Shown piece by piece: positions 1 through 37,621 of a DNA stretch of 37,621 nt. The DNA lies in NCBI GenBank assembly GCA_022574315.1, contig JACZSH010000001.1, forward strand, positions 1 through 37,621, read 5' to 3'. The notes under the pieces were generated by a model. It had not been told where the DNA came from and searched no databases. It worked only from the letters and a program-made list of their open reading frames with translations. Made by a program: the position numbers and the translations under genes. The stretch is from Chloroflexota bacterium. Lineage in GTDB: Bacteria > Chloroflexota > Dehalococcoidia > Dehalococcoidales > RBG-16-60-22. How positions within the stretch are numbered: position 1 is the first letter of the stretch; every line of letters starts with the position of its first letter.

Positions 1-99
1 CACCAGGTCGGCGACGTCAACATGGGTTTCCCGCACCAGCGCTCTTAACGTTGCCGTCCGGCGCAGGCGGCGCAGGCGTATTTCAGGAAAACCGGCCAT
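1..99 (-). CDS. hemB: Porphobilinogen synthase (delta-aminolevulinate dehydratase), first 33 codons only; gene runs off the window
   Basis: Minus-strand ATG at 99-97 directly abuts the stop (100-102) of the upstream gene. The translation MAGFPEIRLRRLRRTATLRALVRETHVDVADLV fits the conserved HemB N-terminus (RxRRLRr..lR.LVrEt). Confidence 0.7.
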   Translation of the reverse strand, partial: MAGFPEIRLRRLRRTATLRALVRETHVDVADLV

Positions 100-1623
100 C
101 TAAACCTCCTTGCCGAAATAAGTTTCTATGGCGGCCACCAGGCCGGGTATGGTCTGCTCGCTGGCCATGATATCTATTTTCAGTCCGGCTCCGGCGGCGG
201 TAGCCGCCGTTTTGGGACCGATACAGGCAACTTTATAATTGTTTATCGCCGGAAGTCCCTCCGGAAACGCTGCCAGAAGGTTGGTTACCGTTGACGAGCT
301 GGTGAAAGTGATAACGTCGATTTCTCCCGCCAACAGCCGCTGCCTGGCCTCGGCGATACTTTCGGTGGCTGGAACGGTCCGGTACACGGCCACCTCTTTT
401 ACCTCCGCTCCGAGCCGGGCCAGTCCCGATATCAGCTCTTTATCGGCGATATCCGCCCTCGGCAGCAGGAACCGCTGCCCTTTGATATTCTGGCTTTTAA
501 GTCCGGCGATGATTCCCTCGCCGGTGAAGGTGTCGGGCATAAAATCAGGCATAATCCCCTTCGCTTCCAGCGTTTTCGCCGTCGCTGAACCGATGGCGCC
601 GACCTTTTTCCCGCCCAGGGCGCGGGAATCAAGCTTCCGGTCGTTAAGACGTTGAAAAAAAGCCTCCACACCGTTGACGCTGGTGAACATGACCCACTGA
701 TAACTGGCCATATCGTTAATCGCCCGGTCAAGCTCTGTGTTATCGTTTATCGGCTGCACGTCGATGGCCGGTAGTTCTATCGGCTGTGCGCCGCGTTCGG
801 TGAGCAGCTGGCTCAGGGCACTTGCCTGGTGCCTGGACCGCGTCACCAGGACGCGTTTATTAAAGAGAGGCCGGTTATCAAACCAGGCGAGTTTTTCTCT
901 GAGATTGACCACTTCTCCGACCACTATCACCGCCGGCGCGCTCAATTGGCTTTCCTCAATCCGGGCGGTGATGTTGGCCAGCGTGCCGACAACGGTTATC
1001 TGCCGGTGACTGGTACCGTCTTTAATCACCGCCACCGGGGTATCCGCCGGACGGCCGTGCTCGGTAAGTTTGGCGACGATTTCCGGCAAGTTGTGCATAC
1101 CCATCAGGAAGACCAGCGTGTCCACTCCGGTGGCCAGCTTCTCCCAGGCGATGCTTGAGCTTTCCTTGCTCGGGTCTTCGTGCCCGGTAATCACCGCAAA
1201 AGAAGACGCCAGGGCACGGTGGGTGACCGGGATTCCGGCATAAGCCGGCACCGCCACCGCCGAGGTTATCCCCGGCACCACCTCGTAGCTGATACCTGCC
1301 TCCGCCAGGGTCTCGGCTTCCTCCCCCCCTCTCCCCAGCACAAACGGGTCGCCGCCCTTGAGTCGCACCACGGTTTTCCCTTCCCTGGCTTTATCGACCA
1401 GCAGCCGGTTTATCTCGCTCTGGATTTTGGCGTGCTTTCCCGCTCTCTTACCCACGTATATCTTTTCTGCCTCAGCCGGAGCTTGCTCCAGCAGGTGTTT
1501 GTCGAGCAGGTTATCGTAGACCACTACCTCGGCTTTATTGAGACTCTGGATTCCTTTTAGCGTAATCAGGCCCGGGTCACCCGGCCCGGCGCCGACCAGG
1601 TAGACTTTACCGGTTTTAATCAT
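100..1623 (-). CDS. cobA: Bifunctional uroporphyrinogen-III C-methyltransferase / uroporphyrinogen-III synthase (CobA-HemD fusion)
   Basis: 507-aa ORF. The N-terminal half has the SUMT signature VYLVGAGPGDPGLITLKG ... RLKGGDP. The C-terminal half (~250 aa from FNKRVLVTRS) is HemD-like. Sits inside a hem operon. Confidence 0.9.
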   Translation of the reverse strand: MIKTGKVYLVGAGPGDPGLITLKGIQSLNKAEVVVYDNLLDKHLLEQAPAEAEKIYVGKRAGKHAKIQSEINRLLVDKAREGKTVVRLKGGDPFVLGRGGEEAETLAEAGISYEVVPGITSAVAVPAYAGIPVTHRALASSFAVITGHEDPSKESSSIAWEKLATGVDTLVFLMGMHNLPEIVAKLTEHGRPADTPVAVIKDGTSHRQITVVGTLANITARIEESQLSAPAVIVVGEVVNLREKLAWFDNRPLFNKRVLVTRSRHQASALSQLLTERGAQPIELPAIDVQPINDNTELDRAINDMASYQWVMFTSVNGVEAFFQRLNDRKLDSRALGGKKVGAIGSATAKTLEAKGIMPDFMPDTFTGEGIIAGLKSQNIKGQRFLLPRADIADKELISGLARLGAEVKEVAVYRTVPATESIAEARQRLLAGEIDVITFTSSSTVTNLLAAFPEGLPAINNYKVACIGPKTAATAAGAGLKIDIMASEQTIPGLVAAIETYFGKEV

Positions 1624-2539
1624 CTTTTACCTCGGCAATAAAATCAGACGCTCCCCTGTCCAGCAGTTTCCGCGCCAGTTCCTGCCCGGCATTTTCCGGA
1701 GCCGCCGCGCTGCCTTCTATCGAATCGCAGAGCATCTTCCTTTGACTCACGCTGGCCACCATTCCTTCCAGCTTTAAAATATCGCCCTTTACCGTCCCCA
1801 GCGCCGCGATAGGCGCCCGGCACCCGCCACCCAGGGCGTAGAGAAAAGCGCGTTCGGCGGAGATTGCCTGCCAGGTCGGCAAATGGTTGGTAGCAGAGAC
1901 GATTTCAATAATCTCTTCATCTCCCCGCCGGGTCTCTATCCCCAGCGCCCCCTGCCCCACGGCGGGCAAAAAGCTCTCCACGGACAGGTATTCGGTTATC
2001 TCACTCTCCCGCCCCAGCCGCTGCATGGCCGCCGCCGCCAGTATCACCCCGGCAAACTCGCCGTCAGCTACTTTACGCAGGCGGGTATCCACGTTACCCC
2101 GGATGCCGCCCGCCTTCACATCGGGTCGGAGCCGGGCTACCTGGACTTCGCGCCGCAGGCTGCCGGTGCCTATCTTGGCTCCGGGGGGGAGCTGGTCGAT
2201 GGTCCCGTATCCGGACACCAGCACGTCTCTCGGGTCGGCTCGCTCGATGGTCGCCGCCAGGCACAGCTCCTCAGGAATCTCCGTCGGCATGTCCTTGAGG
2301 CTGTGTACCGCCAGGTCGATCCTGCCCTCTATTAGGGCCGTCTCCAGTTCCTTGACGAAGATCCCGATTACATTCATCTGGTCGAACTGGATGTGGGTGT
2401 TGCGGTCACCGGTAGTTACAATAGTGCGGATACTGATTTCCAGGTGAGGATTTGCTTCCTTAATTCTGTCGGCAACGTACCCGGCTTGAATCAGGGCGAG
2501 TTTGCTCCCCCGTGAGCCAATCACTATTTCACCCTTCAT
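1616..2539 (-). CDS. hemC: Hydroxymethylbilane synthase (porphobilinogen deaminase)
   Basis: 307-aa ORF with IVIGSRGSKLALIQA, HSLKDMPT, GTGSLRR and the cofactor-Cys region LGGGCRAPIA. Overlaps both neighbours by a few nt (translational coupling). Confidence 0.9.
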   Translation of the reverse strand: MKGEIVIGSRGSKLALIQAGYVADRIKEANPHLEISIRTIVTTGDRNTHIQFDQMNVIGIFVKELETALIEGRIDLAVHSLKDMPTEIPEELCLAATIERADPRDVLVSGYGTIDQLPPGAKIGTGSLRREVQVARLRPDVKAGGIRGNVDTRLRKVADGEFAGVILAAAAMQRLGRESEITEYLSVESFLPAVGQGALGIETRRGDEEIIEIVSATNHLPTWQAISAERAFLYALGGGCRAPIAALGTVKGDILKLEGMVASVSQRKMLCDSIEGSAAAPENAGQELARKLLDRGASDFIAEVKDD

Positions 2540-3798
2540 TTAGGCTTCTCCCCGGGTAATCGGAAAAGTTCCCTCACCATTTCGGCGCTGCCATTGCTGT
2601 CCCCATTTGCTTTCAGGTACCGTACCGGTTCTCGGAGAATCTTGGTGACGATTGATTTGGTCATCGCTTCCAGGGACTTATGGTCCTCTTCGGACAGGGA
2701 ACCGAGTTTCTTCAGCGTCTTGTCCAGTTGTGCGCGGCGTATCTCTTCCGCCTTTTTCATCAGGGCGCTCACCACCGGTCTGACCTCCAGCATCTGCCAC
2801 CAGGCATTAAACTCGGCGATTTCGTTCATTATTATTTCCACGGCTTTCTCAATCTCGCCCTCACGCTGCTGGTGGTTCTGGTCTGAAATCTGGATCAGTC
2901 CGTCGATATTATAGAGGTAAACGTTGTCTATTTCAGCCACCGCCGGCTCGACGTTGCGGGGTACGGCAATGTCGATAATAACCATCGGTGAACCGGAGCG
3001 CAGCTTCATCGCCGCTGCCACGTGGTCGGCGCTGACTATCCAGTGCGGCGCGTCGGCGCAGGTAACGATAATATCACAGGTGTGCATTTCCCCGGCCAGG
3101 TTGCCCAGGCTGATCGGAGTCCCGCCTAACGCCTCGGTCAGCATCGCCGCCCTTTCCTGGGTCCGGCTGGCGATTAATATCGAGGCGACACCTCTGTCTT
3201 TGGCGGCTTTGGCCACCAGCCTGCCCGCTTCACCGGCGCCGATAACCAGCATCCGGCACTTAGCGAGGTCACCGACCACCCGGGTTGCCATATCCACCGC
3301 CACCGAGCTGACGGAAAGGGCGTTTTTGCTGATACCCGTTTCCTCGCGCACCCGCCGGCCGGTCCTGATTGCCCCCTGGAAAAGTTGGCGCAGTGGCAGG
3401 TTGGTCATCTTTATCCTCTCGGCGCTTTCCAGCGCCTGTCCTACCTGCCCCAGCACCTCGTACTCCCCGATAATCATCGAGTCAAGGCCGCAGGTAGTCT
3501 GGAAAAGGTGTGCCACCGCTTCTTTATCTTTGAGGATATAGGTGTACTGGGACAGGTCGGTGTCGGATGTCTCCAGGTGGGTTTTTAAGAAATCAAGGCT
3601 GCCTTCCTCGTTGCGCCTGCCGTCGCCGTCCGTGGTATAGACCTCGGTACGGTTGCAGGTTGACAGTATGATACCGTGGTCGACGTAACGTCCCAGCCTC
3701 GATAGAGAATCGTCGAGCTTTCCCGTCCGGATGGCCGCCTTCTCCCTGATAGCGACCGGTGCTGTCCGGTGATTTATGCCTACTAAACTAAGTTGCAT
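2536..3798 (-). CDS. hemA: Glutamyl-tRNA reductase
   Basis: MQLSLVGINHRTAPVAIRE ... STCNRTEVY (catalytic Cys) ... VIGAGEAG (NADPH fold). I prefer the ATG at 3798, which has a GAGGT 9 nt upstream, over the GTG at 3816 that opens the track ORF. Confidence 0.88.
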   Translation of the reverse strand: MQLSLVGINHRTAPVAIREKAAIRTGKLDDSLSRLGRYVDHGIILSTCNRTEVYTTDGDGRRNEEGSLDFLKTHLETSDTDLSQYTYILKDKEAVAHLFQTTCGLDSMIIGEYEVLGQVGQALESAERIKMTNLPLRQLFQGAIRTGRRVREETGISKNALSVSSVAVDMATRVVGDLAKCRMLVIGAGEAGRLVAKAAKDRGVASILIASRTQERAAMLTEALGGTPISLGNLAGEMHTCDIIVTCADAPHWIVSADHVAAAMKLRSGSPMVIIDIAVPRNVEPAVAEIDNVYLYNIDGLIQISDQNHQQREGEIEKAVEIIMNEIAEFNAWWQMLEVRPVVSALMKKAEEIRRAQLDKTLKKLGSLSEEDHKSLEAMTKSIVTKILREPVRYLKANGDSNGSAEMVRELFRLPGEKPK

Positions 3799-3816
3799 CT
3801 GGTTTTTACCTCGCAC

Positions 3817-4473
3817 TTAATCCGGTGACAGTCCTAAACTGGCCAGCAGGATGCGCCTCGCTTTTTCTCCTTCACCGCTGCGGAGCAGGCCGGTGAGCCG
3901 GTCCAGGTCGAGGGCTTCCTGCCAGGTATCGTTACTGATTTTTGAACCCTGGTGTTTTACCCGGGTGCGTACCTCGTCCAGCAGGAGGGCCAGAGCCGCG
4001 TACTCCTCGCCGAACTCATTTTCCAGTCGGGTCCGGATTTTCCGGGCCAGGGCCGGGCTCCTGCCTGACGTGGAGACGGCAATGGTGACGTCCCCCCGCT
4101 GAAGTAACGAAGGGACGATAAAGTCGCAATTATCGACATCATCCACCACGTTGACCAGCGTTTTTTGGTCTCTCGCTTCTTTTAACAGGTTATGGTTGAC
4201 CTCGCTGTCATCGGTGGCGGCAATGGCGACAAAGGCACCCCGCAGGTCACCCGCCTCATAATTTCTCCAAAATACGCGCACCTGCCCTTCCGCCGCCAGT
4301 TCCGCCAGCGCCGGGCAGAGTTCGGGGCTGATGACGTCAACGCTGGCGCCGTGTTCCAGGAGCGACCTGGCCTTGCGGAACGCCACCGGTCCCCCGCCGA
4401 TGACCACACACCTCTTACCGCTCACTTTCAGTAAAACCGGGTAATAGGCGGCTATCTGGCCCTTTTCTCTCAT
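3817..4473 (-). CDS. sirC: Precorrin-2 dehydrogenase / sirohydrochlorin ferrochelatase (SirC / CysG N-domain type)
   Basis: 218-aa ORF with the Rossmann motif CVVIGGGPVAFRKARSLLEHGASVDVISPE. Size and position between hemA and ahbAB fit. Confidence 0.8.
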   Translation of the reverse strand: MREKGQIAAYYPVLLKVSGKRCVVIGGGPVAFRKARSLLEHGASVDVISPELCPALAELAAEGQVRVFWRNYEAGDLRGAFVAIAATDDSEVNHNLLKEARDQKTLVNVVDDVDNCDFIVPSLLQRGDVTIAVSTSGRSPALARKIRTRLENEFGEEYAALALLLDEVRTRVKHQGSKISNDTWQEALDLDRLTGLLRSGEGEKARRILLASLGLSPD

Positions 4474-5453
4474 ACCGGGTACTTTATCCTCTGCTTCTTG
4501 AATTCTCGGGTGCTGAAAAGCATCACGTAATCGGCCAGGCCGTTAGCCGCGGTGGCCTCAGCCGCTATTTCCCGGCAGGTTTCAATGGCCTGACCGTGAA
4601 TCATGGCGAAAAGGTTGTACTTCCAGAGACGGTTAGTCTCTCGTTCATAGCAATGACTGACTTCCTTCCTTGAGGCCAGGCTTTTACCCACGCTATCGAC
4701 TTTTTCGGCGGGCACTTCCCAGCAGGCCATCCCGTTGGCAGTGAAACCGGCTTTGCGGTGGTTTAGTGAAGCTCCGTAACGCCGTACGATGCCCCGCTCC
4801 ATCAGCGTCCGACTATGCGCCAGAAACTTTTCCGTATTCATGGCGGCCTGCGCTGCCATTTTGCTAAACGGCGACTTTTCTAGCGGCAGGTCTGTCTGCA
4901 GCGCGTTGATTACGTCTTTGTCTCTCCTGGAAAGGGTTGCTTTTTCGGCCAGAGCCGGGTCCGTGTCCCCGTTATCGGCGGTTGACGGCGGGCCGTTTCC
5001 CTCCAGGTTGAAACAGGCGTTTATCTTGAACAGCTTCCGTGCCGGCAGGGCAAAGCAGGCGTCGGCGTCGATTGGGCCGGTCAGTTGCTTCAGTTCCGTC
5101 TCCATATTTGAGGATGGGGGAATAGCCAGGGTGAACCAGAGGTTGAAGTGGTGTTCACGTTCGTAGTTGTGGCTTACCCCGGGATGTTTTGTAATCACCC
5201 GTGCCGCTTCCTCCAGCTTATCCTCCGGAATGCTCATCGCTACCAGCGTCGTCTGGTAACCGAGGCGTCGGGCGTCCATTACCGGGCCAATCAATCGAAT
5301 AATCCGGTTTGCCTTCCACCGGGCGATGCGGTTGATTACCTCGTCCTGGCTGATGTTAAGTTGTGTCCCCAGGGAGGCAAATGGCTCCGCGGTCAGTGGA
5401 AACTGCGATTGTATTCGGTTGATTAACTGCCGGTCGATTCTGTCCAGTTCCAC
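4470..5453 (-). CDS. ahbAB: Siroheme decarboxylase, fused AhbA-AhbB (NirDL/NirGH-like, two Lrp/AsnC-like halves)
   Basis: Two tandem repeats of the motif set D..D..ll..lQ..fPl...PF, then GyqttLvAm and VSHnYeRe..fNlWFtl (second half VSHCYERETNRLWKYNLFAMIH). Confidence 0.8.
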   Translation of the reverse strand: MELDRIDRQLINRIQSQFPLTAEPFASLGTQLNISQDEVINRIARWKANRIIRLIGPVMDARRLGYQTTLVAMSIPEDKLEEAARVITKHPGVSHNYEREHHFNLWFTLAIPPSSNMETELKQLTGPIDADACFALPARKLFKINACFNLEGNGPPSTADNGDTDPALAEKATLSRRDKDVINALQTDLPLEKSPFSKMAAQAAMNTEKFLAHSRTLMERGIVRRYGASLNHRKAGFTANGMACWEVPAEKVDSVGKSLASRKEVSHCYERETNRLWKYNLFAMIHGQAIETCREIAAEATAANGLADYVMLFSTREFKKQRIKYPV

Positions 5454-5454
5454 T

Positions 5455-6585
5455 TTAATTTAGGGCTCCCTGCTTTTTCCGGCGCCATGCCGGTGGTTGA
5501 TATATGCAGTAAGGCTCGGCTTCCAGGTAGTCGCCGGAGGCTTCATAGGCGCGTGCCCGGCAGCCGCCGCAGATTCTTTTATACTCGCAATCGCCGCATT
5601 TCCCCTTGAGTTTGGAGAGGTCCCTCAAGTCGCCGAAGAGCGGCGAATGTTCCCACACCTGTCCGAAAGTCGCCTCCCGGATATTTCCTGCCTCCACGTC
5701 GAAGTAGCCGCAGCCCCGCACGCTGCCCCGGTGATCAATGAAACAGAAACCCGTTCCGGCCAGGCAACCGCGCGTGATGGAGTGCACCGAGCCGTGCCCG
5801 GACACCGGAACGGCGGGGTCGGGCGGCTTTTTCTGTCCGTTCTGCTTCTGTCGCTGCTTCATAATTCTGAGGTAATGAGGCGCGTCGGTCGGCTTGAAGA
5901 ACATCTTGCCTTCCAGTTCCTGTTGCCGGTCGTATATCCAGTTCAGCGTGTCTTCGTATTCCTGTGGGGAAAGTTCCACCGATTCCAACCCCTTGCCCCG
6001 GCCGGTGGGTACCAGCAGGAACGGGTGAAAAGCTACGGCGCCTTTTTCCAGGGCCAGGGAAACAAGGTCATCCAGATAGTTTACATTCAGCTTGGTGATG
6101 GTGCTGTTAATCTGGATATCGATACCCGCCTGCCGGGCGCTGTCGATACCGGCTATGGCCTGTGCAAAGGCGCCGGCCTGGCCCCTAAAATTATCCTGCA
6201 GGTCGGCCGTCGGGAAGTCCAGGCTTATCCCCAATCGGGCTATCGGCACCGCCTTTAAATCGGCGGCGGTATTGTCGTTTATCAGTGTGCCGTTGCTGCC
6301 CATGACCACTCTCATCCCCCGGGAGGTGGCGTACCGGGCTATTTGCAGGGTATCTTGGCGCAGCAGTGGTTCGCCACCGGTCAGGATAAGGATTGGATTG
6401 CCTACCTCCAGTATCTGGTCGATAACTTTGAAGCACTCCCCGGTGGACAGCTCGCCGTCGTATTGCCCGTGGCTTGCCGAACCCCGGCAGTGCGCGCAAT
6501 ACAGATTACAGCTCCGGGTCAGCTCCCAGGCCACCAGCTGCAGTCTGGGTGTGATAATCTCTCTTTTAGCAGTATTATCTGTCAT
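5455..6585 (-). CDS. ahbD: NirJ-like radical SAM/SPASM enzyme of the Ahb pathway, tentatively haem synthase AhbD
   Basis: Cluster motif TRSCNLYCAHC, GGEPLL, and a Cys-rich C-terminus (CGDCEYKRICGGCRARA). The AhbD versus AhbC assignment is from recalled N-terminal patterns only. Confidence 0.65.
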   Translation of the reverse strand: MTDNTAKREIITPRLQLVAWELTRSCNLYCAHCRGSASHGQYDGELSTGECFKVIDQILEVGNPILILTGGEPLLRQDTLQIARYATSRGMRVVMGSNGTLINDNTAADLKAVPIARLGISLDFPTADLQDNFRGQAGAFAQAIAGIDSARQAGIDIQINSTITKLNVNYLDDLVSLALEKGAVAFHPFLLVPTGRGKGLESVELSPQEYEDTLNWIYDRQQELEGKMFFKPTDAPHYLRIMKQRQKQNGQKKPPDPAVPVSGHGSVHSITRGCLAGTGFCFIDHRGSVRGCGYFDVEAGNIREATFGQVWEHSPLFGDLRDLSKLKGKCGDCEYKRICGGCRARAYEASGDYLEAEPYCIYQPPAWRRKKQGALN

Positions 6586-7733
6586 TCGGCGATTCCAATC
6601 TCCTCGTCACTCAGGTAGCACGCCGGGTCTTCGGCCCATACGTCGTTATAAGCCGCTTCCGCCCGTACCCGTAGATTGCCGTTACAGCAGTCGAGGAATC
6701 GGCATTTGGCACACCGCCCTTTGAGCAGCCCCTTGCGGTCTTTCAGGCCGCGGAGGAGCGGCTCCGAGGTATCCGTCCAGATATCCCCGAATTTCCGCTG
6801 CTGTACGTTGCCCAGCGTATGGTGCCACCAGAACTGGTCGGGGTGGACGTTACCCCGGTCGTCAACGGCGCCTATCTTGACGCCGGAATTATTGCCTCCG
6901 TTCATCCTGATGAGTTCGAGGACTCTGGCCGCATGCGGCGGGTCTTTATCTTTCAGTTTGAGGTACAGGTAGACACCGTCTACGTGGCTGCCCACGGTCA
7001 GGATTTCCTTTTGCCGGCCGCGCCGGAAAAGGTCCTCCGTCCGCTCGCTGATCAGGTCCACCACCGCCCTGGTCTGGGAGTGGGAGATGTCGTCCTGCTG
7101 CAGACCGCTGCCTCTCCCTGAATAGGCCAGATGGTAGAAACAGACGCGGTCGATGCCTTCATCCTCTACCAGCTGGAAGATGGCCGGTATCTCCTGGTAG
7201 TTAAAGCGGGTTATGGTCATCCGCAGGGAGACGCGCAAACCCAGGGCGACGCAGTTTCTGATTCCCCTCAGGGCGCTTTCGAAAGCGCCCTCTCGACCTC
7301 GAAAGCGGTCGTTGTTTTCTTTAGTTCCATCCAGGCTTATTCCCACCTCGGCAAAACCGATATCCTGCAGCTCCCTGGCTTCTCTGCCGGAAATCAGGGT
7401 GCCATTGGTGGACAGGGCAACTCTTAAACCCTTTTCGCGAGCAAAGCGCGCCAGTTCGAACAGGTCTTTTCTCATCATCGGCTCGCCGCCGGAAAACAGG
7501 ATTACCGGCACATCAAAGTCGGCCAGGTCGCTGATAAAAGCTTTTCCGGCGGTCGTGTCCATTTCTTCCGCGGATTTCCGGTTGTTGGCGCTGGCATAAC
7601 AGTGGATGCAGCTCAGATTGCACTGCCGGGTGCAGTTCCAGACCACTACCGGTCGTATTATCTCTTTCTTCTCGTAACGCAAATGGTCACCGGGACCGGC
7701 GATGTCACAAAGTAAACGCGTGATTGATATCAT
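6582..7733 (-). CDS. ahbC: NirJ-like radical SAM enzyme of the Ahb pathway, tentatively Fe-coproporphyrin III synthase AhbC
   Basis: TRQCNLSCIHC, GGEPMM, and C-terminal CAKCRFLDCCNGNLRVRA. The N-terminus ITRLLCD..GPGDHLRY is typical of the NirJ/Ahb subgroup. 4-nt overlaps with both neighbours. Confidence 0.65.
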   Translation of the reverse strand: MISITRLLCDIAGPGDHLRYEKKEIIRPVVVWNCTRQCNLSCIHCYASANNRKSAEEMDTTAGKAFISDLADFDVPVILFSGGEPMMRKDLFELARFAREKGLRVALSTNGTLISGREARELQDIGFAEVGISLDGTKENNDRFRGREGAFESALRGIRNCVALGLRVSLRMTITRFNYQEIPAIFQLVEDEGIDRVCFYHLAYSGRGSGLQQDDISHSQTRAVVDLISERTEDLFRRGRQKEILTVGSHVDGVYLYLKLKDKDPPHAARVLELIRMNGGNNSGVKIGAVDDRGNVHPDQFWWHHTLGNVQQRKFGDIWTDTSEPLLRGLKDRKGLLKGRCAKCRFLDCCNGNLRVRAEAAYNDVWAEDPACYLSDEEIGIAE

Positions 7734-8386
7734 CCGTTTGTATCTCCATCAGGCTTGTCCCGAGTTCCGCTGCGGAGTTGCTGGTGCGCTGCCACCAGTG
7801 CCACCAGGGCTTCATCCAGGATATGGGCCACCAGCGGTATTGCGTCTACGACGCGCCCGGTAAATGCCTCTTTTTTCTTCATCAGGTGAGTTGCCGCGTT
7901 CATAATGGGGTCGCGGTGTACGATAAAAGCCTCTACTGAAGCGGTCAGTGGAAGTCCCAGCAGAGCCAGTAGTTCTCCCATTTCCCGGCCGATGTTCCGT
8001 GTCTGTTGCACGGTTTCTTCTCTCTTGGCAGGCTCGGTAATGTACTTGATAATCAGGTTAAGCAGAAACCTGTGCTGGTGTGCCAGGTTCTCCTGGGATT
8101 TTTCATTGAGCTGGCCGTACCAGGAAGTGGTGCTGAGTGACGTCCGTGCCAGCTCTCGGTGCGTTTGGGTGGTATCTTTCAGTTCGAAAACCAGGTCCTT
8201 GATACCCAGCATCTTCGGTTGCGAGCCGGTAAACTTCTTCAGTTCTGCTCTGGAATAACGGCGGTGCCCGCCCGGGGTGATAAAGGCCTTTATCTTGCCC
8301 TCATCTGTCCACTGGCGGAGTGCCGCCTCACTTACCCCCAGGACGTGGCTGGCTTCACTGATACTGACTAACGGCTTTTCCGCCAA
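7730..8386 (-). CDS. HTH (MerR/excisionase-type) transcriptional regulator with an uncharacterised ~150-aa C-terminal domain; first gene of the haem operon
   Basis: TTG start with GAGGAG 7 nt upstream. N-terminal VSISEASHVLGVSEAALRQWTDEGKIKAFITPGGHRRYSRAELKKF is an HTH_17/MerR-like DNA-binding motif. Overlaps ahbC by 4 nt. Confidence 0.7.
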   Translation of the reverse strand: MAEKPLVSISEASHVLGVSEAALRQWTDEGKIKAFITPGGHRRYSRAELKKFTGSQPKMLGIKDLVFELKDTTQTHRELARTSLSTTSWYGQLNEKSQENLAHQHRFLLNLIIKYITEPAKREETVQQTRNIGREMGELLALLGLPLTASVEAFIVHRDPIMNAATHLMKKKEAFTGRVVDAIPLVAHILDEALVALVAAHQQLRSGTRDKPDGDTNG

Positions 8387-8462
8387 AATATAGCTCCTCT
8401 GTAAAACGGGGACAGACTGAAACAGAATAAAGGAACGAGGCCGTCTCGTCGCCCTGTCTAAA

Positions 8463-8491
8463 ATATTATGGAAATCTTAAAAAATCTCCAA
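8463..8491 (-). promoter_or_regulatory. Candidate sigma70-type promoter for the regulator/haem operon (TTGGAG-17-TAATAT on the minus strand)
   Basis: Reverse complement reads TTGGAG (8491-8486), a 17-nt spacer, then TAATAT (8468-8463). Phased A-tracts lie immediately upstream on that strand. Confidence 0.3.
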
Positions 8492-8664
8492 AATTCTACA
8501 AAAATCTATATTAGTATAAACCATAAAACCACTGAATACAATGGGTAAAAGTACTTATTTTTACTTATTTTTCTGTGTCCTAAAATAAACAGGGTGTTAA
8601 CGCTGGCAATGAGCCAATCGTCATTCATCTGGCAAAATTATTCCCGAAAGACAGGTAAAATAGC

Positions 8665-8693
8665 TTGACAACTTTTCTTATCGATGCTAAACT
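8665..8693 (+). promoter_or_regulatory. Candidate sigma70-type promoter for the Rrf2/sulfur operon (TTGACA-17-TAAACT)
   Basis: TTGACA at 8665-8670, exact 17-nt spacer, TAAACT at 8688-8693, about 40 nt upstream of the preferred TTG start. Confidence 0.45.
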
Positions 8694-8734
8694 GGACTAT
8701 TACCATAAACTTAGTCAACAATGGAGAACAGAAA

Positions 8735-9178
8735 TTGAAACTTTCTACCCGGGGACAGTACGGTACTCGTGCCCTTTTGGACTTGGCGCTGCACAGTGGT
8801 AACGGACCGGTACCTTTAAAAGATATTGCCTCCCGACAGGATATTTCGCTTCACTACCTGGAGCATTTGATTGGTCCTCTGGTAACCGCTGGTATCGTCG
8901 GCAGCACTCGTGGTGCCAAAGGTGGTATTCAACTGAATAAACACCCGCATGAAATAAAACTGAGTGAGGTAGTCCCGCTTCTGGAAGGCTCGCTTGCCCT
9001 GGTCGAATGCCTTAATAACCCGGCAAGCTGCCCGCGCTATGACCAGTGTGTTACTCGTGAAGTCTGGGACCGCATGAAGCAGGCTCTGGATGAGGTTCTT
9101 GAATCGACCACGCTGCAGGATTTGGTCGAGCGCCAGTTGAGTAAAGAGCAGTCGAAAAAGGAAATGTATTACATCTAA
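8735..9178 (+). CDS. Rrf2-family transcriptional regulator (IscR/CymR-like, three-Cys putative Fe-S ligand set)
   Basis: KLSTRGQYGTRALLDLA ... LKDIASRQDISLHYLEHLIGPL ... STRGAKGGIQL; Cys triad in ECLNNPASCPRYDQC. The TTG at 8735 has GGAG 7 nt upstream. The ATG at 8684 of the track ORF lies inside the predicted promoter. Confidence 0.85.
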   Translation: MKLSTRGQYGTRALLDLALHSGNGPVPLKDIASRQDISLHYLEHLIGPLVTAGIVGSTRGAKGGIQLNKHPHEIKLSEVVPLLEGSLALVECLNNPASCPRYDQCVTREVWDRMKQALDEVLESTTLQDLVERQLSKEQSKKEMYYI

Positions 9179-9225
9179 ATATCATCGGCCACTTCGGCTC
9201 AAACCAGCACAAGGAAACCGAGAAT

Positions 9226-10242
9226 ATGATAGACAGGTATTCAAGGCAGGTCCTCTTTCGCGAAATAGGTAAAGAAGGCCAAAAAAAACTGGGCGAAAGC
9301 AGTATCGTCATCATCGGCTGCGGCGCGCTGGGGGGCATAATCGCTACTTCCCTGGTCCGTGCCGGTATCGGTAAAGTAAAGATTATTGACCGGGACTTCG
9401 TTGAATACCATAATCTGCACCGCCAGATTGTCTTCGATGAAGAGGATGTTAAAAGCCAGACGCCCAAGGCCGTCGCCGCCGAGCGCTACCTGAAAAAAGT
9501 GAACTCCACCATTGATATCGAAGGCGTGGTCGCTGACGTGAACTACTCCAACGTTGAAGACCTTGTGCGGGGCGCTGATTTAATCCTGGACGGATTGGAC
9601 AATCCGGAGACCCGCTTTACCCTTAATGACGCTGCCGTAAAACTGAAAATCCCGTGGATTTATGGGGCCGCTGTGGCCGCTTCGGGAATGACCATGAATA
9701 TTATCCCCGGCGAAACTCCCTGCTTCCGCTGTGTCTTCCCCTCTCCCCCGCCGGCCGGTATTATCCCCACCTGTGATACGGCCGGAGTCGTCGGGGCCGC
9801 TCCTTTCATCATCGGCTCCCTGCAGTCCGCGGAAGCCATAAAAATACTGGTCGGCGCCCGGCAAGTAAGCCGTGAAGTCGTCGTTATTGACGTTTGGGAA
9901 GGTACTTTTGACCGCTTTAAAGTTGAATCACGCCCGGACTGCCCCGCCTGCCAGGGTAATTATGAGTTTTTACAGGTGCAGTTAGGCATCAGGACTACCC
10001 TGCTCTGCGGGCAAAATTCCGTGCAGGTCATCGACCCTAAAATGACCGGCTTATCGTTGGAGAAAATGGCTGCGCAGCTTGAACGGCGCGGCAAAGTTAC
10101 CTGTATCGAGTCCACGTTGCACTTTAACGTGGACGCTAATGAAATGGTCATTTTCCCTGACGGACGCGTCATCCTGAAAAACAGCCTCGATGAGTCGCTG
10201 GCCCGGGAACTGTACGTCAGATACATAGATAATCAGCAGTAG
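9226..10242 (+). CDS. ThiF/MoeB/HesA-family E1-like adenylyltransferase with ~90-aa C-terminal extension
   Basis: RYSRQ...IGCGALGG nucleotide loop; two CxxC pairs (CFRC, CPAC) for the structural Zn site; TCDTAGVVG. Confidence 0.85.
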   Translation: MIDRYSRQVLFREIGKEGQKKLGESSIVIIGCGALGGIIATSLVRAGIGKVKIIDRDFVEYHNLHRQIVFDEEDVKSQTPKAVAAERYLKKVNSTIDIEGVVADVNYSNVEDLVRGADLILDGLDNPETRFTLNDAAVKLKIPWIYGAAVAASGMTMNIIPGETPCFRCVFPSPPPAGIIPTCDTAGVVGAAPFIIGSLQSAEAIKILVGARQVSREVVVIDVWEGTFDRFKVESRPDCPACQGNYEFLQVQLGIRTTLLCGQNSVQVIDPKMTGLSLEKMAAQLERRGKVTCIESTLHFNVDANEMVIFPDGRVILKNSLDESLARELYVRYIDNQQ

Positions 10243-10274
10243 TATTTAAGATAGCCTAAAGGAGAGAAGAATAA

Positions 10275-11267
10275 ATGTCGGACAACACCTCAAAAGTGGA
10301 GAAACTAAAATTCCATACCATAGAGATTCCGAAACTGACCAGGGGAATCGCCAAAGACTCCACGGAGCTCATCGGTAATACGCCTCTGGTACAGCTGAAC
10401 CGGATTACGGAAGGAGCGCAGGCTAGAGTTGTCGCCAAGCTGGAATCATTCAATCCCACTAGCAATGTGAAAGACCGCATTGGGGTGGCCATGATTGTCG
10501 ATGCCGAATCGAAAGGACTTATCAATAAAAATACCGTCATCGTCGAACCCACCAGTGGTAATACCGGCATCGCTCTGGCGTTCGTCTGCGCCGCTCGCGG
10601 TTACCGTCTTATCCTTACTATGCCGGACACGATGTCGGTGGAACGCCGCCAGCTGCTCTCCTTCTTCGGCGCCGAGCTGGTGCTGACTCCGGGTGCGGAA
10701 GGGATGCCCGGCGCCATCCGGAAAGCGGAACAGCTGGTTGCGGAAAACCCCGATTATTTCCTGCCGCAGCAGTTTAAGAATCCGTCTAATCCTGAAGTGC
10801 ACCGCGTGACCACTGCTGAGGAAATCTGGAGGGACACGGACGGTCAAGTGGATATCCTGGTCTCCGGCGTTGGTACTGGCGGCACGATTACCGGTGTTTC
10901 TGAGGTAATCAAACCGAGAAAACCGTCTTTTAAGGCTATCGCTGTTGAGCCGGTGGATTCGCCGGTCCTCTCCGGCGGCAAACCCGGCCCCCATAAGATT
11001 CAGGGGATCGGCGCCGGCTTTGTCCCCGACGTATTGAATACCAGTGTCATCGACGAGATTATCAAGGTCACCAATGAAGATGCCGGTGAAATAACACGGA
11101 GACTGGCCAGAGAGGAAGGTATCCTGGCCGGCATTTCTTCCGGAGCCGCCGTCTGGGCGGCCATCGAGGTGGCGAAGAGGCCGGAAAACAAGGGCAAGCT
11201 TATCGTGGTGGTCTTACCGGATACCGGGGAGCGCTACCTGTCTACCTGGCTCTTCCAGTCCACGTAG
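10275..11267 (+). CDS. cysK: Cysteine synthase A (O-acetylserine sulfhydrylase), with ~30-aa N-terminal extension
   Basis: [18 protein letters not shown] (PLP lysine), [33 protein letters not shown] upstream. Confidence 0.9.
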
Positions 11268-11330
11268 CACCGAAGGTAACGTTACCGTAAAGCATAAGTA
11301 TCTGAAAGCTTTTAAGAGAAGGGATTAAAG

Positions 11331-12287
11331 ATGGATCAAGAATTGGGAAAAGAAGCTCGCCGACTGAAAATGGACTTTGCCGAGCTCAAGAGCGGCGGAT
11401 TTATCAAGCAGACCCAGAAAGACCTCTTTACCGTCCGGCTGCGCTGCCCGGCGGGGAAATTAACATCCCGGCAGTTGCATAAAGCCGCCGAGCTTGCTGA
11501 AAAATACGGCCGTGGGGAGTTGCATAATTCCTTTCGGCAGTCAATAGAAATCCCTTATGTTCACCACCAGCACTTTGAGGCTATCGCTGCCGAGCTGAAA
11601 GAAATCGGTTGGTCGATTGCCTCTTGCGGTCCTCGCGTCAGGGTACCCATCGCCTGTGCCGGCTGTACCTGGAACCCCAATGGCCTCATGGATACTCAGA
11701 CCATGTGTCTGGAGGTGGACAAACGCTATTTCGGGACTGCCACCGGCCACCACAAATTTAAAATCTCCTTTTCCGGCTGTCCGATTGATTGTGCCCGGAC
11801 CAGGGAGGCGGATTTGGGTTTTCAGGGAATAGTTGAGCCGGGATTAGTCGAGGAACTGTGTAACGCGTGCGAAATCTGTGTCGTTACCTGCCAGGAAAAT
11901 GCCCTTGTCATGGTTAACGACCTTCCGGTAAGAGACCTGAGCAAATGCAATCACTGCGGCGACTGTATCAAAGTCTGCCCGGTAGATGCCATGATAGCCA
12001 AGAGGAAGGGATGGCTCGGCCGGGTAGGCGGCAAGCACGGGAAACACCCCCTTTACTCCTATGAGATAGCCCAGTTTGTCTCCGACGAACAGTGCTATCC
12101 GCTTATCGAGAAGACCCTGGAATGGTACCAGGCTAACGGTCAGGGCAGGGAGAGAATCGGGGCGGTGATTGCCCGCTTTGGATTACCCCGCTATCTTGAG
12201 GAGGTGGTAAGACCGCTGGGTCTGGAAATAATTGACCGGGCAGAAGATAGAAGAAAGTTCTGGGCGGGAGGCAACGTTTATTCATAG
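11331..12287 (+). CDS. Small siroheme-[4Fe-4S] sulfite reductase of the DsrAB/AsrC-like type with inserted 2x[4Fe-4S] ferredoxin domain
   Basis: Nitrite/sulfite-reductase ferredoxin-like half-domain (RLRCPAGKLTSRQL), sirohaem/cluster Cys motifs (ACAGCTWNP, FSGCPIDCAR) and two CxxCxxCxxxC(P) motifs (CNACEICVVTC, CNHCGDCIKVCP). Confidence 0.7.
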   Translation: MDQELGKEARRLKMDFAELKSGGFIKQTQKDLFTVRLRCPAGKLTSRQLHKAAELAEKYGRGELHNSFRQSIEIPYVHHQHFEAIAAELKEIGWSIASCGPRVRVPIACAGCTWNPNGLMDTQTMCLEVDKRYFGTATGHHKFKISFSGCPIDCARTREADLGFQGIVEPGLVEELCNACEICVVTCQENALVMVNDLPVRDLSKCNHCGDCIKVCPVDAMIAKRKGWLGRVGGKHGKHPLYSYEIAQFVSDEQCYPLIEKTLEWYQANGQGRERIGAVIARFGLPRYLEEVVRPLGLEIIDRAEDRRKFWAGGNVYS

Positions 12288-12339
12288 CCTCACCCGGGGC
12301 GGTAACCCTTGACGTTGATAGAATTGAAGGAGTTGACTT

Positions 12340-13065
12340 ATGGATGACAAAATAGAACACGCCAAAGAACTGGTGGCCGAAGCGATAAGAAATTATCCCC
12401 GGATAGCCGTGGCTTGCTCCTTTGGCAAAGACAGCATGGTGGTCGTTCACATCGCCCGGGAGGTTGACCCGGACATCAAGATATTCGCCGTCATGACTCA
12501 GTACAAACCGGTCGAAACCTACGAATACCTCAAACTGATGAATAAAAAAATGAACCTGAACACCACCGTGTACATGGTGGCGGAAAGTGTTCCGGAAATT
12601 CTTCAGGACGACTCTATTGACATGGTGCTGTTGCCCCCCGGGGAGTTTAATCGGAAGTCCGCTCAGATTGAGGCAGTGTCGGGCAAAAAAATCTACATCT
12701 CGGACCCGGACGAATGCTGCCGATTGCTCAAGGTGGACCCCATCCGGGCTGCCGTCAGCGAGTTGGATGCCTGGATCTGCGGACTGAGAAATACCGAAGG
12801 CCGCACCAGGGTAGATTATCAGGAAGTGGAGCTTAAAGGCGGTCTCTTCAAAGTAAACCCGATTCTCACCTTCACCGAGGCCGAGATATGGCGGTACATG
12901 TCTGCCCACGGTATTGAGCCCCATCCCTGGTACGGATTGGGGTACCGCTCTCTGGGCTGCGCCCCCTGCTCGCATCCCGGCGGAGAGCATGAGCGGGACG
13001 GCCGCTGGCAGAATACCAGTAAATGTGGAGGAGAGTGTGGCATTCACACTCAAAACTTGAAGTGA
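12340..13065 (+). CDS. cysH: Adenylyl-sulfate / phosphoadenylyl-sulfate reductase (thioredoxin-dependent), Fe-S (APS-reductase) type
   Basis: PP-loop CSFGKDSMVV; CC...CxxC cluster ligands (DECCRLLK and GCAPCS); C-terminal catalytic ECGIH motif. Confidence 0.85.
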   Translation: MDDKIEHAKELVAEAIRNYPRIAVACSFGKDSMVVVHIAREVDPDIKIFAVMTQYKPVETYEYLKLMNKKMNLNTTVYMVAESVPEILQDDSIDMVLLPPGEFNRKSAQIEAVSGKKIYISDPDECCRLLKVDPIRAAVSELDAWICGLRNTEGRTRVDYQEVELKGGLFKVNPILTFTEAEIWRYMSAHGIEPHPWYGLGYRSLGCAPCSHPGGEHERDGRWQNTSKCGGECGIHTQNLK

Positions 13066-14276
13066 ACAAAGACAGATTACATAATAATAGACCGTCGGCT
13101 GCCCGGCCGGACCACCGGTTAAGGGTTTACGATGATATCACTCAGCTTATCGCCAGTCCGGAGAACCCGACGCCGCTGGTCAGGTTAAACGTGGTCAACT
13201 CGAATAAATCCTTCCAGATTTACCTCAAGCTGGAAAGATACAATCCCTTCGGTTCCATTAAAGACCGGATTGCTTACCCGATGCTGATGGCGTTATCGAG
13301 AGGCGACCGCACGGTGATTGAGCCTTCCTCGGGCAATACCGGTATTGCTCTTACCTGTGTGGCTAATGCCCTGGGGATACCGGTTGAGATTGTCGTCCCG
13401 GAGAAAATCCCGGAAGAAAAAAAGATAATGCTGAGGTTTTTGGGCGCCAAACTGACCGAGGCCGATGATGCCCTCTGCCCTCTGTATCCCACCGAGGGTG
13501 CCCGGGGTGTCGTCAACGCCCTGATAAAAAGCCCCGCCACGCGGGACAGCTATATCAGCCCCAACCAGTACGAGAATGAGCTTAATGTTCAGGCTCACTA
13601 CCGTACCACCGGGCCGGAAATATGGCAGCAGACACAGGGTAAGCTCAACTATTTCTTTGCCGGCTTTGGCACCTGCGGCACCATCACCGGTGTCGGCCGC
13701 TACCTCAAAGAGCAAAATCCGGCCATCAAGATAATCGGTGTGGAACCGGCCGCCGCCGACCATAAATTACCCGGCATGAAGCGGATTTCTGACCTGAGTG
13801 AAGAATTCGTGCCGACTATTCTGGACCGGTCGGTAATCGACGATACCATTGCGGTCACCGACGAAAGCGCTTACCGCACCGCCCTGGAACTGGCACGGAA
13901 AGAAGGTATTCCCGTCGGGCCCACCACGGGCGCCATCCTTTCCGCCGCCCTCCGCTATACCGGCTCCGCGTCAGGCCTGGCGGTGGTCATCTCTCCGGAC
14001 GACGCCTTCAAATATACCAGCTTCTACAAAGACATCCTGGAAACCAGTACCCGGGTAGTTGAAGAAGAGTATGATTTATGTGACCTGGTCTGTCCCGTTT
14101 CGAAAATGAGGGCGGCCGAAATTATCGATAACCTGGACGAGGGAGAAACCGTCAGTATCATACTGGGTGATACGGAAACACTGAAAAGTGTGGCTCAGGA
14201 GTTAAAAGCCAGGGGTATCAGACCGGAATTTGAGCGCCGGGATGGAAACAAGTTTGTCCTGACGGTTACCCGCTAA
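13062..14276 (+). CDS. CysM/CysK-like PLP-dependent sulfhydrylase fused to a C-terminal TusA/SirA-like sulfur-relay domain
   Basis: NPFGSIKDR (PLP Lys), [21 protein letters not shown]. The last ~75 aa (DLCDLVCPVSKMRAAEIIDNLDEGETVSIILGDTETLKSV) align to the TusA DxxGLxCPxP...GE.L.....D core. The GTG start at 13062 overlaps the cysH TGA (GTGA). The ATG at 13023 would overlap cysH by 43 nt. Confidence 0.78.
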   Translation: MNKDRLHNNRPSAARPDHRLRVYDDITQLIASPENPTPLVRLNVVNSNKSFQIYLKLERYNPFGSIKDRIAYPMLMALSRGDRTVIEPSSGNTGIALTCVANALGIPVEIVVPEKIPEEKKIMLRFLGAKLTEADDALCPLYPTEGARGVVNALIKSPATRDSYISPNQYENELNVQAHYRTTGPEIWQQTQGKLNYFFAGFGTCGTITGVGRYLKEQNPAIKIIGVEPAAADHKLPGMKRISDLSEEFVPTILDRSVIDDTIAVTDESAYRTALELARKEGIPVGPTTGAILSAALRYTGSASGLAVVISPDDAFKYTSFYKDILETSTRVVEEEYDLCDLVCPVSKMRAAEIIDNLDEGETVSIILGDTETLKSVAQELKARGIRPEFERRDGNKFVLTVTR

Positions 14277-14327
14277 TCGCGCTTGATGGATGGCTAAAAG
14301 ACTGGCTTGAAAGGTGGATAACAAACG

Positions 14328-14561
14328 ATGGTTCAACTCGAAAGCCGCCGGAGAAGCATTGTTAAAGCGCTGACGTGGCGAATTTTTGCTACTTTTGTTA
14401 CAATGTCAGTTGTCTACGTCTTTACCCGGGAGCTGGTATTGTCGGCGGGTATCGGCCTTGCCGACACCACCATAAAAATATTCTTTTATTACTCACACGA
14501 AAGGCTCTGGGAAAGAATTCAGTTCGGCCGAAAGAAAGTAAAAGAAGACTATACGATATAA
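14328..14561 (+). CDS. DUF2061-family small membrane protein
   Basis: 77 aa. SIVKALTWRI...FFYYSHERLWERIQFG matches my recollection of the DUF2061 consensus (K.isWR....fyYlHERvW). I recall this family being common next to sulfate-assimilation genes. Confidence 0.6.
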   Translation: MVQLESRRRSIVKALTWRIFATFVTMSVVYVFTRELVLSAGIGLADTTIKIFFYYSHERLWERIQFGRKKVKEDYTI

Positions 14562-14615
14562 TATCCTTCATACATCATTATATCATCGCTTGATTAATCA
14601 GTGAGGAGAGAGAAT

Positions 14616-15758
14616 ATGGAATTTGAGACGCTGGCCATCCACGCCGGGGAAAGGCCGGATAAAACTTATGGCGCCGTCGCCGTGCCCATCTACCAGACGT
14701 CAACTTTTGCCTTCGAAGACATCGGTAAGACCCGCGGTTTTGATTACTCACGTACCGGTAACCCCACCCGGAAGATACTGGAAGATACCATTGCCAGCCT
14801 CGAAGGAGGGAAGGCGGCCTTCGCCTTCGCCACCGGTATGGCCGCGGAAACGACCGTTATTCATCTGCTCAGCGCCGGTGACCACGTCGTCACCGGTGAC
14901 GATATCTACGGCGGCACCTACCGGCTCTTCCAGGACGTGATGACTCGTTTCGGAGTTGAATTTACTTTCGTGCGCATGGACAGCCGCCGCAATATTGAAG
15001 CCGCCATTCGACCTAACACCCGGCTGCTGTGGCTGGAGACGCCCTCTAACCCGCTGCTGAATATCGTTGACCTTGAGATGGCCGTGGACGTAGCTAAAAA
15101 ACATAACCTGTTGACGGCCATTGATAACACCTTTGCCTCTCCCTATTTCTTGAAACCCATTGAATTTGGCATTGACCTCGTCGTCCATTCCACGACCAAG
15201 TACCTCAACGGTCACTGTGATGTACTCGGCGGCGCCGTGGTCACCACCACCGATAACCTGACGGAAAGAGTCCATTTCCTCCTCAATGCGATGGGTACGC
15301 CGGCCTCCCCCTTCGATTCTTGGCTGGTGCTGCGCGGGATTGAAACGCTGCCCATAAGGATGGAACGTCATCAGGCAAATGCCTTTGCCGTGGCTGATTT
15401 CCTGGGCGGACATCCCGCCGTAAAAAAAGTATATTTCCCGGGACTTGAATCACACCCCGGCCACGATATCGCCCGGCGGCAGATGAAAGGGTTCGGCGGT
15501 ATGGTGTCCTTCGAAATAAACGGTGGCGAAAAAGAGACCAATACCTTCCTCAGAAGCATCAAGCTGTTCGTCCTCGCCGAATCACTCGGTGGTGCCGCTT
15601 CTCTCTGTGCCCACCCGGCCACCATGACCCACGCTTCCATGCCGGAAGAGCATCGTCGGAAAGTGGGTATTACCACTGAACTGGTCCGGCTGTCTATAGG
15701 CCTGGAAAACCCCGGGGATTTGATTGAAGACTTAAAACAGGCGCTGGAGTCTAGCTAA
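14616..15758 (+). CDS. Cys/Met-metabolism PLP enzyme (cystathionine gamma-synthase / beta- or gamma-lyase family)
   Basis: YSRTGNPTR, NTFASPY, HSTTKYLNGHCDVLGGAV (PLP Lys), AESLGG. ATG at 14616 is preceded by GAGGAGAG; the track ORF opens at an upstream GTG. Confidence 0.85.
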   Translation: MEFETLAIHAGERPDKTYGAVAVPIYQTSTFAFEDIGKTRGFDYSRTGNPTRKILEDTIASLEGGKAAFAFATGMAAETTVIHLLSAGDHVVTGDDIYGGTYRLFQDVMTRFGVEFTFVRMDSRRNIEAAIRPNTRLLWLETPSNPLLNIVDLEMAVDVAKKHNLLTAIDNTFASPYFLKPIEFGIDLVVHSTTKYLNGHCDVLGGAVVTTTDNLTERVHFLLNAMGTPASPFDSWLVLRGIETLPIRMERHQANAFAVADFLGGHPAVKKVYFPGLESHPGHDIARRQMKGFGGMVSFEINGGEKETNTFLRSIKLFVLAESLGGAASLCAHPATMTHASMPEEHRRKVGITTELVRLSIGLENPGDLIEDLKQALESS

Positions 15759-15768
15759 GGAGCGGGAT

Positions 15769-16992
15769 ATGTCTTATGCCAGAGCTTTACGTTGCCGAAA
15801 ATGCGGGCAGGAATACCCCCTCCAACCCCGTAGCAAATGTGATTTTTGCCTCAGTCCCCTTGAAGTCACTTATGACTACCAGGCCATGGCGGGCGTGGTA
15901 AGTCGTCAGAAAATTGAGTCCGGTTTAAAGAGCATGTGGCGCTATCGTGACCTGCTGCCGACGGAAGAAGCCGAGGTCGACGTGGGCACTGGTTTCACCC
16001 CTTTGATTAAAGCGGACAACCTGGGACGGGAGCTGGGACTGGACCGCCTGTATATCAAGAATGATTGCCTCAATCCCACCTATTCCTTCAAAGACAGGCC
16101 GGTCTCGGTGGCGGCTACCAAGGCGCGGGAATTCGGCTTTGATACCCTGGCCTGCGCCTCCACGGGGAACCTGGCCGCCAGTGTTGCCGCCCATGCTGCC
16201 AAGGCGGGTATGAAAGCCTACGTCTTTGTCCCCTCCAATGTGGAACAGGGCAAGCTGGTCGGCATCGCCATCTATAACCCGGTCCTGGTGCAGGTAGAAG
16301 GCAGCTATGACGATGTGAACCGCCTCTGCTCGGTAGTGGCCCAGAAATATAACTGGGGATTCATCAACGTTAACCTCAGGCCCTATTACGCCGAAGGCAG
16401 CAAGACGCTCGGTTTCGAAGTCGCCGAGCAGCTGGGATGGCGGGCACCCGATTGTGTCATTGCGCCCACTGCCTCGGGACTCATGTTTACCCGTATCTGG
16501 AAAGGGCTGGATGAACTGGCCATGCTCGGCTTGATTGAGCCGATAAATACCCACATGTTCCTGGCTCAGGCGGCGGGTAGTGCCCCCATTGCCAACGCCT
16601 TTGCTGCCGGCACCCTGCACGTGCATCCGGTGAAACCGGACACGATTGCCACTTCCATCGCCATCGGTAACCCGGCGGACGGTTATTACGCGCTCCAGGT
16701 AGCCAGGCAATCCGACGGTGGGGCCTGTACTGTTACCGACGAGGAAACCATCGCGGCCATGAAATTACTCGCCCAGACGGAAGGTATTTTCGCCGAGGCG
16801 GTTGGCGGCGTGGTCATCGGAGCTTTGAAAAAAATGACTGCCGCCGGAATGCTCAAGAAGGACGACCTGACGGTTGCTTTTATCACCGGTGCCGGCCCCA
16901 GAACTCAGGAAATCGTGTCTGACGTGGTACAGCCGCTAACCATAAAAGCGAATATGGAATCCCTTGAAGAGGCGCTTGGCGTGATCGCCTGA
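15769..16992 (+). CDS. Threonine-synthase-family PLP enzyme with N-terminal Zn ribbon (ThrC or a ThrC-like homocysteine/other synthase)
   Basis: CRKCGQEY...CDFC zinc ribbon, NPTYSFKDR (PLP Lys), ACASTGNLAASVAAHA. TAAGGAG RBS. Function is ambiguous given the sulfur context. Confidence 0.8.
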   Translation: MSYARALRCRKCGQEYPLQPRSKCDFCLSPLEVTYDYQAMAGVVSRQKIESGLKSMWRYRDLLPTEEAEVDVGTGFTPLIKADNLGRELGLDRLYIKNDCLNPTYSFKDRPVSVAATKAREFGFDTLACASTGNLAASVAAHAAKAGMKAYVFVPSNVEQGKLVGIAIYNPVLVQVEGSYDDVNRLCSVVAQKYNWGFINVNLRPYYAEGSKTLGFEVAEQLGWRAPDCVIAPTASGLMFTRIWKGLDELAMLGLIEPINTHMFLAQAAGSAPIANAFAAGTLHVHPVKPDTIATSIAIGNPADGYYALQVARQSDGGACTVTDEETIAAMKLLAQTEGIFAEAVGGVVIGALKKMTAAGMLKKDDLTVAFITGAGPRTQEIVSDVVQPLTIKANMESLEEALGVIA

Positions 16993-17049
16993 GATTAACA
17001 GATTATCCTCGACGACGCGTTGTACTATGAAAAGACAGGGAGGGATAAG

Positions 17050-17292
17050 ATGTCCAGAAGGCAGGTAATGTTCACTTTTCCTCAGGAGCTGGTCACGGAG
17101 CCCCTTATCTTTGATTTGGGTCGGCAGTTCAATGTGGTGACCAGTATTCGCCGGGCCGATGTGTCGGAAAATAAGGGCTGGGTTGTTTTGGAATTGGAAG
17201 GAAACGAAGGAGATATCGAGCAGGGTCTGGCCTGGATATCCGGTAAAGGAGTCAGAGTCGACCCGGTTGATGGAGATATCGTCGAAGGCTAG
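17050..17292 (+). CDS. Stand-alone NIL-domain protein
   Basis: 80 aa from the ATG at 17050 (GGGAGGGA RBS). FPQELVTEPLIFDLGRQFNVVTSIRRADVSENKGWVVLELEG...IEQGLAWI is the NIL fold pattern known from the MetN C-terminus. Ends ...DGDIVEG. Confidence 0.7.
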   Translation: MSRRQVMFTFPQELVTEPLIFDLGRQFNVVTSIRRADVSENKGWVVLELEGNEGDIEQGLAWISGKGVRVDPVDGDIVEG

Positions 17293-17405
17293 TCGACTAT
17301 TTCACCCTGCCGTTACGCCTCGGCCGCCTGCTGGCGGCTTCAGCACCTGCTGAGCCGGTCTCCCTGGAACCCGAACCGCCGGAATCCGATGTCGAACTTG
17401 AGCCG

Positions 17406-18144
17406 GTGTTACCGAAACCAGAACCGGAAGATGAAAGGATAACCCTGGCCAGCTTCATCCGTGAAGTTTTCGACGACTGGTTAACCAGGTCGGCCGGGAT
17501 TGTCTTTATCCTCATCGTAGCCCTGGTTATTTTCAATATTTTCTCGGACCTTCCGGAGATGTATCCATTCTTCGGGGTTTTTAATTTCTCAATGGTGCCG
17601 GTACTGTTCATCGTCGGCGGCATCATCTTTATTCTGGCTATCCTGAGGAGTTGAATGATTGCCCATGATAAGACGTCATAGAAGACACCGTGAAAAACTG
17701 CTTTTTCTCATGTTTGCCGGTGCCATCGGCGTCATGTTACTGGTCATCGGGGGTTACCAGCTCATCGAGTTTAGTGACTCCACCGCCTTTTACGGCACTC
17801 TCTGCTTACCCGGACTCTCCGCATTCACGGGTGCTCTGCTCTGAGTGTCATGTCGGCTCCGGGGTAGGTTACCTGGCCAGGTCTAAGCTAAATGGTATTC
17901 CGCAGGTTTTTGCCGTCACCACCCCCACCACCCGCTCCGTCCCCGGCTTCGGTTCCATCCCCGGCTCCGTCTCCCATGCCGGCCCTTGCCCCCTTGCCGG
18001 CAGCTACCCCGCTGGCAATACCCCATGAGCTGGAAGGGCGTGACGACCTGCCTGCTCTGTCATCAGAGCGGTAGCCAGGCGGTTCCCGATGACCGCACCG
18101 GACGGGGCAATGAAACCTGCGCTTCCTGCCATCAACCGGAATAG
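17406..18144 (+). pseudogene. Disrupted multihaem c-type cytochrome gene (NapC/NirT-related membrane-anchored N-terminus plus C-terminal dihaem module), split over five successive +1-shifted frames
   Basis: Fragments: 17406-17654 (two TM segments), 17659-17844 (RRHRRH, TM, STAF.GT), from ~17807 (CSECHVGSG..ARSKLNGIPQVFAV; CSECH at 17837-17851), from ~17925 (Pro/Ala/Ser linker, IPHELEGRDD), and 18025-18144 (CLLCH at 18049-18063, CASCH at 18118-18132). Each piece resumes in the next +1 frame. Confidence 0.55.
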
Positions 18145-18230
18145 CCGGGTGGTTCGGATGCCGTGTGTCCTGGCTTAATTAATAATTTAATGAGAATGGC
18201 ACCGCGGGGGTGGTTTGACGACCAATTATA

Positions 18231-18259
18231 TTGACACCGGGAATACCCTATGGTAGTAT
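18231..18259 (+). promoter_or_regulatory. Near-consensus sigma70 promoter with extended -10 (TTGACA-17-TGgTAGTAT)
   Basis: TTGACA at 18231-18236, 17-nt spacer ending in TGg, TAGTAT at 18254-18259, about 345 nt upstream of ccmE. Confidence 0.5.
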
Positions 18260-18603
18260 GCAGTATAGAAAAACGGGTTCCTCATCGTGGTATTTGTTCC
18301 GGAAGTTGGGCGGTGTGAAGATAGCGGATGAACTTTAATAAGCATTGGCAAGATATTCAAACCTTGTGAAAACGTGATTCACGCCACTGGCGGAATGGGC
18401 TTATGGTTAAGACTATCTCTGATTTGCCTTACACCCGCGCCGGCCGCCGTGTGAAATAGTCGGGTTGCTGGGAGGGTTGCTGCTCTAGTTGCGGCTCTTG
18501 CCAGCGCTCTGGGTAAATAACTGCTCGCGGAATTGGCAAACCAGGCTACAACATCCAGTAACCGTCGTCGATAGCGGACAATAACGCGATTCTGGAGTAA
18601 ATA

Positions 18604-19005
18604 ATGCTAAAGAAAAAGAAATTTGTTATTGGCGGCATTATCATCTTCCTGGCCATAGGCTATCTTGGATTCATGAGCTTCCAGAGTTCGGCAACGTATT
18701 ACTATACGCTCACCGAGTTCGCTCAGCAAGGAGATTCCGTCAACGGCGAAAACGTTCGTGTCAAAGGCGATATTGCCTCCGGCTCCGTTGAAAAAGAACA
18801 GGCGGGACGCATCTTGAGGTTCATCCTGGTGGAAGGAACGGAAAGCATGCCGGTTTACTACCAGGGAGTTGTTCCGGATACGTTCAATGAAGATTTTGAA
18901 ATCGTGATTGAAGGTAAACTCGGTGCGGACGGCGTTTTTGAAGCCCATACCATTATGTCCAAGTGCCCCTCCAAGTATGAGTTTGAGCCGGAAGATAATG
19001 GTTAA
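18604..19005 (+). CDS. ccmE: Cytochrome c maturation haem chaperone CcmE, Cys-type variant (CxxxY instead of HxxxY)
   Basis: N-terminal TM anchor and OB-fold pattern (VRVKGDI...FILVEG...VYYQGVVPDTF...IVIEG). The C-terminal SKCPSKYE sits where canonical CcmE has AKHDENY. Cys121 is encoded at 18964-18966. Confidence 0.85.
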   Translation: MLKKKKFVIGGIIIFLAIGYLGFMSFQSSATYYYTLTEFAQQGDSVNGENVRVKGDIASGSVEKEQAGRILRFILVEGTESMPVYYQGVVPDTFNEDFEIVIEGKLGADGVFEAHTIMSKCPSKYEFEPEDNG

Positions 19006-19017
19006 AAAAGGAATAGT

Positions 19018-20979
19018 GTGGCAGATATAGGCTATATTTCGCTATTATTGGCGCTGGGCGCGGCAATATATTCAGTATTTGTTTACATATTGGGGATAAG
19101 AAAAAAACACCCTGCCCTGCTCCAAAGCGCTCGGAACGGCCTTATTGCCGTCGGTGGGCTGGTTTCTGTCTCGGTGATGGTGATGCTCATTGCCATACTC
19201 ACGCACAATTTCCAGATTGAATATGTCGCCTCCTATACCAGCCGTGACATGTCTCTGTCCTACCTGCTGAGCGCGCTATGGGCCGGAAATGATGGCTCAC
19301 TGCTTTTTTGGGCGTGGCTACTTTCTATCTTTGCGGTTATCGTCGTGCTCCAGAAGCGCGATGTCGGCAAAGAACTGGTGCCTTGCGCCGCCACGGTTAT
19401 CATGATTATCCAGATATTTTTCCTTATCCTGTTAGTTTCAATCTCAAATCCCTTTCAGGAACTCTCTTACCTTCCTGCTGAAGGCAGAGGTCTCAATCCA
19501 TTACTCGAAAATCCCGGCATGCTGTTCCACCCGCCCACCTTGCTCGCCGGCTACGTTGGTTTCACCATTCCTTTTGCTTTCGCCATGGCGGCGCTGCTCA
19601 CCCGCCGGTTAGGTGACGACTGGATTGTGGCCATCAGGCGCTGGACGCTGCTGGCCTGGCTCGTGCTGGGCGTTGGCAACCTGATTGGCGCCTGGTGGGC
19701 TTACGTTGAGCTCGGCTGGGGTGGTTACTGGGCCTGGGACCCCGTGGAGAGCGCCAGCCTGATGCCCTGGCTGGTCGCCACCGCTTTCCTGCACTCGATA
19801 ATGATGCAGCGAAGGCGCGGAATCCTCAAAATCTGGAATATGGTACTCATAATTATCACCTTCAACCTGACATTATTCGGCACTTTCCTCACCCGGAGCG
19901 GTGTTCTCGCCTCGGTGCATACCTTTTCTGACTACACTCTCGGGCCGTTCTTTCTCACCTTTATCGGCCTCTCCCTCTTCATCCCGCTCGGCTTGCTCTA
20001 CTATCGGAGTAACGAACTGCAGGGCGAAGCCGAGATGGAGTCGCTCGTTTCCCGGGAAAGCACCTTCCTCTTCAATAACCTGCTCCTGGTCGGCGCCGCT
20101 TTCGCCGTCTTTGTCGGCACCATTTTCCCGCTCGTCTCTGAGGCCGTGCGCGGCGTTAAAGTCACCGTCGGGCCCCCCTTCTTTAACCAGGTAAACGGGC
20201 CCATCTTCCTGGCCATCATTCTGCTCTCCGGTATCTGCACTCTCATCGGCTGGCGGCGGGCTTCAATCCGTAACCTGGTTCGTCATTTCCTCTGGCCTCT
20301 GGTCGCGGCGGTGGTTTTAGTGGTCGTGCTTCTCATCGCCGGTGTAACCAAGCTTTACGCTCTCATCGCCTTATCCATCAGCGCCTTCGTCTTCTTTACC
20401 ATCCTCTACGAATGGTTCCGGGGCACCCGGGCGCGCCACCGGGTGAGGGCGGAGAATTATTTCAAGGCATTCTGGGGACTGGTTATGAACAACCGGCCTC
20501 GCTATGGCGGCTATATCGTTCATATTGCTATCATCATCATCGCCGTCGGCGTTACCGGCTCTTCCCTCTACGGGACCGAAAAAGAGGTAACCATCGTTCC
20601 CGGTGAGTCTATGACCATCAACGACTATACCCTCACCTTTCAAAACATTGATAGCTATGAAACCGAAAGTAAAACCACCGTTACCGCCACCCTCACCGTT
20701 GAAAACAACGGCCGGTTGCTCGGTAAACTGACCCCGGAAAAATATTTCCATCGCAGTTATGACCAGGCCGTAACCGAAGTCGCTATCCGCAGCACCCTCG
20801 TCGAAGACCTCTATGTTATTCTTATCGGCTGGGAAGATGATGGCACCACCTCTTTTAAAGTAATGGTTACTCCACTGGTCAGCTGGATATGGATTGGCGG
20901 AATAGTCTTCACCGCCGGAGGGTTGATCGCCTTCTGGCCGGAGAGGAGAAAGACGCCGTCTAGGAGTAAGTTGGGGTAA
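19018..20979 (+). CDS. ccmF: Cytochrome c-type biogenesis protein CcmF (haem lyase/haem handling, WWD family)
   Basis: 653-aa polytopic membrane ORF with the WWD motif GWGGYWAWDPVESASLMPWL. GTG start. Confidence 0.9.
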   Translation: MADIGYISLLLALGAAIYSVFVYILGIRKKHPALLQSARNGLIAVGGLVSVSVMVMLIAILTHNFQIEYVASYTSRDMSLSYLLSALWAGNDGSLLFWAWLLSIFAVIVVLQKRDVGKELVPCAATVIMIIQIFFLILLVSISNPFQELSYLPAEGRGLNPLLENPGMLFHPPTLLAGYVGFTIPFAFAMAALLTRRLGDDWIVAIRRWTLLAWLVLGVGNLIGAWWAYVELGWGGYWAWDPVESASLMPWLVATAFLHSIMMQRRRGILKIWNMVLIIITFNLTLFGTFLTRSGVLASVHTFSDYTLGPFFLTFIGLSLFIPLGLLYYRSNELQGEAEMESLVSRESTFLFNNLLLVGAAFAVFVGTIFPLVSEAVRGVKVTVGPPFFNQVNGPIFLAIILLSGICTLIGWRRASIRNLVRHFLWPLVAAVVLVVVLLIAGVTKLYALIALSISAFVFFTILYEWFRGTRARHRVRAENYFKAFWGLVMNNRPRYGGYIVHIAIIIIAVGVTGSSLYGTEKEVTIVPGESMTINDYTLTFQNIDSYETESKTTVTATLTVENNGRLLGKLTPEKYFHRSYDQAVTEVAIRSTLVEDLYVILIGWEDDGTTSFKVMVTPLVSWIWIGGIVFTAGGLIAFWPERRKTPSRSKLG

Positions 20980-20993
20980 GCGAGGCATAAACC

Positions 20994-21482
20994 ATGAAAA
21001 TAAGAGGCATGTTAAGCACCTTGCTGCTCGTTCTGTTCGTTGCCTTTCTCCCCGCCCGGGCCAGCGCGGCAACGGTAGGCGATATCGCTTCTCAGCTTAT
21101 TTGCCAGTGTGGCTGTACCCTGGTTCTCAATAACTGTACTCATGAGGAATGCCATTCCCGGGAAAACATGACCAACCTGGTTGCGCAGCAACTGTCTCAG
21201 GGACAATCGGATGAGCAGATTATCCAACTCTTCGTTACCCAGTACGGCGAGCAGGTGCTGTCGTCACCCCCCAAGAGAGGATTCAATCTGACGGCCTGGA
21301 TTTTACCCTTTGCCGCCATTCTGGTGGGCGGTGGAGTCATCTATTTCCTGATCAGGAGATGGGTGAGAACAGGCCAATACTCCACGGTAGCGGTGGACAC
21401 CGAAAGCGATGCCGCCGACGATGAATACGAACGCAAACTTGAAGAAGAACTGAAGTCCTTTTCCGAAGGGAGTTTCCGATGA
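20994..21482 (+). CDS. ccmH: CcmH/NrfF/CycL-family protein with atypical Cys motif
   Basis: Signal peptide, then LICQCGCTLVLNNCTHEECHS in place of LRCxxCQNQS. The family core follows (LSQGQSDEQIIQLFVTQYGEQVLSSPP), then a TM helix. Confidence 0.7.
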   Translation: MKIRGMLSTLLLVLFVAFLPARASAATVGDIASQLICQCGCTLVLNNCTHEECHSRENMTNLVAQQLSQGQSDEQIIQLFVTQYGEQVLSSPPKRGFNLTAWILPFAAILVGGGVIYFLIRRWVRTGQYSTVAVDTESDAADDEYERKLEEELKSFSEGSFR

Positions 21483-21913
21483 CCGTTTTTATCGTTTTAG
21501 TATTGACGGTGGCCGCCTTTGCCTTTATCGTTTATCCCTTTTTCAAACGGAAGTTTGGCATCGTAGATACGCCCCGGGACACCGAACTGCAGGAACTGCA
21601 CTCCCGCCGCGATACTACTTACTCCATGCTTAAAGAACTGGAGTTTGATTACCAGTCGGGCATCCTGACCGAGGAAGACTACCGGGAACTGGAGAAAAGA
21701 TATAAAAGAAAAGGGATATCGATTCTGAAAAACATTGACCAGTTGGGTGAAGGGGCCGACCTGGATGACGATATCGAAGCACAGATAAAGAAAATGCGCC
21801 GGCCGGAAAGCGAGGCACGCTTCTGCCCGCAGTGCGGGGAGAAATACCGGGCAGGCGACCGCTTTTGCACCCACTGTGGCACACGTCTGAATGGGAAGGA
21901 AGATAGTGTTTAA
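21479..21913 (+). CDS. CcmI-N-terminal-like membrane protein with C-terminal zinc ribbon
   Basis: ATGA overlap with ccmH. One TM helix, then FKRK and LKELEFDYQSGILTEEDYRELEKRY (resembles the CcmI/CycH N-terminal module), ending in FCPQCG...FCTHCG. Confidence 0.5.
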   Translation: MTVFIVLVLTVAAFAFIVYPFFKRKFGIVDTPRDTELQELHSRRDTTYSMLKELEFDYQSGILTEEDYRELEKRYKRKGISILKNIDQLGEGADLDDDIEAQIKKMRRPESEARFCPQCGEKYRAGDRFCTHCGTRLNGKEDSV

Positions 21914-23078
21914 ACGGATTATGTTATTCATGGCCGTACTGAGCCTGAGCCTTGGTATCACCGCTCCGGCCATGGCCGCCGAAGATGGAAACGGCGTCAT
22001 TGAAGGCCGGTTAATTAACCGCACTGAGGGCGGCAGCAGCGTTGTCGACCAGGACATTGAATTAAAAATCTACCGGAATGACTCGGAAGCTGACTCTTCC
22101 TCGACCTCGACCGATGAGGAAGGTAAATTTGTTTTTGACGGCCTGTCCACCGAAAGGGAGTACAGCTACGAACTGACCGTAAACTACCAGGAAGCCGACT
22201 ATCAAAGTGACCGGCTTTATTTTCTGGGTGGGGAGACCAGCCTGCCCGTAGAGATAGAAGTCTATGATTCCACCACCAGCCCGGACGCCATCAAAATACA
22301 GCAGGCGCATACCGTCATCTATACTGACCCGGAAACCCTGTGGGTGGAAGAGTTTTTCCTCTTTATTAACCAATCTGACCGCACCTATATCGGTACGGAA
22401 GGTACCCTCGGCCCGGGAATCAGGCAGACACTCCAGTTTTCTTTGCCGGAGAATGCCCTGGAACTGCAGCCGGCCGGTGAACTGATGCAGTGCTGCGTTT
22501 ATGGTACCGAGACCGGTTTTGTCGATAGCATGCCCTTTTTCCCCGGGGGCAAAGAGATTTCCTATGCTTATAAGATTGAGTACGGCCCCAAGGTACATAC
22601 CTTCTCCTGGAAGGTGAACTACCCGGTGGCCAAATACGACCTTCTGGTTCAGGGCACGGACAGCGTCATCAGCAGTGACTGGCTCACGCCTGACCAGCCC
22701 ATGGATATCAGCGGCGTTTTGTTTAACCATGTCTATGGTGAAGGGTTTACCCTGGGCGATACCGTAGTTTTTGAGATTTCTGGCTTGCCAGAGGTTGACA
22801 ATCAGAATATAATCTTATGGGTTGTCCTGACGGTAGTGGCACTCGGTTTCGGCTTTGGCTTCGTCCTCTTTCGCCGAAACAAGAAAGTTCAGCCCGTCCG
22901 GGTAGGAAACAACCTGGAGCAGCAGAAACAGAAACTGCTGGTCGAGATTGCCCGATTAGACGACACTTTCGAAAGTGGCAGCATGAGCCAGAAGGCATAT
23001 AATAAAATGCGAGCCGAAAAGAAAGCGAAGCTCCTCTCGTTGATGCAAAGGGCAAAAGGTAAGAGTGGCAACAGGTAA
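21906..23078 (+). CDS. Secreted/membrane-anchored protein of unknown function (signal peptide, beta-rich ectodomain with CarboxypepD_reg-like start, C-terminal TM plus cytoplasmic helical tail)
   Basis: GTG at 21906 (GGAAGGA RBS) gives the signal peptide MFKRIMLFMAVLSLSLGITAPAMA|AEDG. The ATG at 21891 is the alternative start. VIEGRLIN...EEGKFVFDGL is like a carboxypeptidase regulatory domain. TM helix IILWVVLTVVALGFGFGFVLF, then a basic/helical tail. Confidence 0.6.
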   Translation: MFKRIMLFMAVLSLSLGITAPAMAAEDGNGVIEGRLINRTEGGSSVVDQDIELKIYRNDSEADSSSTSTDEEGKFVFDGLSTEREYSYELTVNYQEADYQSDRLYFLGGETSLPVEIEVYDSTTSPDAIKIQQAHTVIYTDPETLWVEEFFLFINQSDRTYIGTEGTLGPGIRQTLQFSLPENALELQPAGELMQCCVYGTETGFVDSMPFFPGGKEISYAYKIEYGPKVHTFSWKVNYPVAKYDLLVQGTDSVISSDWLTPDQPMDISGVLFNHVYGEGFTLGDTVVFEISGLPEVDNQNIILWVVLTVVALGFGFGFVLFRRNKKVQPVRVGNNLEQQKQKLLVEIARLDDTFESGSMSQKAYNKMRAEKKAKLLSLMQRAKGKSGNR

Positions 23079-23818
23079 TGGAAGAATCCGGTTCGGCTTC
23101 CCCATCCCGGGCAATCACTGTCCATGGACTTACCAAGTCTTTCGGTAATCACCATGCTTTAAAAGGAATAGACTTTGAGGTAAGCCGGGGAGAGTCGGTC
23201 GTTATCTTTGGACCTAACGGAGCCGGCAAGACTACCCTGATAAAGATTCTGGCCACTATCATGAACCCGTCTTCCGGACGGATATTGGTCGATAACCTGG
23301 ACCTCAAAGACCATGCCATAAAGATTCGCCGCTCGATTGGTATCGTCACCCACCAGACGTTTCTTTACGGGAACCTCACCGCCCGCGAAAACCTGGAATT
23401 CTACGCCCGTATGTATGACGTGCCCGACCGTCAAAAGCGCATTCGAGAACTGGTGGCACTGGTCGGTATGGCCCACCGCCTCAACGACCGCGTGGGCACC
23501 TTTTCCCGGGGTATGCAGCAGAGACTCTCTATTGCCCGTGCCCTGCTCCACAGGCCATCCCTGATGCTGCTTGATGAGCCGGAGACGGGCCTTGACCAGG
23601 AAGCCAACGCCATGCTCTGGGAAGCCCTGCGCAGCGGCGAAACCGGGACCACTCCCACCATTATTCTTACCACCCACAGCCTGGAGCGCGGACTGGAACA
23701 GTGTAGCCGGCTTCTTATTCTGGTGCAGGGACAAATCACCTTTGAAGGGTCAAAACAAGCCCTGAAACTGGACGACCTGAAGAGGCTTTACCGGCATCAC
23801 ACTGGAGTGAATGCGTGA
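23078..23818 (+). CDS. ccmA: Haem exporter ABC ATPase CcmA
   Basis: Walker A GPNGAGKTT, signature FSRGMQQRL, Walker B LMLLDEP. TAATG overlap with the upstream gene and GTGA overlap with ccmB. Confidence 0.85.
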   Translation: MEESGSASPSRAITVHGLTKSFGNHHALKGIDFEVSRGESVVIFGPNGAGKTTLIKILATIMNPSSGRILVDNLDLKDHAIKIRRSIGIVTHQTFLYGNLTARENLEFYARMYDVPDRQKRIRELVALVGMAHRLNDRVGTFSRGMQQRLSIARALLHRPSLMLLDEPETGLDQEANAMLWEALRSGETGTTPTIILTTHSLERGLEQCSRLLILVQGQITFEGSKQALKLDDLKRLYRHHTGVNA

Positions 23819-24486
23819 AATACTGGCAGAAAATCATGACCGTCACCTGGAAAGACACCATCGCTGAGATGCGCACCCGGGAAATTATCTCCTCAGTGCT
23901 CGTTTTTACTCTCCTGGTAATCGTGATTTTCAACTTTGCTTTCGGGACCAACCAGACAACTTTAAATTTGGTAGCCCCGGGTATCCTCTGGGTTACTTTC
24001 ACCTTCGCCGGCGTTCTTAGCCTCAACCGGGCCTTTGTCCCCGAAAAAGAGCAGGGTTGTCTTGAAGGCTTGATGGCCTGCCCGGTTAGTCGGGAGGTTA
24101 TCTATGTCGGTAAAATGCTGGCCAGTCTGCTCTTCATGCTCATTATTGAAGCCATTGCTCTGCCCATCTTCGCCTTTCTCTTTAATTTGCCCGTCCTGTC
24201 TCTGCAAATAATCGTCATCACGGTACTGACTACCATCGGATTTGTCACCGTCGGCACTCTCTTCTCGGCTCTGGCGGTGAATACCAAGGCGCGAGAGATG
24301 ATACTGCCCATCCTTTTCCTGCCCGTGGTCATCCCCATTATTATTAGTGCCGTGCTGGCCACCGGGACGGCGCTGGCCGGCGGCTCATGGAGTGAACTGG
24401 CTTCCTCGCTTCAAATTATCGCTGTCTTTGATGTAATATTTCTGGTAGTATCGTTTCTGGTTTTTCCCTATGTCATCGAAGAGTAG
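23815..24486 (+). CDS. ccmB: Haem exporter membrane protein CcmB
   Basis: 223-aa six-TM ORF immediately after ccmA and before ccmC. The N-terminal KDTIAEMRTREIISSVLVF pattern is typical of CcmB. Confidence 0.8.
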   Translation: MKYWQKIMTVTWKDTIAEMRTREIISSVLVFTLLVIVIFNFAFGTNQTTLNLVAPGILWVTFTFAGVLSLNRAFVPEKEQGCLEGLMACPVSREVIYVGKMLASLLFMLIIEAIALPIFAFLFNLPVLSLQIIVITVLTTIGFVTVGTLFSALAVNTKAREMILPILFLPVVIPIIISAVLATGTALAGGSWSELASSLQIIAVFDVIFLVVSFLVFPYVIEE

Positions 24487-24511
24487 TCATGCCCGAAAAG
24501 GAGGATGAATT

Positions 24512-25171
24512 ATGCTCAGAAAATTGTTAGTATGGCTCGGTGTGACCCTGATGGTGTTTTCCTTGTTCCTCGTCTTCGTTTACGTTCCCACGGAGAGGAC
24601 CATGGGTATCGTGCAGAAAATCTTTTACCTCATGGTGCCGATGGGCTGGTTGGCAATACTCTCCTTCCTCATTATTTTCGTCGGCAGTATCTTCTACCTC
24701 GCTAAGAAGAGCCGCCGGTGGGACAACCTTGCTTTCTGCGGGGCTGAAACGGGGCTGGTCTTTACCACTCTGGCTTTGATTATAGGGTCTATCTGGGCAA
24801 AACCCATCTGGGGAGTCTGGTGGACCTGGGAACCTCGCTTAACCGCTACCCTGGTTCTCTGGTTGATTTACATCGCTTATTTTATGGTGCGCTCTTTTGC
24901 CTCGGAAGAATACCGGGGGGCAACCTTTGCCGCCGTCGTTGGCATTGTCGGCTTCGTTGACATCCCCATCATTATCCTGTCCACCACCCTCTGGCGGGGG
25001 ATGCATCCCGGGCCGATTATTTTTCAGGGCGGACTGGAACCTGCCATGCTCTTCACCTTGCTGGTCAGCCTGGCGGCCTTTACCGTTTTATATGTTCTTA
25101 TCCTTACCCAGCGTGTTTCACTGAGAAATGACCAGATGGAATTAGCCAGATTGAAGGAACTATACCATTAA
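24512..25171 (+). CDS. ccmC: Haem exporter / haem delivery protein CcmC (WWD family)
   Basis: AAGGAGG RBS. WAKPIWGVWWTWEPRLTA tryptophan-rich motif. Polytopic membrane protein. Confidence 0.85.
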   Translation: MLRKLLVWLGVTLMVFSLFLVFVYVPTERTMGIVQKIFYLMVPMGWLAILSFLIIFVGSIFYLAKKSRRWDNLAFCGAETGLVFTTLALIIGSIWAKPIWGVWWTWEPRLTATLVLWLIYIAYFMVRSFASEEYRGATFAAVVGIVGFVDIPIIILSTTLWRGMHPGPIIFQGGLEPAMLFTLLVSLAAFTVLYVLILTQRVSLRNDQMELARLKELYH

Positions 25172-25201
25172 CCGGTAATACTTGAAAGGAGAAGTATCGT
25201 T

Positions 25202-25351
25202 ATGGAAAATACGGGATTTTTACTTGCGGCTTTCAGTATCGTCTGGGCGGTCGTCTTCGGTTACATCCTTCTCATGGTTAACCGCCAGCGCAAACTCCGG
25301 ATAGAAATCGCCTCACTGAAAGCAACATTGAAGGAAAAAGGAATAGAATAG
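25202..25351 (+). CDS. ccmD: CcmD-like small membrane protein (49 aa, below the ORF-track cutoff)
   Basis: My own translation: MENTGFLLAAFSIVWAVVFGYILLMVNRQRKLRIEIASLKATLKEKGIE. Single TM helix plus basic tail directly after ccmC, as expected for CcmD. GGAGAAG RBS-like sequence upstream. Confidence 0.6.
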   Translation: MENTGFLLAAFSIVWAVVFGYILLMVNRQRKLRIEIASLKATLKEKGIE

Positions 25352-25367
25352 GCCCCGGGGGTTCCCC

Positions 25368-25955
25368 GTGACGGCTGGCGCCCTGGCTCTGGCCGGCCGC
25401 CATCATTTTATAGCGCCGCCGGCGGGTACGGAAAAGGTCAGGATGAGGATAAAAAAATCACAAGACCTTTCCATCAGTATCCTCGATGAGATAAACAAGC
25501 TGATTTATGAACTTCGCCCCTCACTCCTTGACGATTTGGGACTGGTGGCGGCGGCACGCTGGCTGGCGGGAAACAACCTGGAGACCGCCGGGATAAAAGT
25601 GGATTTTAAGACGGTCGGCAAGGAGAAGCGGTTACCATCTCAACTGGAAACAACCCTCTTCAGGGTCATCCAGGAAGCGGTGACCAATATCACCCGGCAT
25701 GCCGGCGCCAAAAACACCAGTATCAGCTTACAGTTCAAGCGGAGCCTGATCCGGGTCAGTATCAAGGATGACGGTAAAGGCTTTGACGTCGAGGAAGCGA
25801 TAACTTCTAGAGACCGCCCCCGGGGACTGGGCTTACTCGGTATGAAAGAGAGAGTTGAACTGGCGAAAGGTACTTTAAGCATACGTTCACGGGCCGGTTA
25901 CGGGACGCAGATCAGCATTGAAATTCCGTTAAAACAGGCAGTCGATAACTGGTGA
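25368..25955 (+). CDS. Truncated sensor histidine kinase (end of a HisKA_3 dimerisation helix plus HATPase_c); no sensor domain or H-box
   Basis: IYELRPSLLDDLGLVAAARWL, then the N-box RVIQEAVTNITRHA and G-boxes DDGKGFD and GLGLLGMKERV. There is no HD(x)xxQ phospho-acceptor helix and no room for one after ccmD. GTG-initiated ORF. Confidence 0.6.
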   Translation: MTAGALALAGRHHFIAPPAGTEKVRMRIKKSQDLSISILDEINKLIYELRPSLLDDLGLVAAARWLAGNNLETAGIKVDFKTVGKEKRLPSQLETTLFRVIQEAVTNITRHAGAKNTSISLQFKRSLIRVSIKDDGKGFDVEEAITSRDRPRGLGLLGMKERVELAKGTLSIRSRAGYGTQISIEIPLKQAVDNW

Positions 25956-26025
25956 AAATACCCCTATCTCCGGTGCCCCACCCGCCGGTCAGGTTAGCGC
26001 CATAGACGTCTACCCGGATTCTCTC

Positions 26026-27285
26026 TTATGCCCACGCCTCAGGAAAATACTGGATAGTCGCGTCTGGAATTACGGCCACCTTTGCCTTCTCTCCGTATTC
26101 GCTCCGGAGTTTATGAATCACCTCCGGCCACGCCTTTGCCCAGTTAATCATGTCGGGCGGCGCCAGCCAGTCGGCGCCCACCCGGTCGGCGTACTGGGCA
26201 AGCACCGTCAGACGCTTTGTGCCGGCGGGTAGTCCGGTAGGCACCCCCTCCGGACCTTTCGTTTTCCAGCCCCGGCCGCCAAACTTCTTACCGAAACTCC
26301 GCAGCAGGTAGTGGTGTATCTGGCCTTCCGGGGTAATGGCGATAACCACCATATCGCCGCCCGTCTTGGGCAGCATCGGCGAGGCTACCATCGGCGCCAG
26401 CAACATCTCGTTTGCCTTGGAGAAGCAGTTAGCGATGACGATGTCCGCATCACGCACCATGGCTGTCTCGTAATGCTTTCTGGCCAGTTTTACCCCCTCC
26501 GTGAATTCGGCCAGCGGGTCACCCACGAACAGGGCGGTTACTTGTCTCTTTAAGTTAAGGATGGCGTCCACCTTAATATCCAATCCGGCCAATTGGGCGG
26601 TCTCGATGATATCCTGCATCAGGTCGTTTTTGGCCAGTTCTCCGGCGTGTACATCGGGAGAGCGCCCCAGCCGGCCATGGTTAGCGTCTATCGTATCCAT
26701 GGCAGCGACCCCGGGCATGATTATCTTGCACCCGCCGCCAAAACCGAATGGGTGCGGGACGATGGCGCCGATGCCGATGGTAAGGTCGCAGGCCATGAAC
26801 TCGCTGTTAATGGCGACTGGTGTCCCGTAACTGGTCTTACCGATTGGTGTGCAGTTCTCGTACGGGTTGTGGTTGTAGACCATGAACCGGTCCATAACGT
26901 CCTCCCCCAGCTTCTTCCTGAAGTCAATACCGTTCATCGTCCCGTGCGCCCCGATGGCGGCAATGAAGCGTATGTTATCATCCGGAATGCCCGCCGACGC
27001 CAGTTCCTCCAGGATAAAGGGTATCAGGTCGGCGCTCGGTGTTGGTCGAGACATGTCATCAAAAAGTATGGCCACTTCTTGCTTCCCCTCGGCCATTTCC
27101 CTTATCGTCCGGGTGCCGATAGGGTTGGCGAAGGCTTGCCTGATACCAGCCTCGTTCAGTGGCGGCGCATCCTGTCCTTTCATCTTGCAGACGGTTACGT
27201 CCCACGATTCGGGAAAGTCCAGTTCAAGTTCTTCATCACCGTACCAGGCCAGTATTGGTATGGTTACCTTTTTCGTATGGCTCAC
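26026..27285 (-). CDS. LarA-family (DUF2088) nickel-pincer-nucleotide-dependent 2-hydroxyacid racemase/epimerase homologue
   Basis: GTG start with AGAGG RBS. AAIGAHG and VPHPFGFGGGCKIIMPGVAAMDTIDANHG reproduce the LarA catalytic His / GGxK tether / Ni-His arrangement as I recall it. Confidence 0.8.
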   Translation of the reverse strand: MSHTKKVTIPILAWYGDEELELDFPESWDVTVCKMKGQDAPPLNEAGIRQAFANPIGTRTIREMAEGKQEVAILFDDMSRPTPSADLIPFILEELASAGIPDDNIRFIAAIGAHGTMNGIDFRKKLGEDVMDRFMVYNHNPYENCTPIGKTSYGTPVAINSEFMACDLTIGIGAIVPHPFGFGGGCKIIMPGVAAMDTIDANHGRLGRSPDVHAGELAKNDLMQDIIETAQLAGLDIKVDAILNLKRQVTALFVGDPLAEFTEGVKLARKHYETAMVRDADIVIANCFSKANEMLLAPMVASPMLPKTGGDMVVIAITPEGQIHHYLLRSFGKKFGGRGWKTKGPEGVPTGLPAGTKRLTVLAQYADRVGADWLAPPDMINWAKAWPEVIHKLRSEYGEKAKVAVIPDATIQYFPEAWA

Positions 27286-27375
27286 TTTCTTACCTCTCTA
27301 ATCTGTAATTCACTCCGCTCACTCCGTATCCGGTGTTTTATTTTTGTCTTTCTCCGCCAGGTAGTCCGAAGCGCG

Positions 27376-28743
27376 CTATAAAAATTCTTTTTCAAAATCG
27401 CCCAGCGCGTCATCCAGCATATCGAAGGCGGCGTCAATCTCGCCTTCGGTGATGATAAAAGGCGGCGAGACCAGGAAAGTGTCTCCTCTCACCCCATTAT
27501 CCACCCCGGTGGTCGGGTAACCCATGCACCCCTTGTCCATCGCTATCCGCTGGAAGCGGTTGGCCGCTCTTAGTGTCGGGTCGAAAGGCTCCTTCGTCGC
27601 CTTATCCTTCACCAGTTCGATGCCCATGAGCAGTCCCTTGCCCCGGATATCTCCTACCACCGGGTGTCCGGACAGCTTCTCTCTGCCTTTTTTAAAGAAG
27701 TATTCTCCCAGCCGGGCGCTGCGTTCCACCAGCCCTTCCTTTTCGATGATGTCGATTACGGTCAGGCAGGCTGTCGCCGATACCGGGTTGCCCTCCATGG
27801 TGAAACCGTGGATAAAGCTGGCCCCTTTCTCGGTGAACACTTCCCCTATTTTCCGGTCGATAATCGCCACCGCCATCGGCGTGTAGCCGCCGGTCATTCC
27901 CTTGGCTGAGGTGATGATGTCCGGTTGTACTCCCCAGTGCTCGATGCCGAACCACTTGCCGGTACGGCCGAAACCGCAGATAATCTCGTCGTCGATGAAA
28001 AGGACGTCGTGTTTATCGCAGATTTCTCTTATCATCGGATAGTACTCCGGCACCGGGACCATGCAGGCGGTGCCCGCACCGCCGATAGATTCGGCGATAA
28101 AGGCGGAAACGTACTGGGCGCCGACCTGGTTGATAATCTCGTCCAGGGCGCGGGCGCAGCGGATTTCACAACCGGGATAGGTCGTATCGTAAGGGCAGCG
28201 GTAGCAAAGCGGCGAGCCTATCTTCGGCCACTGGTGCAGCAGAGGGTTGAACTTGAGGCGGCGTCCGGTGTGCCCGGACGCGGATAGCGCCCCCAGCGTC
28301 ATACCGTGGTAACTTTGCCATCGTGATATCACCATGTGTTTCTCCGGGTTCCCGTTCTCCACGTGGTACTGGCGGGCAACTTTTATGGCGGTCTCGTTGG
28401 CCTCTGAGCCGCTGTTACAAAACTGGCACATGGTCAGGTTGGATGGGGAAACCTCGATGATTCGCTCGGCCAGAGCCAGCAAAGGCTCATTCAGCCAGAA
28501 ACCGCGAAAGAAAAAAGAGACCTTCTTCATCTGTTCCATCATGGCGTCTCTTACTCTCGGGTCGCCGTGTCCGATGGAGACCACGTGCGGGCCGCCGCTG
28601 AAATCAAGATATCTTTTACCTTCCTGGTCGAAAAGATAGACTCCTTCGCCGTGGTCGCAAATCACCTGCGGCAGCAGCGGACCGTGCACCGTGCCGAAAA
28701 CGTTGCCGGCTTTCTGCTGGGCGGCTTCTAACCGGTCTGGCAT
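27376..28743 (-). CDS. Class-III (omega-) aminotransferase, paralogue A
   Basis: 455 aa. [37 protein letters not shown] (PLP Lys). Roughly 70% identical by eye to the 31175-32542 product. Confidence 0.9.
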
Positions 28744-28890
28744 CCTGTCTCCACCTCGCTGTTAATTATTTCCCGTTTACGCTGGAACCTGTGATACCAT
28801 AGACATAATGGCTGTTTTCTTAAGTCGGGTAAATGCCCGGCGGCTAATGCTGCCGGCAGGCACCGGTCTCAACGGTAGTCCTACCGCCGA

Positions 28891-28948
28891 TATTAAGATA
28901 ATGGCCGTAAGTTGTCAACTATTAAGATAATGGCCGTAAGTTGTCAAC
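28891..28948. repeat. Perfect 29-bp tandem direct repeat (TATTAAGATAATGGCCGTAAGTTGTCAAC x2) that carries minus-strand promoter elements
   Basis: Units at 28891-28919 and 28920-28948 are identical. On the minus strand each unit gives TTGACA, a 17-nt spacer, then TAATAG or TAATAT. Confidence 0.9.
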
Positions 28949-28991
28949 CTGACACCGGCGGTTTTAATATGTTTGTTGTTCTGATTTTCAA

Positions 28992-29020
28992 TTGACTGGC
29001 CGTTTGCCTTCTGATAACAT
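28992..29020 (+). promoter_or_regulatory. Candidate promoter for the corrinoid protein / MtmB-like operon (TTGACT-17-TAACAT)
   Basis: TTGACT at 28992-28997, 17-nt spacer, TAACAT at 29015-29020. AAGGAGG RBS at 29032-29038, ATG at 29044. Confidence 0.4.
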
Positions 29021-29043
29021 GTACAACGGATAAGGAGGGATAG

Positions 29044-29700
29044 ATGGCAGCAGAGAGTAAATATGAGCGATTAAGTGAAGCGATAATAGAGGGGGACGGC
29101 GGCAAGACGTTAGCTGCCATTGAGGAAGCGTTACAGGGAGGCATGGCGCCGGGGGAGGTTATCGAAAAAGGGCTGACCCCGGGGATGAAAGAAGTCGGGG
29201 AACGGTTTGCCCGCTATGAGATATACCTGCCGGAGATGATGATGGCCGGGGAGGCCTGGGAGCAGGCGATGAAGGTACTGGAGCCGAAGCTGCTGGCCGC
29301 CGGCGGGGAGAAAAAGAAAGCCGGCCGGGTGGTCATCGGCACGGTCAGTGGTGACGTGCACTCGATAGGCAAAAACATCGTGGCGGCGATGTTAAAGATG
29401 AACGGGTTTGAGGTATTTGACATTGGCATCGACGTGGCGTCGTCGGTATTTGTCACCCGGGCTGAGGAGGTAGGGGCGGACATTATTGCCGCCTCGGCGC
29501 TGATGAGCACCACCATGCCGCAGCAGCGAGACATTATCGAGCACCTGGAAGCCCGTGGAGTGCGTGACAAGTACACATTTCTGGTGGGCGGTGGTTCCAC
29601 CAGTCAGGAGTGGGCGGACAGCATCGGCGCTGATGGCTACGGGCGGACGGCGGGAGACGCGGCGGCATTGGCCTTGAAAGTGATGGCGGGTAAGAGTTAA
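29044..29700 (+). CDS. Cobalamin-binding corrinoid protein (MtmC/MtbC/MttC-like: B12-binding_2 cap plus Rossmann B12 domain)
   Basis: DxHxxG motif GDVHSIGKN (29353-29370) followed by FEVFDIGIDV ... SALMSTTM ... LVGGG. Size (218 aa) and helical N-terminal cap fit methyltransferase-cognate corrinoid proteins. Confidence 0.85.
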   Translation: MAAESKYERLSEAIIEGDGGKTLAAIEEALQGGMAPGEVIEKGLTPGMKEVGERFARYEIYLPEMMMAGEAWEQAMKVLEPKLLAAGGEKKKAGRVVIGTVSGDVHSIGKNIVAAMLKMNGFEVFDIGIDVASSVFVTRAEEVGADIIAASALMSTTMPQQRDIIEHLEARGVRDKYTFLVGGGSTSQEWADSIGADGYGRTAGDAAALALKVMAGKS

Positions 29701-29745
29701 AGGAGAGACTTAAAAGTGGTGGCGGGTACAAAGTTAAAGGAGAGA
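29680..29745 (+). repeat. Imperfect tandem duplication of the corrinoid-gene 3' end plus RBS (GTGRTGGCGGGTA..AGTTAAAGGAGAGA x2)
   Basis: 29680-29708 (GTGATGGCGGGTAAGAGTTAAAGGAGAGA) and 29716-29745 (GTGGTGGCGGGTACAAAGTTAAAGGAGAGA). The second copy supplies the RBS of the MtmB-like gene. Confidence 0.8.
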
Positions 29746-29752
29746 TATATAG

Positions 29753-31141
29753 ATGCTTAGTTTTGCGGCGGTAGTTGACCGCGCTTTAAGCGGGCCGATA
29801 TGCACGGAGCGGGATTTTGAGTTGGGGATTTTTGTGCCCAACCTGCGCCGGGTAGTTGAGAAATATGATATTAAGTATGACCCGCAGAATCCGGTACCGG
29901 CGGACGATGATTTAGCCGACCGGGTATGGGAGGCAGGGCTGGAGTTCCTCACCGAGACGGGTGTTTACTGCACGGATACGGAGCGGCGGATACTGTTCAC
30001 GAGGGAAGAGATAGAGGGGGCGTTAGCCTTCGGGCCCCGTGGCAACACCTTTGGTGAAGGTAAAGACGCCAAAGTAATGCCCCGTCGTCGTCCTGAAGAC
30101 GAGACTCCGCCCTGGTGCTCGGTGGGCCCCACTTCCTCCCCCCTCTCCAGCGAACAGATTTACCTCAGCATCGTCAAGGCTCACGCCGAGAACCCGCTGG
30201 GAAACTCCATTACCATTCCCTGCCTGACCATGGTGGACGGCCGGCAGATAGTGGCCGGCAGCCCCTTGGGCATAGAAGGCGCCATCCGGGCGGTGCTGCT
30301 GACTCGCGAGGCAATGCGCCGGGCCGGTCGACCCGGCATGCCCATCGTCAACGGCGTCACTACCGCCGCCAGGTCTCAGGAGCATATCGCCGCCCATCGC
30401 TTTGGCCTTCGCCAGTCTGATGCCATGGAGATAGGCACCACTCACGAGATGAAGATTGATTTCGATTCTTTGAACAAGATTGCCTTTTCGCTGGCCGCCG
30501 GCAGTCTCGTTTTTGCCGAGAACGGCGTTATCCTGGGTGGTCTCGCCGGCGGGCCGGCCGGTGTCGCCGTGGTCACCGCCGCTTACAATCCGGTGGATAT
30601 ATTAGTCCTGCGCGGCGCCGTCCAGCACCCCTTCCCCACCCACTTTGACCTTGGGGTAACTTCCACCCGGGACACCATCTGGCCGCGCAGCCTGGCCAAC
30701 CAGGCAATCACCCGTAACAGCTCCCTGCCGGTGGTCAACGTTGGCTACTCCGGGGCCGGCCCGATGACCAAGATGCTCTATTACGAGCACTCGGCATGGG
30801 TCATTGCCTCCGTCGTCTCCGGTGGCTCCATCGAGGTCGGCGCGTCGGCACGCGGCACGACCCTTGACTACACCAGTCCCATCGAACCACTCCTCGCTTC
30901 TGAGGTCGCCCATGCCGTGGCCGGGATGAGCCGTCCGGAAGCCAACAAGATAATCAATGTCCTCCTGGCTAAGTACGAGGACAACCTGCGCAACCCGCCT
31001 GCCGGCCAGCGTTACCAGGAATGCTTTGACGTGGCCAGCGGAACCCCCACCGCGGAATGCGCTGCGCTTTACCGCGAGGTCAAGCAGGAAATGGCGGATG
31101 AGTTCGGCCTGAAATTTAATCCTGTCTCGCCCTATGCGTAG
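29753..31141 (+). CDS. Monomethylamine methyltransferase MtmB-family homologue, pyrrolysine-free (copy 1)
   Basis: The 462-aa uninterrupted ORF is collinear with Methanosarcina MtmB as I recall it: GVYCTDTERRILFTREEI vs GIYCTDTHRIVKYTEDEI; AGRPGMPIVNG vs AGRPGMGV(Pyl)G; PAGQRYQECFDV vs PAGKTFQECYDV. No in-frame TAG. Confidence 0.8.
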   Translation: MLSFAAVVDRALSGPICTERDFELGIFVPNLRRVVEKYDIKYDPQNPVPADDDLADRVWEAGLEFLTETGVYCTDTERRILFTREEIEGALAFGPRGNTFGEGKDAKVMPRRRPEDETPPWCSVGPTSSPLSSEQIYLSIVKAHAENPLGNSITIPCLTMVDGRQIVAGSPLGIEGAIRAVLLTREAMRRAGRPGMPIVNGVTTAARSQEHIAAHRFGLRQSDAMEIGTTHEMKIDFDSLNKIAFSLAAGSLVFAENGVILGGLAGGPAGVAVVTAAYNPVDILVLRGAVQHPFPTHFDLGVTSTRDTIWPRSLANQAITRNSSLPVVNVGYSGAGPMTKMLYYEHSAWVIASVVSGGSIEVGASARGTTLDYTSPIEPLLASEVAHAVAGMSRPEANKIINVLLAKYEDNLRNPPAGQRYQECFDVASGTPTAECAALYREVKQEMADEFGLKFNPVSPYA

Positions 31142-31174
31142 TCAATAACTTATGCTGAAGGGATAATTTGAGCC

Positions 31175-32542
31175 ATGTCTGAGCGATTGGATGCCGCTAA
31201 AAAAGCGCGTACCAAAGTATTTGGTGTTTTATCCTCCCTGCCCGCCGAACGTATCTGCGACCACGGTGAAGGGGTTTACCTCTTTGACCAGGACGGCCGG
31301 CAGTACATTGATTTTTCCGGCAGTCCCATGGCCTGTTGTCTCGGGCATGGCGACCAGCGGATAACCCGCGCCGTCACCGAACAGATGCAGAAGGTAAGTC
31401 TCTGCTTCAACACCTACTGGATTAATGAACGTGAGGGAGAACTGGCCGAAAGAGTCCTCCGCCGTGCCCCGCGGAACATGGCGCGCTGCCAGTTTCTCAA
31501 CAGCGGCTCGGAAGCCACCGAATCGGCCATCAAGCTCGCCCGCCAGTACCACCTGGAAAACGGGCAGCCGGGAAAATACATGGTTATCTCCCGCTGGCAG
31601 AGTTATCACGGCATGACCCTGGGCGCGCTTTCCGTAACCGGATTTTCCAGCCGCCGGGATAAGTTTACTCCCCTCCTCCAATCCTGGCCCAAGATAGATG
31701 CGCCGCTTTGCTACCGCTGCCCCTACGATATGACCTATCCGGGCTGCGAAGTCCGCTGCGCCCGCGCCCTGGACGATATTATCAACCAGGTCGGCGCCCA
31801 GTACGTCTCCGCCTTTATCGCCGAACCAATCGGCGGCGCCGCCAGCGCCGCAATGGTGCCCGTGCCGGAGTATTATCCCCTGATAAGAGAAATCTGCGAT
31901 AAACACGACGTCCTGTTCATCGACGATGAGGTTATCTGCGGTTTCGGCCGCACCGGTAAATGGTTCGGCATCGACCACTGGGGGGTACAACCGGACATCA
32001 TCACCATGGCCAAAGGAATGACCGGCGCCTATACCCCCCTGGCTGCCATACTGGTTTCCGACCGTATCGTCGGCGTTTTTGAGCAGACCGGGGGCAAGTT
32101 CATCAATGCCTTTACCACCGCCGGAAATCCGGTTTCCTGCGCCGCCGGCATCGCCGTGGTCGATATTATAGAGAATGAAGGACTGGTCGAACGCAGTGCC
32201 CGGTTAGGTGAGTACCTGCACCGGCGTGCCCGGGAGAAGCTCTCTCATCACCCCGTGGTCGGTGATATTCGCGGCCGGGGTATGCTTATGGGAGTAGAGC
32301 TGGTCAGGGATAAGGCCACTAAGGAACCTTTTGACTCTTCCCTGCTGGCCGGTTCCCGCGTGCATCGTCTGGCTATGGAAAAAGGGTGTATGGTCTTCCC
32401 CACTTCCGGCTTTGTCCATGGCGTCCGGGGAGATGCCATCATGATGGCGCCGCCTTATATTATCACCGAGGCGCAGATTGACGCCGCTCTTGATATGGTA
32501 GACGAATCGCTGGCTGACTTCGCCCAAGAAATTGCCGGGTAA
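31175..32542 (+). CDS. Class-III (omega-) aminotransferase, paralogue B
   Basis: 455 aa. [37 protein letters not shown]. Starts 33 nt after the MtmB-like gene. Confidence 0.9.
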   Translation: MSERLDAAKKARTKVFGVLSSLPAERICDHGEGVYLFDQDGRQYIDFSGSPMACCLGHGDQRITRAVTEQMQKVSLCFNTYWINEREGELAERVLRRAPRNMARCQFLNSGSEATESAIKLARQYHLENGQPGKYMVISRWQSYHGMTLGALSVTGFSSRRDKFTPLLQSWPKIDAPLCYRCPYDMTYPGCEVRCARALDDIINQVGAQYVSAFIAEPIGGAASAAMVPVPEYYPLIREICDKHDVLFIDDEVICGFGRTGKWFGIDHWGVQPDIITMAKGMTGAYTPLAAILVSDRIVGVFEQTGGKFINAFTTAGNPVSCAAGIAVVDIIENEGLVERSARLGEYLHRRAREKLSHHPVVGDIRGRGMLMGVELVRDKATKEPFDSSLLAGSRVHRLAMEKGCMVFPTSGFVHGVRGDAIMMAPPYIITEAQIDAALDMVDESLADFAQEIAG

Positions 32543-32591
32543 GTCTGGTTTCCAAAAGGGGGTTATCTCCCCGGTTTTATCGCCGCTTCCG

Positions 32592-33071
32592 TTACGGAGT
32601 GGCTCCCATGTGATGGATTAATTCGATGGTATCCATCAGGCCGTCCCCTCCCTTGATGGTGTCCAGATTGACGAAGGTTTCCGTCCTCAGGATGCTGGGA
32701 ATAGCCGATATTTCCCGCTCGATAAACTGGGCCAGTTCCTCGGGCGATTTGGTAACCACGATAGCCATCAGGTCGTATCGGCCGGTGACAAAAGCCAGGT
32801 AGCAGATATGCTTATTCTTGGCCAGCTTTTCGGCAACTTGTCTCAGGTCCTCCATCTTGACCTGGATTCCCGCGATGCCGATAAAGCCATAACCCAGCTT
32901 TCGCATGTTTGGTACCGCCACTATCTTGATGAGGTTCTTACCCAGCAGGTTCTTTATCCTTTTCCGTATCGTGCCCTCAACGACTCCCATTTTCTTTGCC
33001 AGTTTAACGTAGCCCTCCCGGCCATTTTCCTGCAATTCAATAATTAATTTTCTGTCTAGGTCATCAATCAT
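32592..33071 (-). CDS. Lrp/AsnC-family transcriptional regulator
   Basis: DDLDRKLIIELQENGREGYVKLAKKMGVVEGTIRKRIKNL (HTH), then an RAM/ACT-like domain (VTGRYDLMAIV). Confidence 0.9.
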   Translation of the reverse strand: MIDDLDRKLIIELQENGREGYVKLAKKMGVVEGTIRKRIKNLLGKNLIKIVAVPNMRKLGYGFIGIAGIQVKMEDLRQVAEKLAKNKHICYLAFVTGRYDLMAIVVTKSPEELAQFIEREISAIPSILRTETFVNLDTIKGGDGLMDTIELIHHMGATP

Positions 33072-33357
33072 TATCTTCTCCCTGGTTCTTTCGAGTTTGG
33101 ATTATAGCAGGCACTCCCTTATAAGTCAAGAAAATATTACGCATAACGTAAAAATATTAGCTGGATTGTTAGGGAAACCGCTTTTTCGCCTGGCGATAAT
33201 TGTGCGGTATCTTGATTTGACAAAAATCCCCGTTTAATGTTAAGAAGTGGCATATACCAATTGCCTTATTTTCACGTTCAACCTGCCTGTGAACATTTAA
33301 AGCAAGGCCCTTACCGTGTAGAATATTCAGCATTGTGGTATGTATCGTATATAATAC

Positions 33358-33386
33358 TTGACAATAACCGATAAACGTAATACTAA
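33358..33386 (+). promoter_or_regulatory. Candidate promoter for the aminotransferase C / MtmB-like-2 unit (TTGACA-17-TACTAA)
   Basis: TTGACA at 33358-33363, 17-nt spacer, TACTAA at 33381-33386, in an AT-rich 480-bp divergent intergenic region. Confidence 0.35.
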
Positions 33387-33565
33387 TGCCAATATATGAC
33401 TTGATAAATGTAGGAAAACGTGATGAATAATATGGCGTGAAAATGTCATGGCCTGGCCGCGCTGCGGGCTGAGAAGGGCTGAACTCGCCTGTCGGCGAGT
33501 TCGGAAAAATGTAGCTCTGTTTTTGAATCCCGGCAGGCAGTAAATAAATACGGATGGAGAATCAA

Positions 33566-34936
33566 ATGAAATCTGACGATGTGGAAAAATTGGTCGCTAC
33601 GGCAAAAAAGTATTTGTGGCCGGCATTTGCCCGGGACGCCTCCTTCTTCGGCCGTCCGGTATCTATCATTAAGTCCGCTGAGGGACGTTATTTTCTGGAC
33701 AGCTTTGGCAACCGGTTGCTTGAACCTAACTCGTCCGGTGGCGCGGCTCCCCTCGGCTATAACCTCCCCGAGCTTATGCAGGCCGTCTCCGAGCAAATGA
33801 GCCTGATTATCAACACCACCCCCAGCCTCTTTGCCCCCACCGAGCCCATCGTCTGGCTCGCCGAGAAGATTGCCCATATTTCGCCGGGTAATCTGACATA
33901 CACCATCTTTGGCAGCAATGGCACGGACGCTAACGAGGCGGCGGTGAAAATAGCCCGCCATTACTGGAAAATAATGGGCAAAGCTACCAAGTACAAGGTG
34001 CTTCACCGCTACCCGGGAGACTATCACGGCTTCAGTCTCGGCATGTCCAGTGCCAGCGGTCATTCTTTCCGGCGGACGGCCTTTGAACCGCTCATGGCCG
34101 GTTTTGTCGCTTTTCACGCCCCTAACTGTTATCGCTGTCCGTATAACCTGACCCATCCGGAGTGTGACCTGCTCTGTGCGGAAGAGTTCCGCAAAGTGGT
34201 TGAGTTTGAAGACCCGTCCACCATTGCCGCCCTCATCAGTGAAAACACCAATACCGGTCTGGGGATGGTGCTGCCGCCCCCCGGCTACATGCAGAGAATG
34301 CGCGAGATTTGTGACCGGTATGAAATCCTCATGATTCTGGATGAGATAATTACCGGTTTTGGCAAGACCGGCGTCTGGTTTGAATGTGAAAAGTATGATA
34401 TCGTCCCGGACATGATTGCCATGGGAAAAGGCATCGTCTGGGGCTGCGGCCCTCTGGCGGGGACGCTGGTCAGGGGTGACATTACCGAGGTATTTACCGG
34501 CGCCAATGCCTTGCAGCACGGTTTTACTTTTGGCGGCCTGGGTTACCTGGCCGCCGCCGGTCTCGCCGGTATCAAATACGTCGAAGAACATAATCTGCTG
34601 GCCCGGGCGTCTCAGATAGGTGACATAATGTCACGGGAGCTCGGTGCCATTAAGGACCGCTCAAAGATTATCGGTGACGTCCGTGTCAACGGCGTCCTCG
34701 CTGGCGTCGAGTTTGTCCGCGACAAGAGCACTAAAGAGCTTTTCGTCGACCGTGCCGCCGTGTCCAACCTCATCGTCAAGGTGGGCATGGAAAACGGTGT
34801 CCTGCTGCCCTGTTCCACCTGGTATGGAGATATCCTGATGTTGATGGTGCCGATGACCATGACCGATGACGAGTTGGGTATGCTCTTTAACGCCATCGAA
34901 AAGGCGACTGCCGAAGTAGAACGTCAGTTCCTTTAG
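33566..34936 (+). CDS. Class-III (omega-) aminotransferase, divergent paralogue C
   Basis: GSNGTDANE, ILDEIITGFGKTGVWFE, IAMGKGI (PLP Lys). ATG at 33566 has GGAG 6 nt upstream; ATG at 33554 is the alternative start. Confidence 0.85.
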   Translation: MKSDDVEKLVATAKKYLWPAFARDASFFGRPVSIIKSAEGRYFLDSFGNRLLEPNSSGGAAPLGYNLPELMQAVSEQMSLIINTTPSLFAPTEPIVWLAEKIAHISPGNLTYTIFGSNGTDANEAAVKIARHYWKIMGKATKYKVLHRYPGDYHGFSLGMSSASGHSFRRTAFEPLMAGFVAFHAPNCYRCPYNLTHPECDLLCAEEFRKVVEFEDPSTIAALISENTNTGLGMVLPPPGYMQRMREICDRYEILMILDEIITGFGKTGVWFECEKYDIVPDMIAMGKGIVWGCGPLAGTLVRGDITEVFTGANALQHGFTFGGLGYLAAAGLAGIKYVEEHNLLARASQIGDIMSRELGAIKDRSKIIGDVRVNGVLAGVEFVRDKSTKELFVDRAAVSNLIVKVGMENGVLLPCSTWYGDILMLMVPMTMTDDELGMLFNAIEKATAEVERQFL

Positions 34937-34946
34937 GCAGCACTGT

Positions 34947-34978
34947 CCTTGAAAGTGATGGCGGGTAAAAGTTAAAGG
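34947..34978 (+). repeat. Orphan remnant of the corrinoid-protein gene 3' end (CCTTGAAAGTGATGGCGGGTAAAAGTTAAAGG)
   Basis: Matches 29672-29703 (the last codons ...LKVMAGKS-stop of the corrinoid gene plus RBS start) with a single mismatch, but here it follows an aminotransferase gene. Confidence 0.8.
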
Positions 34979-34998
34979 GTTCGAGGAGAGATATAAAA

Positions 34999-36384
34999 AT
35001 GCTTAGTTTTGCGGCGGTAGTTGACCGCGCCTTAAGCGGGCCGATATGCACCGAGCGCGATTTTGAGTTGGGGATTTTTGTGCCCAACCTGCGCCGGGTA
35101 GTTGAGAAATACGGGATAAAGTATGACCCCCAGAATCCGGTCTCCGCTGATGATGACCTGGCCGACCGGGTATGGGAGGCAGGACTGGAGTTCCTCGCCG
35201 AGACGGGTGTTTACTGCACGGATACCGAGCGGCGGATTACGTTTACCCGGGAAGAAATCGACGGCGCCCTGGCGACGGCGCCTCGCCCGGTTCTTTTCGG
35301 CGATGGGAAAGATGTTAGAGCCGTACCCATCCGCCGCCCTGAAGACAAGACCCCGCCTTGGTGTTCTGGTTCCGGTGCCGGCCCGGTATCCACGGAACAG
35401 ATTCTTTTCAACGTGGTAAAACTGTATGCCCAGGACCCCCTCAGCGATGGTATTACCGCCCCCGCCATGTCCTACGTCGGTGGACGGGACATTATTGCCG
35501 GTAGCCCCCGCGGCCTGGAAGGCGCCATCCGCACCATTCTTTTAACCCGTGAGGCGCTGCGCCGTGCCGGACGTCCCGGCATGCCCGTCGTCAACGAGGT
35601 CGCCACTGCGGTGCGGGCGCAGGAGCATATCGCCGGACACCGCTTCGGCAGCGTGAAGACCGATTACCTGGAAATAGGCACCACCCACGAGTTGAAAGTT
35701 GATTTTGACGCGCTGAACCGGGTGGCCTACTGGCTGGCCGCCGGGAGCTACGGCTTTGCCGAAAACGGCGTTATCCTGGGTGGTCTTTCCGGTGGGCCCG
35801 CCGGTGTGGCGGTGGTTATCGCCGCCTATAATCCGTTGGACATGCTCGTCCTGCGCGGTGCGGTGCAGCACCCCTTTGCCGTTCCTTTTGAGGGAGGCAC
35901 CACCTCCAACCGTGGTTGCATGTGGGCACGGAATTTGGCCACGCAGGCAATAACCCGCCACAGTCCTATGCCGCTGGTTAACTCCGGTTATTCTGCTGCC
36001 GGGGCAATGACCCGGATGGCCTATTATGAATTTGCCGCCTGGGTTATCGGCTGCGTCGTCTCCGGGGCTTCCGTTGAGCTGGGCCCGCCGTTACGGGGCA
36101 CCGCCCTCGACCACAGTGCCCCCCTGGAGGATATTTTCGGAAACGCGGTCGCCCACGCCGCGGTGGGCCTGAGCCGCCGGGAAGCCAACAAGATACTCCA
36201 GGCGCTCCTGGAAGAATATGAAGCCAAGCTGGCTGACCCTCCGCTGGGCAAGAGATATCAGGAATGCTACGACCTGGCTACCGGTGAGCCGACTAAAGAA
36301 GCCGTTGACCTCTGCCGGGATGTCAGGCGGGAGATGTCTGACCGGTTCGGTCTGAAGTTCCCCCGTGTCTCGCCGTACCTGTAG
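34999..36384 (+). CDS. Monomethylamine methyltransferase MtmB-family homologue, pyrrolysine-free (copy 2)
   Basis: 461-aa uninterrupted ORF with the same family landmarks (GVYCTDTERRITFTREEI, AGRPGMPVVNE, PLGKRYQECYDL). About two thirds identical to copy 1 by eye. Confidence 0.8.
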   Translation: MLSFAAVVDRALSGPICTERDFELGIFVPNLRRVVEKYGIKYDPQNPVSADDDLADRVWEAGLEFLAETGVYCTDTERRITFTREEIDGALATAPRPVLFGDGKDVRAVPIRRPEDKTPPWCSGSGAGPVSTEQILFNVVKLYAQDPLSDGITAPAMSYVGGRDIIAGSPRGLEGAIRTILLTREALRRAGRPGMPVVNEVATAVRAQEHIAGHRFGSVKTDYLEIGTTHELKVDFDALNRVAYWLAAGSYGFAENGVILGGLSGGPAGVAVVIAAYNPLDMLVLRGAVQHPFAVPFEGGTTSNRGCMWARNLATQAITRHSPMPLVNSGYSAAGAMTRMAYYEFAAWVIGCVVSGASVELGPPLRGTALDHSAPLEDIFGNAVAHAAVGLSRREANKILQALLEEYEAKLADPPLGKRYQECYDLATGEPTKEAVDLCRDVRREMSDRFGLKFPRVSPYL

Positions 36385-36564
36385 GCTTGGTAACAGGGCG
36401 CTTACCGTTGTAATTCTCGCGCCCCGGTCCCATCCGCGGATTTACCGGCCAGGTCTGAACATCTAACTGGCAATGAGGTCTGCCCTGCCTTTTGTGATAG
36501 AATATCTTCATCATCAGGGAAAATCAGCAATCCATGGCTGTTCAACAGGGAGAATAAAACATCA

Positions 36565-37621
36565 ATGCACCCCTCGGATAAAAACAGACTGTTTTACGGT
36601 TGGGTGATTGTTATCGCCTTTTTCGTAATATGTTTTGTTCTCTACGGCGTCCAGTTTTCCTTCGGGGTCTTCTTCAAGTCAATCGAAAGCGAGTTCCAGC
36701 TCTCCCGGGCGGCTACCTCGTCAATTGTGTCTGTTAATATGGTATTGGTCGGCATCAGCGCTTTTATTGCCGGTTGGGCACTGGACAGGTTCGGGCCCCG
36801 CATCGTCCTCTTTATAATGGGCCTCTTCACCGGCCTCAGCCTTATCCTTACCGGCCAGACCGGTTCCCTGTGGCAGCTTTATTTCACCTATAGCCTCTTG
36901 CTGGCCATGGGTACCGGGGCTGTCTTCGTCGTCTCGGTGTCGACGGTCGCCCGCTGGTTTGACCGCCGGCGCGGCCTGGCGATGGGTATTACCGGTTCTG
37001 GCATTGGCTTTGGCCCTTTGATTATCGCCCCACTGGCTACCTACCTCGTGGCCGCCCTCGATTGGCGGCTGGCTTATGTCATTCTCGGCATCGGTGCCTG
37101 GGTGCTTGTCCTTCCTTTCTCCTTTTTCCTGAAAGGCGACCCGTCTCAGGTTGGCGCTTTGCCTGATGGCGCCCGGGAGCCGGCATTGGATACCGGACAA
37201 AATCACGCCCGGGCGGGCTATCTCTCTTTGCTGCAGGCCGTCCGGGTGCGTAGTTTCTGGCTTTGTCAGGGTATCTGGGTGTTTCATGCCGCTAACATCT
37301 TTCTCATCATGACCCACCTGGTGCCCCATGTTACCGATATCGGCTTCTCGGCGATGGAGGCCGCCATCGTGCTCAGCGTGATTGGGGTTGCCTCAACCTT
37401 CGGCCGGGTAATCATGGGCGTTGTTAGTGACCGGGTGGGCGGAAAATTGACCATTATCCTTTGCGGTCTTTTTCAGAGCAGTGCCACCATCTCGCTCATC
37501 TGGGTGCAGGACCTGCCGGCGTTTTATCTTTTTGCCGTCGCCTGGGGAATTGCTTTCGGCGGTATGGCTCCCGCCATGGGGACTCTCGCCAGTAGCACCT
37601 TTGTCCTGGGGCGTATCGGCT
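36565..37621 (+). CDS. MFS transporter (oxalate/formate-antiporter-like subfamily), 3' end beyond the window
   Basis: My own translation from the ATG at 36565 stays open to the window end. It shows repeated TM segments and MFS motifs (GWALDRFGPRIV; ARWFDRRRGLAMGI; VVSDRVGGK). It is not in the ORF track because no stop is reached. Confidence 0.8.
   Translation, partial: MHPSDKNRLFYGWVIVIAFFVICFVLYGVQFSFGVFFKSIESEFQLSRAATSSIVSVNMVLVGISAFIAGWALDRFGPRIVLFIMGLFTGLSLILTGQTGSLWQLYFTYSLLLAMGTGAVFVVSVSTVARWFDRRRGLAMGITGSGIGFGPLIIAPLATYLVAALDWRLAYVILGIGAWVLVLPFSFFLKGDPSQVGALPDGAREPALDTGQNHARAGYLSLLQAVRVRSFWLCQGIWVFHAANIFLIMTHLVPHVTDIGFSAMEAAIVLSVIGVASTFGRVIMGVVSDRVGGKLTIILCGLFQSSATISLIWVQDLPAFYLFAVAWGIAFGGMAPAMGTLASSTFVLGRIG

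Follow-up and report, generated by a model that had tools for sequence, protein, structure and literature searches.

One of the known systems closest to that considered here is found in Streptomyces albulus, where metM is riboswitch-controlled, MetM is a thiocarboxylate-dependent homocysteine synthase, and Mec and MoeZ process the sulfur carrier MetO (Hasebe et al. 2024, Appl Environ Microbiol 90:e01247-24; GapMind 2026). In a separate route to homocysteine, the DUF39 pathway, a NIL-ferredoxin protein (MA1822, DvMF_0262) ties a NIL domain genetically to homocysteine synthesis (Rauch 2014; Price 2018, PMC5764234).

We compared these systems with an operon for sulfur assimilation from an uncultured Dehalococcoidia bacterium, contained in a 37.6-kb stretch of DNA (the window). 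The operon resembles the S. albulus system in having a paralogue of threonine synthase (ThrC) of the same clade and signature, with predicted use of O-phosphohomoserine and a thiocarboxylate, and an E1, which is required for carrier charging; a MetO-like ThiS protein is encoded in the operon of 23 of 77 relatives. It differs in that the window has neither a metO gene nor a SAM riboswitch, carrying an Rrf2 regulator instead. S. albulus MoeZ has a rhodanese domain and the window E1 does not, and no Mec/JAMM gene was seen in the window. Conversely, the window encodes an extra conserved NIL protein, which the actinomycete MetM system lacks. This protein shares with NIL-ferredoxin the link to homocysteine synthesis, but stands alone beside a ThrC-family enzyme, whereas NIL-ferredoxin is fused to ferredoxin and partnered by DUF39, which uses aspartate semialdehyde.

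Mec and MoeZ also serve the beta-grasp carrier CysO. In the CysO/CysM/Mec/MoeZ system of M. tuberculosis, as in the predicted MetM reaction, a type-II PLP sulfhydrylase combines a phosphorylated amino-acid substrate with a protein thiocarboxylate. The cysM-cysO gene order is mimicked in two related loci (L034 and L046), where the gene for a CysM-like/TusA fusion lies immediately 5' of NIL. However, the window's CysM-like protein is nearer to CysK-type PDB enzymes and fused to TusA, and the small neighbour is a NIL protein where M. tuberculosis has beta-grasp CysO. Finally, Krishnamoorthy and Begley reportedly described in 2011 an HcyS/HcyF/HcyD/MetY/Sir cluster in Wolinella succinogenes. There too, a rhodanese-less E1 and a sulfite reductase are said to be clustered with a PLP homocysteine synthase, and sulfide from the reductase could directly charge the adenylated carrier. 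In that cluster the PLP enzyme would be MetY, an O-acetylhomoserine user, rather than a ThrC paralogue, and the ThiS-like HcyS and a JAMM protease are present without NIL; the window has NIL and neither of the other two.

A predicted operon for sulfate assimilation and cysteine and methionine synthesis

The block is a single co-directional run with intergenic gaps of 10-63 nt, in the order Rrf2, E1, CysK, small siroheme sulfite reductase, APS/PAPS reductase, CysM-like/TusA fusion, DUF2061, Cys_Met_Meta_PP enzyme, ThrC-like, NIL (Table 1). Judged by the homology and synteny of its components, it is an operon for sulfate assimilation and for cysteine and methionine synthesis. The Pfam and NCBIfam gene content agrees with an earlier note on this DNA, which had described a sulfur operon with an E1; that note had also placed the E1, ThrC-like and NIL genes correctly. 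The NIL gene starts 57 nt 3' of the ThrC-like stop, and its product ends ...VDGDIVEG.

Table 1. Features of the sulfur-assimilation block, numbered from the first nucleotide of the window.
Feature	Coordinates	Strand	Evidence
Rrf2-family regulator (CymR/IscR-like), first gene of the block	8684..9178	+	Pfam Rrf2 138.7 bits, domain from residue 20
ThiF/MoeB-type E1 adenylyltransferase, 338 aa	9226..10242	+	Pfam ThiF 249 bits
Cysteine synthase A (CysK)	10275..11267	+	TIGR01139 cysK 486 bits, cut-off 351
Small siroheme sulfite reductase with inserted 2x[4Fe-4S] ferredoxin domain	11331..12287	+	Pfam NIR_SIR, NIR_SIR_ferr, Fer4
APS/PAPS reductase (CysH)	12340..13065	+	NF002537 179 bits, cut-off 154
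CysK/CysM/CBS-family PLP enzyme with C-terminal TusA sulfurtransferase domain	13023..14276	+	Pfam PALP 232 bits; TusA 32.3 bits, residues 349-416
DUF2061 small membrane protein	14328..14561	+	Pfam DUF2061 65.9 bits
Cystathionine gamma-synthase/gamma-lyase family enzyme (transsulfuration)	14601..15758	+	Pfam Cys_Met_Meta_PP 523 bits
MetM-type ThrC paralogue, N-terminal zinc ribbon (CxxC...CxxC)	15769..16992	+	Pfam PALP 238 bits; TIGR00260 thrC 269 bits
Stand-alone NIL-domain protein, 80 aa	17050..17292	+	PF09383 NIL 50.9 bits, cut-off 24
NIL C-terminal tail VDGDIVEG, conserved, predicted disordered	17266..17289	+	AF2 model and homologue conservation

The regulator scores 135.7 bits against the NCBIfam CymR model and 116 bits against IscR, reaching neither cut-off. 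Its true start probably lies about 17 codons 3' of the listed ATG, and a promoter-like site (8665-8693) overlaps the listed start. The homologous operon opens with an Rrf2 gene in most type-B loci. Under Rrf2 control, the operon would provide for sulfate assimilation and for cysteine and methionine synthesis. By homology and synteny, sulfide comes from the APS/PAPS reductase and the small sulfite reductase, the top PDB match of which is the C-terminal sulfite-reductase half of the F420-dependent enzyme 7npa (E = 5e-38). On the same grounds, CysK and the CysM-like/TusA fusion are cysteine-synthase-family enzymes; the top PDB matches of the fusion are O-acetylserine sulfhydrylases, its TusA domain has a Cys within a CPVS motif, and its listed ORF shares 43 nt with cysH. 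Cysteine and homocysteine are linked by the cystathionine gamma-synthase/lyase-family enzyme, for which several NCBIfam equivalogs score narrowly under cut-off and whose gene, in most type-B loci, immediately precedes that for the MetM-like protein. The DUF2061 gene adjoins the PAPS reductase gene in L034 too.

The ThrC-like enzyme groups with MetM

The S-F-K-D-R motif of the ThrC-like protein aligns with the PLP-lysine motif of solved ThrCs, which together with the PALP and thrC profile matches identifies a fold-type II PLP enzyme of the ThrC family. Its relationship to MetM was tested by proxy, with a riboswitch-controlled Nonomuraea locus standing in for the S. albulus MetM and MetO sequences. 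In this locus, which has the metM architecture known from publication, the MetM-like gene is preceded by a SAM riboswitch (RF00162, 68.7 bits) and followed by a ThiS-family gene. Over 98% of its length, the window protein shares 51.6% identity with the Nonomuraea protein, compared with 28-39% for solved ThrCs and one operon-defined ThrC. The MetM-like clade was monophyletic in 84 of 100 neighbour-joining bootstraps, apart from five solved ThrCs and the operon-defined one.

Motifs gave the same picture. A signature of STGNL, NxNxRPYYAEGSK, ASG and GNPADG is common to the MetM-like proteins and the window protein, whereas the solved ThrCs carry STGNT, NPYRxEGQK and GNAGN. These authentic active-site motifs are absent from the window protein, which has STGNL, NLRPYYAEGSK and TASGL in their place. 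The earlier note's suspicion of a MetM-type gene was thus borne out: on sequence grounds, the ThrC-like protein is a MetM-clade paralogue and not a canonical threonine synthase. It is predicted to be an O-phosphohomoserine-dependent homocysteine synthase.

The NIL protein has an ACT-like fold and a conserved acidic tail

The AF2 model of the NIL protein (pLDDT 88.6) has a beta-alpha-beta-beta-alpha-beta fold of the ACT/ferredoxin-like type, and its top Foldseek matches are MetN C2 domains (TM ~0.8, E = 5e-7). Neither a beta-grasp fold nor a Pfam ThiS domain was found in the protein; NIL is its sole Pfam match, and it contains no cysteine. It differs from the MetN C2 domain, which has the same fold, in standing alone beside a biosynthetic enzyme rather than a transporter, and in having 8 additional C-terminal residues, which form a conserved acidic tail. 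In at least 90% of aligned homologues the Asn of the N-I-L motif is kept, as TNIRRA; in the window protein it is Ser. This Asn corresponds to N295 of E. coli MetN, on which trans-inhibition by methionine depends.

The tail is predicted to be flexible. The model has no secondary structure past residue 72, the last 10-residue block has a mean pLDDT of 61, and residues 77-80 fall below 50. Its consensus across the family is GD[IV][VI]E plus a final G. The earlier note had proposed that the E1 activates the NIL C-terminus, with conservation of the terminal Gly as a check. That conservation held among the closest database homologues (118/120), so that this terminus is no accident, but not throughout the orthologues: the protein ends EG in 78 of 84 loci, variants with ES, EV, EA and QG occur (terminal S in L063 and L069, V in L043, and A in L074, where an E1 is present), and the Dormibacteraeota-type NIL ends in E with no terminal G. 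The tail, predicted flexible and with a conserved terminal glycine, ends in Glu-Gly, and a C-terminal Gly-Gly is absent. To our knowledge, every known thiocarboxylate carrier ends in Gly-Gly.

The E1 and the search for a carrier

Residues 4-245 of the E1 align to E. coli ThiF, with GCGALG, CFRC, CPAC (both CxxC pairs) and the TCDTAGV cysteine present. The protein matches NCBIfam PRK12475 over its full length, C-terminal domain included (335 bits). The C-terminal ~95 aa, to which no fold was assigned, match the PRK12475-type extension only, and no rhodanese domain was found by Pfam, NCBIfam profiles or the E. coli ThiF alignment. The PRK12475 type includes the Bacillus MoeB/ThiF-type E1s, which would serve ThiS/MoaD.

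The earlier note had seen no ThiS/MoaD-like gene in the block; we extended this to the window, where no such coding potential was found in any frame. Among ORFs of 40-150 aa, a single one ends in GG, and it is spurious and 42 aa long; a ThiS/MetO-like HMM built from 30 relatives gave no match against the six-frame translation (best E = 4.3).

Related loci were surveyed in 80 genomes, with denominators of 73, 77, 80 or 84 loci depending on the question. E1 orthologues occupy the same operon position, as the second gene, in 14 of 80 loci, and in 11 of these 14 no ThiS-like gene was detected within 10 kb. In L017 a ThiS-family gene lies ~260 nt 3' of a window-type E1, both inside the Cys/Met operon, and the sole ORF between them is a 68-aa cysteine-desulfurase remnant. 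In L013 and L066 the ThiS gene near the window-type E1 belongs to a Thi4-DUF6775-ThiS thiazole module. In L003 and L009, ThiS-family proteins encoded beside another E1 end ...AEG, suggesting that an E-G terminus may suit an E1 in this lineage.

NIL accompanies MetM with and without a MetO-like protein

In 68 of 73 loci, NIL is immediately preceded by the MetM-like gene. In 23 of 77, the same operon encodes, 3' of NIL and within 1.3 kb, a MetO-like ThiS protein that shares 46-55% identity with its Nonomuraea counterpart; the order MetM-ThiS-NIL is found in Dormibacteraeota-type contigs. The NIL tail does not differ between loci that have the MetO-like gene and those that lack it. Loci with MetO hardly ever have an E1 close by, and the E1-containing loci are without MetO. 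The MetMs also divide: at conserved positions, most type-B MetMs have GS where MetO-linked ones have GC, and ASGL where those have ASGS. The L034 locus is a compact Rrf2-E1-Sir-CysM/TusA-NIL operon in which NIL stands where a carrier would be expected. NifS/NifU follow NIL in relatives.

These data do not support the earlier note's description of MetO as a NIL-domain protein: the carrier at the Nonomuraea locus belongs to the Pfam ThiS family, has 91 aa and ends ...PAVAGG, and a search of that genome found no NIL homologue. They also weigh against NIL standing in the carrier's place, as the same tail occurs beside a MetO-like protein and the fold is not beta-grasp. NIL is probably an undescribed third partner of the MetM pathway, not a sulfur carrier. 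The note's larger idea, that the trio forms a MetM pathway, thus holds for the MetM assignment; for NIL, we favour the partner role over the carrier role.

Possible roles of NIL and the E1

The explanation we prefer, with a probability of about 0.5 taken whole, is that NIL is a conserved accessory of MetM, while the E1 serves a ThiS-type carrier encoded elsewhere. As in Streptomyces, MetM would convert O-phosphohomoserine to homocysteine, with the sulfur donated by a protein thiocarboxylate. The E1 would adenylate a ThiS-family, MetO-like carrier encoded outside the window, and the carrier's sulfur would be sulfide from the operon's sulfite reductase or persulfide from the TusA domain, either of which would account for an E1 that can do without a rhodanese domain. 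Rather than donating sulfur, NIL would be a conserved third member of the MetM systems of Chloroflexota and Dormibacteraeota. Being ACT-like and sharing its fold with the methionine-binding C2 domain of MetN, it would most likely bind methionine, homocysteine or the carrier end that bears homocysteine. It would act on MetM as a regulatory subunit or one that handles product or carrier, with the acidic tail, GD[IV]VE(G), as a docking peptide.

Several observations count against this partner model: the lack of a ThiS-like gene in the window, and of a detectable one within 10 kb in the 11 E1 loci noted above; the position of NIL in L034; the near-exclusion of MetO and E1, which also fits NIL having taken the carrier role in the window's clade; and the ...AEG endings beside another E1.

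Alternatively, the clade may use no protein thiocarboxylate at all, MetM taking free sulfide or persulfide directly, NIL still being its accessory, and the E1 being merely co-regulated and serving thiamine, molybdopterin or tRNA thiolation. We consider this unlikely. The operon makes its own sulfide, the NifS/NifU genes after NIL are Fe-S machinery typical of an Rrf2/IscR regulon rather than a carrier module, the ThiS genes of L013 and L066 belong to thiazole synthesis, and type-B MetMs mostly differ from MetO-linked ones; all of this would suit it. However, the published MetM uses a thiocarboxylate, the L017 Cys/Met operon holds both an E1 and a ThiS-like gene, and the placement of the E1 second in the Cys/Met operon of 14 species-level genomes argues that it has a role in the pathway.

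A somewhat less probable explanation, and a doubtful one, is that in the MetO-less clade that includes the window NIL is itself the carrier: the E1 would adenylate its C-terminal Gly, and sulfide or persulfide would convert this to a thiocarboxylate used by MetM and perhaps by the CysM-like/TusA fusion. If so, NIL, with its ACT fold and Glu-Gly end, would be the first such carrier outside the ubiquitin-like proteins. The disordered tail with its nearly invariant Gly is consistent with such a role, as are the E1 loci without a nearby ThiS-like gene, the near mutual exclusion of MetO and E1, the AEG-ending proteins of L003 and L009, and the L034 operon, which echoes the cysM-cysO logic. There is also a precedent, in that ThiF-family enzymes such as MccB adenylate non-beta-grasp substrates. 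Yet NIL with the same tail co-occurs with MetO orthologues in the 23 loci and in the Dormibacteraeota-type contigs. The terminal residue is replaced or missing in some orthologues, including the E1-bearing L074, the fold is ACT-like, the end is Glu-Gly where known carriers have Gly-Gly, and the E1 matches, over its full length, a type that would serve ThiS/MoaD.

That the ThrC-like gene is an ordinary threonine synthase, in a sulfur operon by chance and unrelated to NIL, is very improbable: the protein passes TIGR00260, and narrowly NF006050 (304.5, cut-off 303), and databases label its relatives threonine synthase, but MetM is often misannotated in this way (GapMind 2026), the protein shares a clade with a riboswitch-controlled actinomycete MetM-like gene apart from ThrCs, its active-site motifs are unlike theirs, its gene is paired with NIL as described and adjoined by Cys/Met genes, and L048 has a second, more ThrC-like paralogue 8 kb away.

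Two further features of the relatives concern the small proteins themselves. The MetO-like ThiS proteins often carry extra residues past the GG, which would need trimming. In favour of a partner role, NIL also occurs in fusions, as ThiS-NIL, Prok-JAB-NIL and possibly PALP-NIL.

The ThrC-like gene is of MetM type by homology

A description of the MetM/MetO route to homocysteine first appeared in 2024. Its parts are the homocysteine synthase MetM (a ThrC homologue), MetO as sulfur carrier, and the enzymes MoeZ (ligase) and Mec (hydrolase). Threonine synthase is a frequent misannotation of MetM (GapMind 2026 preprint). A SAM riboswitch lies upstream of metM in S. albulus (PMC12172450). We let a Nonomuraea locus, identified in a tblastn search of PLSDB, stand in as a proxy for MetM and MetO; the Nonomuraea gerenzanensis record in that database is an 11.85-Mb chromosome filed as a plasmid. 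The window ThrC-like protein was 51.6% identical to the Nonomuraea gene product over 98% of the protein, and 32-39% identical to annotated thrC genes in the same search. The proxy locus runs from a SAM riboswitch (RF00162, 68.7 bits) through the ThrC homologue to a 91-aa ORF of the Pfam ThiS family ending ...IIPAVAGG, which is the metM-metO arrangement published for S. albulus.

Neighbor-joining placed the window protein in one clade with the Nonomuraea protein and 21 relatives (84/100 bootstraps), apart from five solved threonine synthases and the Priestia ThrC of a hom-thrC-thrB operon. The clade carries the motifs STGNL, N[IV]NxRP[YF]YAEGSK, ASG and GNPADG; at the motif positions threonine synthases have STGNT, NPYRxEGQK and GNAGN. 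Tree and motifs group the protein with MetM, not with authentic ThrC, in line with the MetM-like route that the earlier note considered possible, and on this sequence evidence the gene is of MetM type, a new member of a known family. Because such genes are annotated as threonine synthase, metabolic reconstructions of the abundant, uncultured Chloroflexota come out distorted. One related locus (L048) has a second, more ThrC-like paralogue 8 kb from the first.

A ten-gene sulfur operon under a putative Rrf2 regulator

The ORF map of the window showed ten co-directional ORFs separated by gaps of 10-63 nt (table). The best PDB match of the encoded sulfite reductase was the sulfite-reductase half of F420-dependent Fsr, and the siroheme and alternative-haem genes upstream, on the opposite strand, fit its need for siroheme. 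About 17 codons separate the listed start of the Rrf2 ORF from the Rrf2 domain, and a site resembling a promoter (TTGACA, 17-nt spacer, TAAACT, with TG) overlaps this start, so translation probably begins at a codon farther downstream. The true start of the CysM-like/TusA fusion may likewise be later, because the listed ORF shares 43 nt with cysH. Terminator and promoter scans of the window gave chance-level results and cannot be used to delimit the operon. An Rfam scan of the window found no riboswitch and no other Rfam family, and hence no SAM riboswitch there. The window matches metagenome contigs, and the names that its closest homologues bear in databases put the organism in the Dehalococcoidia. 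On an ENA scaffold encoding an identical MetM protein (L088), no Cys_Met_Meta_PP gene stands between DUF2061 and MetM, and the gene calls include a 146-aa ORF on the opposite strand.

Features of the window and of related loci (L numbers), with coordinates; operon genes were assigned with Pfam and NCBIfam
Sequence	Position (strand)	Feature
Window	100-7733 (-)	HemD/uroporphyrinogen methyltransferase fusion, HemC, HemA, SirC-like, NirDL/AhbAB-like siroheme decarboxylase, two radical SAM proteins (AhbC/AhbD-like)
Window	8665-8735	Region of the listed Rrf2 start
Window	8684-17292 (+)	Sulfur operon
Window		Rrf2 regulator, CymR/IscR-like
Window	9226-10242	ThiF/MoeB-type E1, 338 aa, without rhodanese domain
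Window		CysK (exceeds NCBIfam equivalog cut-off)
Window		Small siroheme sulfite reductase with inserted ferredoxin domain
Window		APS/PAPS reductase (cysH)
Window	13023-14276	CysK/CysM/CBS-family PLP enzyme with C-terminal TusA sulfurtransferase domain (Cys in CPVS)
Window		DUF2061
Window		Cystathionine gamma-synthase/lyase-family enzyme
Window	15769-16992	ThrC-family protein (MetM type), 407 aa, N-terminal zinc ribbon
Window	17050-17292	NIL-domain protein, 80 aa, 57 nt downstream of ThrC-like gene, C-terminus ...VDGDIVEG
Window	17297-18600	Short ORFs between NIL and ccmE
Window	17406-17654; 17690-18028	ORFs without Pfam match
Window	17986-18144	ORF with CLLCH and CASCH
Window	27376-36384	Two MtmB-family methyltransferase genes, corrinoid-binding protein gene, three class-III aminotransferase paralogues
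Window	27902-28042 (+); 31873-32013 (-)	Short ORFs
L003; L009	13814-14086; 9154-9426	ThiS-family proteins, 90 aa
L015; L042	716-1726; 819-1832	E1 orthologues without active-site cysteine
L015	11426-12478	PurM-superfamily (AIRS) protein
L066	11940-13710	Thi4-family sulfide-dependent thiazole synthase, DUF6775 (probable metallopeptidase), ThiS

A stand-alone NIL protein accompanies MetM in related genomes

A scan with a NIL alignment, at one genome per species, confirmed at least 591 relatives; the 80 loci that it returned come almost all from Dehalococcoidia or Chloroflexota. Their synteny was read by seed and HMM searches, and every locus count below refers to these 80 of at least 591. A MetM-like gene lay directly upstream of NIL in 68 of the 73 loci with enough flank. 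Two arrangements followed NIL. Type A (23/77 loci) has, within 1.3 kb, a ThiS-family protein that shares 46-55% identity with the MetO-like protein of Nonomuraea and ends VPAVAGG plus 0-6 extra residues; type B (34/77) has a NifS cysteine desulfurase instead, and the window MetM falls in the type-B MetM subclade. Dormibacteraeota-type contigs have the order MetM-like, ThiS, NIL. Synteny thus indicates that the MetM pathway in Chloroflexota, and in contigs labelled Dormibacteraeota/Chloroflexota, has a conserved extra component, the stand-alone NIL protein. Full-text literature searches returned nothing linking stand-alone NIL proteins to MetM. This partner of MetM appears to be undescribed, as does the context of E1, sulfite reductase and TusA with Rrf2 in place of a riboswitch.

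The earlier note had taken MetO for a NIL-domain protein. That identification fails, as the proxy MetO is a ThiS-family protein ending GG, and tblastn of NIL against PLSDB (Nonomuraea genome included) gave no match. Nor does NIL simply replace MetO, since the MetO-like ThiS protein co-occurs with it in all type-A loci and in the Dormibacteraeota-type contigs.

Cluster representatives included ThiS/MoaD-NIL fusions (one beside a TusA gene), a Prok-JAB(JAMM)-NIL fusion beside ThiS and PAPS reductase genes, and a NIL-NIL fusion. A PALP-NIL fusion followed by ThiS (protein P0256, locus L095) lies on a long-read contig that looks error-prone; MetM and NIL share a reading frame 57 nt apart (window 15769-17292), so one lost stop codon would fuse them, and this fusion may be an assembly artefact.

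The AF2 model of NIL (pLDDT 88.6) has a beta-alpha-beta-beta-alpha-beta fold, and its best structural matches were methionine-binding MetN C2 domains (TM about 0.8), with ACT domains next. NIL domains occur in three unrelated methionine/homocysteine systems: the MetN importer, the DUF39/NIL-ferredoxin pathway and MetM. Given the fold and this recurring tie, NIL is probably a methionine- or homocysteine-binding module; such binding, or the handling of a carrier, may be a lead on its role.

Further genes recur near NIL. A PurM-superfamily (AIRS) gene lies within ~4 kb downstream in 34/80 loci, many of them type B; it usually stands behind NifS or NifS-NifU, and in a few cases NIL is its immediate neighbour. 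Its product is weakly similar to HypE, ThiL and SelD, below all cut-offs. The Thi4-DUF6775 module found a few kb downstream of NIL in L066 also occurs downstream in L013, L011 and L034, with a ThiS gene at the matching position in L013.

Candidate sulfur carriers and the role of the E1

The absence of a ThiS/MoaD-like gene stood up: the sole ORF of 40-150 aa ending GG in the window is a spurious 42-aa one, and a ThiS/MetO-like HMM found no match in the six-frame translation of the window. Window-type E1 proteins occurred in 14 loci. None of the 14 has an adjacent MetO-like gene, and only three have a ThiS-like gene of any kind within 10 kb. In L017 the E1 is followed at about 260 nt by a ThiS-family gene, and the sole ORF in the interval encodes 68 aa; the ThiS gene of L066 belongs to the Thi4-DUF6775-ThiS module, as that of L013 probably does.

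We put a probability of about one half on the following reading, whose functional steps are all inferred from homology, synteny and predicted fold. The operon would reduce sulfate-derived sulfite to sulfide; cysteine would be made by CysK and the CysM-like/TusA enzyme, homocysteine from O-phosphohomoserine by MetM, and transsulfuration would connect the two. NIL would be a conserved MetM accessory, either regulating MetM or handling the carrier-homocysteine end. The E1 would most likely charge a ThiS-family carrier encoded elsewhere, with the sulfite reductase or the TusA domain as its sulfur source. A carrier-free route, in which MetM uses sulfide directly and the E1 serves other pathways, we consider doubtful.

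Rather improbable is the proposal that NIL itself carries the sulfur, which, if true, would mean that protein-thiocarboxylate chemistry is not confined to the ubiquitin fold. It draws on the 11 of 14 E1-containing loci without a ThiS-like gene within 10 kb, on the near mutual exclusion of E1 and MetO, and on the compact operon Rrf2-E1-Sir-CysM/TusA-NIL of L034 (in L046, too, the fusion is the immediate upstream neighbour of NIL and a MetM gene is missing). It also draws on the ThiS-family proteins of L003 and L009, which directly follow another, 248-aa E1 and end ...FVAEG, not GG; the L058 orthologue ends ...FVTGG. NIL cannot carry a persulfide, as it has no cysteine. Its tail, GD[IV][VI]EG, is kept and is identical in type-A and type-B loci. 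The C-terminal glycine, whose conservation the earlier note asked about, is present in 118/120 close homologues, but NIL ends in S in L063 and L069, in V in L043 and in A in L074, a locus with the E1, and the Dormibacteraeota/Chloroflexi type, ending ...GDLVE, lacks the residue. Because this residue varies, what is conserved is the acidic GD[IV][VI]E stretch rather than a Gly-Gly carboxyl end. In the AF2 model no secondary structure was assigned past residue 72, and residues 77-80 had pLDDT < 50. That the ThrC-like gene is an ordinary threonine synthase is very improbable, given its place in the tree and its motifs.

The C-terminal domain of the E1 had no PDB or Pfam match by sequence, and structure prediction from the single sequence gave an unusable model (pLDDT 33). 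We considered this domain as a fused ThiS-like carrier and rejected it: its end is GG in two orthologues but varies otherwise (DNQQ, GT, GN). The orthologues in L015 and L042 end ...YIGG or ...YLGG and the window E1 ...YIDNQQ; at the active-site cysteine these orthologues read TAETVGV and TTENVGL versus TCDTAGV.

Genes flanking the operon

Cytochrome c maturation genes lie downstream of the operon. The interval from NIL to ccmE holds no ORFs but short ones, which lie in different frames. Two of these have CxxCH haem motifs (CSECH, CLLCH, CASCH), and the interval may represent an NrfH/NapC-like multihaem cytochrome gene that is frameshifted or was miscalled. Farther downstream, within the methyltransferase and aminotransferase region, the two short ORFs on opposite strands have near-identical C-terminal ends.

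Follow-up and report, generated by a model that had tools for sequence, protein, structure and literature searches.

The genes from position 26,026 to the 3' end of the window (the whole stretch of DNA analyzed, 37,621 nt) are best read as a pyrrolysine (Pyl)-independent N-demethylation module feeding ω-transamination. With a probability of about 0.5, the block is the half of a three-component system for corrinoid methyl transfer that confers substrate specificity, together with genes for the disposal of the demethylated product. It is a lead to a possible new anaerobic route for the breakdown of N-methylated amines, testable but unproven.

Gene content of the block

ORF calls and Pfam/NCBIfam scans confirmed every gene and coordinate listed in the earlier note (Table 1), and the spacings of 33 nt from mtmB1 to ATb and of 62 nt from ATc to mtmB2 given there are exact. 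The host is a subsurface Dehalococcoidia bacterium.

Table 1. Features of the block, with family matches and E values.
Feature	Position (nt)	Strand	Evidence
LarA-family (nickel-pincer-nucleotide) 2-hydroxyacid racemase/epimerase homologue	26026-27285	-	PF09861 Lar_N 1.5e-54
ATa, class-III (omega-type) aminotransferase, divergent from corrinoid gene	27376-28743	-	PF00202 3.1e-95
Perfect 2 x 29-nt tandem repeat, ATa/corrinoid divergent promoter region	28891-28948	no strand	sequence
Corrinoid protein (Corr), MtmC/MtgC-like, cognate	29044-29700	+	PF02310 B12-binding, PF02607 B12-binding_2, TIGR02370
MtmB-like 1, Pyl-free MtmB family, putative MT1	29753-31141	+	PF05369 4.3e-92
ATb, class-III aminotransferase, co-oriented with mtmB1	31175-32542	+	PF00202 3.2e-91
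AsnC/Lrp-family regulator	32592-33071	-	PF01037 + PF13404
ATc, class-III aminotransferase	33554-34936	+	PF00202 5.8e-70
Remnant: corrinoid gene 3' end + RBS junction, between ATc and mtmB2	34947-34978	+	
MtmB-like 2, second Pyl-free MtmB paralogue	34999-36384	+	PF05369 6.9e-79
MFS transporter, OFA/monocarboxylate type, runs past window end	36565-37621	+	NCBIfam SfMCT, TIGR00890

The MtmB-like proteins and their corrinoid partner

MtmB-like 1 and 2 are genuine full-length Pyl-free MtmB-family proteins. MtmB-like 1 covers positions 6-447 of the 450 of the PF05369 profile and matches PDB entries 1NTH/1L2Q across residues 8-453 (E 3e-63). Its AF2 model superimposes on MtmB (1NTH) with a TM score of 0.90; across the 457 columns of this alignment the identity is 31%. 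MtmB-like 2, which is 68% identical to it in amino acid sequence, likewise matches MtmB over its full length. The profile and structure comparison proposed in the earlier note thus bears out its family assignment. The MttB family is a different matter: PF06253 gave no match for the MtmB-like proteins of the window, and their fold reaches a TM of only ~0.53 against MttB/MtgB.

The fold, the length, the adjacent corrinoid partner and the GRPGM motif before the Pyl site are shared with the Pyl-containing MtmB/MtmC of Methanosarcina barkeri (1NTH, 1L2Q). Pyl202 of that enzyme, however, aligns to Asn200 of MtmB-like 1 and Asn199 of MtmB-like 2. All 168 close relatives in the clade, every one from Dehalococcoidia, likewise carry Asn at this position. 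Neither mtmB gene contains an in-frame stop codon, and no Pyl machinery was found within the window. Public annotation names these proteins monomethylamine:corrinoid methyltransferase.

The corrinoid protein scored 222.7 with TIGR02370, above the cut-off of 215.3, and its DxHxxG motif is DVHSIG (aa 104-109, nt 29353-29370). In most loci examined the corrinoid gene lies immediately 5' of the MtmB homologue. In the window, the tandem repeat overlaps sigma-70-like -35 hexamers; the duplication of its 29-nt unit is private to the window, with one copy in locus L035 and a variant in L001. A terminator-like hairpin (32558-32572) follows the ATb stop codon, and this hairpin and the spacing of the genes fit a putative corr-mtmB1-ATb operon.

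The second mtmB gene has a more complex history. The 32-nt remnant upstream of it is 97% identical to 29672-29703, the 3' end of the corrinoid gene. In the close relatives L001 and L025, ATc is followed by Corr; L001 continues into MtmB genes, and in L025 the contig edge lies directly after Corr. The full ATc-Corr-MtmB order is seen in other clade-A lineages, for example L024 and L029. L001 carries an orthologue of mtmB2 at 17332-18723 (91%). It also has two additional mtmB paralogues and a second Corr, all three lacking in the window. The direct adjacency of ATc and mtmB2 is secondary. The 5' end of mtmB2 is recombinant, to judge from its first 300 nt, which are 84% identical to mtmB1 versus 68% for the remainder. 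A historical pairing of each MtmB-like protein of the window with a corrinoid protein is supported.

The aminotransferases and other neighbors

The PLP lysine of ATa lies within the motif DIITSAKG. ATb is a lineage-specific paralogue of ATa (67% identity), and ATc is ~33% identical to both. The three resemble omega-transaminases for GABA, putrescine, taurine and beta-alanine; a specific closeness to BauA-type enzymes was not found. Orthologues of ATa (79-87% identity) adjoin Corr/MtmB blocks in L024, L029, L039, L049, L050 and L070, and those of ATc (72-89%) lie directly 5' of Corr-MtmB in L001, L024, L025, L029-L032, L039, L044, L047, L070 and L089. The mtmB-ATb adjacency is confined to the window lineage (L001, L025, L035, L074).

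For LarA, the best NCBIfam model was the LarAH6 malate racemase (231.8 bits, far under the cut-off of 500) and the best PDB match the malate racemase Mar2 (6d6z, 1.6e-42). Counterparts of the catalytic and cofactor residues are present (His114, His178, Lys187, His203). Orthologues of LarA (51-65% identity) occur in L024, L029, L039, L050 and L070, and those of AsnC (66-91%) beside Corr/MtmB blocks in L001, L025, L030 and L072. The MFS protein matched the SfMCT L-lactate transporter with 198.7 bits, under the cut-off as a partial protein, and also the OFA model TIGR00890. The MFS gene is kept only in L001, and a TRAP transporter (DctPQM) takes its place in other lineages.

Linkage of the aminotransferases to Corr-MtmB

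A class-III aminotransferase was located within 3 kb in 13 of 33 non-redundant clade-A loci, versus none of 25 loci of distant homologues (Fisher p = 2.4e-4). Several Dehalococcoidia lineages, independent of one another, show the association with aminotransferases, LarA and AsnC, whereas the surroundings of distant MtmB homologues lack it. The ATc-Corr-MtmB order is found in at least four arrangement types with unrelated outer flanks. The link, however, is facultative, although real. MtmB1 orthologues (~80% identity) also stand beside PTE/MR_MLE/DHDPS/SBP5 or enolase/MOFRL/Ldh_2 genes with no class-III aminotransferase, and ATc orthologues in L104/L105 and L106 (76% and 69% identity) are far from any Corr/MtmB. 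The pairing of MtmB with aminotransferases claimed in the earlier note therefore holds as a recurrent association, LarA included, but not as an obligatory one. In the contexts lacking aminotransferases, either the substrate of the cassette is independent of its neighbors or the neighbors are shuffled pieces of a larger network.

It is worth considering that the genes may be co-located without metabolic coupling. Corr-MtmB would then be a self-contained methyl-harvesting module, inserted or shuffled among the amino-, hydroxy- and oxo-acid catabolic islands of Dehalococcoidia, and the aminotransferases, LarA, AsnC and MFS would serve a separate amine/amino-acid pathway whose substrates are not MtmB products. 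This would account for the wide variation of gene content around the cassette, for the unlinked ATc orthologues, for the 20 of 33 clade-A loci without a class-III aminotransferase within 3 kb and for a neighbor-joining (NJ) tree in which one MtmB1 orthogroup spans all context types. It fits less well with the strong enrichment of aminotransferases near clade-A arrays, and with an ATc-Corr junction that is kept across lineages. We consider it doubtful, though it is the alternative that survives best.

A methyltransferase and activase operon in a related genome

As the earlier note had pointed out, the methyltransferase to tetrahydrofolate (THF) or CoM (MT2) and the activase are missing from the window; they are likewise absent from all 53 non-redundant clade-A loci. 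An operon joining these missing parts to an aminotransferase was found in one related MAG only, GCA_011192105.1 (L109). There, an ATa orthologue (78%) lies in a tight operon with a CoA-acylating methylmalonate-semialdehyde dehydrogenase (MMSDH; TIGR01722, 537.5 bits versus a cut-off of 448.5), an MtaA/CmuA-type MT2 (273.6 versus 235.4), a methyl-THF:corrinoid methyltransferase (339.5 versus 259) and RACo. In this MAG, Corr-MtmB1 is located on a different contig. L108 carries ATa, MMSDH and a corrinoid protein. The operon of L109 is the strongest new support for the coupled reading. Even though ATa is not beside MtmB there, its presence with MT2 and RACo would be hard to explain if it had no functional connection with the transfer of methyl groups to or from corrinoids, which argues against mere co-location. 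An MtaA-like or methyl-THF methyltransferase gene lies directly 3' of MtmB in three distant loci (L015, L076 and L075), and RACo occurs in L018 and L023. These arrangements place the MtmB family in three-component systems.

The catabolism of beta-alanine and 3-aminoisobutyrate employs an omega-amino acid:pyruvate transaminase and a CoA-acylating MMSDH, as in bauA/bauC of Pseudomonas. L109 and L108 carry the same enzyme pair, ATa orthologue and above-cut-off MMSDH, whereas the window contains no MMSDH. This pair is not known to have been described before in linkage with genes for corrinoid methyl transfer.

Proposed pathway

In the pathway that we propose, MtmB-like 1 and 2 would act as MT1, as their family and fold suggest: a methylated amine, but not monomethylamine, would donate an N-methyl group, which they would pass to the corrinoid protein encoded next to them, at its Co(I). 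The tandem paralogues (two here, up to five in relatives) probably serve successive methylation states or related substrates. The earlier note had assumed a single demethylation step; arrays of 2-5 paralogues suggest a stepwise one. On the model of the related MAG, the methyl group of methyl-Co(III) would pass to THF via the methyl-THF:corrinoid methyltransferase, or to another acceptor via the MtaA-type MT2, and a RACo/RamA-type activase would keep the corrinoid active; both would be encoded elsewhere in the genome. The conserved neighborhood suggests that the resulting primary amine is converted to an aldehyde or oxo-acid by the omega-type ATa, ATb and ATc, the product being oxidized in relatives by the CoA-acylating (methyl)malonate-semialdehyde dehydrogenase. 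More speculatively, LarA might interconvert 2-hydroxyacid stereoisomers downstream, MFS might transport a carboxylate that is either a substrate or a product, and AsnC might sense an amino-acid-like effector. As substrates we favor small N-methyl amines that bear a carboxylate, in particular N-methylated ω/β-amino acids; examples are the N-methylated forms of beta-alanine, of 3-aminoisobutyrate and of GABA-type osmolytes.

Comparison with known systems and the nature of the methyl donor

Both ORFs fall outside any functionally characterized orthogroup identified here. The statement in the earlier note that it knew of no characterized Pyl-free MtmB is outdated, since MtqB of Methanococcoides methylutens Q3c, described in 2026 with MtqC, is a tetramethylammonium/choline:corrinoid methyltransferase (PMC13044021). 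About 1,000 other non-Pyl MtmBs are without known function. Like the window proteins, MtqB is a Pyl-free member of the MtmB family with an adjacent cognate corrinoid gene. It is the MT1 of a three-component system, the role proposed for the window proteins, and demonstrates that amines can be demethylated by the MtmB fold in the absence of Pyl. It is, however, archaeal and methanogenic, feeds CoM via MtqA/MtbA and demethylates a quaternary amine only once. Compared by the published description, the window differs in its Dehalococcoidia host, tandem paralogues, invariant Asn, lack of MT2 in cis, and neighboring omega-aminotransferases, LarA and AsnC, which imply that the bacterium uses the carbon skeleton as well.

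The quaternary-amine demethylases of the non-Pyl MttB superfamily (MtgB, MtcB, MtpB, MtyB and the choline/phosphocholine enzyme of E. limosum) provide another parallel. They too are Pyl-free relatives of methylamine methyltransferases. Each is partnered by a corrinoid protein and, together with a methyl-THF MT2 and an activase, harvests methyl groups from osmolyte-type amines in anaerobic bacteria. They form, however, a separate protein family and remove one methyl group to leave a tertiary amine, whereas the aminotransferase context of the window implies demethylation down to the primary amine. A secondary N-methyl amine, the substrate class proposed in the earlier note, is a conjecture. The only biochemical precedent without Pyl, MtqB, favors quaternary or charged amines, and the trace monomethylamine activity reported for it (PMC13044021) is the sole known precedent for secondary-to-primary demethylation without Pyl.

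There is another possible interpretation, in which the donor is a methoxy, methylthio or halomethane-type C1 compound and the aminotransferases are irrelevant to methyl transfer. In 'Ca. Formimonas warabiya', the protein with the strongest induction on dichloromethane, not on an amine, was a non-Pyl member of the MtmB superfamily (PMC9768040), and the residue at the Pyl column and the pocket differ from those of monomethylamine enzymes. Nevertheless, the sole enzymatically characterized non-Pyl MtmB acts on quaternary amines, the nearest families of the corrinoid protein are partners of amine and betaine methyltransferases (TIGR02370, MtgC, MtbC), and enzymes of amines and amino acids dominate the neighborhood; a non-amine donor is improbable.

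The pathway could also run in the biosynthetic direction, with the aminotransferases converting a carbonyl to a primary amine, the MtmB paralogues methylating it stepwise from methyl-corrinoid, and MFS exporting the methylated osmolyte. MT1 reactions are chemically reversible, tandem paralogues could match successive methylations, and the MFS at the block end is exporter-like. The association with catabolic and uptake genes (CoA-acylating MMSDH, aldehyde:ferredoxin oxidoreductase, TRAP and ABC binding proteins) makes this most improbable, and to our knowledge there is no corrinoid-dependent N-methylating biosynthesis of such a type.

Least probable of all is a true monomethylamine methyltransferase working without Pyl, which would agree with the family and fold, the public annotation and the trace activity of MtqB, yet methylamine activation is regarded as dependent on Pyl, and a single one-carbon amine would hardly call for arrays of 2-5 paralogues. 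Given the Asn in place of UAG/Pyl, the lack of a pyl operon and of MtbA/RamA nearby, and the quaternary-amine substrates of the only characterized non-Pyl MtmB, monomethylamine is very unlikely to be the substrate of the window proteins.

Gene content of the block

The earlier note had proposed a corrinoid pathway built on pairs of MtmB-like and aminotransferase genes, accompanied by LarA, AsnC and MFS genes. ORF calling and Pfam/NCBIfam scans located all of these genes in 26026-37621, and the reported spacings, 33 nt between mtmB1 and the ATb gene and 62 nt between the ATc gene and mtmB2, were exact. The corrinoid gene (corr) ends 52 nt before mtmB1. A terminator-like hairpin lies 3' of the ATb gene (32558-32572), which fits an operon corr-mtmB1-ATb.

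Genes of the block and the basis of their assignment
Product	Position	Strand	Basis
LarA-N protein	26026-27285	-	Pfam/NCBIfam scan
ATa, class-III aminotransferase	27376-28743	-	PF00202
Corrinoid protein (Corr)	29044-29700	+	TIGR02370 above cut-off; DVHSIG at aa 104-109
MtmB-like 1	29753-31141	+	PF05369, 4e-92
ATb, class-III aminotransferase	31175-32542	+	PF00202
AsnC/Lrp regulator	32592-33071	-	Pfam/NCBIfam scan
ATc, class-III aminotransferase	33554-34936	+	PF00202
MtmB-like 2	34999-36384	+	PF05369, 7e-79
MFS protein, OFA/monocarboxylate type	runs past the window end		family scan

The corrinoid protein scored 222.7 against the TIGR02370 cut-off of 215.3, and its DxHxxG base-off/His-on motif reads DVHSIG. 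The three class-III aminotransferases (AT-III) have full-length PF00202 domains (319.7, 306.4 and 236.5 bits for ATa, ATb and ATc), and all three carry the PLP-binding Lys within D[IM]I[TA][SM][AG]KG. ATa and ATb are 67% identical, while ATc shares about 33% identity with each. None of the aminotransferases reached an NCBIfam equivalog cut-off. Assignment of their substrates from PDB and NCBIfam neighbours was dropped, because the similarity was that of generic omega-transaminases only.

The LarA protein matched PF09861 (Lar_N) with 184.8 bits. Its His114, His178, Lys187 and His203 align with conserved positions of Mar2 and LarA, and the residues tested for the family (two catalytic His, the cofactor-binding Lys and the Ni-ligand His) are all present. 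None of the characterised LarAH subfamilies fits; the best was LarAH6, with 231.8 bits against a cut-off of 500 and over residues 15-321 only. An Rfam search of 25000-37621 gave no credible riboswitch or other RNA element.

Family assignment and the pyrrolysine site

Both MtmB-like proteins, which are 68% identical to each other, matched PF05369 over profile positions 6-447 of 450, with scores of 309.7 and 266.2 bits against a cut-off of 25. MtmB-like 1 was aligned with Methanosarcina barkeri MtmB (1NTH, 1L2Q) over residues 8-453 (E = 3e-63), and its AF2 model (pTM 0.83) superposed on 1NTH with TM scores of 0.90/0.91 over 457 columns. The next-best fold was that of the MttB/MtgB structures, with a TM score of about 0.53 and 11-14% identity. 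The non-pyrrolysine MttB superfamily (COG5598) is defined by PF06253 and the MttB fold, whereas the MtmB-like proteins match neither; no protein of the window matched PF06253 in the Pfam scan.

Functional MtmB sensu stricto carries UAG-encoded pyrrolysine (Pyl) at the active site, whereas the two proteins studied here have Asn instead. Neither mtmB-like gene contains an in-frame stop, and Asn200 and Asn199 align with Pyl202 of M. barkeri MtmB1 within a conserved GRPGMP(I/V)VN motif. Asn occupied this column in 168/168 sequences of clade A, the close MtmB relatives defined by an identity of at least 60%; distant homologues have V, N, G or other residues there. As judged from these alignments and the predicted structure, both ORFs are genuine, Pyl-free members of the MtmB family. 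The family assignment of the earlier note, which had called for such a search, is thus borne out by the full-length PF05369 match and the 1NTH fold match.

The accompanying statement that no Pyl-free MtmB had been characterised is, however, outdated. Kashyap et al. 2026 reported the demethylation of tetramethylammonium and choline by MtqB, a non-Pyl MtmB homologue from Methanococcoides methylutens (PMC13044021). The MtqB clade is marked by a pocket signature of conserved Met/Cys and aromatic residues. Non-Pyl MtmB homologues have long been known, with a function for MtqB only. In 'Ca. Formimonas warabiya' grown on dichloromethane the most strongly induced protein is a non-Pyl MtmB (PMC9768040). 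Dehalococcoidia mtm-like genes appear in MAG inventories only, with no function given there.

In a search of 1.84 billion cluster representatives, the whole MtmB superfamily comprised 1,080 clusters at 50% identity (E <= 1e-3). All of the nearest relatives (64-96% identity) belonged to Dehalococcoidia/Chloroflexota MAGs or to metagenomes of marine, subsurface and sediment origin. An exact match of MtmB-like 1 is not on record; 100%-identical cluster representatives of ATc and ATa exist, only on contigs of about 2 kb.

Gene neighbourhoods of related loci

We surveyed 101 loci baited with MtmB-like 1, in which ORFs were labelled against the window proteins and Pfam-annotated references. Adjacency of Corr and MtmB was essentially universal, and within clade A a small number of wider contexts occurred repeatedly.

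Recurring context types of clade-A Corr-MtmB loci
Type	Gene order	Loci
A	ATa (opposite strand), AT, LarA, sometimes LeuB-like, then ATc, Corr, MtmB; sometimes followed by epimerase, PrpD and SDR genes	L024, L029, L039, L047, L070, L089, L102
Window lineage	variant of type A	L001, L025, L035, L074
A2	ATc, Corr, 2-4 MtmB, then TRAP transporter, AT-IV, 2-hydroxyacid dehydrogenase	L030-32, L044, L009
Related to A2	LarA, ATa (opposite strand), MtmB, Corr, MtmB, MtmB, TRAP transporter	L049, L050
B	Corr, MtmB; then on the opposite strand PTE, MR_MLE, DHDPS; then hydrolase, Iso_dh, SBP5	L026 group, L006, L010, L036, L046, others
C	enolase-like and MOFRL genes, then Corr, MtmB	L033, L038, L042, L065

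When redundant loci were removed and the clade-A loci counted were those flanked by 3 kb or more, an AT-III gene lay within 3 kb of the array in 13/33 clade-A loci versus 0/25 distant-homologue loci (Fisher p = 2.4e-4). LarA was present at 9 of the same 33. Outside the type-A blocks lie unrelated housekeeping genes (Trp synthesis, Ccm/HK or RecG/FakA), from which we conclude that the block moves as a single piece. AsnC orthologues recur at four loci (L001, L025, L030, L072), and the MFS gene is specific to the window lineage, with TRAP systems in its place elsewhere.

The association across genomes is thus recurrent in clade A but not obligatory. In the NJ tree, the MtmB1 orthogroup ('first after Corr') mixes all context types. 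An aminotransferase-specific MtmB subclade was accordingly dropped, and no context-specific MtmB subfamily can be claimed. Reverse lookups of ATc were also mixed: an orthologue at 79% identity lies in a type-A block, one at 76% stands with another AT-III, MR_MLE, SDR and aldehyde:ferredoxin oxidoreductase genes with no Corr or MtmB, and one at 69% adjoins a SerA-like gene. Because of these two results, we regard the MtmB-aminotransferase linkage as frequent and facultative.

Two further contexts were seen in the survey. At L004, a non-Pyl MttB-family gene (7905-9446, - strand; PF06253, 6.8e-90) is found within a few kb of a type-A Corr-MtmB block, which hints that MttB-type and MtmB-type demethylases may share a compound series. 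Around distant homologues (31-37% identity) from Anaerolineales and others (L017-L019, L023, L085, L088, L093), the neighbours of Corr-MtmB are GntR/UTRA regulators, two amidohydrolases, a xanthine-dehydrogenase-type molybdoenzyme and an M20 peptidase. The context of these distant loci is a theme of its own and suggests demethylation of N-methylated heterocycles or ureides.

Partner methyltransferase and activase

Three-component systems consist of a substrate:corrinoid methyltransferase (MT1), a corrinoid protein, a methylcorrinoid:acceptor methyltransferase (MT2) and an activase, whereas the window holds the putative MT1 and the corrinoid protein only; MT2, RamA/activase and pyl genes were all absent from its 37.6 kb. 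MtqB-type systems use an MT2 of the MtbA/MtqA type. In contrast, no MtaA/MtbA-like gene was found in the window or in cis at any clade-A locus, and such genes stood only beside the distant L015 and L076.

A candidate set of partners was found in one related genome, GCA_011192105.1. This genome has its Corr-MtmB1 cassette (L026, type B) on contig 5 and its ATc orthologue (L105) on contig 6. On contig 3 (L109, DUEM01000003.1, 194-11616), a 78% ATa orthologue lies within eight co-oriented, tightly spaced genes: Fe-ADH, (methyl)malonate-semialdehyde dehydrogenase (MMSDH), a 144-aa hypothetical protein, ATa, ADP-ribosyl-glycohydrolase, a URO-D-like protein, methyl-THF:corrinoid methyltransferase and the activase RACo. 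An MT2 of the MtaA/CmuA family is encoded just upstream. The NCBIfam scores were 537.5 against a cut-off of 448.5 for MMSDH, 339.5 against 259 for the methyl-THF methyltransferase and 273.6 against 235.4 for the MtaA-family protein; the activase is AcsV/RamA-like. The operon contains no corrinoid protein and no recognisable MT1, and its divergent, 399-aa URO-D-like protein could itself be an unrecognised MT1. In another MAG (L108), an 84% ATa orthologue stands beside MMSDH, the same type of small hypothetical protein, a corrinoid protein and a TRAP transporter.

When all loci were probed with the L109 proteins, the only ones to have MT2 or RACo in cis were some loci of distant homologues (L015, L076, L075, L018, L023). 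We therefore take the family to act as the MT1 of three-component systems, and clade A to have its MT2 and activase elsewhere. The ATa orthogroup is thus linked to corrinoid methyl transfer through adjacency of two independent kinds. Chiefly for this reason, we favour a real metabolic coupling of aminotransferase and MtmB genes and consider coincidence less likely.

Proposed pathway and substrate

In the pathway that we propose, the MtmB-like proteins would use an N-methylated amine, though not monomethylamine, as the donor for methylation of the corrinoid protein. From there, the methyl group would pass to THF via an unlinked MT2, with reactivation of the RACo type. The omega-type aminotransferases would then transaminate the demethylated primary amine, and the resulting aldehyde would be oxidised, in relatives by MMSDH. 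The roles of LarA, MFS and AsnC and the identity of the substrate are the speculative part of this proposal.

A carnitine or norcarnitine substrate, degraded via 4-amino-3-hydroxybutyrate to D-malate and then by LarA as a 'malate racemase' or by a D-malate dehydrogenase, was dropped for two reasons: with 449 bits against a cut-off of 353, the Iso_dh of L029, which is the best-preserved block, is a genuine LeuB, and LarA scores far below every LarAH cut-off. The pairing of aminotransferase and MMSDH, the carboxylate-type transporters and the omega-transaminase similarity together point to small carboxylated N-methyl amines; the N-methylated beta-alanine, 3-aminoisobutyrate or GABA series may speculatively be named as examples. 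The arrangement of the paralogues in tandem arrays of 2-5 suggests that several methyl groups are removed one after another. Without pyrrolysine, quaternary or charged amines would be chemically easier substrates, and the step from secondary to primary amine is the least precedented.

The most far-reaching interpretation, tentative and with roughly one chance in four of being correct, is that the tandem Pyl-free MtmBs of subsurface Dehalococcoidia fully N-demethylate an omega/beta-amino-acid osmolyte (for example, of the beta-alanine-betaine series), that the primary amine is converted to an acyl-CoA by omega-transaminase and MMSDH, and that the methyl groups enter the folate/Wood-Ljungdahl pool. 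Of the original proposal, the genes, the family, the absence of Pyl and the recurrent aminotransferase association stand, but the substrate and the coupling stay candidates.

We found no description of an MtmB/aminotransferase pathway in the literature, and the recurrent association of a Pyl-free MtmB/corrinoid cassette with omega-aminotransferases, LarA and AsnC in Dehalococcoidia is previously undescribed. If complete demethylation is true, it would be the first function assigned to the largest bacterial clade of non-Pyl MtmBs and the first Pyl-free corrinoid-dependent demethylation of tertiary and secondary amines. The Dehalococcoidia MtmB clade is found widely in metagenomes from marine and subsurface sites. 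Should the coupling hold, it would provide a new anaerobic sink for methylated osmolytes, a new methyl-group source for acetogenic or fermentative Chloroflexota in sediments, and amine demethylation past the quaternary step without the 22nd amino acid. Since the gene contexts confine the search for a substrate to small carboxylated N-methyl amines and indicate likely partner enzymes, the function of Pyl-free MtmBs becomes directly testable, and the present cassette, with its candidate coupling and substrate, is a good experimental lead.

Array contraction and other features of the window

The close relative L001, 95% identical and with a contig that stops within the MFS gene, retains two corr and four mtmB genes; compared with it, the window is without the second corrinoid gene and two further mtmB paralogues. 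The junction of the corr 3' end and ribosome-binding site occurs in two copies before mtmB1 (29672-29740) and once more before mtmB2 (34947-34978, 32 nt), and mtmB2 is 84% identical to mtmB1 over the first 300 nt and 68% over the remainder. Because of this 32-nt corr remnant, the mosaic 5' end of mtmB2 and the genes missing relative to L001, the ATc-mtmB2 juxtaposition is, on sequence grounds, an array contraction, by recombination or assembly collapse, of an ancestral order ATc-Corr-MtmB.

In the divergent ATa/corr promoter region, a 29-nt unit (TATTAAGATAATGGCCGTAAGTTGTCAAC) is perfectly duplicated in tandem (28891-28948); a third, degenerate copy occupies 28796-28815. The closest relatives lack the duplication, which is therefore recent. 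A conserved operator upstream of corr was considered and dropped, the repeat being private to the window; no motif was shared among 32 distinct clade-A upstream regions.

Positions 1-26000 encode alternative haem/sirohaem (Ahb) biosynthesis, sulfur assimilation, cytochrome c maturation and a truncated histidine kinase. The kinase ORF (25368-25955, + strand) is reduced to the C-terminal HisKA_3/HATPase part (195 aa). At the corresponding place, L001 and L025 encode a 773-aa dCache/HAMP/GAF kinase; the window lacks about 1.8 kb here, either by a real deletion (pseudogene) or as an assembly artefact. Just upstream of the ccm genes (17400-18150), short overlapping ORFs in different frames contain CxxCH haem-binding motifs and a transmembrane segment; these may represent a multihaem cytochrome c gene disrupted by a frameshift or by mis-assembly. 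The sirohaem-dependent haem cluster (100-8386) includes a fused AhbA/B-like decarboxylase, two radical-SAM genes, HemA, HemC and HemD/CobA, and the sulfur-assimilation and Cys/Met block (9226-16992) includes ThiF-like, sulfite-reductase-like, PAPS-reductase and TusA-fused PALP enzymes. Both appear to be unrelated to the MtmB finding.

Follow-up and report, generated by a model that had tools for sequence, protein, structure and literature searches.

Chimeric ancestry of a pyrrolysine-free MtmB-like gene and loss of its corrinoid gene in an uncultured Dehalococcoidia genome

Of the two MtmB-like genes in the window (the whole stretch of DNA that was analyzed, 37,621 nt), the second is chimeric. 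Its body is under purifying selection, its 5′ end was recently exchanged with the first gene, and the corrinoid gene that once preceded it has been lost except for a short stump. Ectopic homologous recombination between two paralogous corrinoid/mtmB junctions, followed by loss of the redundant corrinoid gene, is the likely origin of this arrangement. The recombination was probably short-tract gene conversion, together with contraction of a three-gene array.

The source assembly is a metagenome-assembled genome of an uncultured member of the Dehalococcoidia (155 contigs, 82.7% complete), and all comparisons, of the window and of its relatives, rest on metagenome-assembled genomes. The comparisons included a sister species (G002), two further relatives (G001 and G013), a metagenome contig (L066) and a genome of the same order (G038). 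The MtmB-like genes 1 and 2 are called B1 and B2, the corrinoid genes corr1 and corr2, and the class-III aminotransferases AT_a, AT_b and AT_c. B2o is the G002 orthologue of B2 and the only B2o-type reference within the genus; Bx and By are the other members of the G002 array. A search for independent assemblies found no other contig encoding exactly B2, and a 28-mer specific for the B2 junction was not found in metagenome contigs. A degenerate pattern of the 5′ end matched one metagenome contig only, L066, which is a locus-1 orthologue. The genes concerned are as follows.

29044..29700, + strand: corrinoid protein gene corr1 (Pfam B12-binding and B12-binding_2; NCBIfam TIGR02370, 222.7 bits, cutoff 215.3)
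29753..31141, + strand: B1, pyrrolysine-free, 462 aa (Pfam PF05369, E = 4.3e-92; PDB MtmB 1tv2/1l2q, E = 3e-63)
33554..34936, + strand: class-III aminotransferase AT_c (Pfam PF00202), followed in relatives by an intact second corrinoid gene
34999..36384, + strand: B2, mosaic, intact, 461 aa (Pfam PF05369, E = 6.9e-79)

Judged by sequence, B1 and B2 appear to be pyrrolysine-free members of the MtmB superfamily PF05369. Their bit scores with this profile are 309.7 and 266.2 (cutoff 25), profile positions 6-447 of 450 are covered, and homology to the solved MtmB structure (1tv2/1l2q) spans residues 8-453 (E = 3e-63). Neither gene has an in-frame stop; the UAG of the pyrrolysine enzymes is thus missing, which places both in the non-pyrrolysine MtmB branch. 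At the pyrrolysine position AGRPGMPIVNG aligns with AGRPGMGV-KG of MtmB, and G038 has a TAG there. The neighborhood also includes three class-III aminotransferases, a LarA-like gene, AsnC and MFS. The corrinoid gene adjoins B1. No other copy above 45% identity was found in a search of the same assembly, so that corr1 is the sole corrinoid gene of its type there, and both methyltransferases would very probably use this single remaining corrinoid protein. The dN/dS of the B2 body relative to G002_B2o is 0.125, indicating purifying selection.

An earlier note on this DNA had counted three differences in the first ~113 nt of the two MtmB-like genes, and alignment confirms them at CDS nt 33, 54 and 60; all are synonymous. 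The first ~250 nt are, as it also stated, clearly more similar than the rest. Positions 29733-30021 and 34979-35267 are 89% identical over 289 nt, and in sliding 60-nt windows identity is 0.92-0.97 at the 5′ end and 0.57-0.83 beyond. Its estimate of about three-quarters identity for the remainder was too high, the measured values being ~67% for nucleotides and 62% for amino acids. The longest exact run common to both copies is ~53 nt. The informative sites are spatially clustered (maximum chi-square 113, 413 informative sites, permutation p <= 1e-4), and identity in codons 1-38 is 0.96, compared with 0.727 +/- 0.046 in 262 paralogue pairs from different genomes whose bodies are similarly diverged. 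For B1 against B2, dS rises from 0.22 (codons 1-40) to 1.28 (body); the species-level dS is ~0.35. Among codons for identical residues, synonymous changes are found in 4 of 38 within the tract and in 112 of 236 within the body. In the protein alignment, conservation across all paralogues of the family is highest in the N-terminal ~90 residues; protein-level selection therefore accounts for some of the similarity that extends to nt 250.

The position of the exchanged segment was determined from diagnostic sites and phylogenetic reconstructions, which delimit three segments.

34999..35118, + strand: B1-type (corrinoid-linked) recombinant tract, CDS nt 1-120 (diagnostic sites, codon 1-40 tree, AU test)
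35119..35250, + strand: mosaic zone in which B1-type and B2o-type patches alternate, CDS nt 121-252 (strings of informative and diagnostic sites)
29866..29872, + strand: patch in B1 with B2o-type states, CDS nt 114-120 (diagnostic-site table: B1 type 2, B2 type 1 at nt 116 and 120)

Within the tract, 20 of the 21 diagnostic sites that have either a B1-type or a B2o-type state are B1-type; the B2o state occurs at two sites inside it, nt 54 and nt 60. Some of the B1-type calls beyond nt 130 may be private changes of G002_B2o, since this is the only B2o-type reference in the genus. The patch in B1 is B2o-type at the same sites where B2 is B1-type, so that the pattern is reciprocal at the tract edge. 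The tract differs from B1 of the window at 3 positions, from L066_B1 at 8 and from G002_B1 at 12 or more. In the tree of codons 1-40, B2 is sister to B1 within the B1-type clade of the genus (split support 100). B2 groups with G002_B2o in the tree of codons 41-83 (93%) and again from codon 84 to the end (100%), there within a multi-genus B2 clade. The AU tests agree with these trees: for the 120-nt segment the grouping of B2 with G002_B2o is rejected at p = 0.011, a modest value, with a test clade that was chosen after the tree was seen, and for the body the opposite grouping is rejected at p = 2e-70. In the 5′ segment the window paralogues are thus closer to each other than to their orthologues, and the remaining gene follows orthology. 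Synonymous sites, incongruent trees and AU tests agree that the 5′ ends were homogenized, as had been proposed. The further proposal that the whole second unit was copied from a corrinoid-mtmB junction does not hold, because the body (dS 1.28, 100% support as sister to G002_B2o) is an old paralogue in a clade shared with other genera, and only the junction and the first ~120 nt are of the corrinoid-linked type.

The intergenic region ahead of B2 retains the end of a corrinoid gene. The relevant features at both loci are these.

29661..29703, + strand: intact counterpart of the remnant, comprising the corr1 3′ end and the first spacer bases (repeat family D3, 43 nt, 91% to 34936-34978)
29673..29745, + strand: tandem duplication of the corr1 tail and Shine-Dalgarno region, the second copy non-coding and decaying (TRF period 36, 2.0 copies, 89% matches)
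34936..34978, + strand: remnant, the 3′ end of the deleted corr2, with what was its stop codon at 34973-34975 (91% identity to the corr1 tail over 43 nt)
34979..34998, + strand: B2 spacer with the Shine-Dalgarno sequence GAGGAGAG (direct reading of the junction alignment)

Recurrence of the corrinoid tail and ribosome-binding region at 29672-29703 in positions 34947-34978, as claimed before, was reproduced over 32 nt with 1 mismatch, where 100 shuffles give an expectation of 0 matches. The local alignment score of the remnant is 30, compared with 5.5-8 upstream of other corrinoid-less paralogues. The match extends without gaps to 34936-34978, and the remnant therefore begins at the final base of the AT_c stop codon. 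The tandem duplication of the corr1 tail, another earlier observation, is borne out by the TRF result above; its 36-nt offset is also present at both G002 junctions and in L066, and is absent from G001 and G013. The B2 spacer retains an 8-nt element, GGTTCGAG, that is common to the G002 junctions and missing from locus 1 of the window and from L066; locus 1 lost the element before the window and L066 lineages split. The tract is nearest to B1 of the window, yet the spacer keeps the element that locus 1 has lost, which points to a short and recent conversion tract.

An intact corr2 lies directly behind the AT_c orthologue in three relatives (G002, G001 and G013). The window therefore lost corr2 and kept the stump, in agreement with the earlier proposal that a corrinoid gene formerly stood before B2. 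G001 has lost corr1 and keeps a perfect 24-nt tail remnant before B1. The loss of corrinoid copies is reciprocal, the window lacking corr2 and G001 lacking corr1. The two remnants differ in sequence, each matching only the corrinoid tail of its own genome, and no such remnant was found before other corrinoid-less array members; the retained tail was for these reasons rejected as a conserved cis-element. Deletion of corr2 through microhomology is not convincing either, the G002 proxy offering only a weak GGCCT match.

G002 carries a tandem array at the same position, in the order AT_c-corr2-Bx-B2o-By-MFS. Between the B1 and Bx copies of G002, a stretch of ~1 kb that takes in the corrinoid gene and reaches ~300 nt into the methyltransferase gene is 100% identical, against 73% for the bodies. 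The length of this perfect repeat may be exaggerated by the way assemblers handle repeats. Together with the loss of corr1 in G001, it represents comparable events elsewhere in the genus. The 5′ end of G002_B2o is quite different from the tract (pS 0.83 in codons 1-40), and the 5′ ends of G002_B2o and G002_By are unhomogenized (~70% identity, pS 0.9), with the same corrinoid type in G002. One further feature relates B2 to the end of the array.

36385..36564, + strand: spacer between B2 and MFS, homologous to the spacer behind By, the last array member of G002, not to that behind B2o

The local alignment pairs window positions 36340-36600 with positions 16121-16381 of G002 contig L030. The last 35 nt of B2 are mosaic and too short to decide. 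A clean 3′ crossover between B2o and By was sought and is not supported.

In the history that we favor, the ancestor of the genus would have had two junction loci, locus 1 with AT_a on the minus strand beside corr1-B1-AT_b, and locus 2 with AT_c-corr2, an array of old mtmB paralogues and MFS. At locus 2, the deletion of corr2 would have begun immediately after the AT_c stop and ended 40 nt short of the corr2 stop, leaving the 43-nt stump and the ribosome-binding spacer. The array, Bx-B2o-By in the sister species, would now be a single gene with the body of B2o and the downstream flank of By, and the first ~120 nt of this gene would be of the corrinoid-linked (B1/Bx) type, recently exchanged with B1. 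The conserved N-terminal coding region would offer enough identity for RecA-type pairing, and the tract stops where identity between the paralogues falls. The mosaic zone to about nt 250 and the reciprocal patch in B1 at nt 114-120 suggest a heteroduplex repaired in patches. We infer both the order of events and the route by which the segment entered: Bx and B2o may have undergone unequal crossover, B1 may have been the donor in gene conversion, or both may have happened.

It is unlikely that contraction of the array accounts for the whole pattern. In that case the stump and tract, which are contiguous, would both come from a lost Bx, as its corr2 junction and 5′ end, and one unequal crossover would have joined them in register to B2o, without any conversion from B1 to B2 in the window lineage; the likeness to B1 would date from earlier homogenization of corr1/B1 with corr2/Bx, as in G002. 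The G002 gene order and the identity of Bx and B1 over the first ~300 nt fit such an origin, and the By-type flank suggests a second contraction at the 3′ end. However, the transition is spread over a mosaic from nt 120 to 252 instead of lying at one breakpoint, B1 has the B2o-type patch at nt 114-120, and the G002 array is taken as ancestral by assumption. The coding tract, with 3 differences in 113 nt, is moreover younger than the spacer difference, an 8-nt indel common to locus 1 of the window and L066, so that at least one later exchange between the loci is needed. Assembly is a hardly credible source of the pattern. The genome is fragmented, repeats are known trouble spots at which a contig may join different loci or strains through shared k-mers, and a G001 contig ends inside such a repeat. 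Yet the copies here are not identical (3 mismatches and spacer indels, with no exact run beyond ~53 nt), on its left the remnant directly adjoins the AT_c stop codon, without a bridging repeat, and the B2o-type 5′ end of G002 shares no long k-mer with the tract.

The earlier note had also suggested, as an alternative, that the 5′ ends are kept alike by a translational or regulatory element or by a docking surface for the corrinoid protein. The family-wide conservation of the N-terminus and a modest 5′ excess in within-genome paralogue pairs of several genera are consistent with such constraint, and in the archaeal case MtmB and MtmC have been proposed to be co-adapted (PMC6053082). Homogenization, however, extends to the synonymous sites, 113 nt holding 3 silent differences. 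For the junction and 5′ coding region, four RNA folds were no better than shuffles (z = -0.05 to +1.48), and Rfam at E <= 1 gave no match at the junction and only a sub-threshold caiA match elsewhere. G002_B2o and G002_By are unhomogenized despite sharing the corrinoid type, and the remnants are specific to their genomes. Homogenized synonymous sites, no detectable RNA structure and a sister orthologue without the shared 5′ end argue for ectopic recombination, and constraint is very improbable. A related reading, in which the corrinoid gene and the start of the adjacent methyltransferase gene (its first 40-100 codons) form one co-converted module kept matched by selection for an N-terminal corrinoid contact, is doubtful. 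Were it true, selected concerted evolution would explain the stumps, the 1-kb block of G002 and the excess similarity at the 5′ ends in other genera, and new substrate-specific bodies could be plugged onto a fixed docking part.

Ectopic recombination with loss of corr2 illustrates the evolution of pyrrolysine-free MtmB arrays in the streamlined genomes of Dehalococcoidia: the bodies of old paralogues are retained, presumably for different substrates, and corrinoid genes and gene starts are shuffled, homogenized and lost. For annotation, B2 is an intact orphan methyltransferase whose 5′ end is unfit for orthology calls.

The mosaic B2 is an ordinary outcome of recombination between paralogues, and the mechanism is not new. 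Unequal crossover in tandem paralogue arrays gives chimeric genes such as haemoglobin Lepore and the red/green opsin hybrids, and tufA/tufB is a bacterial example of ectopic conversion. B2 resembles the Lepore and opsin chimeras in its in-register fusion of a 5′ part from one paralogue to the body of another, in the loss of array members and in having the flanks of the outer ones; unlike them, it has a mosaic junction, and its 5′ part was in addition exchanged with a paralogue that is not its neighbor but lies 5.2 kb away. Among pyrrolysine-free homologues of MtmB, the first for which a function was shown, in the use of tetramethylammonium/choline, belongs to the MtqB/MtqC pair of Methanococcoides methylutens Q3c (PMC13044021). 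MtqB likewise is a pyrrolysine-free superfamily member with an adjacent corrinoid protein gene, a likeness that bears on gene identity only, and the Dehalococcoidia gene context described above differs. In the Methanosarcinales, recurrent concerted evolution by gene conversion has been described for mtmB/mtmC and mtbB/mtbC paralogues (Commun Biol 2018, PMC6053082). Both cases concern the same families, an MtmB-type methyltransferase with its cognate corrinoid protein, and in both paralogous corrinoid-methyltransferase units of one genome are homogenized together, as in the ~1 kb of identity that joins corrinoid gene and methyltransferase start in G002. In contrast to that case, the genes described here are bacterial and pyrrolysine-free, conversion reaches no further than the corrinoid gene and 113-300 nt into the methyltransferase gene, the bodies being old and divergent, and the window has since lost one corrinoid gene, so that a stump and a 120-nt tract remain. 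Concerted evolution of MtmB/MtmC is thereby extended from methanogens to bacteria, as a new, partial-gene example of a known process.

B1 and B2, the two MtmB-like genes of the window, sit behind different neighbors: B1 follows the intact corrinoid gene corr1 (locus 1), and B2 follows an aminotransferase gene, AT_c, and a short corrinoid-gene remnant, the stump (locus 2). The window corresponds to contig C121 of a 1.39-Mb MAG (155 contigs, 82.7% complete) whose relatives belong to uncultured Dehalococcoidia/Dehalococcoidales. The genes of the region are as follows.

26026-27285, minus strand, LarA-like protein
27376-28743, minus strand, class-III aminotransferase AT_a
29044-29700, plus strand, corrinoid protein corr1
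29753-31141, plus strand, MtmB-like B1
31175-32542, plus strand, class-III aminotransferase AT_b
32592-33071, minus strand, AsnC-type regulator
33554-34936, plus strand, class-III aminotransferase AT_c
34999-36384, plus strand, MtmB-like B2
from 36565 onward, plus strand, MFS transporter

AT_a (27376-28743) and AT_b (31175-32542) flank the corr1-B1 cassette in inverted orientation. Their products are ~67% identical, so the two form an old pair that stood outside the recent exchange described below. Between the divergently oriented genes AT_a and corr1, the control region carries a perfect 29-nt tandem repeat in two copies (28891-28948).

Both MtmB-like proteins match PF05369 end to end in profile searches and also match M. 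barkeri MtmB, whose structure is solved (E = 3e-63). The two genes contain no in-frame stop, and the pyrrolysine position is a sense codon. Among pyrrolysine-free MtmB homologs, a function has been demonstrated only for MtqB, whose substrates are tetramethylammonium and choline (PMC13044021). The body of B2 is under purifying selection (dN/dS 0.125), so this gene is probably functional. Contig L015 (G038:C14), from the same order, encodes an MtmB homolog 35% identical to B1 with a single in-frame TAG precisely at the pyrrolysine position (AGRPGMGF-TAG-GPET), suggesting that this member of the order has an enzyme of the pyrrolysine type.

The 32-nt corrinoid tail at 29672-29703 recurs at 34947-34978 with 1 mismatch, where none is expected by chance. 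The match extends to 43 nt at 91% identity (29661-29703 versus 34936-34978), so that the final base of the AT_c stop codon is also the first base of the stump. TRF recovers the tandem duplication of the tail noticed earlier, a 36-nt unit present twice at 29673-29745 (89%). It is common to locus 1 of the window, of G002 (same genus) and of the metagenome contig L066; the B2 junction has a single tail copy. The B2 spacer also keeps an 8-nt element (GGTTCGAG) that is present in G002 and missing from locus 1 of the window and from L066. These two features point to the stump and spacer being an old, vertically inherited locus-2 junction. At 29716-29760 a 1-nt insertion in the second tail copy destroys the former stop; the resulting GTG-initiated frame of 14 codons overlaps the B1 start codon and is conserved in neither G002 nor L066.

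Of 60 relatives searched, 15 carry the genes, in many cases in tandem arrays. The order in G002 is LarA(-) AT_a(-) corr1 B1 AT_b AsnC(-) AT_c corr2 Bx B2o By MFS, where Bx, B2o and By are array paralogs. An intact corrinoid gene also lies immediately 3' of the AT_c ortholog in G001, of the same genus, and in G013, of a different one; more distant AT_c orthologs show no linkage to these genes. A search of the window's own assembly found no second corrinoid gene of the corr1 type. The earlier proposal that the second unit lost its corrinoid gene is thus borne out by comparison with G002, G001 and G013, which indicates that corr2 was lost in the window and that the stump is its residue.

Over their first ~113 nt B1 and B2 differ solely at CDS nt 33, 54 and 60, the three differences counted in the earlier note. 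The higher similarity it claimed for the first ~250 nt is likewise found (89% identity over 289 nt). The remaining parts are less similar, as it stated, at about 67% and not three-quarters identity. Identity over codons 1-38 is 0.96 for the window pair versus 0.727 ± 0.046 for 262 between-genome paralog pairs with a body divergence comparable to that of B1/B2. The N-terminal ~90 residues are the best conserved region across all family paralogs, which accounts for some of the excess identity as far as about nt 250. In codons for the same residue, synonymous differences number 4 of 38 (codons 1-38), 11 of 40 (39-82) and 112 of 236 (rest), and dS (Nei-Gojobori) is 0.22 for codons 1-40, 0.61 for codons 41-83 and 1.28 for the body. 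The few synonymous differences and low dS of the 5' end argue for similarity at the DNA level, beyond that of the proteins.

Phylogenetic reconstructions by segment reveal a chimeric ancestry of B2. In codons 1-40, B2 is sister to B1 within the B1-type clade of the genus (split support 100). In codons 41-83 it groups with G002_B2o, the body ortholog (support 93), and from codon 84 to the end it again groups with G002_B2o (support 100), within a clade that includes members of other genera. AU tests reject the B2+G002_B2o grouping for codons 1-40 (p = 0.011) and the B1+B2 grouping for the body (p = 2e-70). Identity between B2 and G002_B2o is 62-77% in the first ~120 nt and 90-95% after, and the informative sites are clustered, as a recombination test confirms (maximum chi-square permutation p ≤ 1e-4). 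At diagnostic sites defined with three B1 orthologs and G002_B2o as references, B2 is B1-type at nt 4-120 except nt 54, mosaic at nt 132-252 and B2o-type beyond; B1 has B2o-type states at nt 116-120, the very sites where B2 is B1-type. For the gene body, the segment trees and the body dS refute the earlier suggestion that the second unit was copied from the first; homogenization of the 5' ends is supported by synonymous sites, segment trees and AU tests. The original observation stands, and its interpretation is right in part: corrinoid loss and 5' homogenization are supported, wholesale duplication and functional constraint are not.

The tract, nt 1-120 of the B2 CDS, has 3 differences from window B1 in 113 nt; window B1 itself has 8 from its L066 ortholog and about 12 from that of G002. 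The divergence of the tract is also below the species-level dS of about 0.35. These values point to a recent exchange with B1, spanning about -20 to +120 of the coding tract. At its 3' end B2 is a B2o/By mosaic over 35 nt, and the 180-nt B2-MFS spacer aligns to the spacer 3' of G002 By, not to that 3' of B2o. The By-like flank lies opposite the stump and corrinoid-linked 5' end, and both ends together fit a Bx-B2o-By array that would have contracted to a single gene through recombination at the conserved gene ends. Such a fusion, conversion from B1, or the two combined may have brought in the 5' tract; each of these routes requires that locus 1 and locus 2 exchanged sequence at least once in the lineage of the window.

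The earlier note offered as an alternative that a shared regulatory element or docking surface might keep the 5' ends alike. Such constraint is not supported: the junction and 5' RNA fold no better than shuffles, no Rfam family is matched, the stump sequences vary between species, and G002_B2o and G002_By work alongside the same corrinoid type in G002 with no homogenized 5' end. An assembly artefact is unlikely, as the two copies are non-identical and no repeat bridges the AT_c/stump boundary; a search of metagenome contigs found no independent assembly of the B2 junction.

Exchange between B1 and B2 has parallels in related genomes. In G002, corr1+B1 and corr2+Bx share a block of about 1,020 nt at 100% identity, which opens ~16 nt ahead of the corrinoid gene and closes near nt 290 of the methyltransferase gene; beyond it, identity falls to ~73%. 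This perfect direct repeat (contig L030, G002:C3, 5290-6310 and 11130-12150; CBDUSH010000003.1) is either a very recent conversion or a product of repeat handling by the assembler. A third corr-mtmB unit of this sister species (L029, G002:C240, 106-1760) has a corrinoid gene 74% identical to that of the window, with one in-frame TAA in the genome search, and an mtmB 82% identical to B1 that ends at the contig boundary. G001 shows the reciprocal loss: ~1.1 kb of other DNA replaces corr1 and most of AT_a, and a perfect 24-nt corrinoid-tail stump precedes B1, with the same spacer as behind the corr2 of G001. Within the insert (L032, G001:C27, 5704-6843), which replaces corr1 and the first 391 AT_a codons, a ~75-nt element occurs twice; it has terminal inverted repeats (AAATACTTC...GAAGTATTT) and resembles a MITE or a structured repeat. 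The 5' excess is weaker in within-genome paralog pairs of other genera (L046, L031, L037), some of which cluster in the 5' tree. Among B1 orthologs, dS is 0.71-0.76 in codons 1-83, double the 0.36 of the body, as would be expected under repeated 5' input from diverged paralogs.

Long-lasting concerted evolution of mtmB/mtmC and mtbB/mtbC is described in Methanosarcinales, with the reading that the partners in a complex co-evolve (PMC6053082). The protein families are the same here, but the case is bacterial and pyrrolysine-free, extends no further than the corrinoid gene and the beginning of the methyltransferase gene, and includes gene loss. B1 and B2 are a new example of a known process.

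Follow-up and report, generated by a model that had tools for sequence, protein, structure and literature searches.

A stretch of DNA of 37,621 nt (the window) from a Dehalococcoidia-type bacterium was used for the analysis. Two genes of the monomethylamine methyltransferase (MtmB) family were identified on its forward strand, paralogue 1 (29753..31141, 462 aa) and paralogue 2 (34999..36384, 461 aa); both are free of a pyrrolysine (Pyl) codon and both end in a TAG stop. PF05369 was the sole Pfam match of the two proteins (paralogue 1, E 4.3e-92 and 309.7 bits; paralogue 2, E 6.9e-79 and 266.2 bits; cut-off 25), and coverage of profile positions 6-447 of 450 indicates full-length family membership for both. 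No match to PF06253 (MttB) was found in either paralogue. Paralogue 1 is 68% identical to paralogue 2 and shares 31% identity with Methanosarcina barkeri MtmB1 over 446 residues. The AF2 model of paralogue 1 (pLDDT 93.2, pTM 0.93) was matched by Foldseek to the M. barkeri MtmB structure 1NTH with a TM score of 0.94 and an rmsd of 1.7 A over 455 columns, which is the MtmB TIM-barrel fold; against 2QNE/7XCL (MttB, MtgB) the TM score was 0.49-0.57, and the model does not have the MttB fold. The 5' end of paralogue 2 is chimeric, its first ~270 nt resembling paralogue 1: DNA identity between the two genes is 97, 86 and 84% in the first three 90-nt blocks and 57-80% beyond. Both genes are pyrrolysine-free relatives of the archaeal monomethylamine methyltransferase in a bacterial host.

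A gene for a cognate corrinoid (B12-binding) protein of 218 aa (29044..29700, forward strand; PF02310 and PF02607) lies 52 nt upstream of paralogue 1 and scored 222.7 bits against TIGR02370, 'methyltransferase cognate corrinoid protein' (cut-off 215.3). The DxHxxG cobalt-ligand (His-on) sequence motif appears in this protein as DVHSIG at residues 104-109 (29353-29370, forward strand). A second corrinoid gene is present only as a remnant of its last 12 codons and stop (AALSLKVMAGKS, 34937..34975, forward strand), joined to the stop codon of the aminotransferase c gene, and this remnant was matched to AALALKVMAGKS and stop, the C-terminal end of the intact corrinoid gene. At the same position the related locus L004 carries a complete second corrinoid gene and an extra MtmB. 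In most related loci a corrinoid gene immediately precedes the single MtmB gene or the MtmB array, an adjacent copy being missing in 3 of 32, and the Dehalococcoidia clade has 1-4 tandem MtmB paralogues behind a single corrinoid gene.

Three class-III aminotransferase genes are found in the window, and the same set, together with a LarA-like gene, is found in L004, L027, L028 and L034. Aminotransferase a (27376..28743, reverse strand; omega-type; PF00202, E 3e-95) has orthologues adjoining MtmB in L004 and L027. Aminotransferase b (31175..32542, forward strand; PF00202, E 3e-91) begins 33 nt downstream of paralogue 1, a position common to L004 and L028, and in the PDB it is closest to omega-, putrescine- and GABA-type transaminases. 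Aminotransferase c (33554..34936, forward strand; PF00202, E 6e-70) is directly upstream of paralogue 2 and has amine, taurine and omega-amino-acid transaminases as PDB relatives. The LarA-like gene (26026..27285, reverse strand; PF09861 Lar_N, E 1.5e-54) encodes a homologue of nickel-pincer 2-hydroxyacid racemases whose top NCBIfam match, malate racemase LarAH6, is below the cut-off; none of the NCBIfam equivalogs tried on the transaminases and the LarA homologue scored above cut-off, and in the PDB aminotransferases b and c have generic omega-transaminases as neighbours. Divergent from aminotransferase c is a gene for an Lrp/AsnC-family transcription regulator of the amino-acid-responsive type (32592..33071, reverse strand; PF01037 and PF13404), also present in L004, L028 and L029.

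The gene order aminotransferase-corrinoid-MtmB is repeated in L004, L027, L028, L029/L030 and L034, and in L029/L030 it forms a tight operon of aminotransferase, corrinoid gene and four MtmB genes with a TRAP transporter (gaps of 37 and 15 nt). Linkage to transaminases is not universal. The neighbours in L001/L033 are PTE, enolase-superfamily and DHDPS genes, and those in L031/L032 are enolase, glycerate kinase, GntR and 2-hydroxyacid dehydrogenase genes; the Dehalococcoidia clade as a whole probably handles several substrates. Neither a methylcorrinoid:tetrahydrofolate methyltransferase nor a RamA-type reductive activator was found in the window or in the related-locus flanks examined, an Rfam scan of the window for riboswitches gave no matches, and literature searches on Dehalococcoidia MtmB-like clusters returned nothing relevant.

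Comparison of the two paralogues with Pyl-containing MtmB located the Pyl site in a conserved motif. This motif is GRPGMPIVN in paralogue 1 (G192-N200; 30326..30352, forward strand), with V199 encoded by 30347-30349, N200 by 30350-30352 and the following G201 by 30353-30355; in paralogue 2 the ORF translation gives GRPGMPVVN (G191-N199; 35569..35595, forward strand). An earlier sequence-only reading had the motif of paralogue 2 right in sequence and slightly too far downstream in position (around 35581-35598). It had also given AGRPGMGV as the Methanosarcina sequence before Pyl, and this agrees with PDB chains 1L2Q/1NTH, which read AGRPGMGV-X-GPETS with X as residue 202. Against AGRPGMGV-Pyl-G of M. 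barkeri MtmB stand AGRPGMPIVNG in paralogue 1 and AGRPGMPVVNE in paralogue 2. The HMMER alignment opened a one-residue gap and paired Pyl202 with N200 of paralogue 1, and the MAFFT alignment of 163 family members paired Pyl202 with V199 and G203 with N200. Pyl thus falls inside the motif that the sequence-only reading had named. As judged from these alignments, the equivalent of Pyl202 is V199 or N200, the register being uncertain by one residue, and it is a sense codon in both cases: MtmB sensu stricto (EC 2.1.1.248) has an in-frame UAG at Pyl202, and GTC (V199) and AAC (N200) occur there in paralogue 1. The AF2 model of paralogue 1 places a strand at residues 198-200.

The only in-frame TAG in each paralogue is the terminal stop, and internal stops are absent from both. 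The alignments, coordinates and intact ORFs accordingly uphold the earlier claims that a sense codon replaces Pyl in both genes and that neither gene, at 462 and 461 aa, is interrupted by TAG. An apparent in-frame stop in L019, an Anaerolineales homologue, was considered as a Pyl codon and rejected, as it is the natural stop within an over-extended tblastn alignment. The motif is no chance match. In the 120 closest database proteins, G[RK]PG followed by (M/L/I)(P/A)(I/V/L/A)VN was found 109 times, and the remaining 11 differ just in the P-G pair (GRSG, GRPD, GRLD, GRAD, GRQD, DRAG) and keep MPIVN.

Analysis of the residues around the site revealed that E226 and E256 of paralogue 1 are the alignment equivalents of E229 and E259 in M. 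barkeri MtmB, while Q333 of the latter is replaced by V or S in the window proteins. We take E229, E259 and Q333 to be residues that contact pyrrolysine in MtmB; for E229 and E259 such a role was reportedly described by Hao et al. in 2002/2004. M. barkeri MtmB and the clusters closest to the window both have the pair E226 and E256, which varies across the family as a whole. A Desulfobacterales-type clade, about 37% identical to the window proteins, has A/C and L instead of this pair, and its residue set (H199, Y257, F332, L256) is more hydrophobic and aromatic.

The clade to which the window proteins belong is conserved across many MAGs. Among 53 aligned Dehalococcoidia-clade sequences, V199, N200 and E226 were found in all 53 and E256 in 50. 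Several MAGs keep the IVNG signature and several the VVNE signature; the two mark separate orthologous groups, the VVNE group of paralogue 2 being present in L004, L008, L009 and L011. The dN/dS ratio against the L004 orthologue was 0.058 for paralogue 1 and 0.121 for paralogue 2, and values against more distant orthologues were 0.07-0.10. Both genes are intact and under purifying selection.

Neither pyl genes nor tRNAs (tRNA-Pyl scan) were found within the 37,621-nt window. TAG terminates 9 of the 34 window genes, which resembles ordinary stop usage and is indecisive for bacteria. Chloroflexi/Dehalococcoidia lineages with pylS genes have been reported (PMC5424206), hence the absence of pylTSBCD from the genome is not to be assumed.

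We propose, with a probability of roughly 0.7, that the two proteins are a pair of Pyl-independent methyltransferases that demethylate an N-methylated amine or amino acid to a primary amine for the transaminases. Such a demethylation is suggested by the conservation of V199, N200, E226 and E256, by the tandem arrays and by the operons with transaminases and LarA. Both proteins would be functional substrate:corrinoid methyltransferases ('MT1'): a small methylated substrate would bind at the centre of the TIM barrel, and its methyl group would be transferred to Co(I) of the corrinoid protein (29044-29700). A methylcorrinoid:tetrahydrofolate methyltransferase with its gene elsewhere in the genome would then bring the methyl group into C1 metabolism. 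The presence of V199 and N200 on the strand instead of the long Pyl side chain may leave a cavity which, going by the alignment, would be lined in the Dehalococcoidia clade by the conserved glutamates E226 and E256. The likeliest substrate class would be an N-methylated amine or amino acid that yields a primary amine on demethylation, and the co-transcribed omega-type transaminases could then deaminate this amine. As members of separate orthologous groups, the paralogues may differ in substrate or catalyse consecutive demethylations. A substrate or activation chemistry different from that of MtmB is plausible on the precedent of MtqB, a Pyl-free MtmB homologue, and on the transaminase-rich operon context.

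A narrower form of this proposal is that the clade demethylates secondary or tertiary N-methyl amines, with E226, E256 and N200 holding the protonated nitrogen, the tandem paralogues working stepwise and the product going to the omega-transaminases. This is a tentative suggestion, possible rather than probable. Omega-amino or dicarboxylic amino acids carrying an N-methyl group would be example substrates. With secondary amines, however, the leaving group presents the very difficulty that Pyl is supposed to overcome; this difficulty, and the preference of characterised non-Pyl enzymes for quaternary amines, speak against an N-methylamine substrate. If true, this narrower form would mean Pyl-type chemistry without pyrrolysine and an anaerobic route of complete N-demethylation in subsurface Chloroflexota.

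Among the other explanations, the one that survives best is that the window proteins are MtqB-type methyltransferases for quaternary amines (tetramethylammonium, choline or another betaine), which need no activation because the substrate is already positively charged, and that the transaminases are unrelated or act much later. Tetramethylammonium and choline are the substrates of MtqB, the sole characterised non-Pyl MtmB (PMC13044021), every characterised non-Pyl MttB enzyme acts on quaternary amines (PMC9768040), and arrays of 3-4 paralogues could perform three successive demethylations from a betaine. We nevertheless consider this explanation unlikely: the clade, to judge from its aligned residues, has retained both glutamates and a pocket rich in Asn where the Desulfobacterales-type clade has a more hydrophobic and aromatic set, identity to that clade is low, and a tertiary amine, as the product, is no substrate for a transaminase. 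Somewhat less likely still is a non-amine methyl donor such as a methoxy compound, a methylated thiol or a halomethane, with the MtmB fold merely a scaffold for corrinoid methylation. A non-Pyl MtmB-superfamily protein is the one most strongly induced in 'Ca. Formimonas warabiya' grown on dichloromethane (PMC9768040), and the L031/L032 sub-clade adjoins enolase, glycerate kinase and 2-hydroxyacid dehydrogenase genes and not transaminases; however, class-III aminotransferases share the operon in the window, L004, L027, L028, L029 and L034, and acidic residues are kept at the amine-facing MtmB positions.

True monomethylamine methyltransferases working without pyrrolysine are very unlikely. MtqB, which lacks Pyl, acts on monomethylamine at a low rate (11 nmol/min/mg; PMC13044021), and E226 and E256 are common to M. 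barkeri MtmB, but several diverged paralogues with distinct conserved signatures occur per genome for what would be one small substrate, the product ammonia requires no transaminase, and related loci carry organic-acid TRAP and ABC uptake systems. That the genes are degenerate, non-functional copies of a Pyl-containing mtmB, in a host that either retains the Pyl system or no longer has it, could be argued from the missing Pyl and from the pylS genes of some Dehalococcoidia (PMC5424206), but there is hardly any chance of it, and we rejected it on dN/dS (0.06-0.12) and conservation in many MAGs, with the intact ORFs, the high-confidence MtmB-fold model, the retained upstream corrinoid gene and the invariance of V199 and N200 (53 of 53) bearing out the earlier view that these are not decayed genes.

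In itself, the replacement of Pyl by a sense codon is not new. Non-Pyl MtmB homologues of normal length and without a Pyl codon have long been recognised (PMC13044021), and both paralogues are of this description. Among the 150 best representatives of 50%-identity clusters, 127 were full-length and without stop or X, O, U. Pyl-free MtmB homologues are thus a known, very large and mostly uncharacterised family, the window pair are ordinary new members of it, and the novelty implied by the sequence-only reading was overstated. What is specific to this Dehalococcoidia clade is the retention of V199, N200, E226 and E256, the tandem arrangement in which a single corrinoid gene is followed by 1-4 paralogues, and the recurrent operons with omega-transaminases and LarA. 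Though Pyl-free relatives are numerous in anaerobes, only one MtmB-type Pyl-free enzyme has an assigned substrate, and this well-delimited clade, to which a second function in the family could be assigned, would be a good target, with its conserved Glu/Asn pocket, its paralogue arrays and its recurrent transaminase/LarA/Lrp operon. It also allows a clean test of the real necessity of Pyl, since the scaffold and the two acidic residues presumed to contact Pyl are retained and Pyl itself is gone. The findings bear on how subsurface Chloroflexota feed the methyl groups and nitrogen of methylated amines into metabolism.

Compared with MtmB of M. barkeri (1NTH/1L2Q, PF05369), the window proteins are alike in family, fold, length, GRPGM strand motif, DxHxxG corrinoid partner and the glutamates E229/E259 (here E226/E256). 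They differ in having no UAG/Pyl, with V199 or N200 instead and a strand/loop longer by one residue, and in a bacterial host, where genes for omega-transaminases and a LarA-like protein share the operon and methanogenesis genes do not. The first non-Pyl MtmB to be characterised was MtqB of Methanococcoides methylutens Q3c (ACT9XH_RS04775), a tetramethylammonium/choline:corrinoid methyltransferase described in 2026, for which tetramethylammonium and choline, and to a small extent monomethylamine, serve as methyl donors to cob(I)alamin (PMC13044021). Like the window proteins, it is a Pyl-free enzyme of the MtmB family adjoining its own corrinoid gene, and the family therefore works without Pyl; unlike them, it is archaeal and CoM-linked. 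The MtqB clade branches near the Pyl-MtmBs and has a pocket rich in sulfur and aromatic residues (Met/Cys/aromatic; PMC13044021), a description that sets it apart from the window proteins with their Glu/Asn-rich conserved residues and transaminase neighbours. A search for homologues that started from a 459-aa Desulfobacterales-type protein, guessed to be MtqB-like from this length and from a remark on foraminifera symbionts, gave no match named as archaeal; its matches were named as bacterial or had no name.

Ga0180325_111810 of 'Ca. Formimonas warabiya' DCMF is likewise a Pyl-free MtmB homologue from an anaerobic bacterium with a wealth of corrinoid methyltransferases, and is only ~30% identical to other members of the MtmB superfamily (PMC9768040). 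Compared by its description, it differs from the window proteins in being dichloromethane-induced and in having no reported transaminase context (PMC9768040). The non-Pyl members of the MttB superfamily (MtgB for glycine betaine, MtpB for proline betaine, MtcB for carnitine and MtyB for gamma-butyrobetaine) are non-homologous to the window proteins at the sequence level but follow the same evolutionary logic: as in the MtmB family, a Pyl family includes many Pyl-free paralogues, each with its cognate corrinoid protein, and in the MttB superfamily a larger, pre-charged substrate is thought to fill the space of the Pyl adduct.

Analysis of the two MtmB-type (monomethylamine methyltransferase) paralogues, both on the + strand, revealed end-to-end matches to the Pfam family MtmB (PF05369) for copy 1 (462 aa, 29753-31141, E 4.3e-92) and copy 2 (461 aa, 34999-36384, E 6.9e-79). 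A phmmer search of the PDB found M. barkeri MtmB1 (1L2Q, 1NTH, 1TV2) to be the sole match (E 3e-63; residues 8-453 aligned to 13-456). The MtmB1 chain reads AGRPGMGV-X-GPETS, X being residue 202; the sequence-only reading was thus right that pyrrolysine (Pyl) follows AGRPGMGV in Methanosarcina. [quoted passage not shown] The corresponding motif is G192-R-P-G-M-P-I-V-N200 in copy 1 (codons 30326-30352, +) and G191-R-P-G-M-P-V-V-N199 in copy 2 (35569-35595, +). Both ORFs end in TAG and neither contains an internal stop, which confirms the earlier claim that a sense codon occupies the Pyl position in both paralogues.

Compared with MtmB, the window proteins carry one extra residue between GRPGM and the next segment, offset by one residue fewer about 20 positions downstream. 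The HMMER register places the gap ahead of Pyl and pairs Pyl202 with N200, and the MAFFT register (163 family members) places it after G203 and pairs Pyl202 with V199 and G203 with N200. In the AF2 model residues 198-200 form a strand of three residues. Family-wide, the V199 column is highly variable (L, G, I, V, S, C and others), and the N200 column contains glycine (43/127), asparagine (24/127) and alanine (12/127), a composition suggestive of a typical turn position. Among about 34 cluster representatives of the longer 'xN' version, where asparagine is invariant by construction, V, A, Q, L, I, F, W, H, G, M and C occur at position 199. Since position 199 varies and the N200 column is turn-like, we lean towards V199 as the counterpart of Pyl and N200 as its conserved neighbour, with the register uncertain by one residue. 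Under either register the Pyl site is a sense codon.

No pyl genes and no tRNAs were found within the window. TAG ends 9 of the 34 window genes, including both mtmB-like genes; its share of stops is about 17-18% in non-Pyl organisms and below 5% in Pyl-using methanogens (PMC12180501). TAG usage in the window resembles that of non-Pyl organisms, although facultative Pyl bacteria need not show depletion. Absence of pyl genes from the genome cannot be assumed, because pylS genes are reported in Chloroflexi and Dehalococcoidia lineages (PMC5424206); the conclusion on Pyl-free MtmBs is independent of it.

A gap of 52 nt separates copy 1 from the preceding gene, which encodes a 218-aa B12-binding corrinoid protein (PF02310 and PF02607) with the DxHxxG motif (DVHSIG); this protein clears the cut-off of TIGR02370, 'methyltransferase cognate corrinoid protein'. 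In most related loci, distant clades included, the MtmB gene or array is immediately preceded by a corrinoid gene; this is the canonical pair of MT1 (substrate:corrinoid methyltransferase) and corrinoid protein. Neither MT2 (methylcorrinoid:tetrahydrofolate methyltransferase) nor a RamA-like activator was found in the window or in the flanks of related loci examined. Three class-III aminotransferases, a LarA-like gene and an Lrp/AsnC regulator surround the two MtmB genes, and this set recurs in L004, the closest relative (95% orthologue), L028 (87%), and L027 and L034 (82-84%); L029/L030 have a tight operon of aminotransferase, corrinoid gene and four MtmB genes, followed by a TRAP transporter. 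The closest relatives of the window aminotransferases are omega-amine and omega-amino-acid:pyruvate transaminases, and no specific equivalog was reached. Neighbours differ in other sub-clades: in L001/L033, PTE, enolase-superfamily and DHDPS genes lie on the opposite strand. Enolase, glycerate kinase and GntR genes neighbour L031/L032, which are 72% relatives in a separate sub-clade of the same MtmB group; their conserved operon (corrinoid-MtmB-enolase-glycerate kinase (MOFRL)-GntR-FAA hydrolase) lacks a class-III transaminase, and this content hints at another substrate, with a product that feeds through glycerate into lower glycolysis.

In the MtmB clade of Dehalococcoidia to which both window proteins belong, glutamate occupies the columns of M. 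barkeri E229 and E259 (E226 in 53/53 members, E256 in 50/53), columns that are variable family-wide. Hao et al. reportedly found E229 and E259 of MtmB to touch the pyrroline ring. The gene content of the operon suggests an N-methylated amine or amino acid as substrate of the window sub-clade. Copies 1 and 2 would act as MT1 enzymes without Pyl and pass methyl groups to the adjacent corrinoid protein, the retained glutamates holding the protonated nitrogen. The demethylated product, a primary amine, would be consumed by the omega-transaminases, and the resulting oxo or hydroxy acid would pass to dehydrogenases and the LarA-like racemase.

MtqB, in 2026 the first Pyl-free MtmB with a function, acts on tetramethylammonium and choline and weakly on monomethylamine (PMC13044021); an MtqB-like quaternary-amine substrate is unlikely here. 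Another Pyl-free MtmB was the protein with the strongest induction on dichloromethane (PMC9768040), and a non-nitrogen methyl donor is somewhat less probable still. A true monomethylamine methyltransferase is very improbable. Decayed gene copies are the sole rival effectively excluded, by conservation and by dN/dS against the L004 orthologues (0.058 for copy 1, 0.121 for copy 2).

Against more distant orthologues dN/dS is 0.07-0.10. The 120 nearest database proteins share 64-96% identity, those named being from Dehalococcoidia or Chloroflexota MAGs, and the GRPG-type turn is followed by (M/L/I)(P/A)(I/V/L/A)VN in all 120; V199 and N200 are each found in 53/53 aligned clade members. Superposition of the AF2 model (91 sequences; pLDDT 93.2, pTM 0.93) gave TM 0.94 and rmsd 1.7 A for 1NTH, and TM of only about 0.5 for MttB and MtgB. 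The earlier proposal of a different substrate or activation chemistry rather than a decayed gene is partly supported: that the genes are not decayed holds on selection, conservation and fold, and a different substrate is plausible.

Related loci contain 1-4 tandem MtmB copies behind a single corrinoid gene (L004, L008, L009/L033, L010, L029). The IVNG and VVNE signatures are distinct and each is conserved separately, which indicates an old duplication with functional divergence of the paralogues. Copy 2 is a mosaic (region 34937-35270): identity to copy 1 is 97, 86 and 84% in the first three 90-nt blocks and 57-80% in later ones, and those three blocks are only 74-87% identical to its own L004 orthologue. 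Directly upstream, the stop of aminotransferase c is fused to a corrinoid-gene remnant of 12 terminal codons (AALSLKVMAGKS*); at the corresponding site L004 (15127-17207) carries two further MtmB paralogues and a second, complete corrinoid gene. The window array therefore reflects deletion or unequal recombination, or assembly collapse of repeats. In L004 the corrinoid gene and first 270 nt of the next MtmB gene are duplicated (9285-10270 and 15127-16112); the MtmB pair is 100% identical across these 270 nt and 62 nt upstream, and identity then falls to 57-90%, which indicates recent gene conversion or segmental duplication. This is reminiscent of the concerted evolution of mtmB and mtmC reported in Methanosarcinales (PMC6053082).

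Elsewhere in the window, a complete-looking tetrapyrrole block (100-8386, -) adjoining a MerR regulator encodes fused uroporphyrinogen-III methyltransferase/synthase, porphobilinogen deaminase, glutamyl-tRNA reductase, a sirohaem synthase-like gene, a fused NirDL-type sirohaem decarboxylase and two radical-SAM genes, and constitutes the alternative (Ahb) haem pathway. A sulfur and cysteine-methionine block (8684-16992, +), with an Rrf2 regulator, ThiF-like E1, three PALP enzymes (one a TusA fusion), a small sulfite-reductase-like Fe-S protein, a PAPS-reductase-like protein and a Cys/Met PLP enzyme, may represent an unusual thiocarboxylate-based cysteine or homocysteine route. The following 1.6 kb or so (17000-18600) holds short ORFs only, none above 112 aa; the two tested match no Pfam family, and neither an Rfam family nor a tRNA was found. 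A system-I cytochrome c maturation cluster (18604-25171; CcmE, CcmF, CcmH, ABC CcmA/B, CcmC-like), in the same order in L028, is broken by genes for a zinc-ribbon protein and for a 395-aa protein with no match in Pfam (21891-23078). The histidine-kinase ORF (25368-25955) comprises only 195 aa of the HATPase end; its L028 homologue at the same place has 773 aa (dCache, HAMP, GAF and HisKA_3), L004 has about 1.8 kb more DNA there, and the sensor part appears to have been deleted in the window.

When 1.84 billion 50%-identity representatives were scanned exhaustively with HMMER, 1080 clusters reached E <= 1e-3 and 216 reached E <= 1e-30; among the best 150 clusters, 127 are full-length (430 aa or more) without X, O, U or a stop character. 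The residues after GRPG(M/L) differ by clade: GIHN in the Desulfobacterales-type clade, PMFVAPGC in the Anaerolineales/Kiritimatiellia/Flavobacteriaceae clade, and HINDV, PIGCAN and others elsewhere. Pyl-free MtmB homologues are likewise a recognised class in the literature (PMC13044021), and the finding of a sense codon at the Pyl site thus correctly rediscovers a class already known. The pocket differs between clades: whereas the Dehalococcoidia clade has E226 and E256 and conserves N257 and Y332, the Desulfobacterales-type clade has A/C and L at the former and Y and F at the latter. This conserved pocket, together with the transaminase operon, offers a starting point for a second functional assignment among non-Pyl MtmBs.
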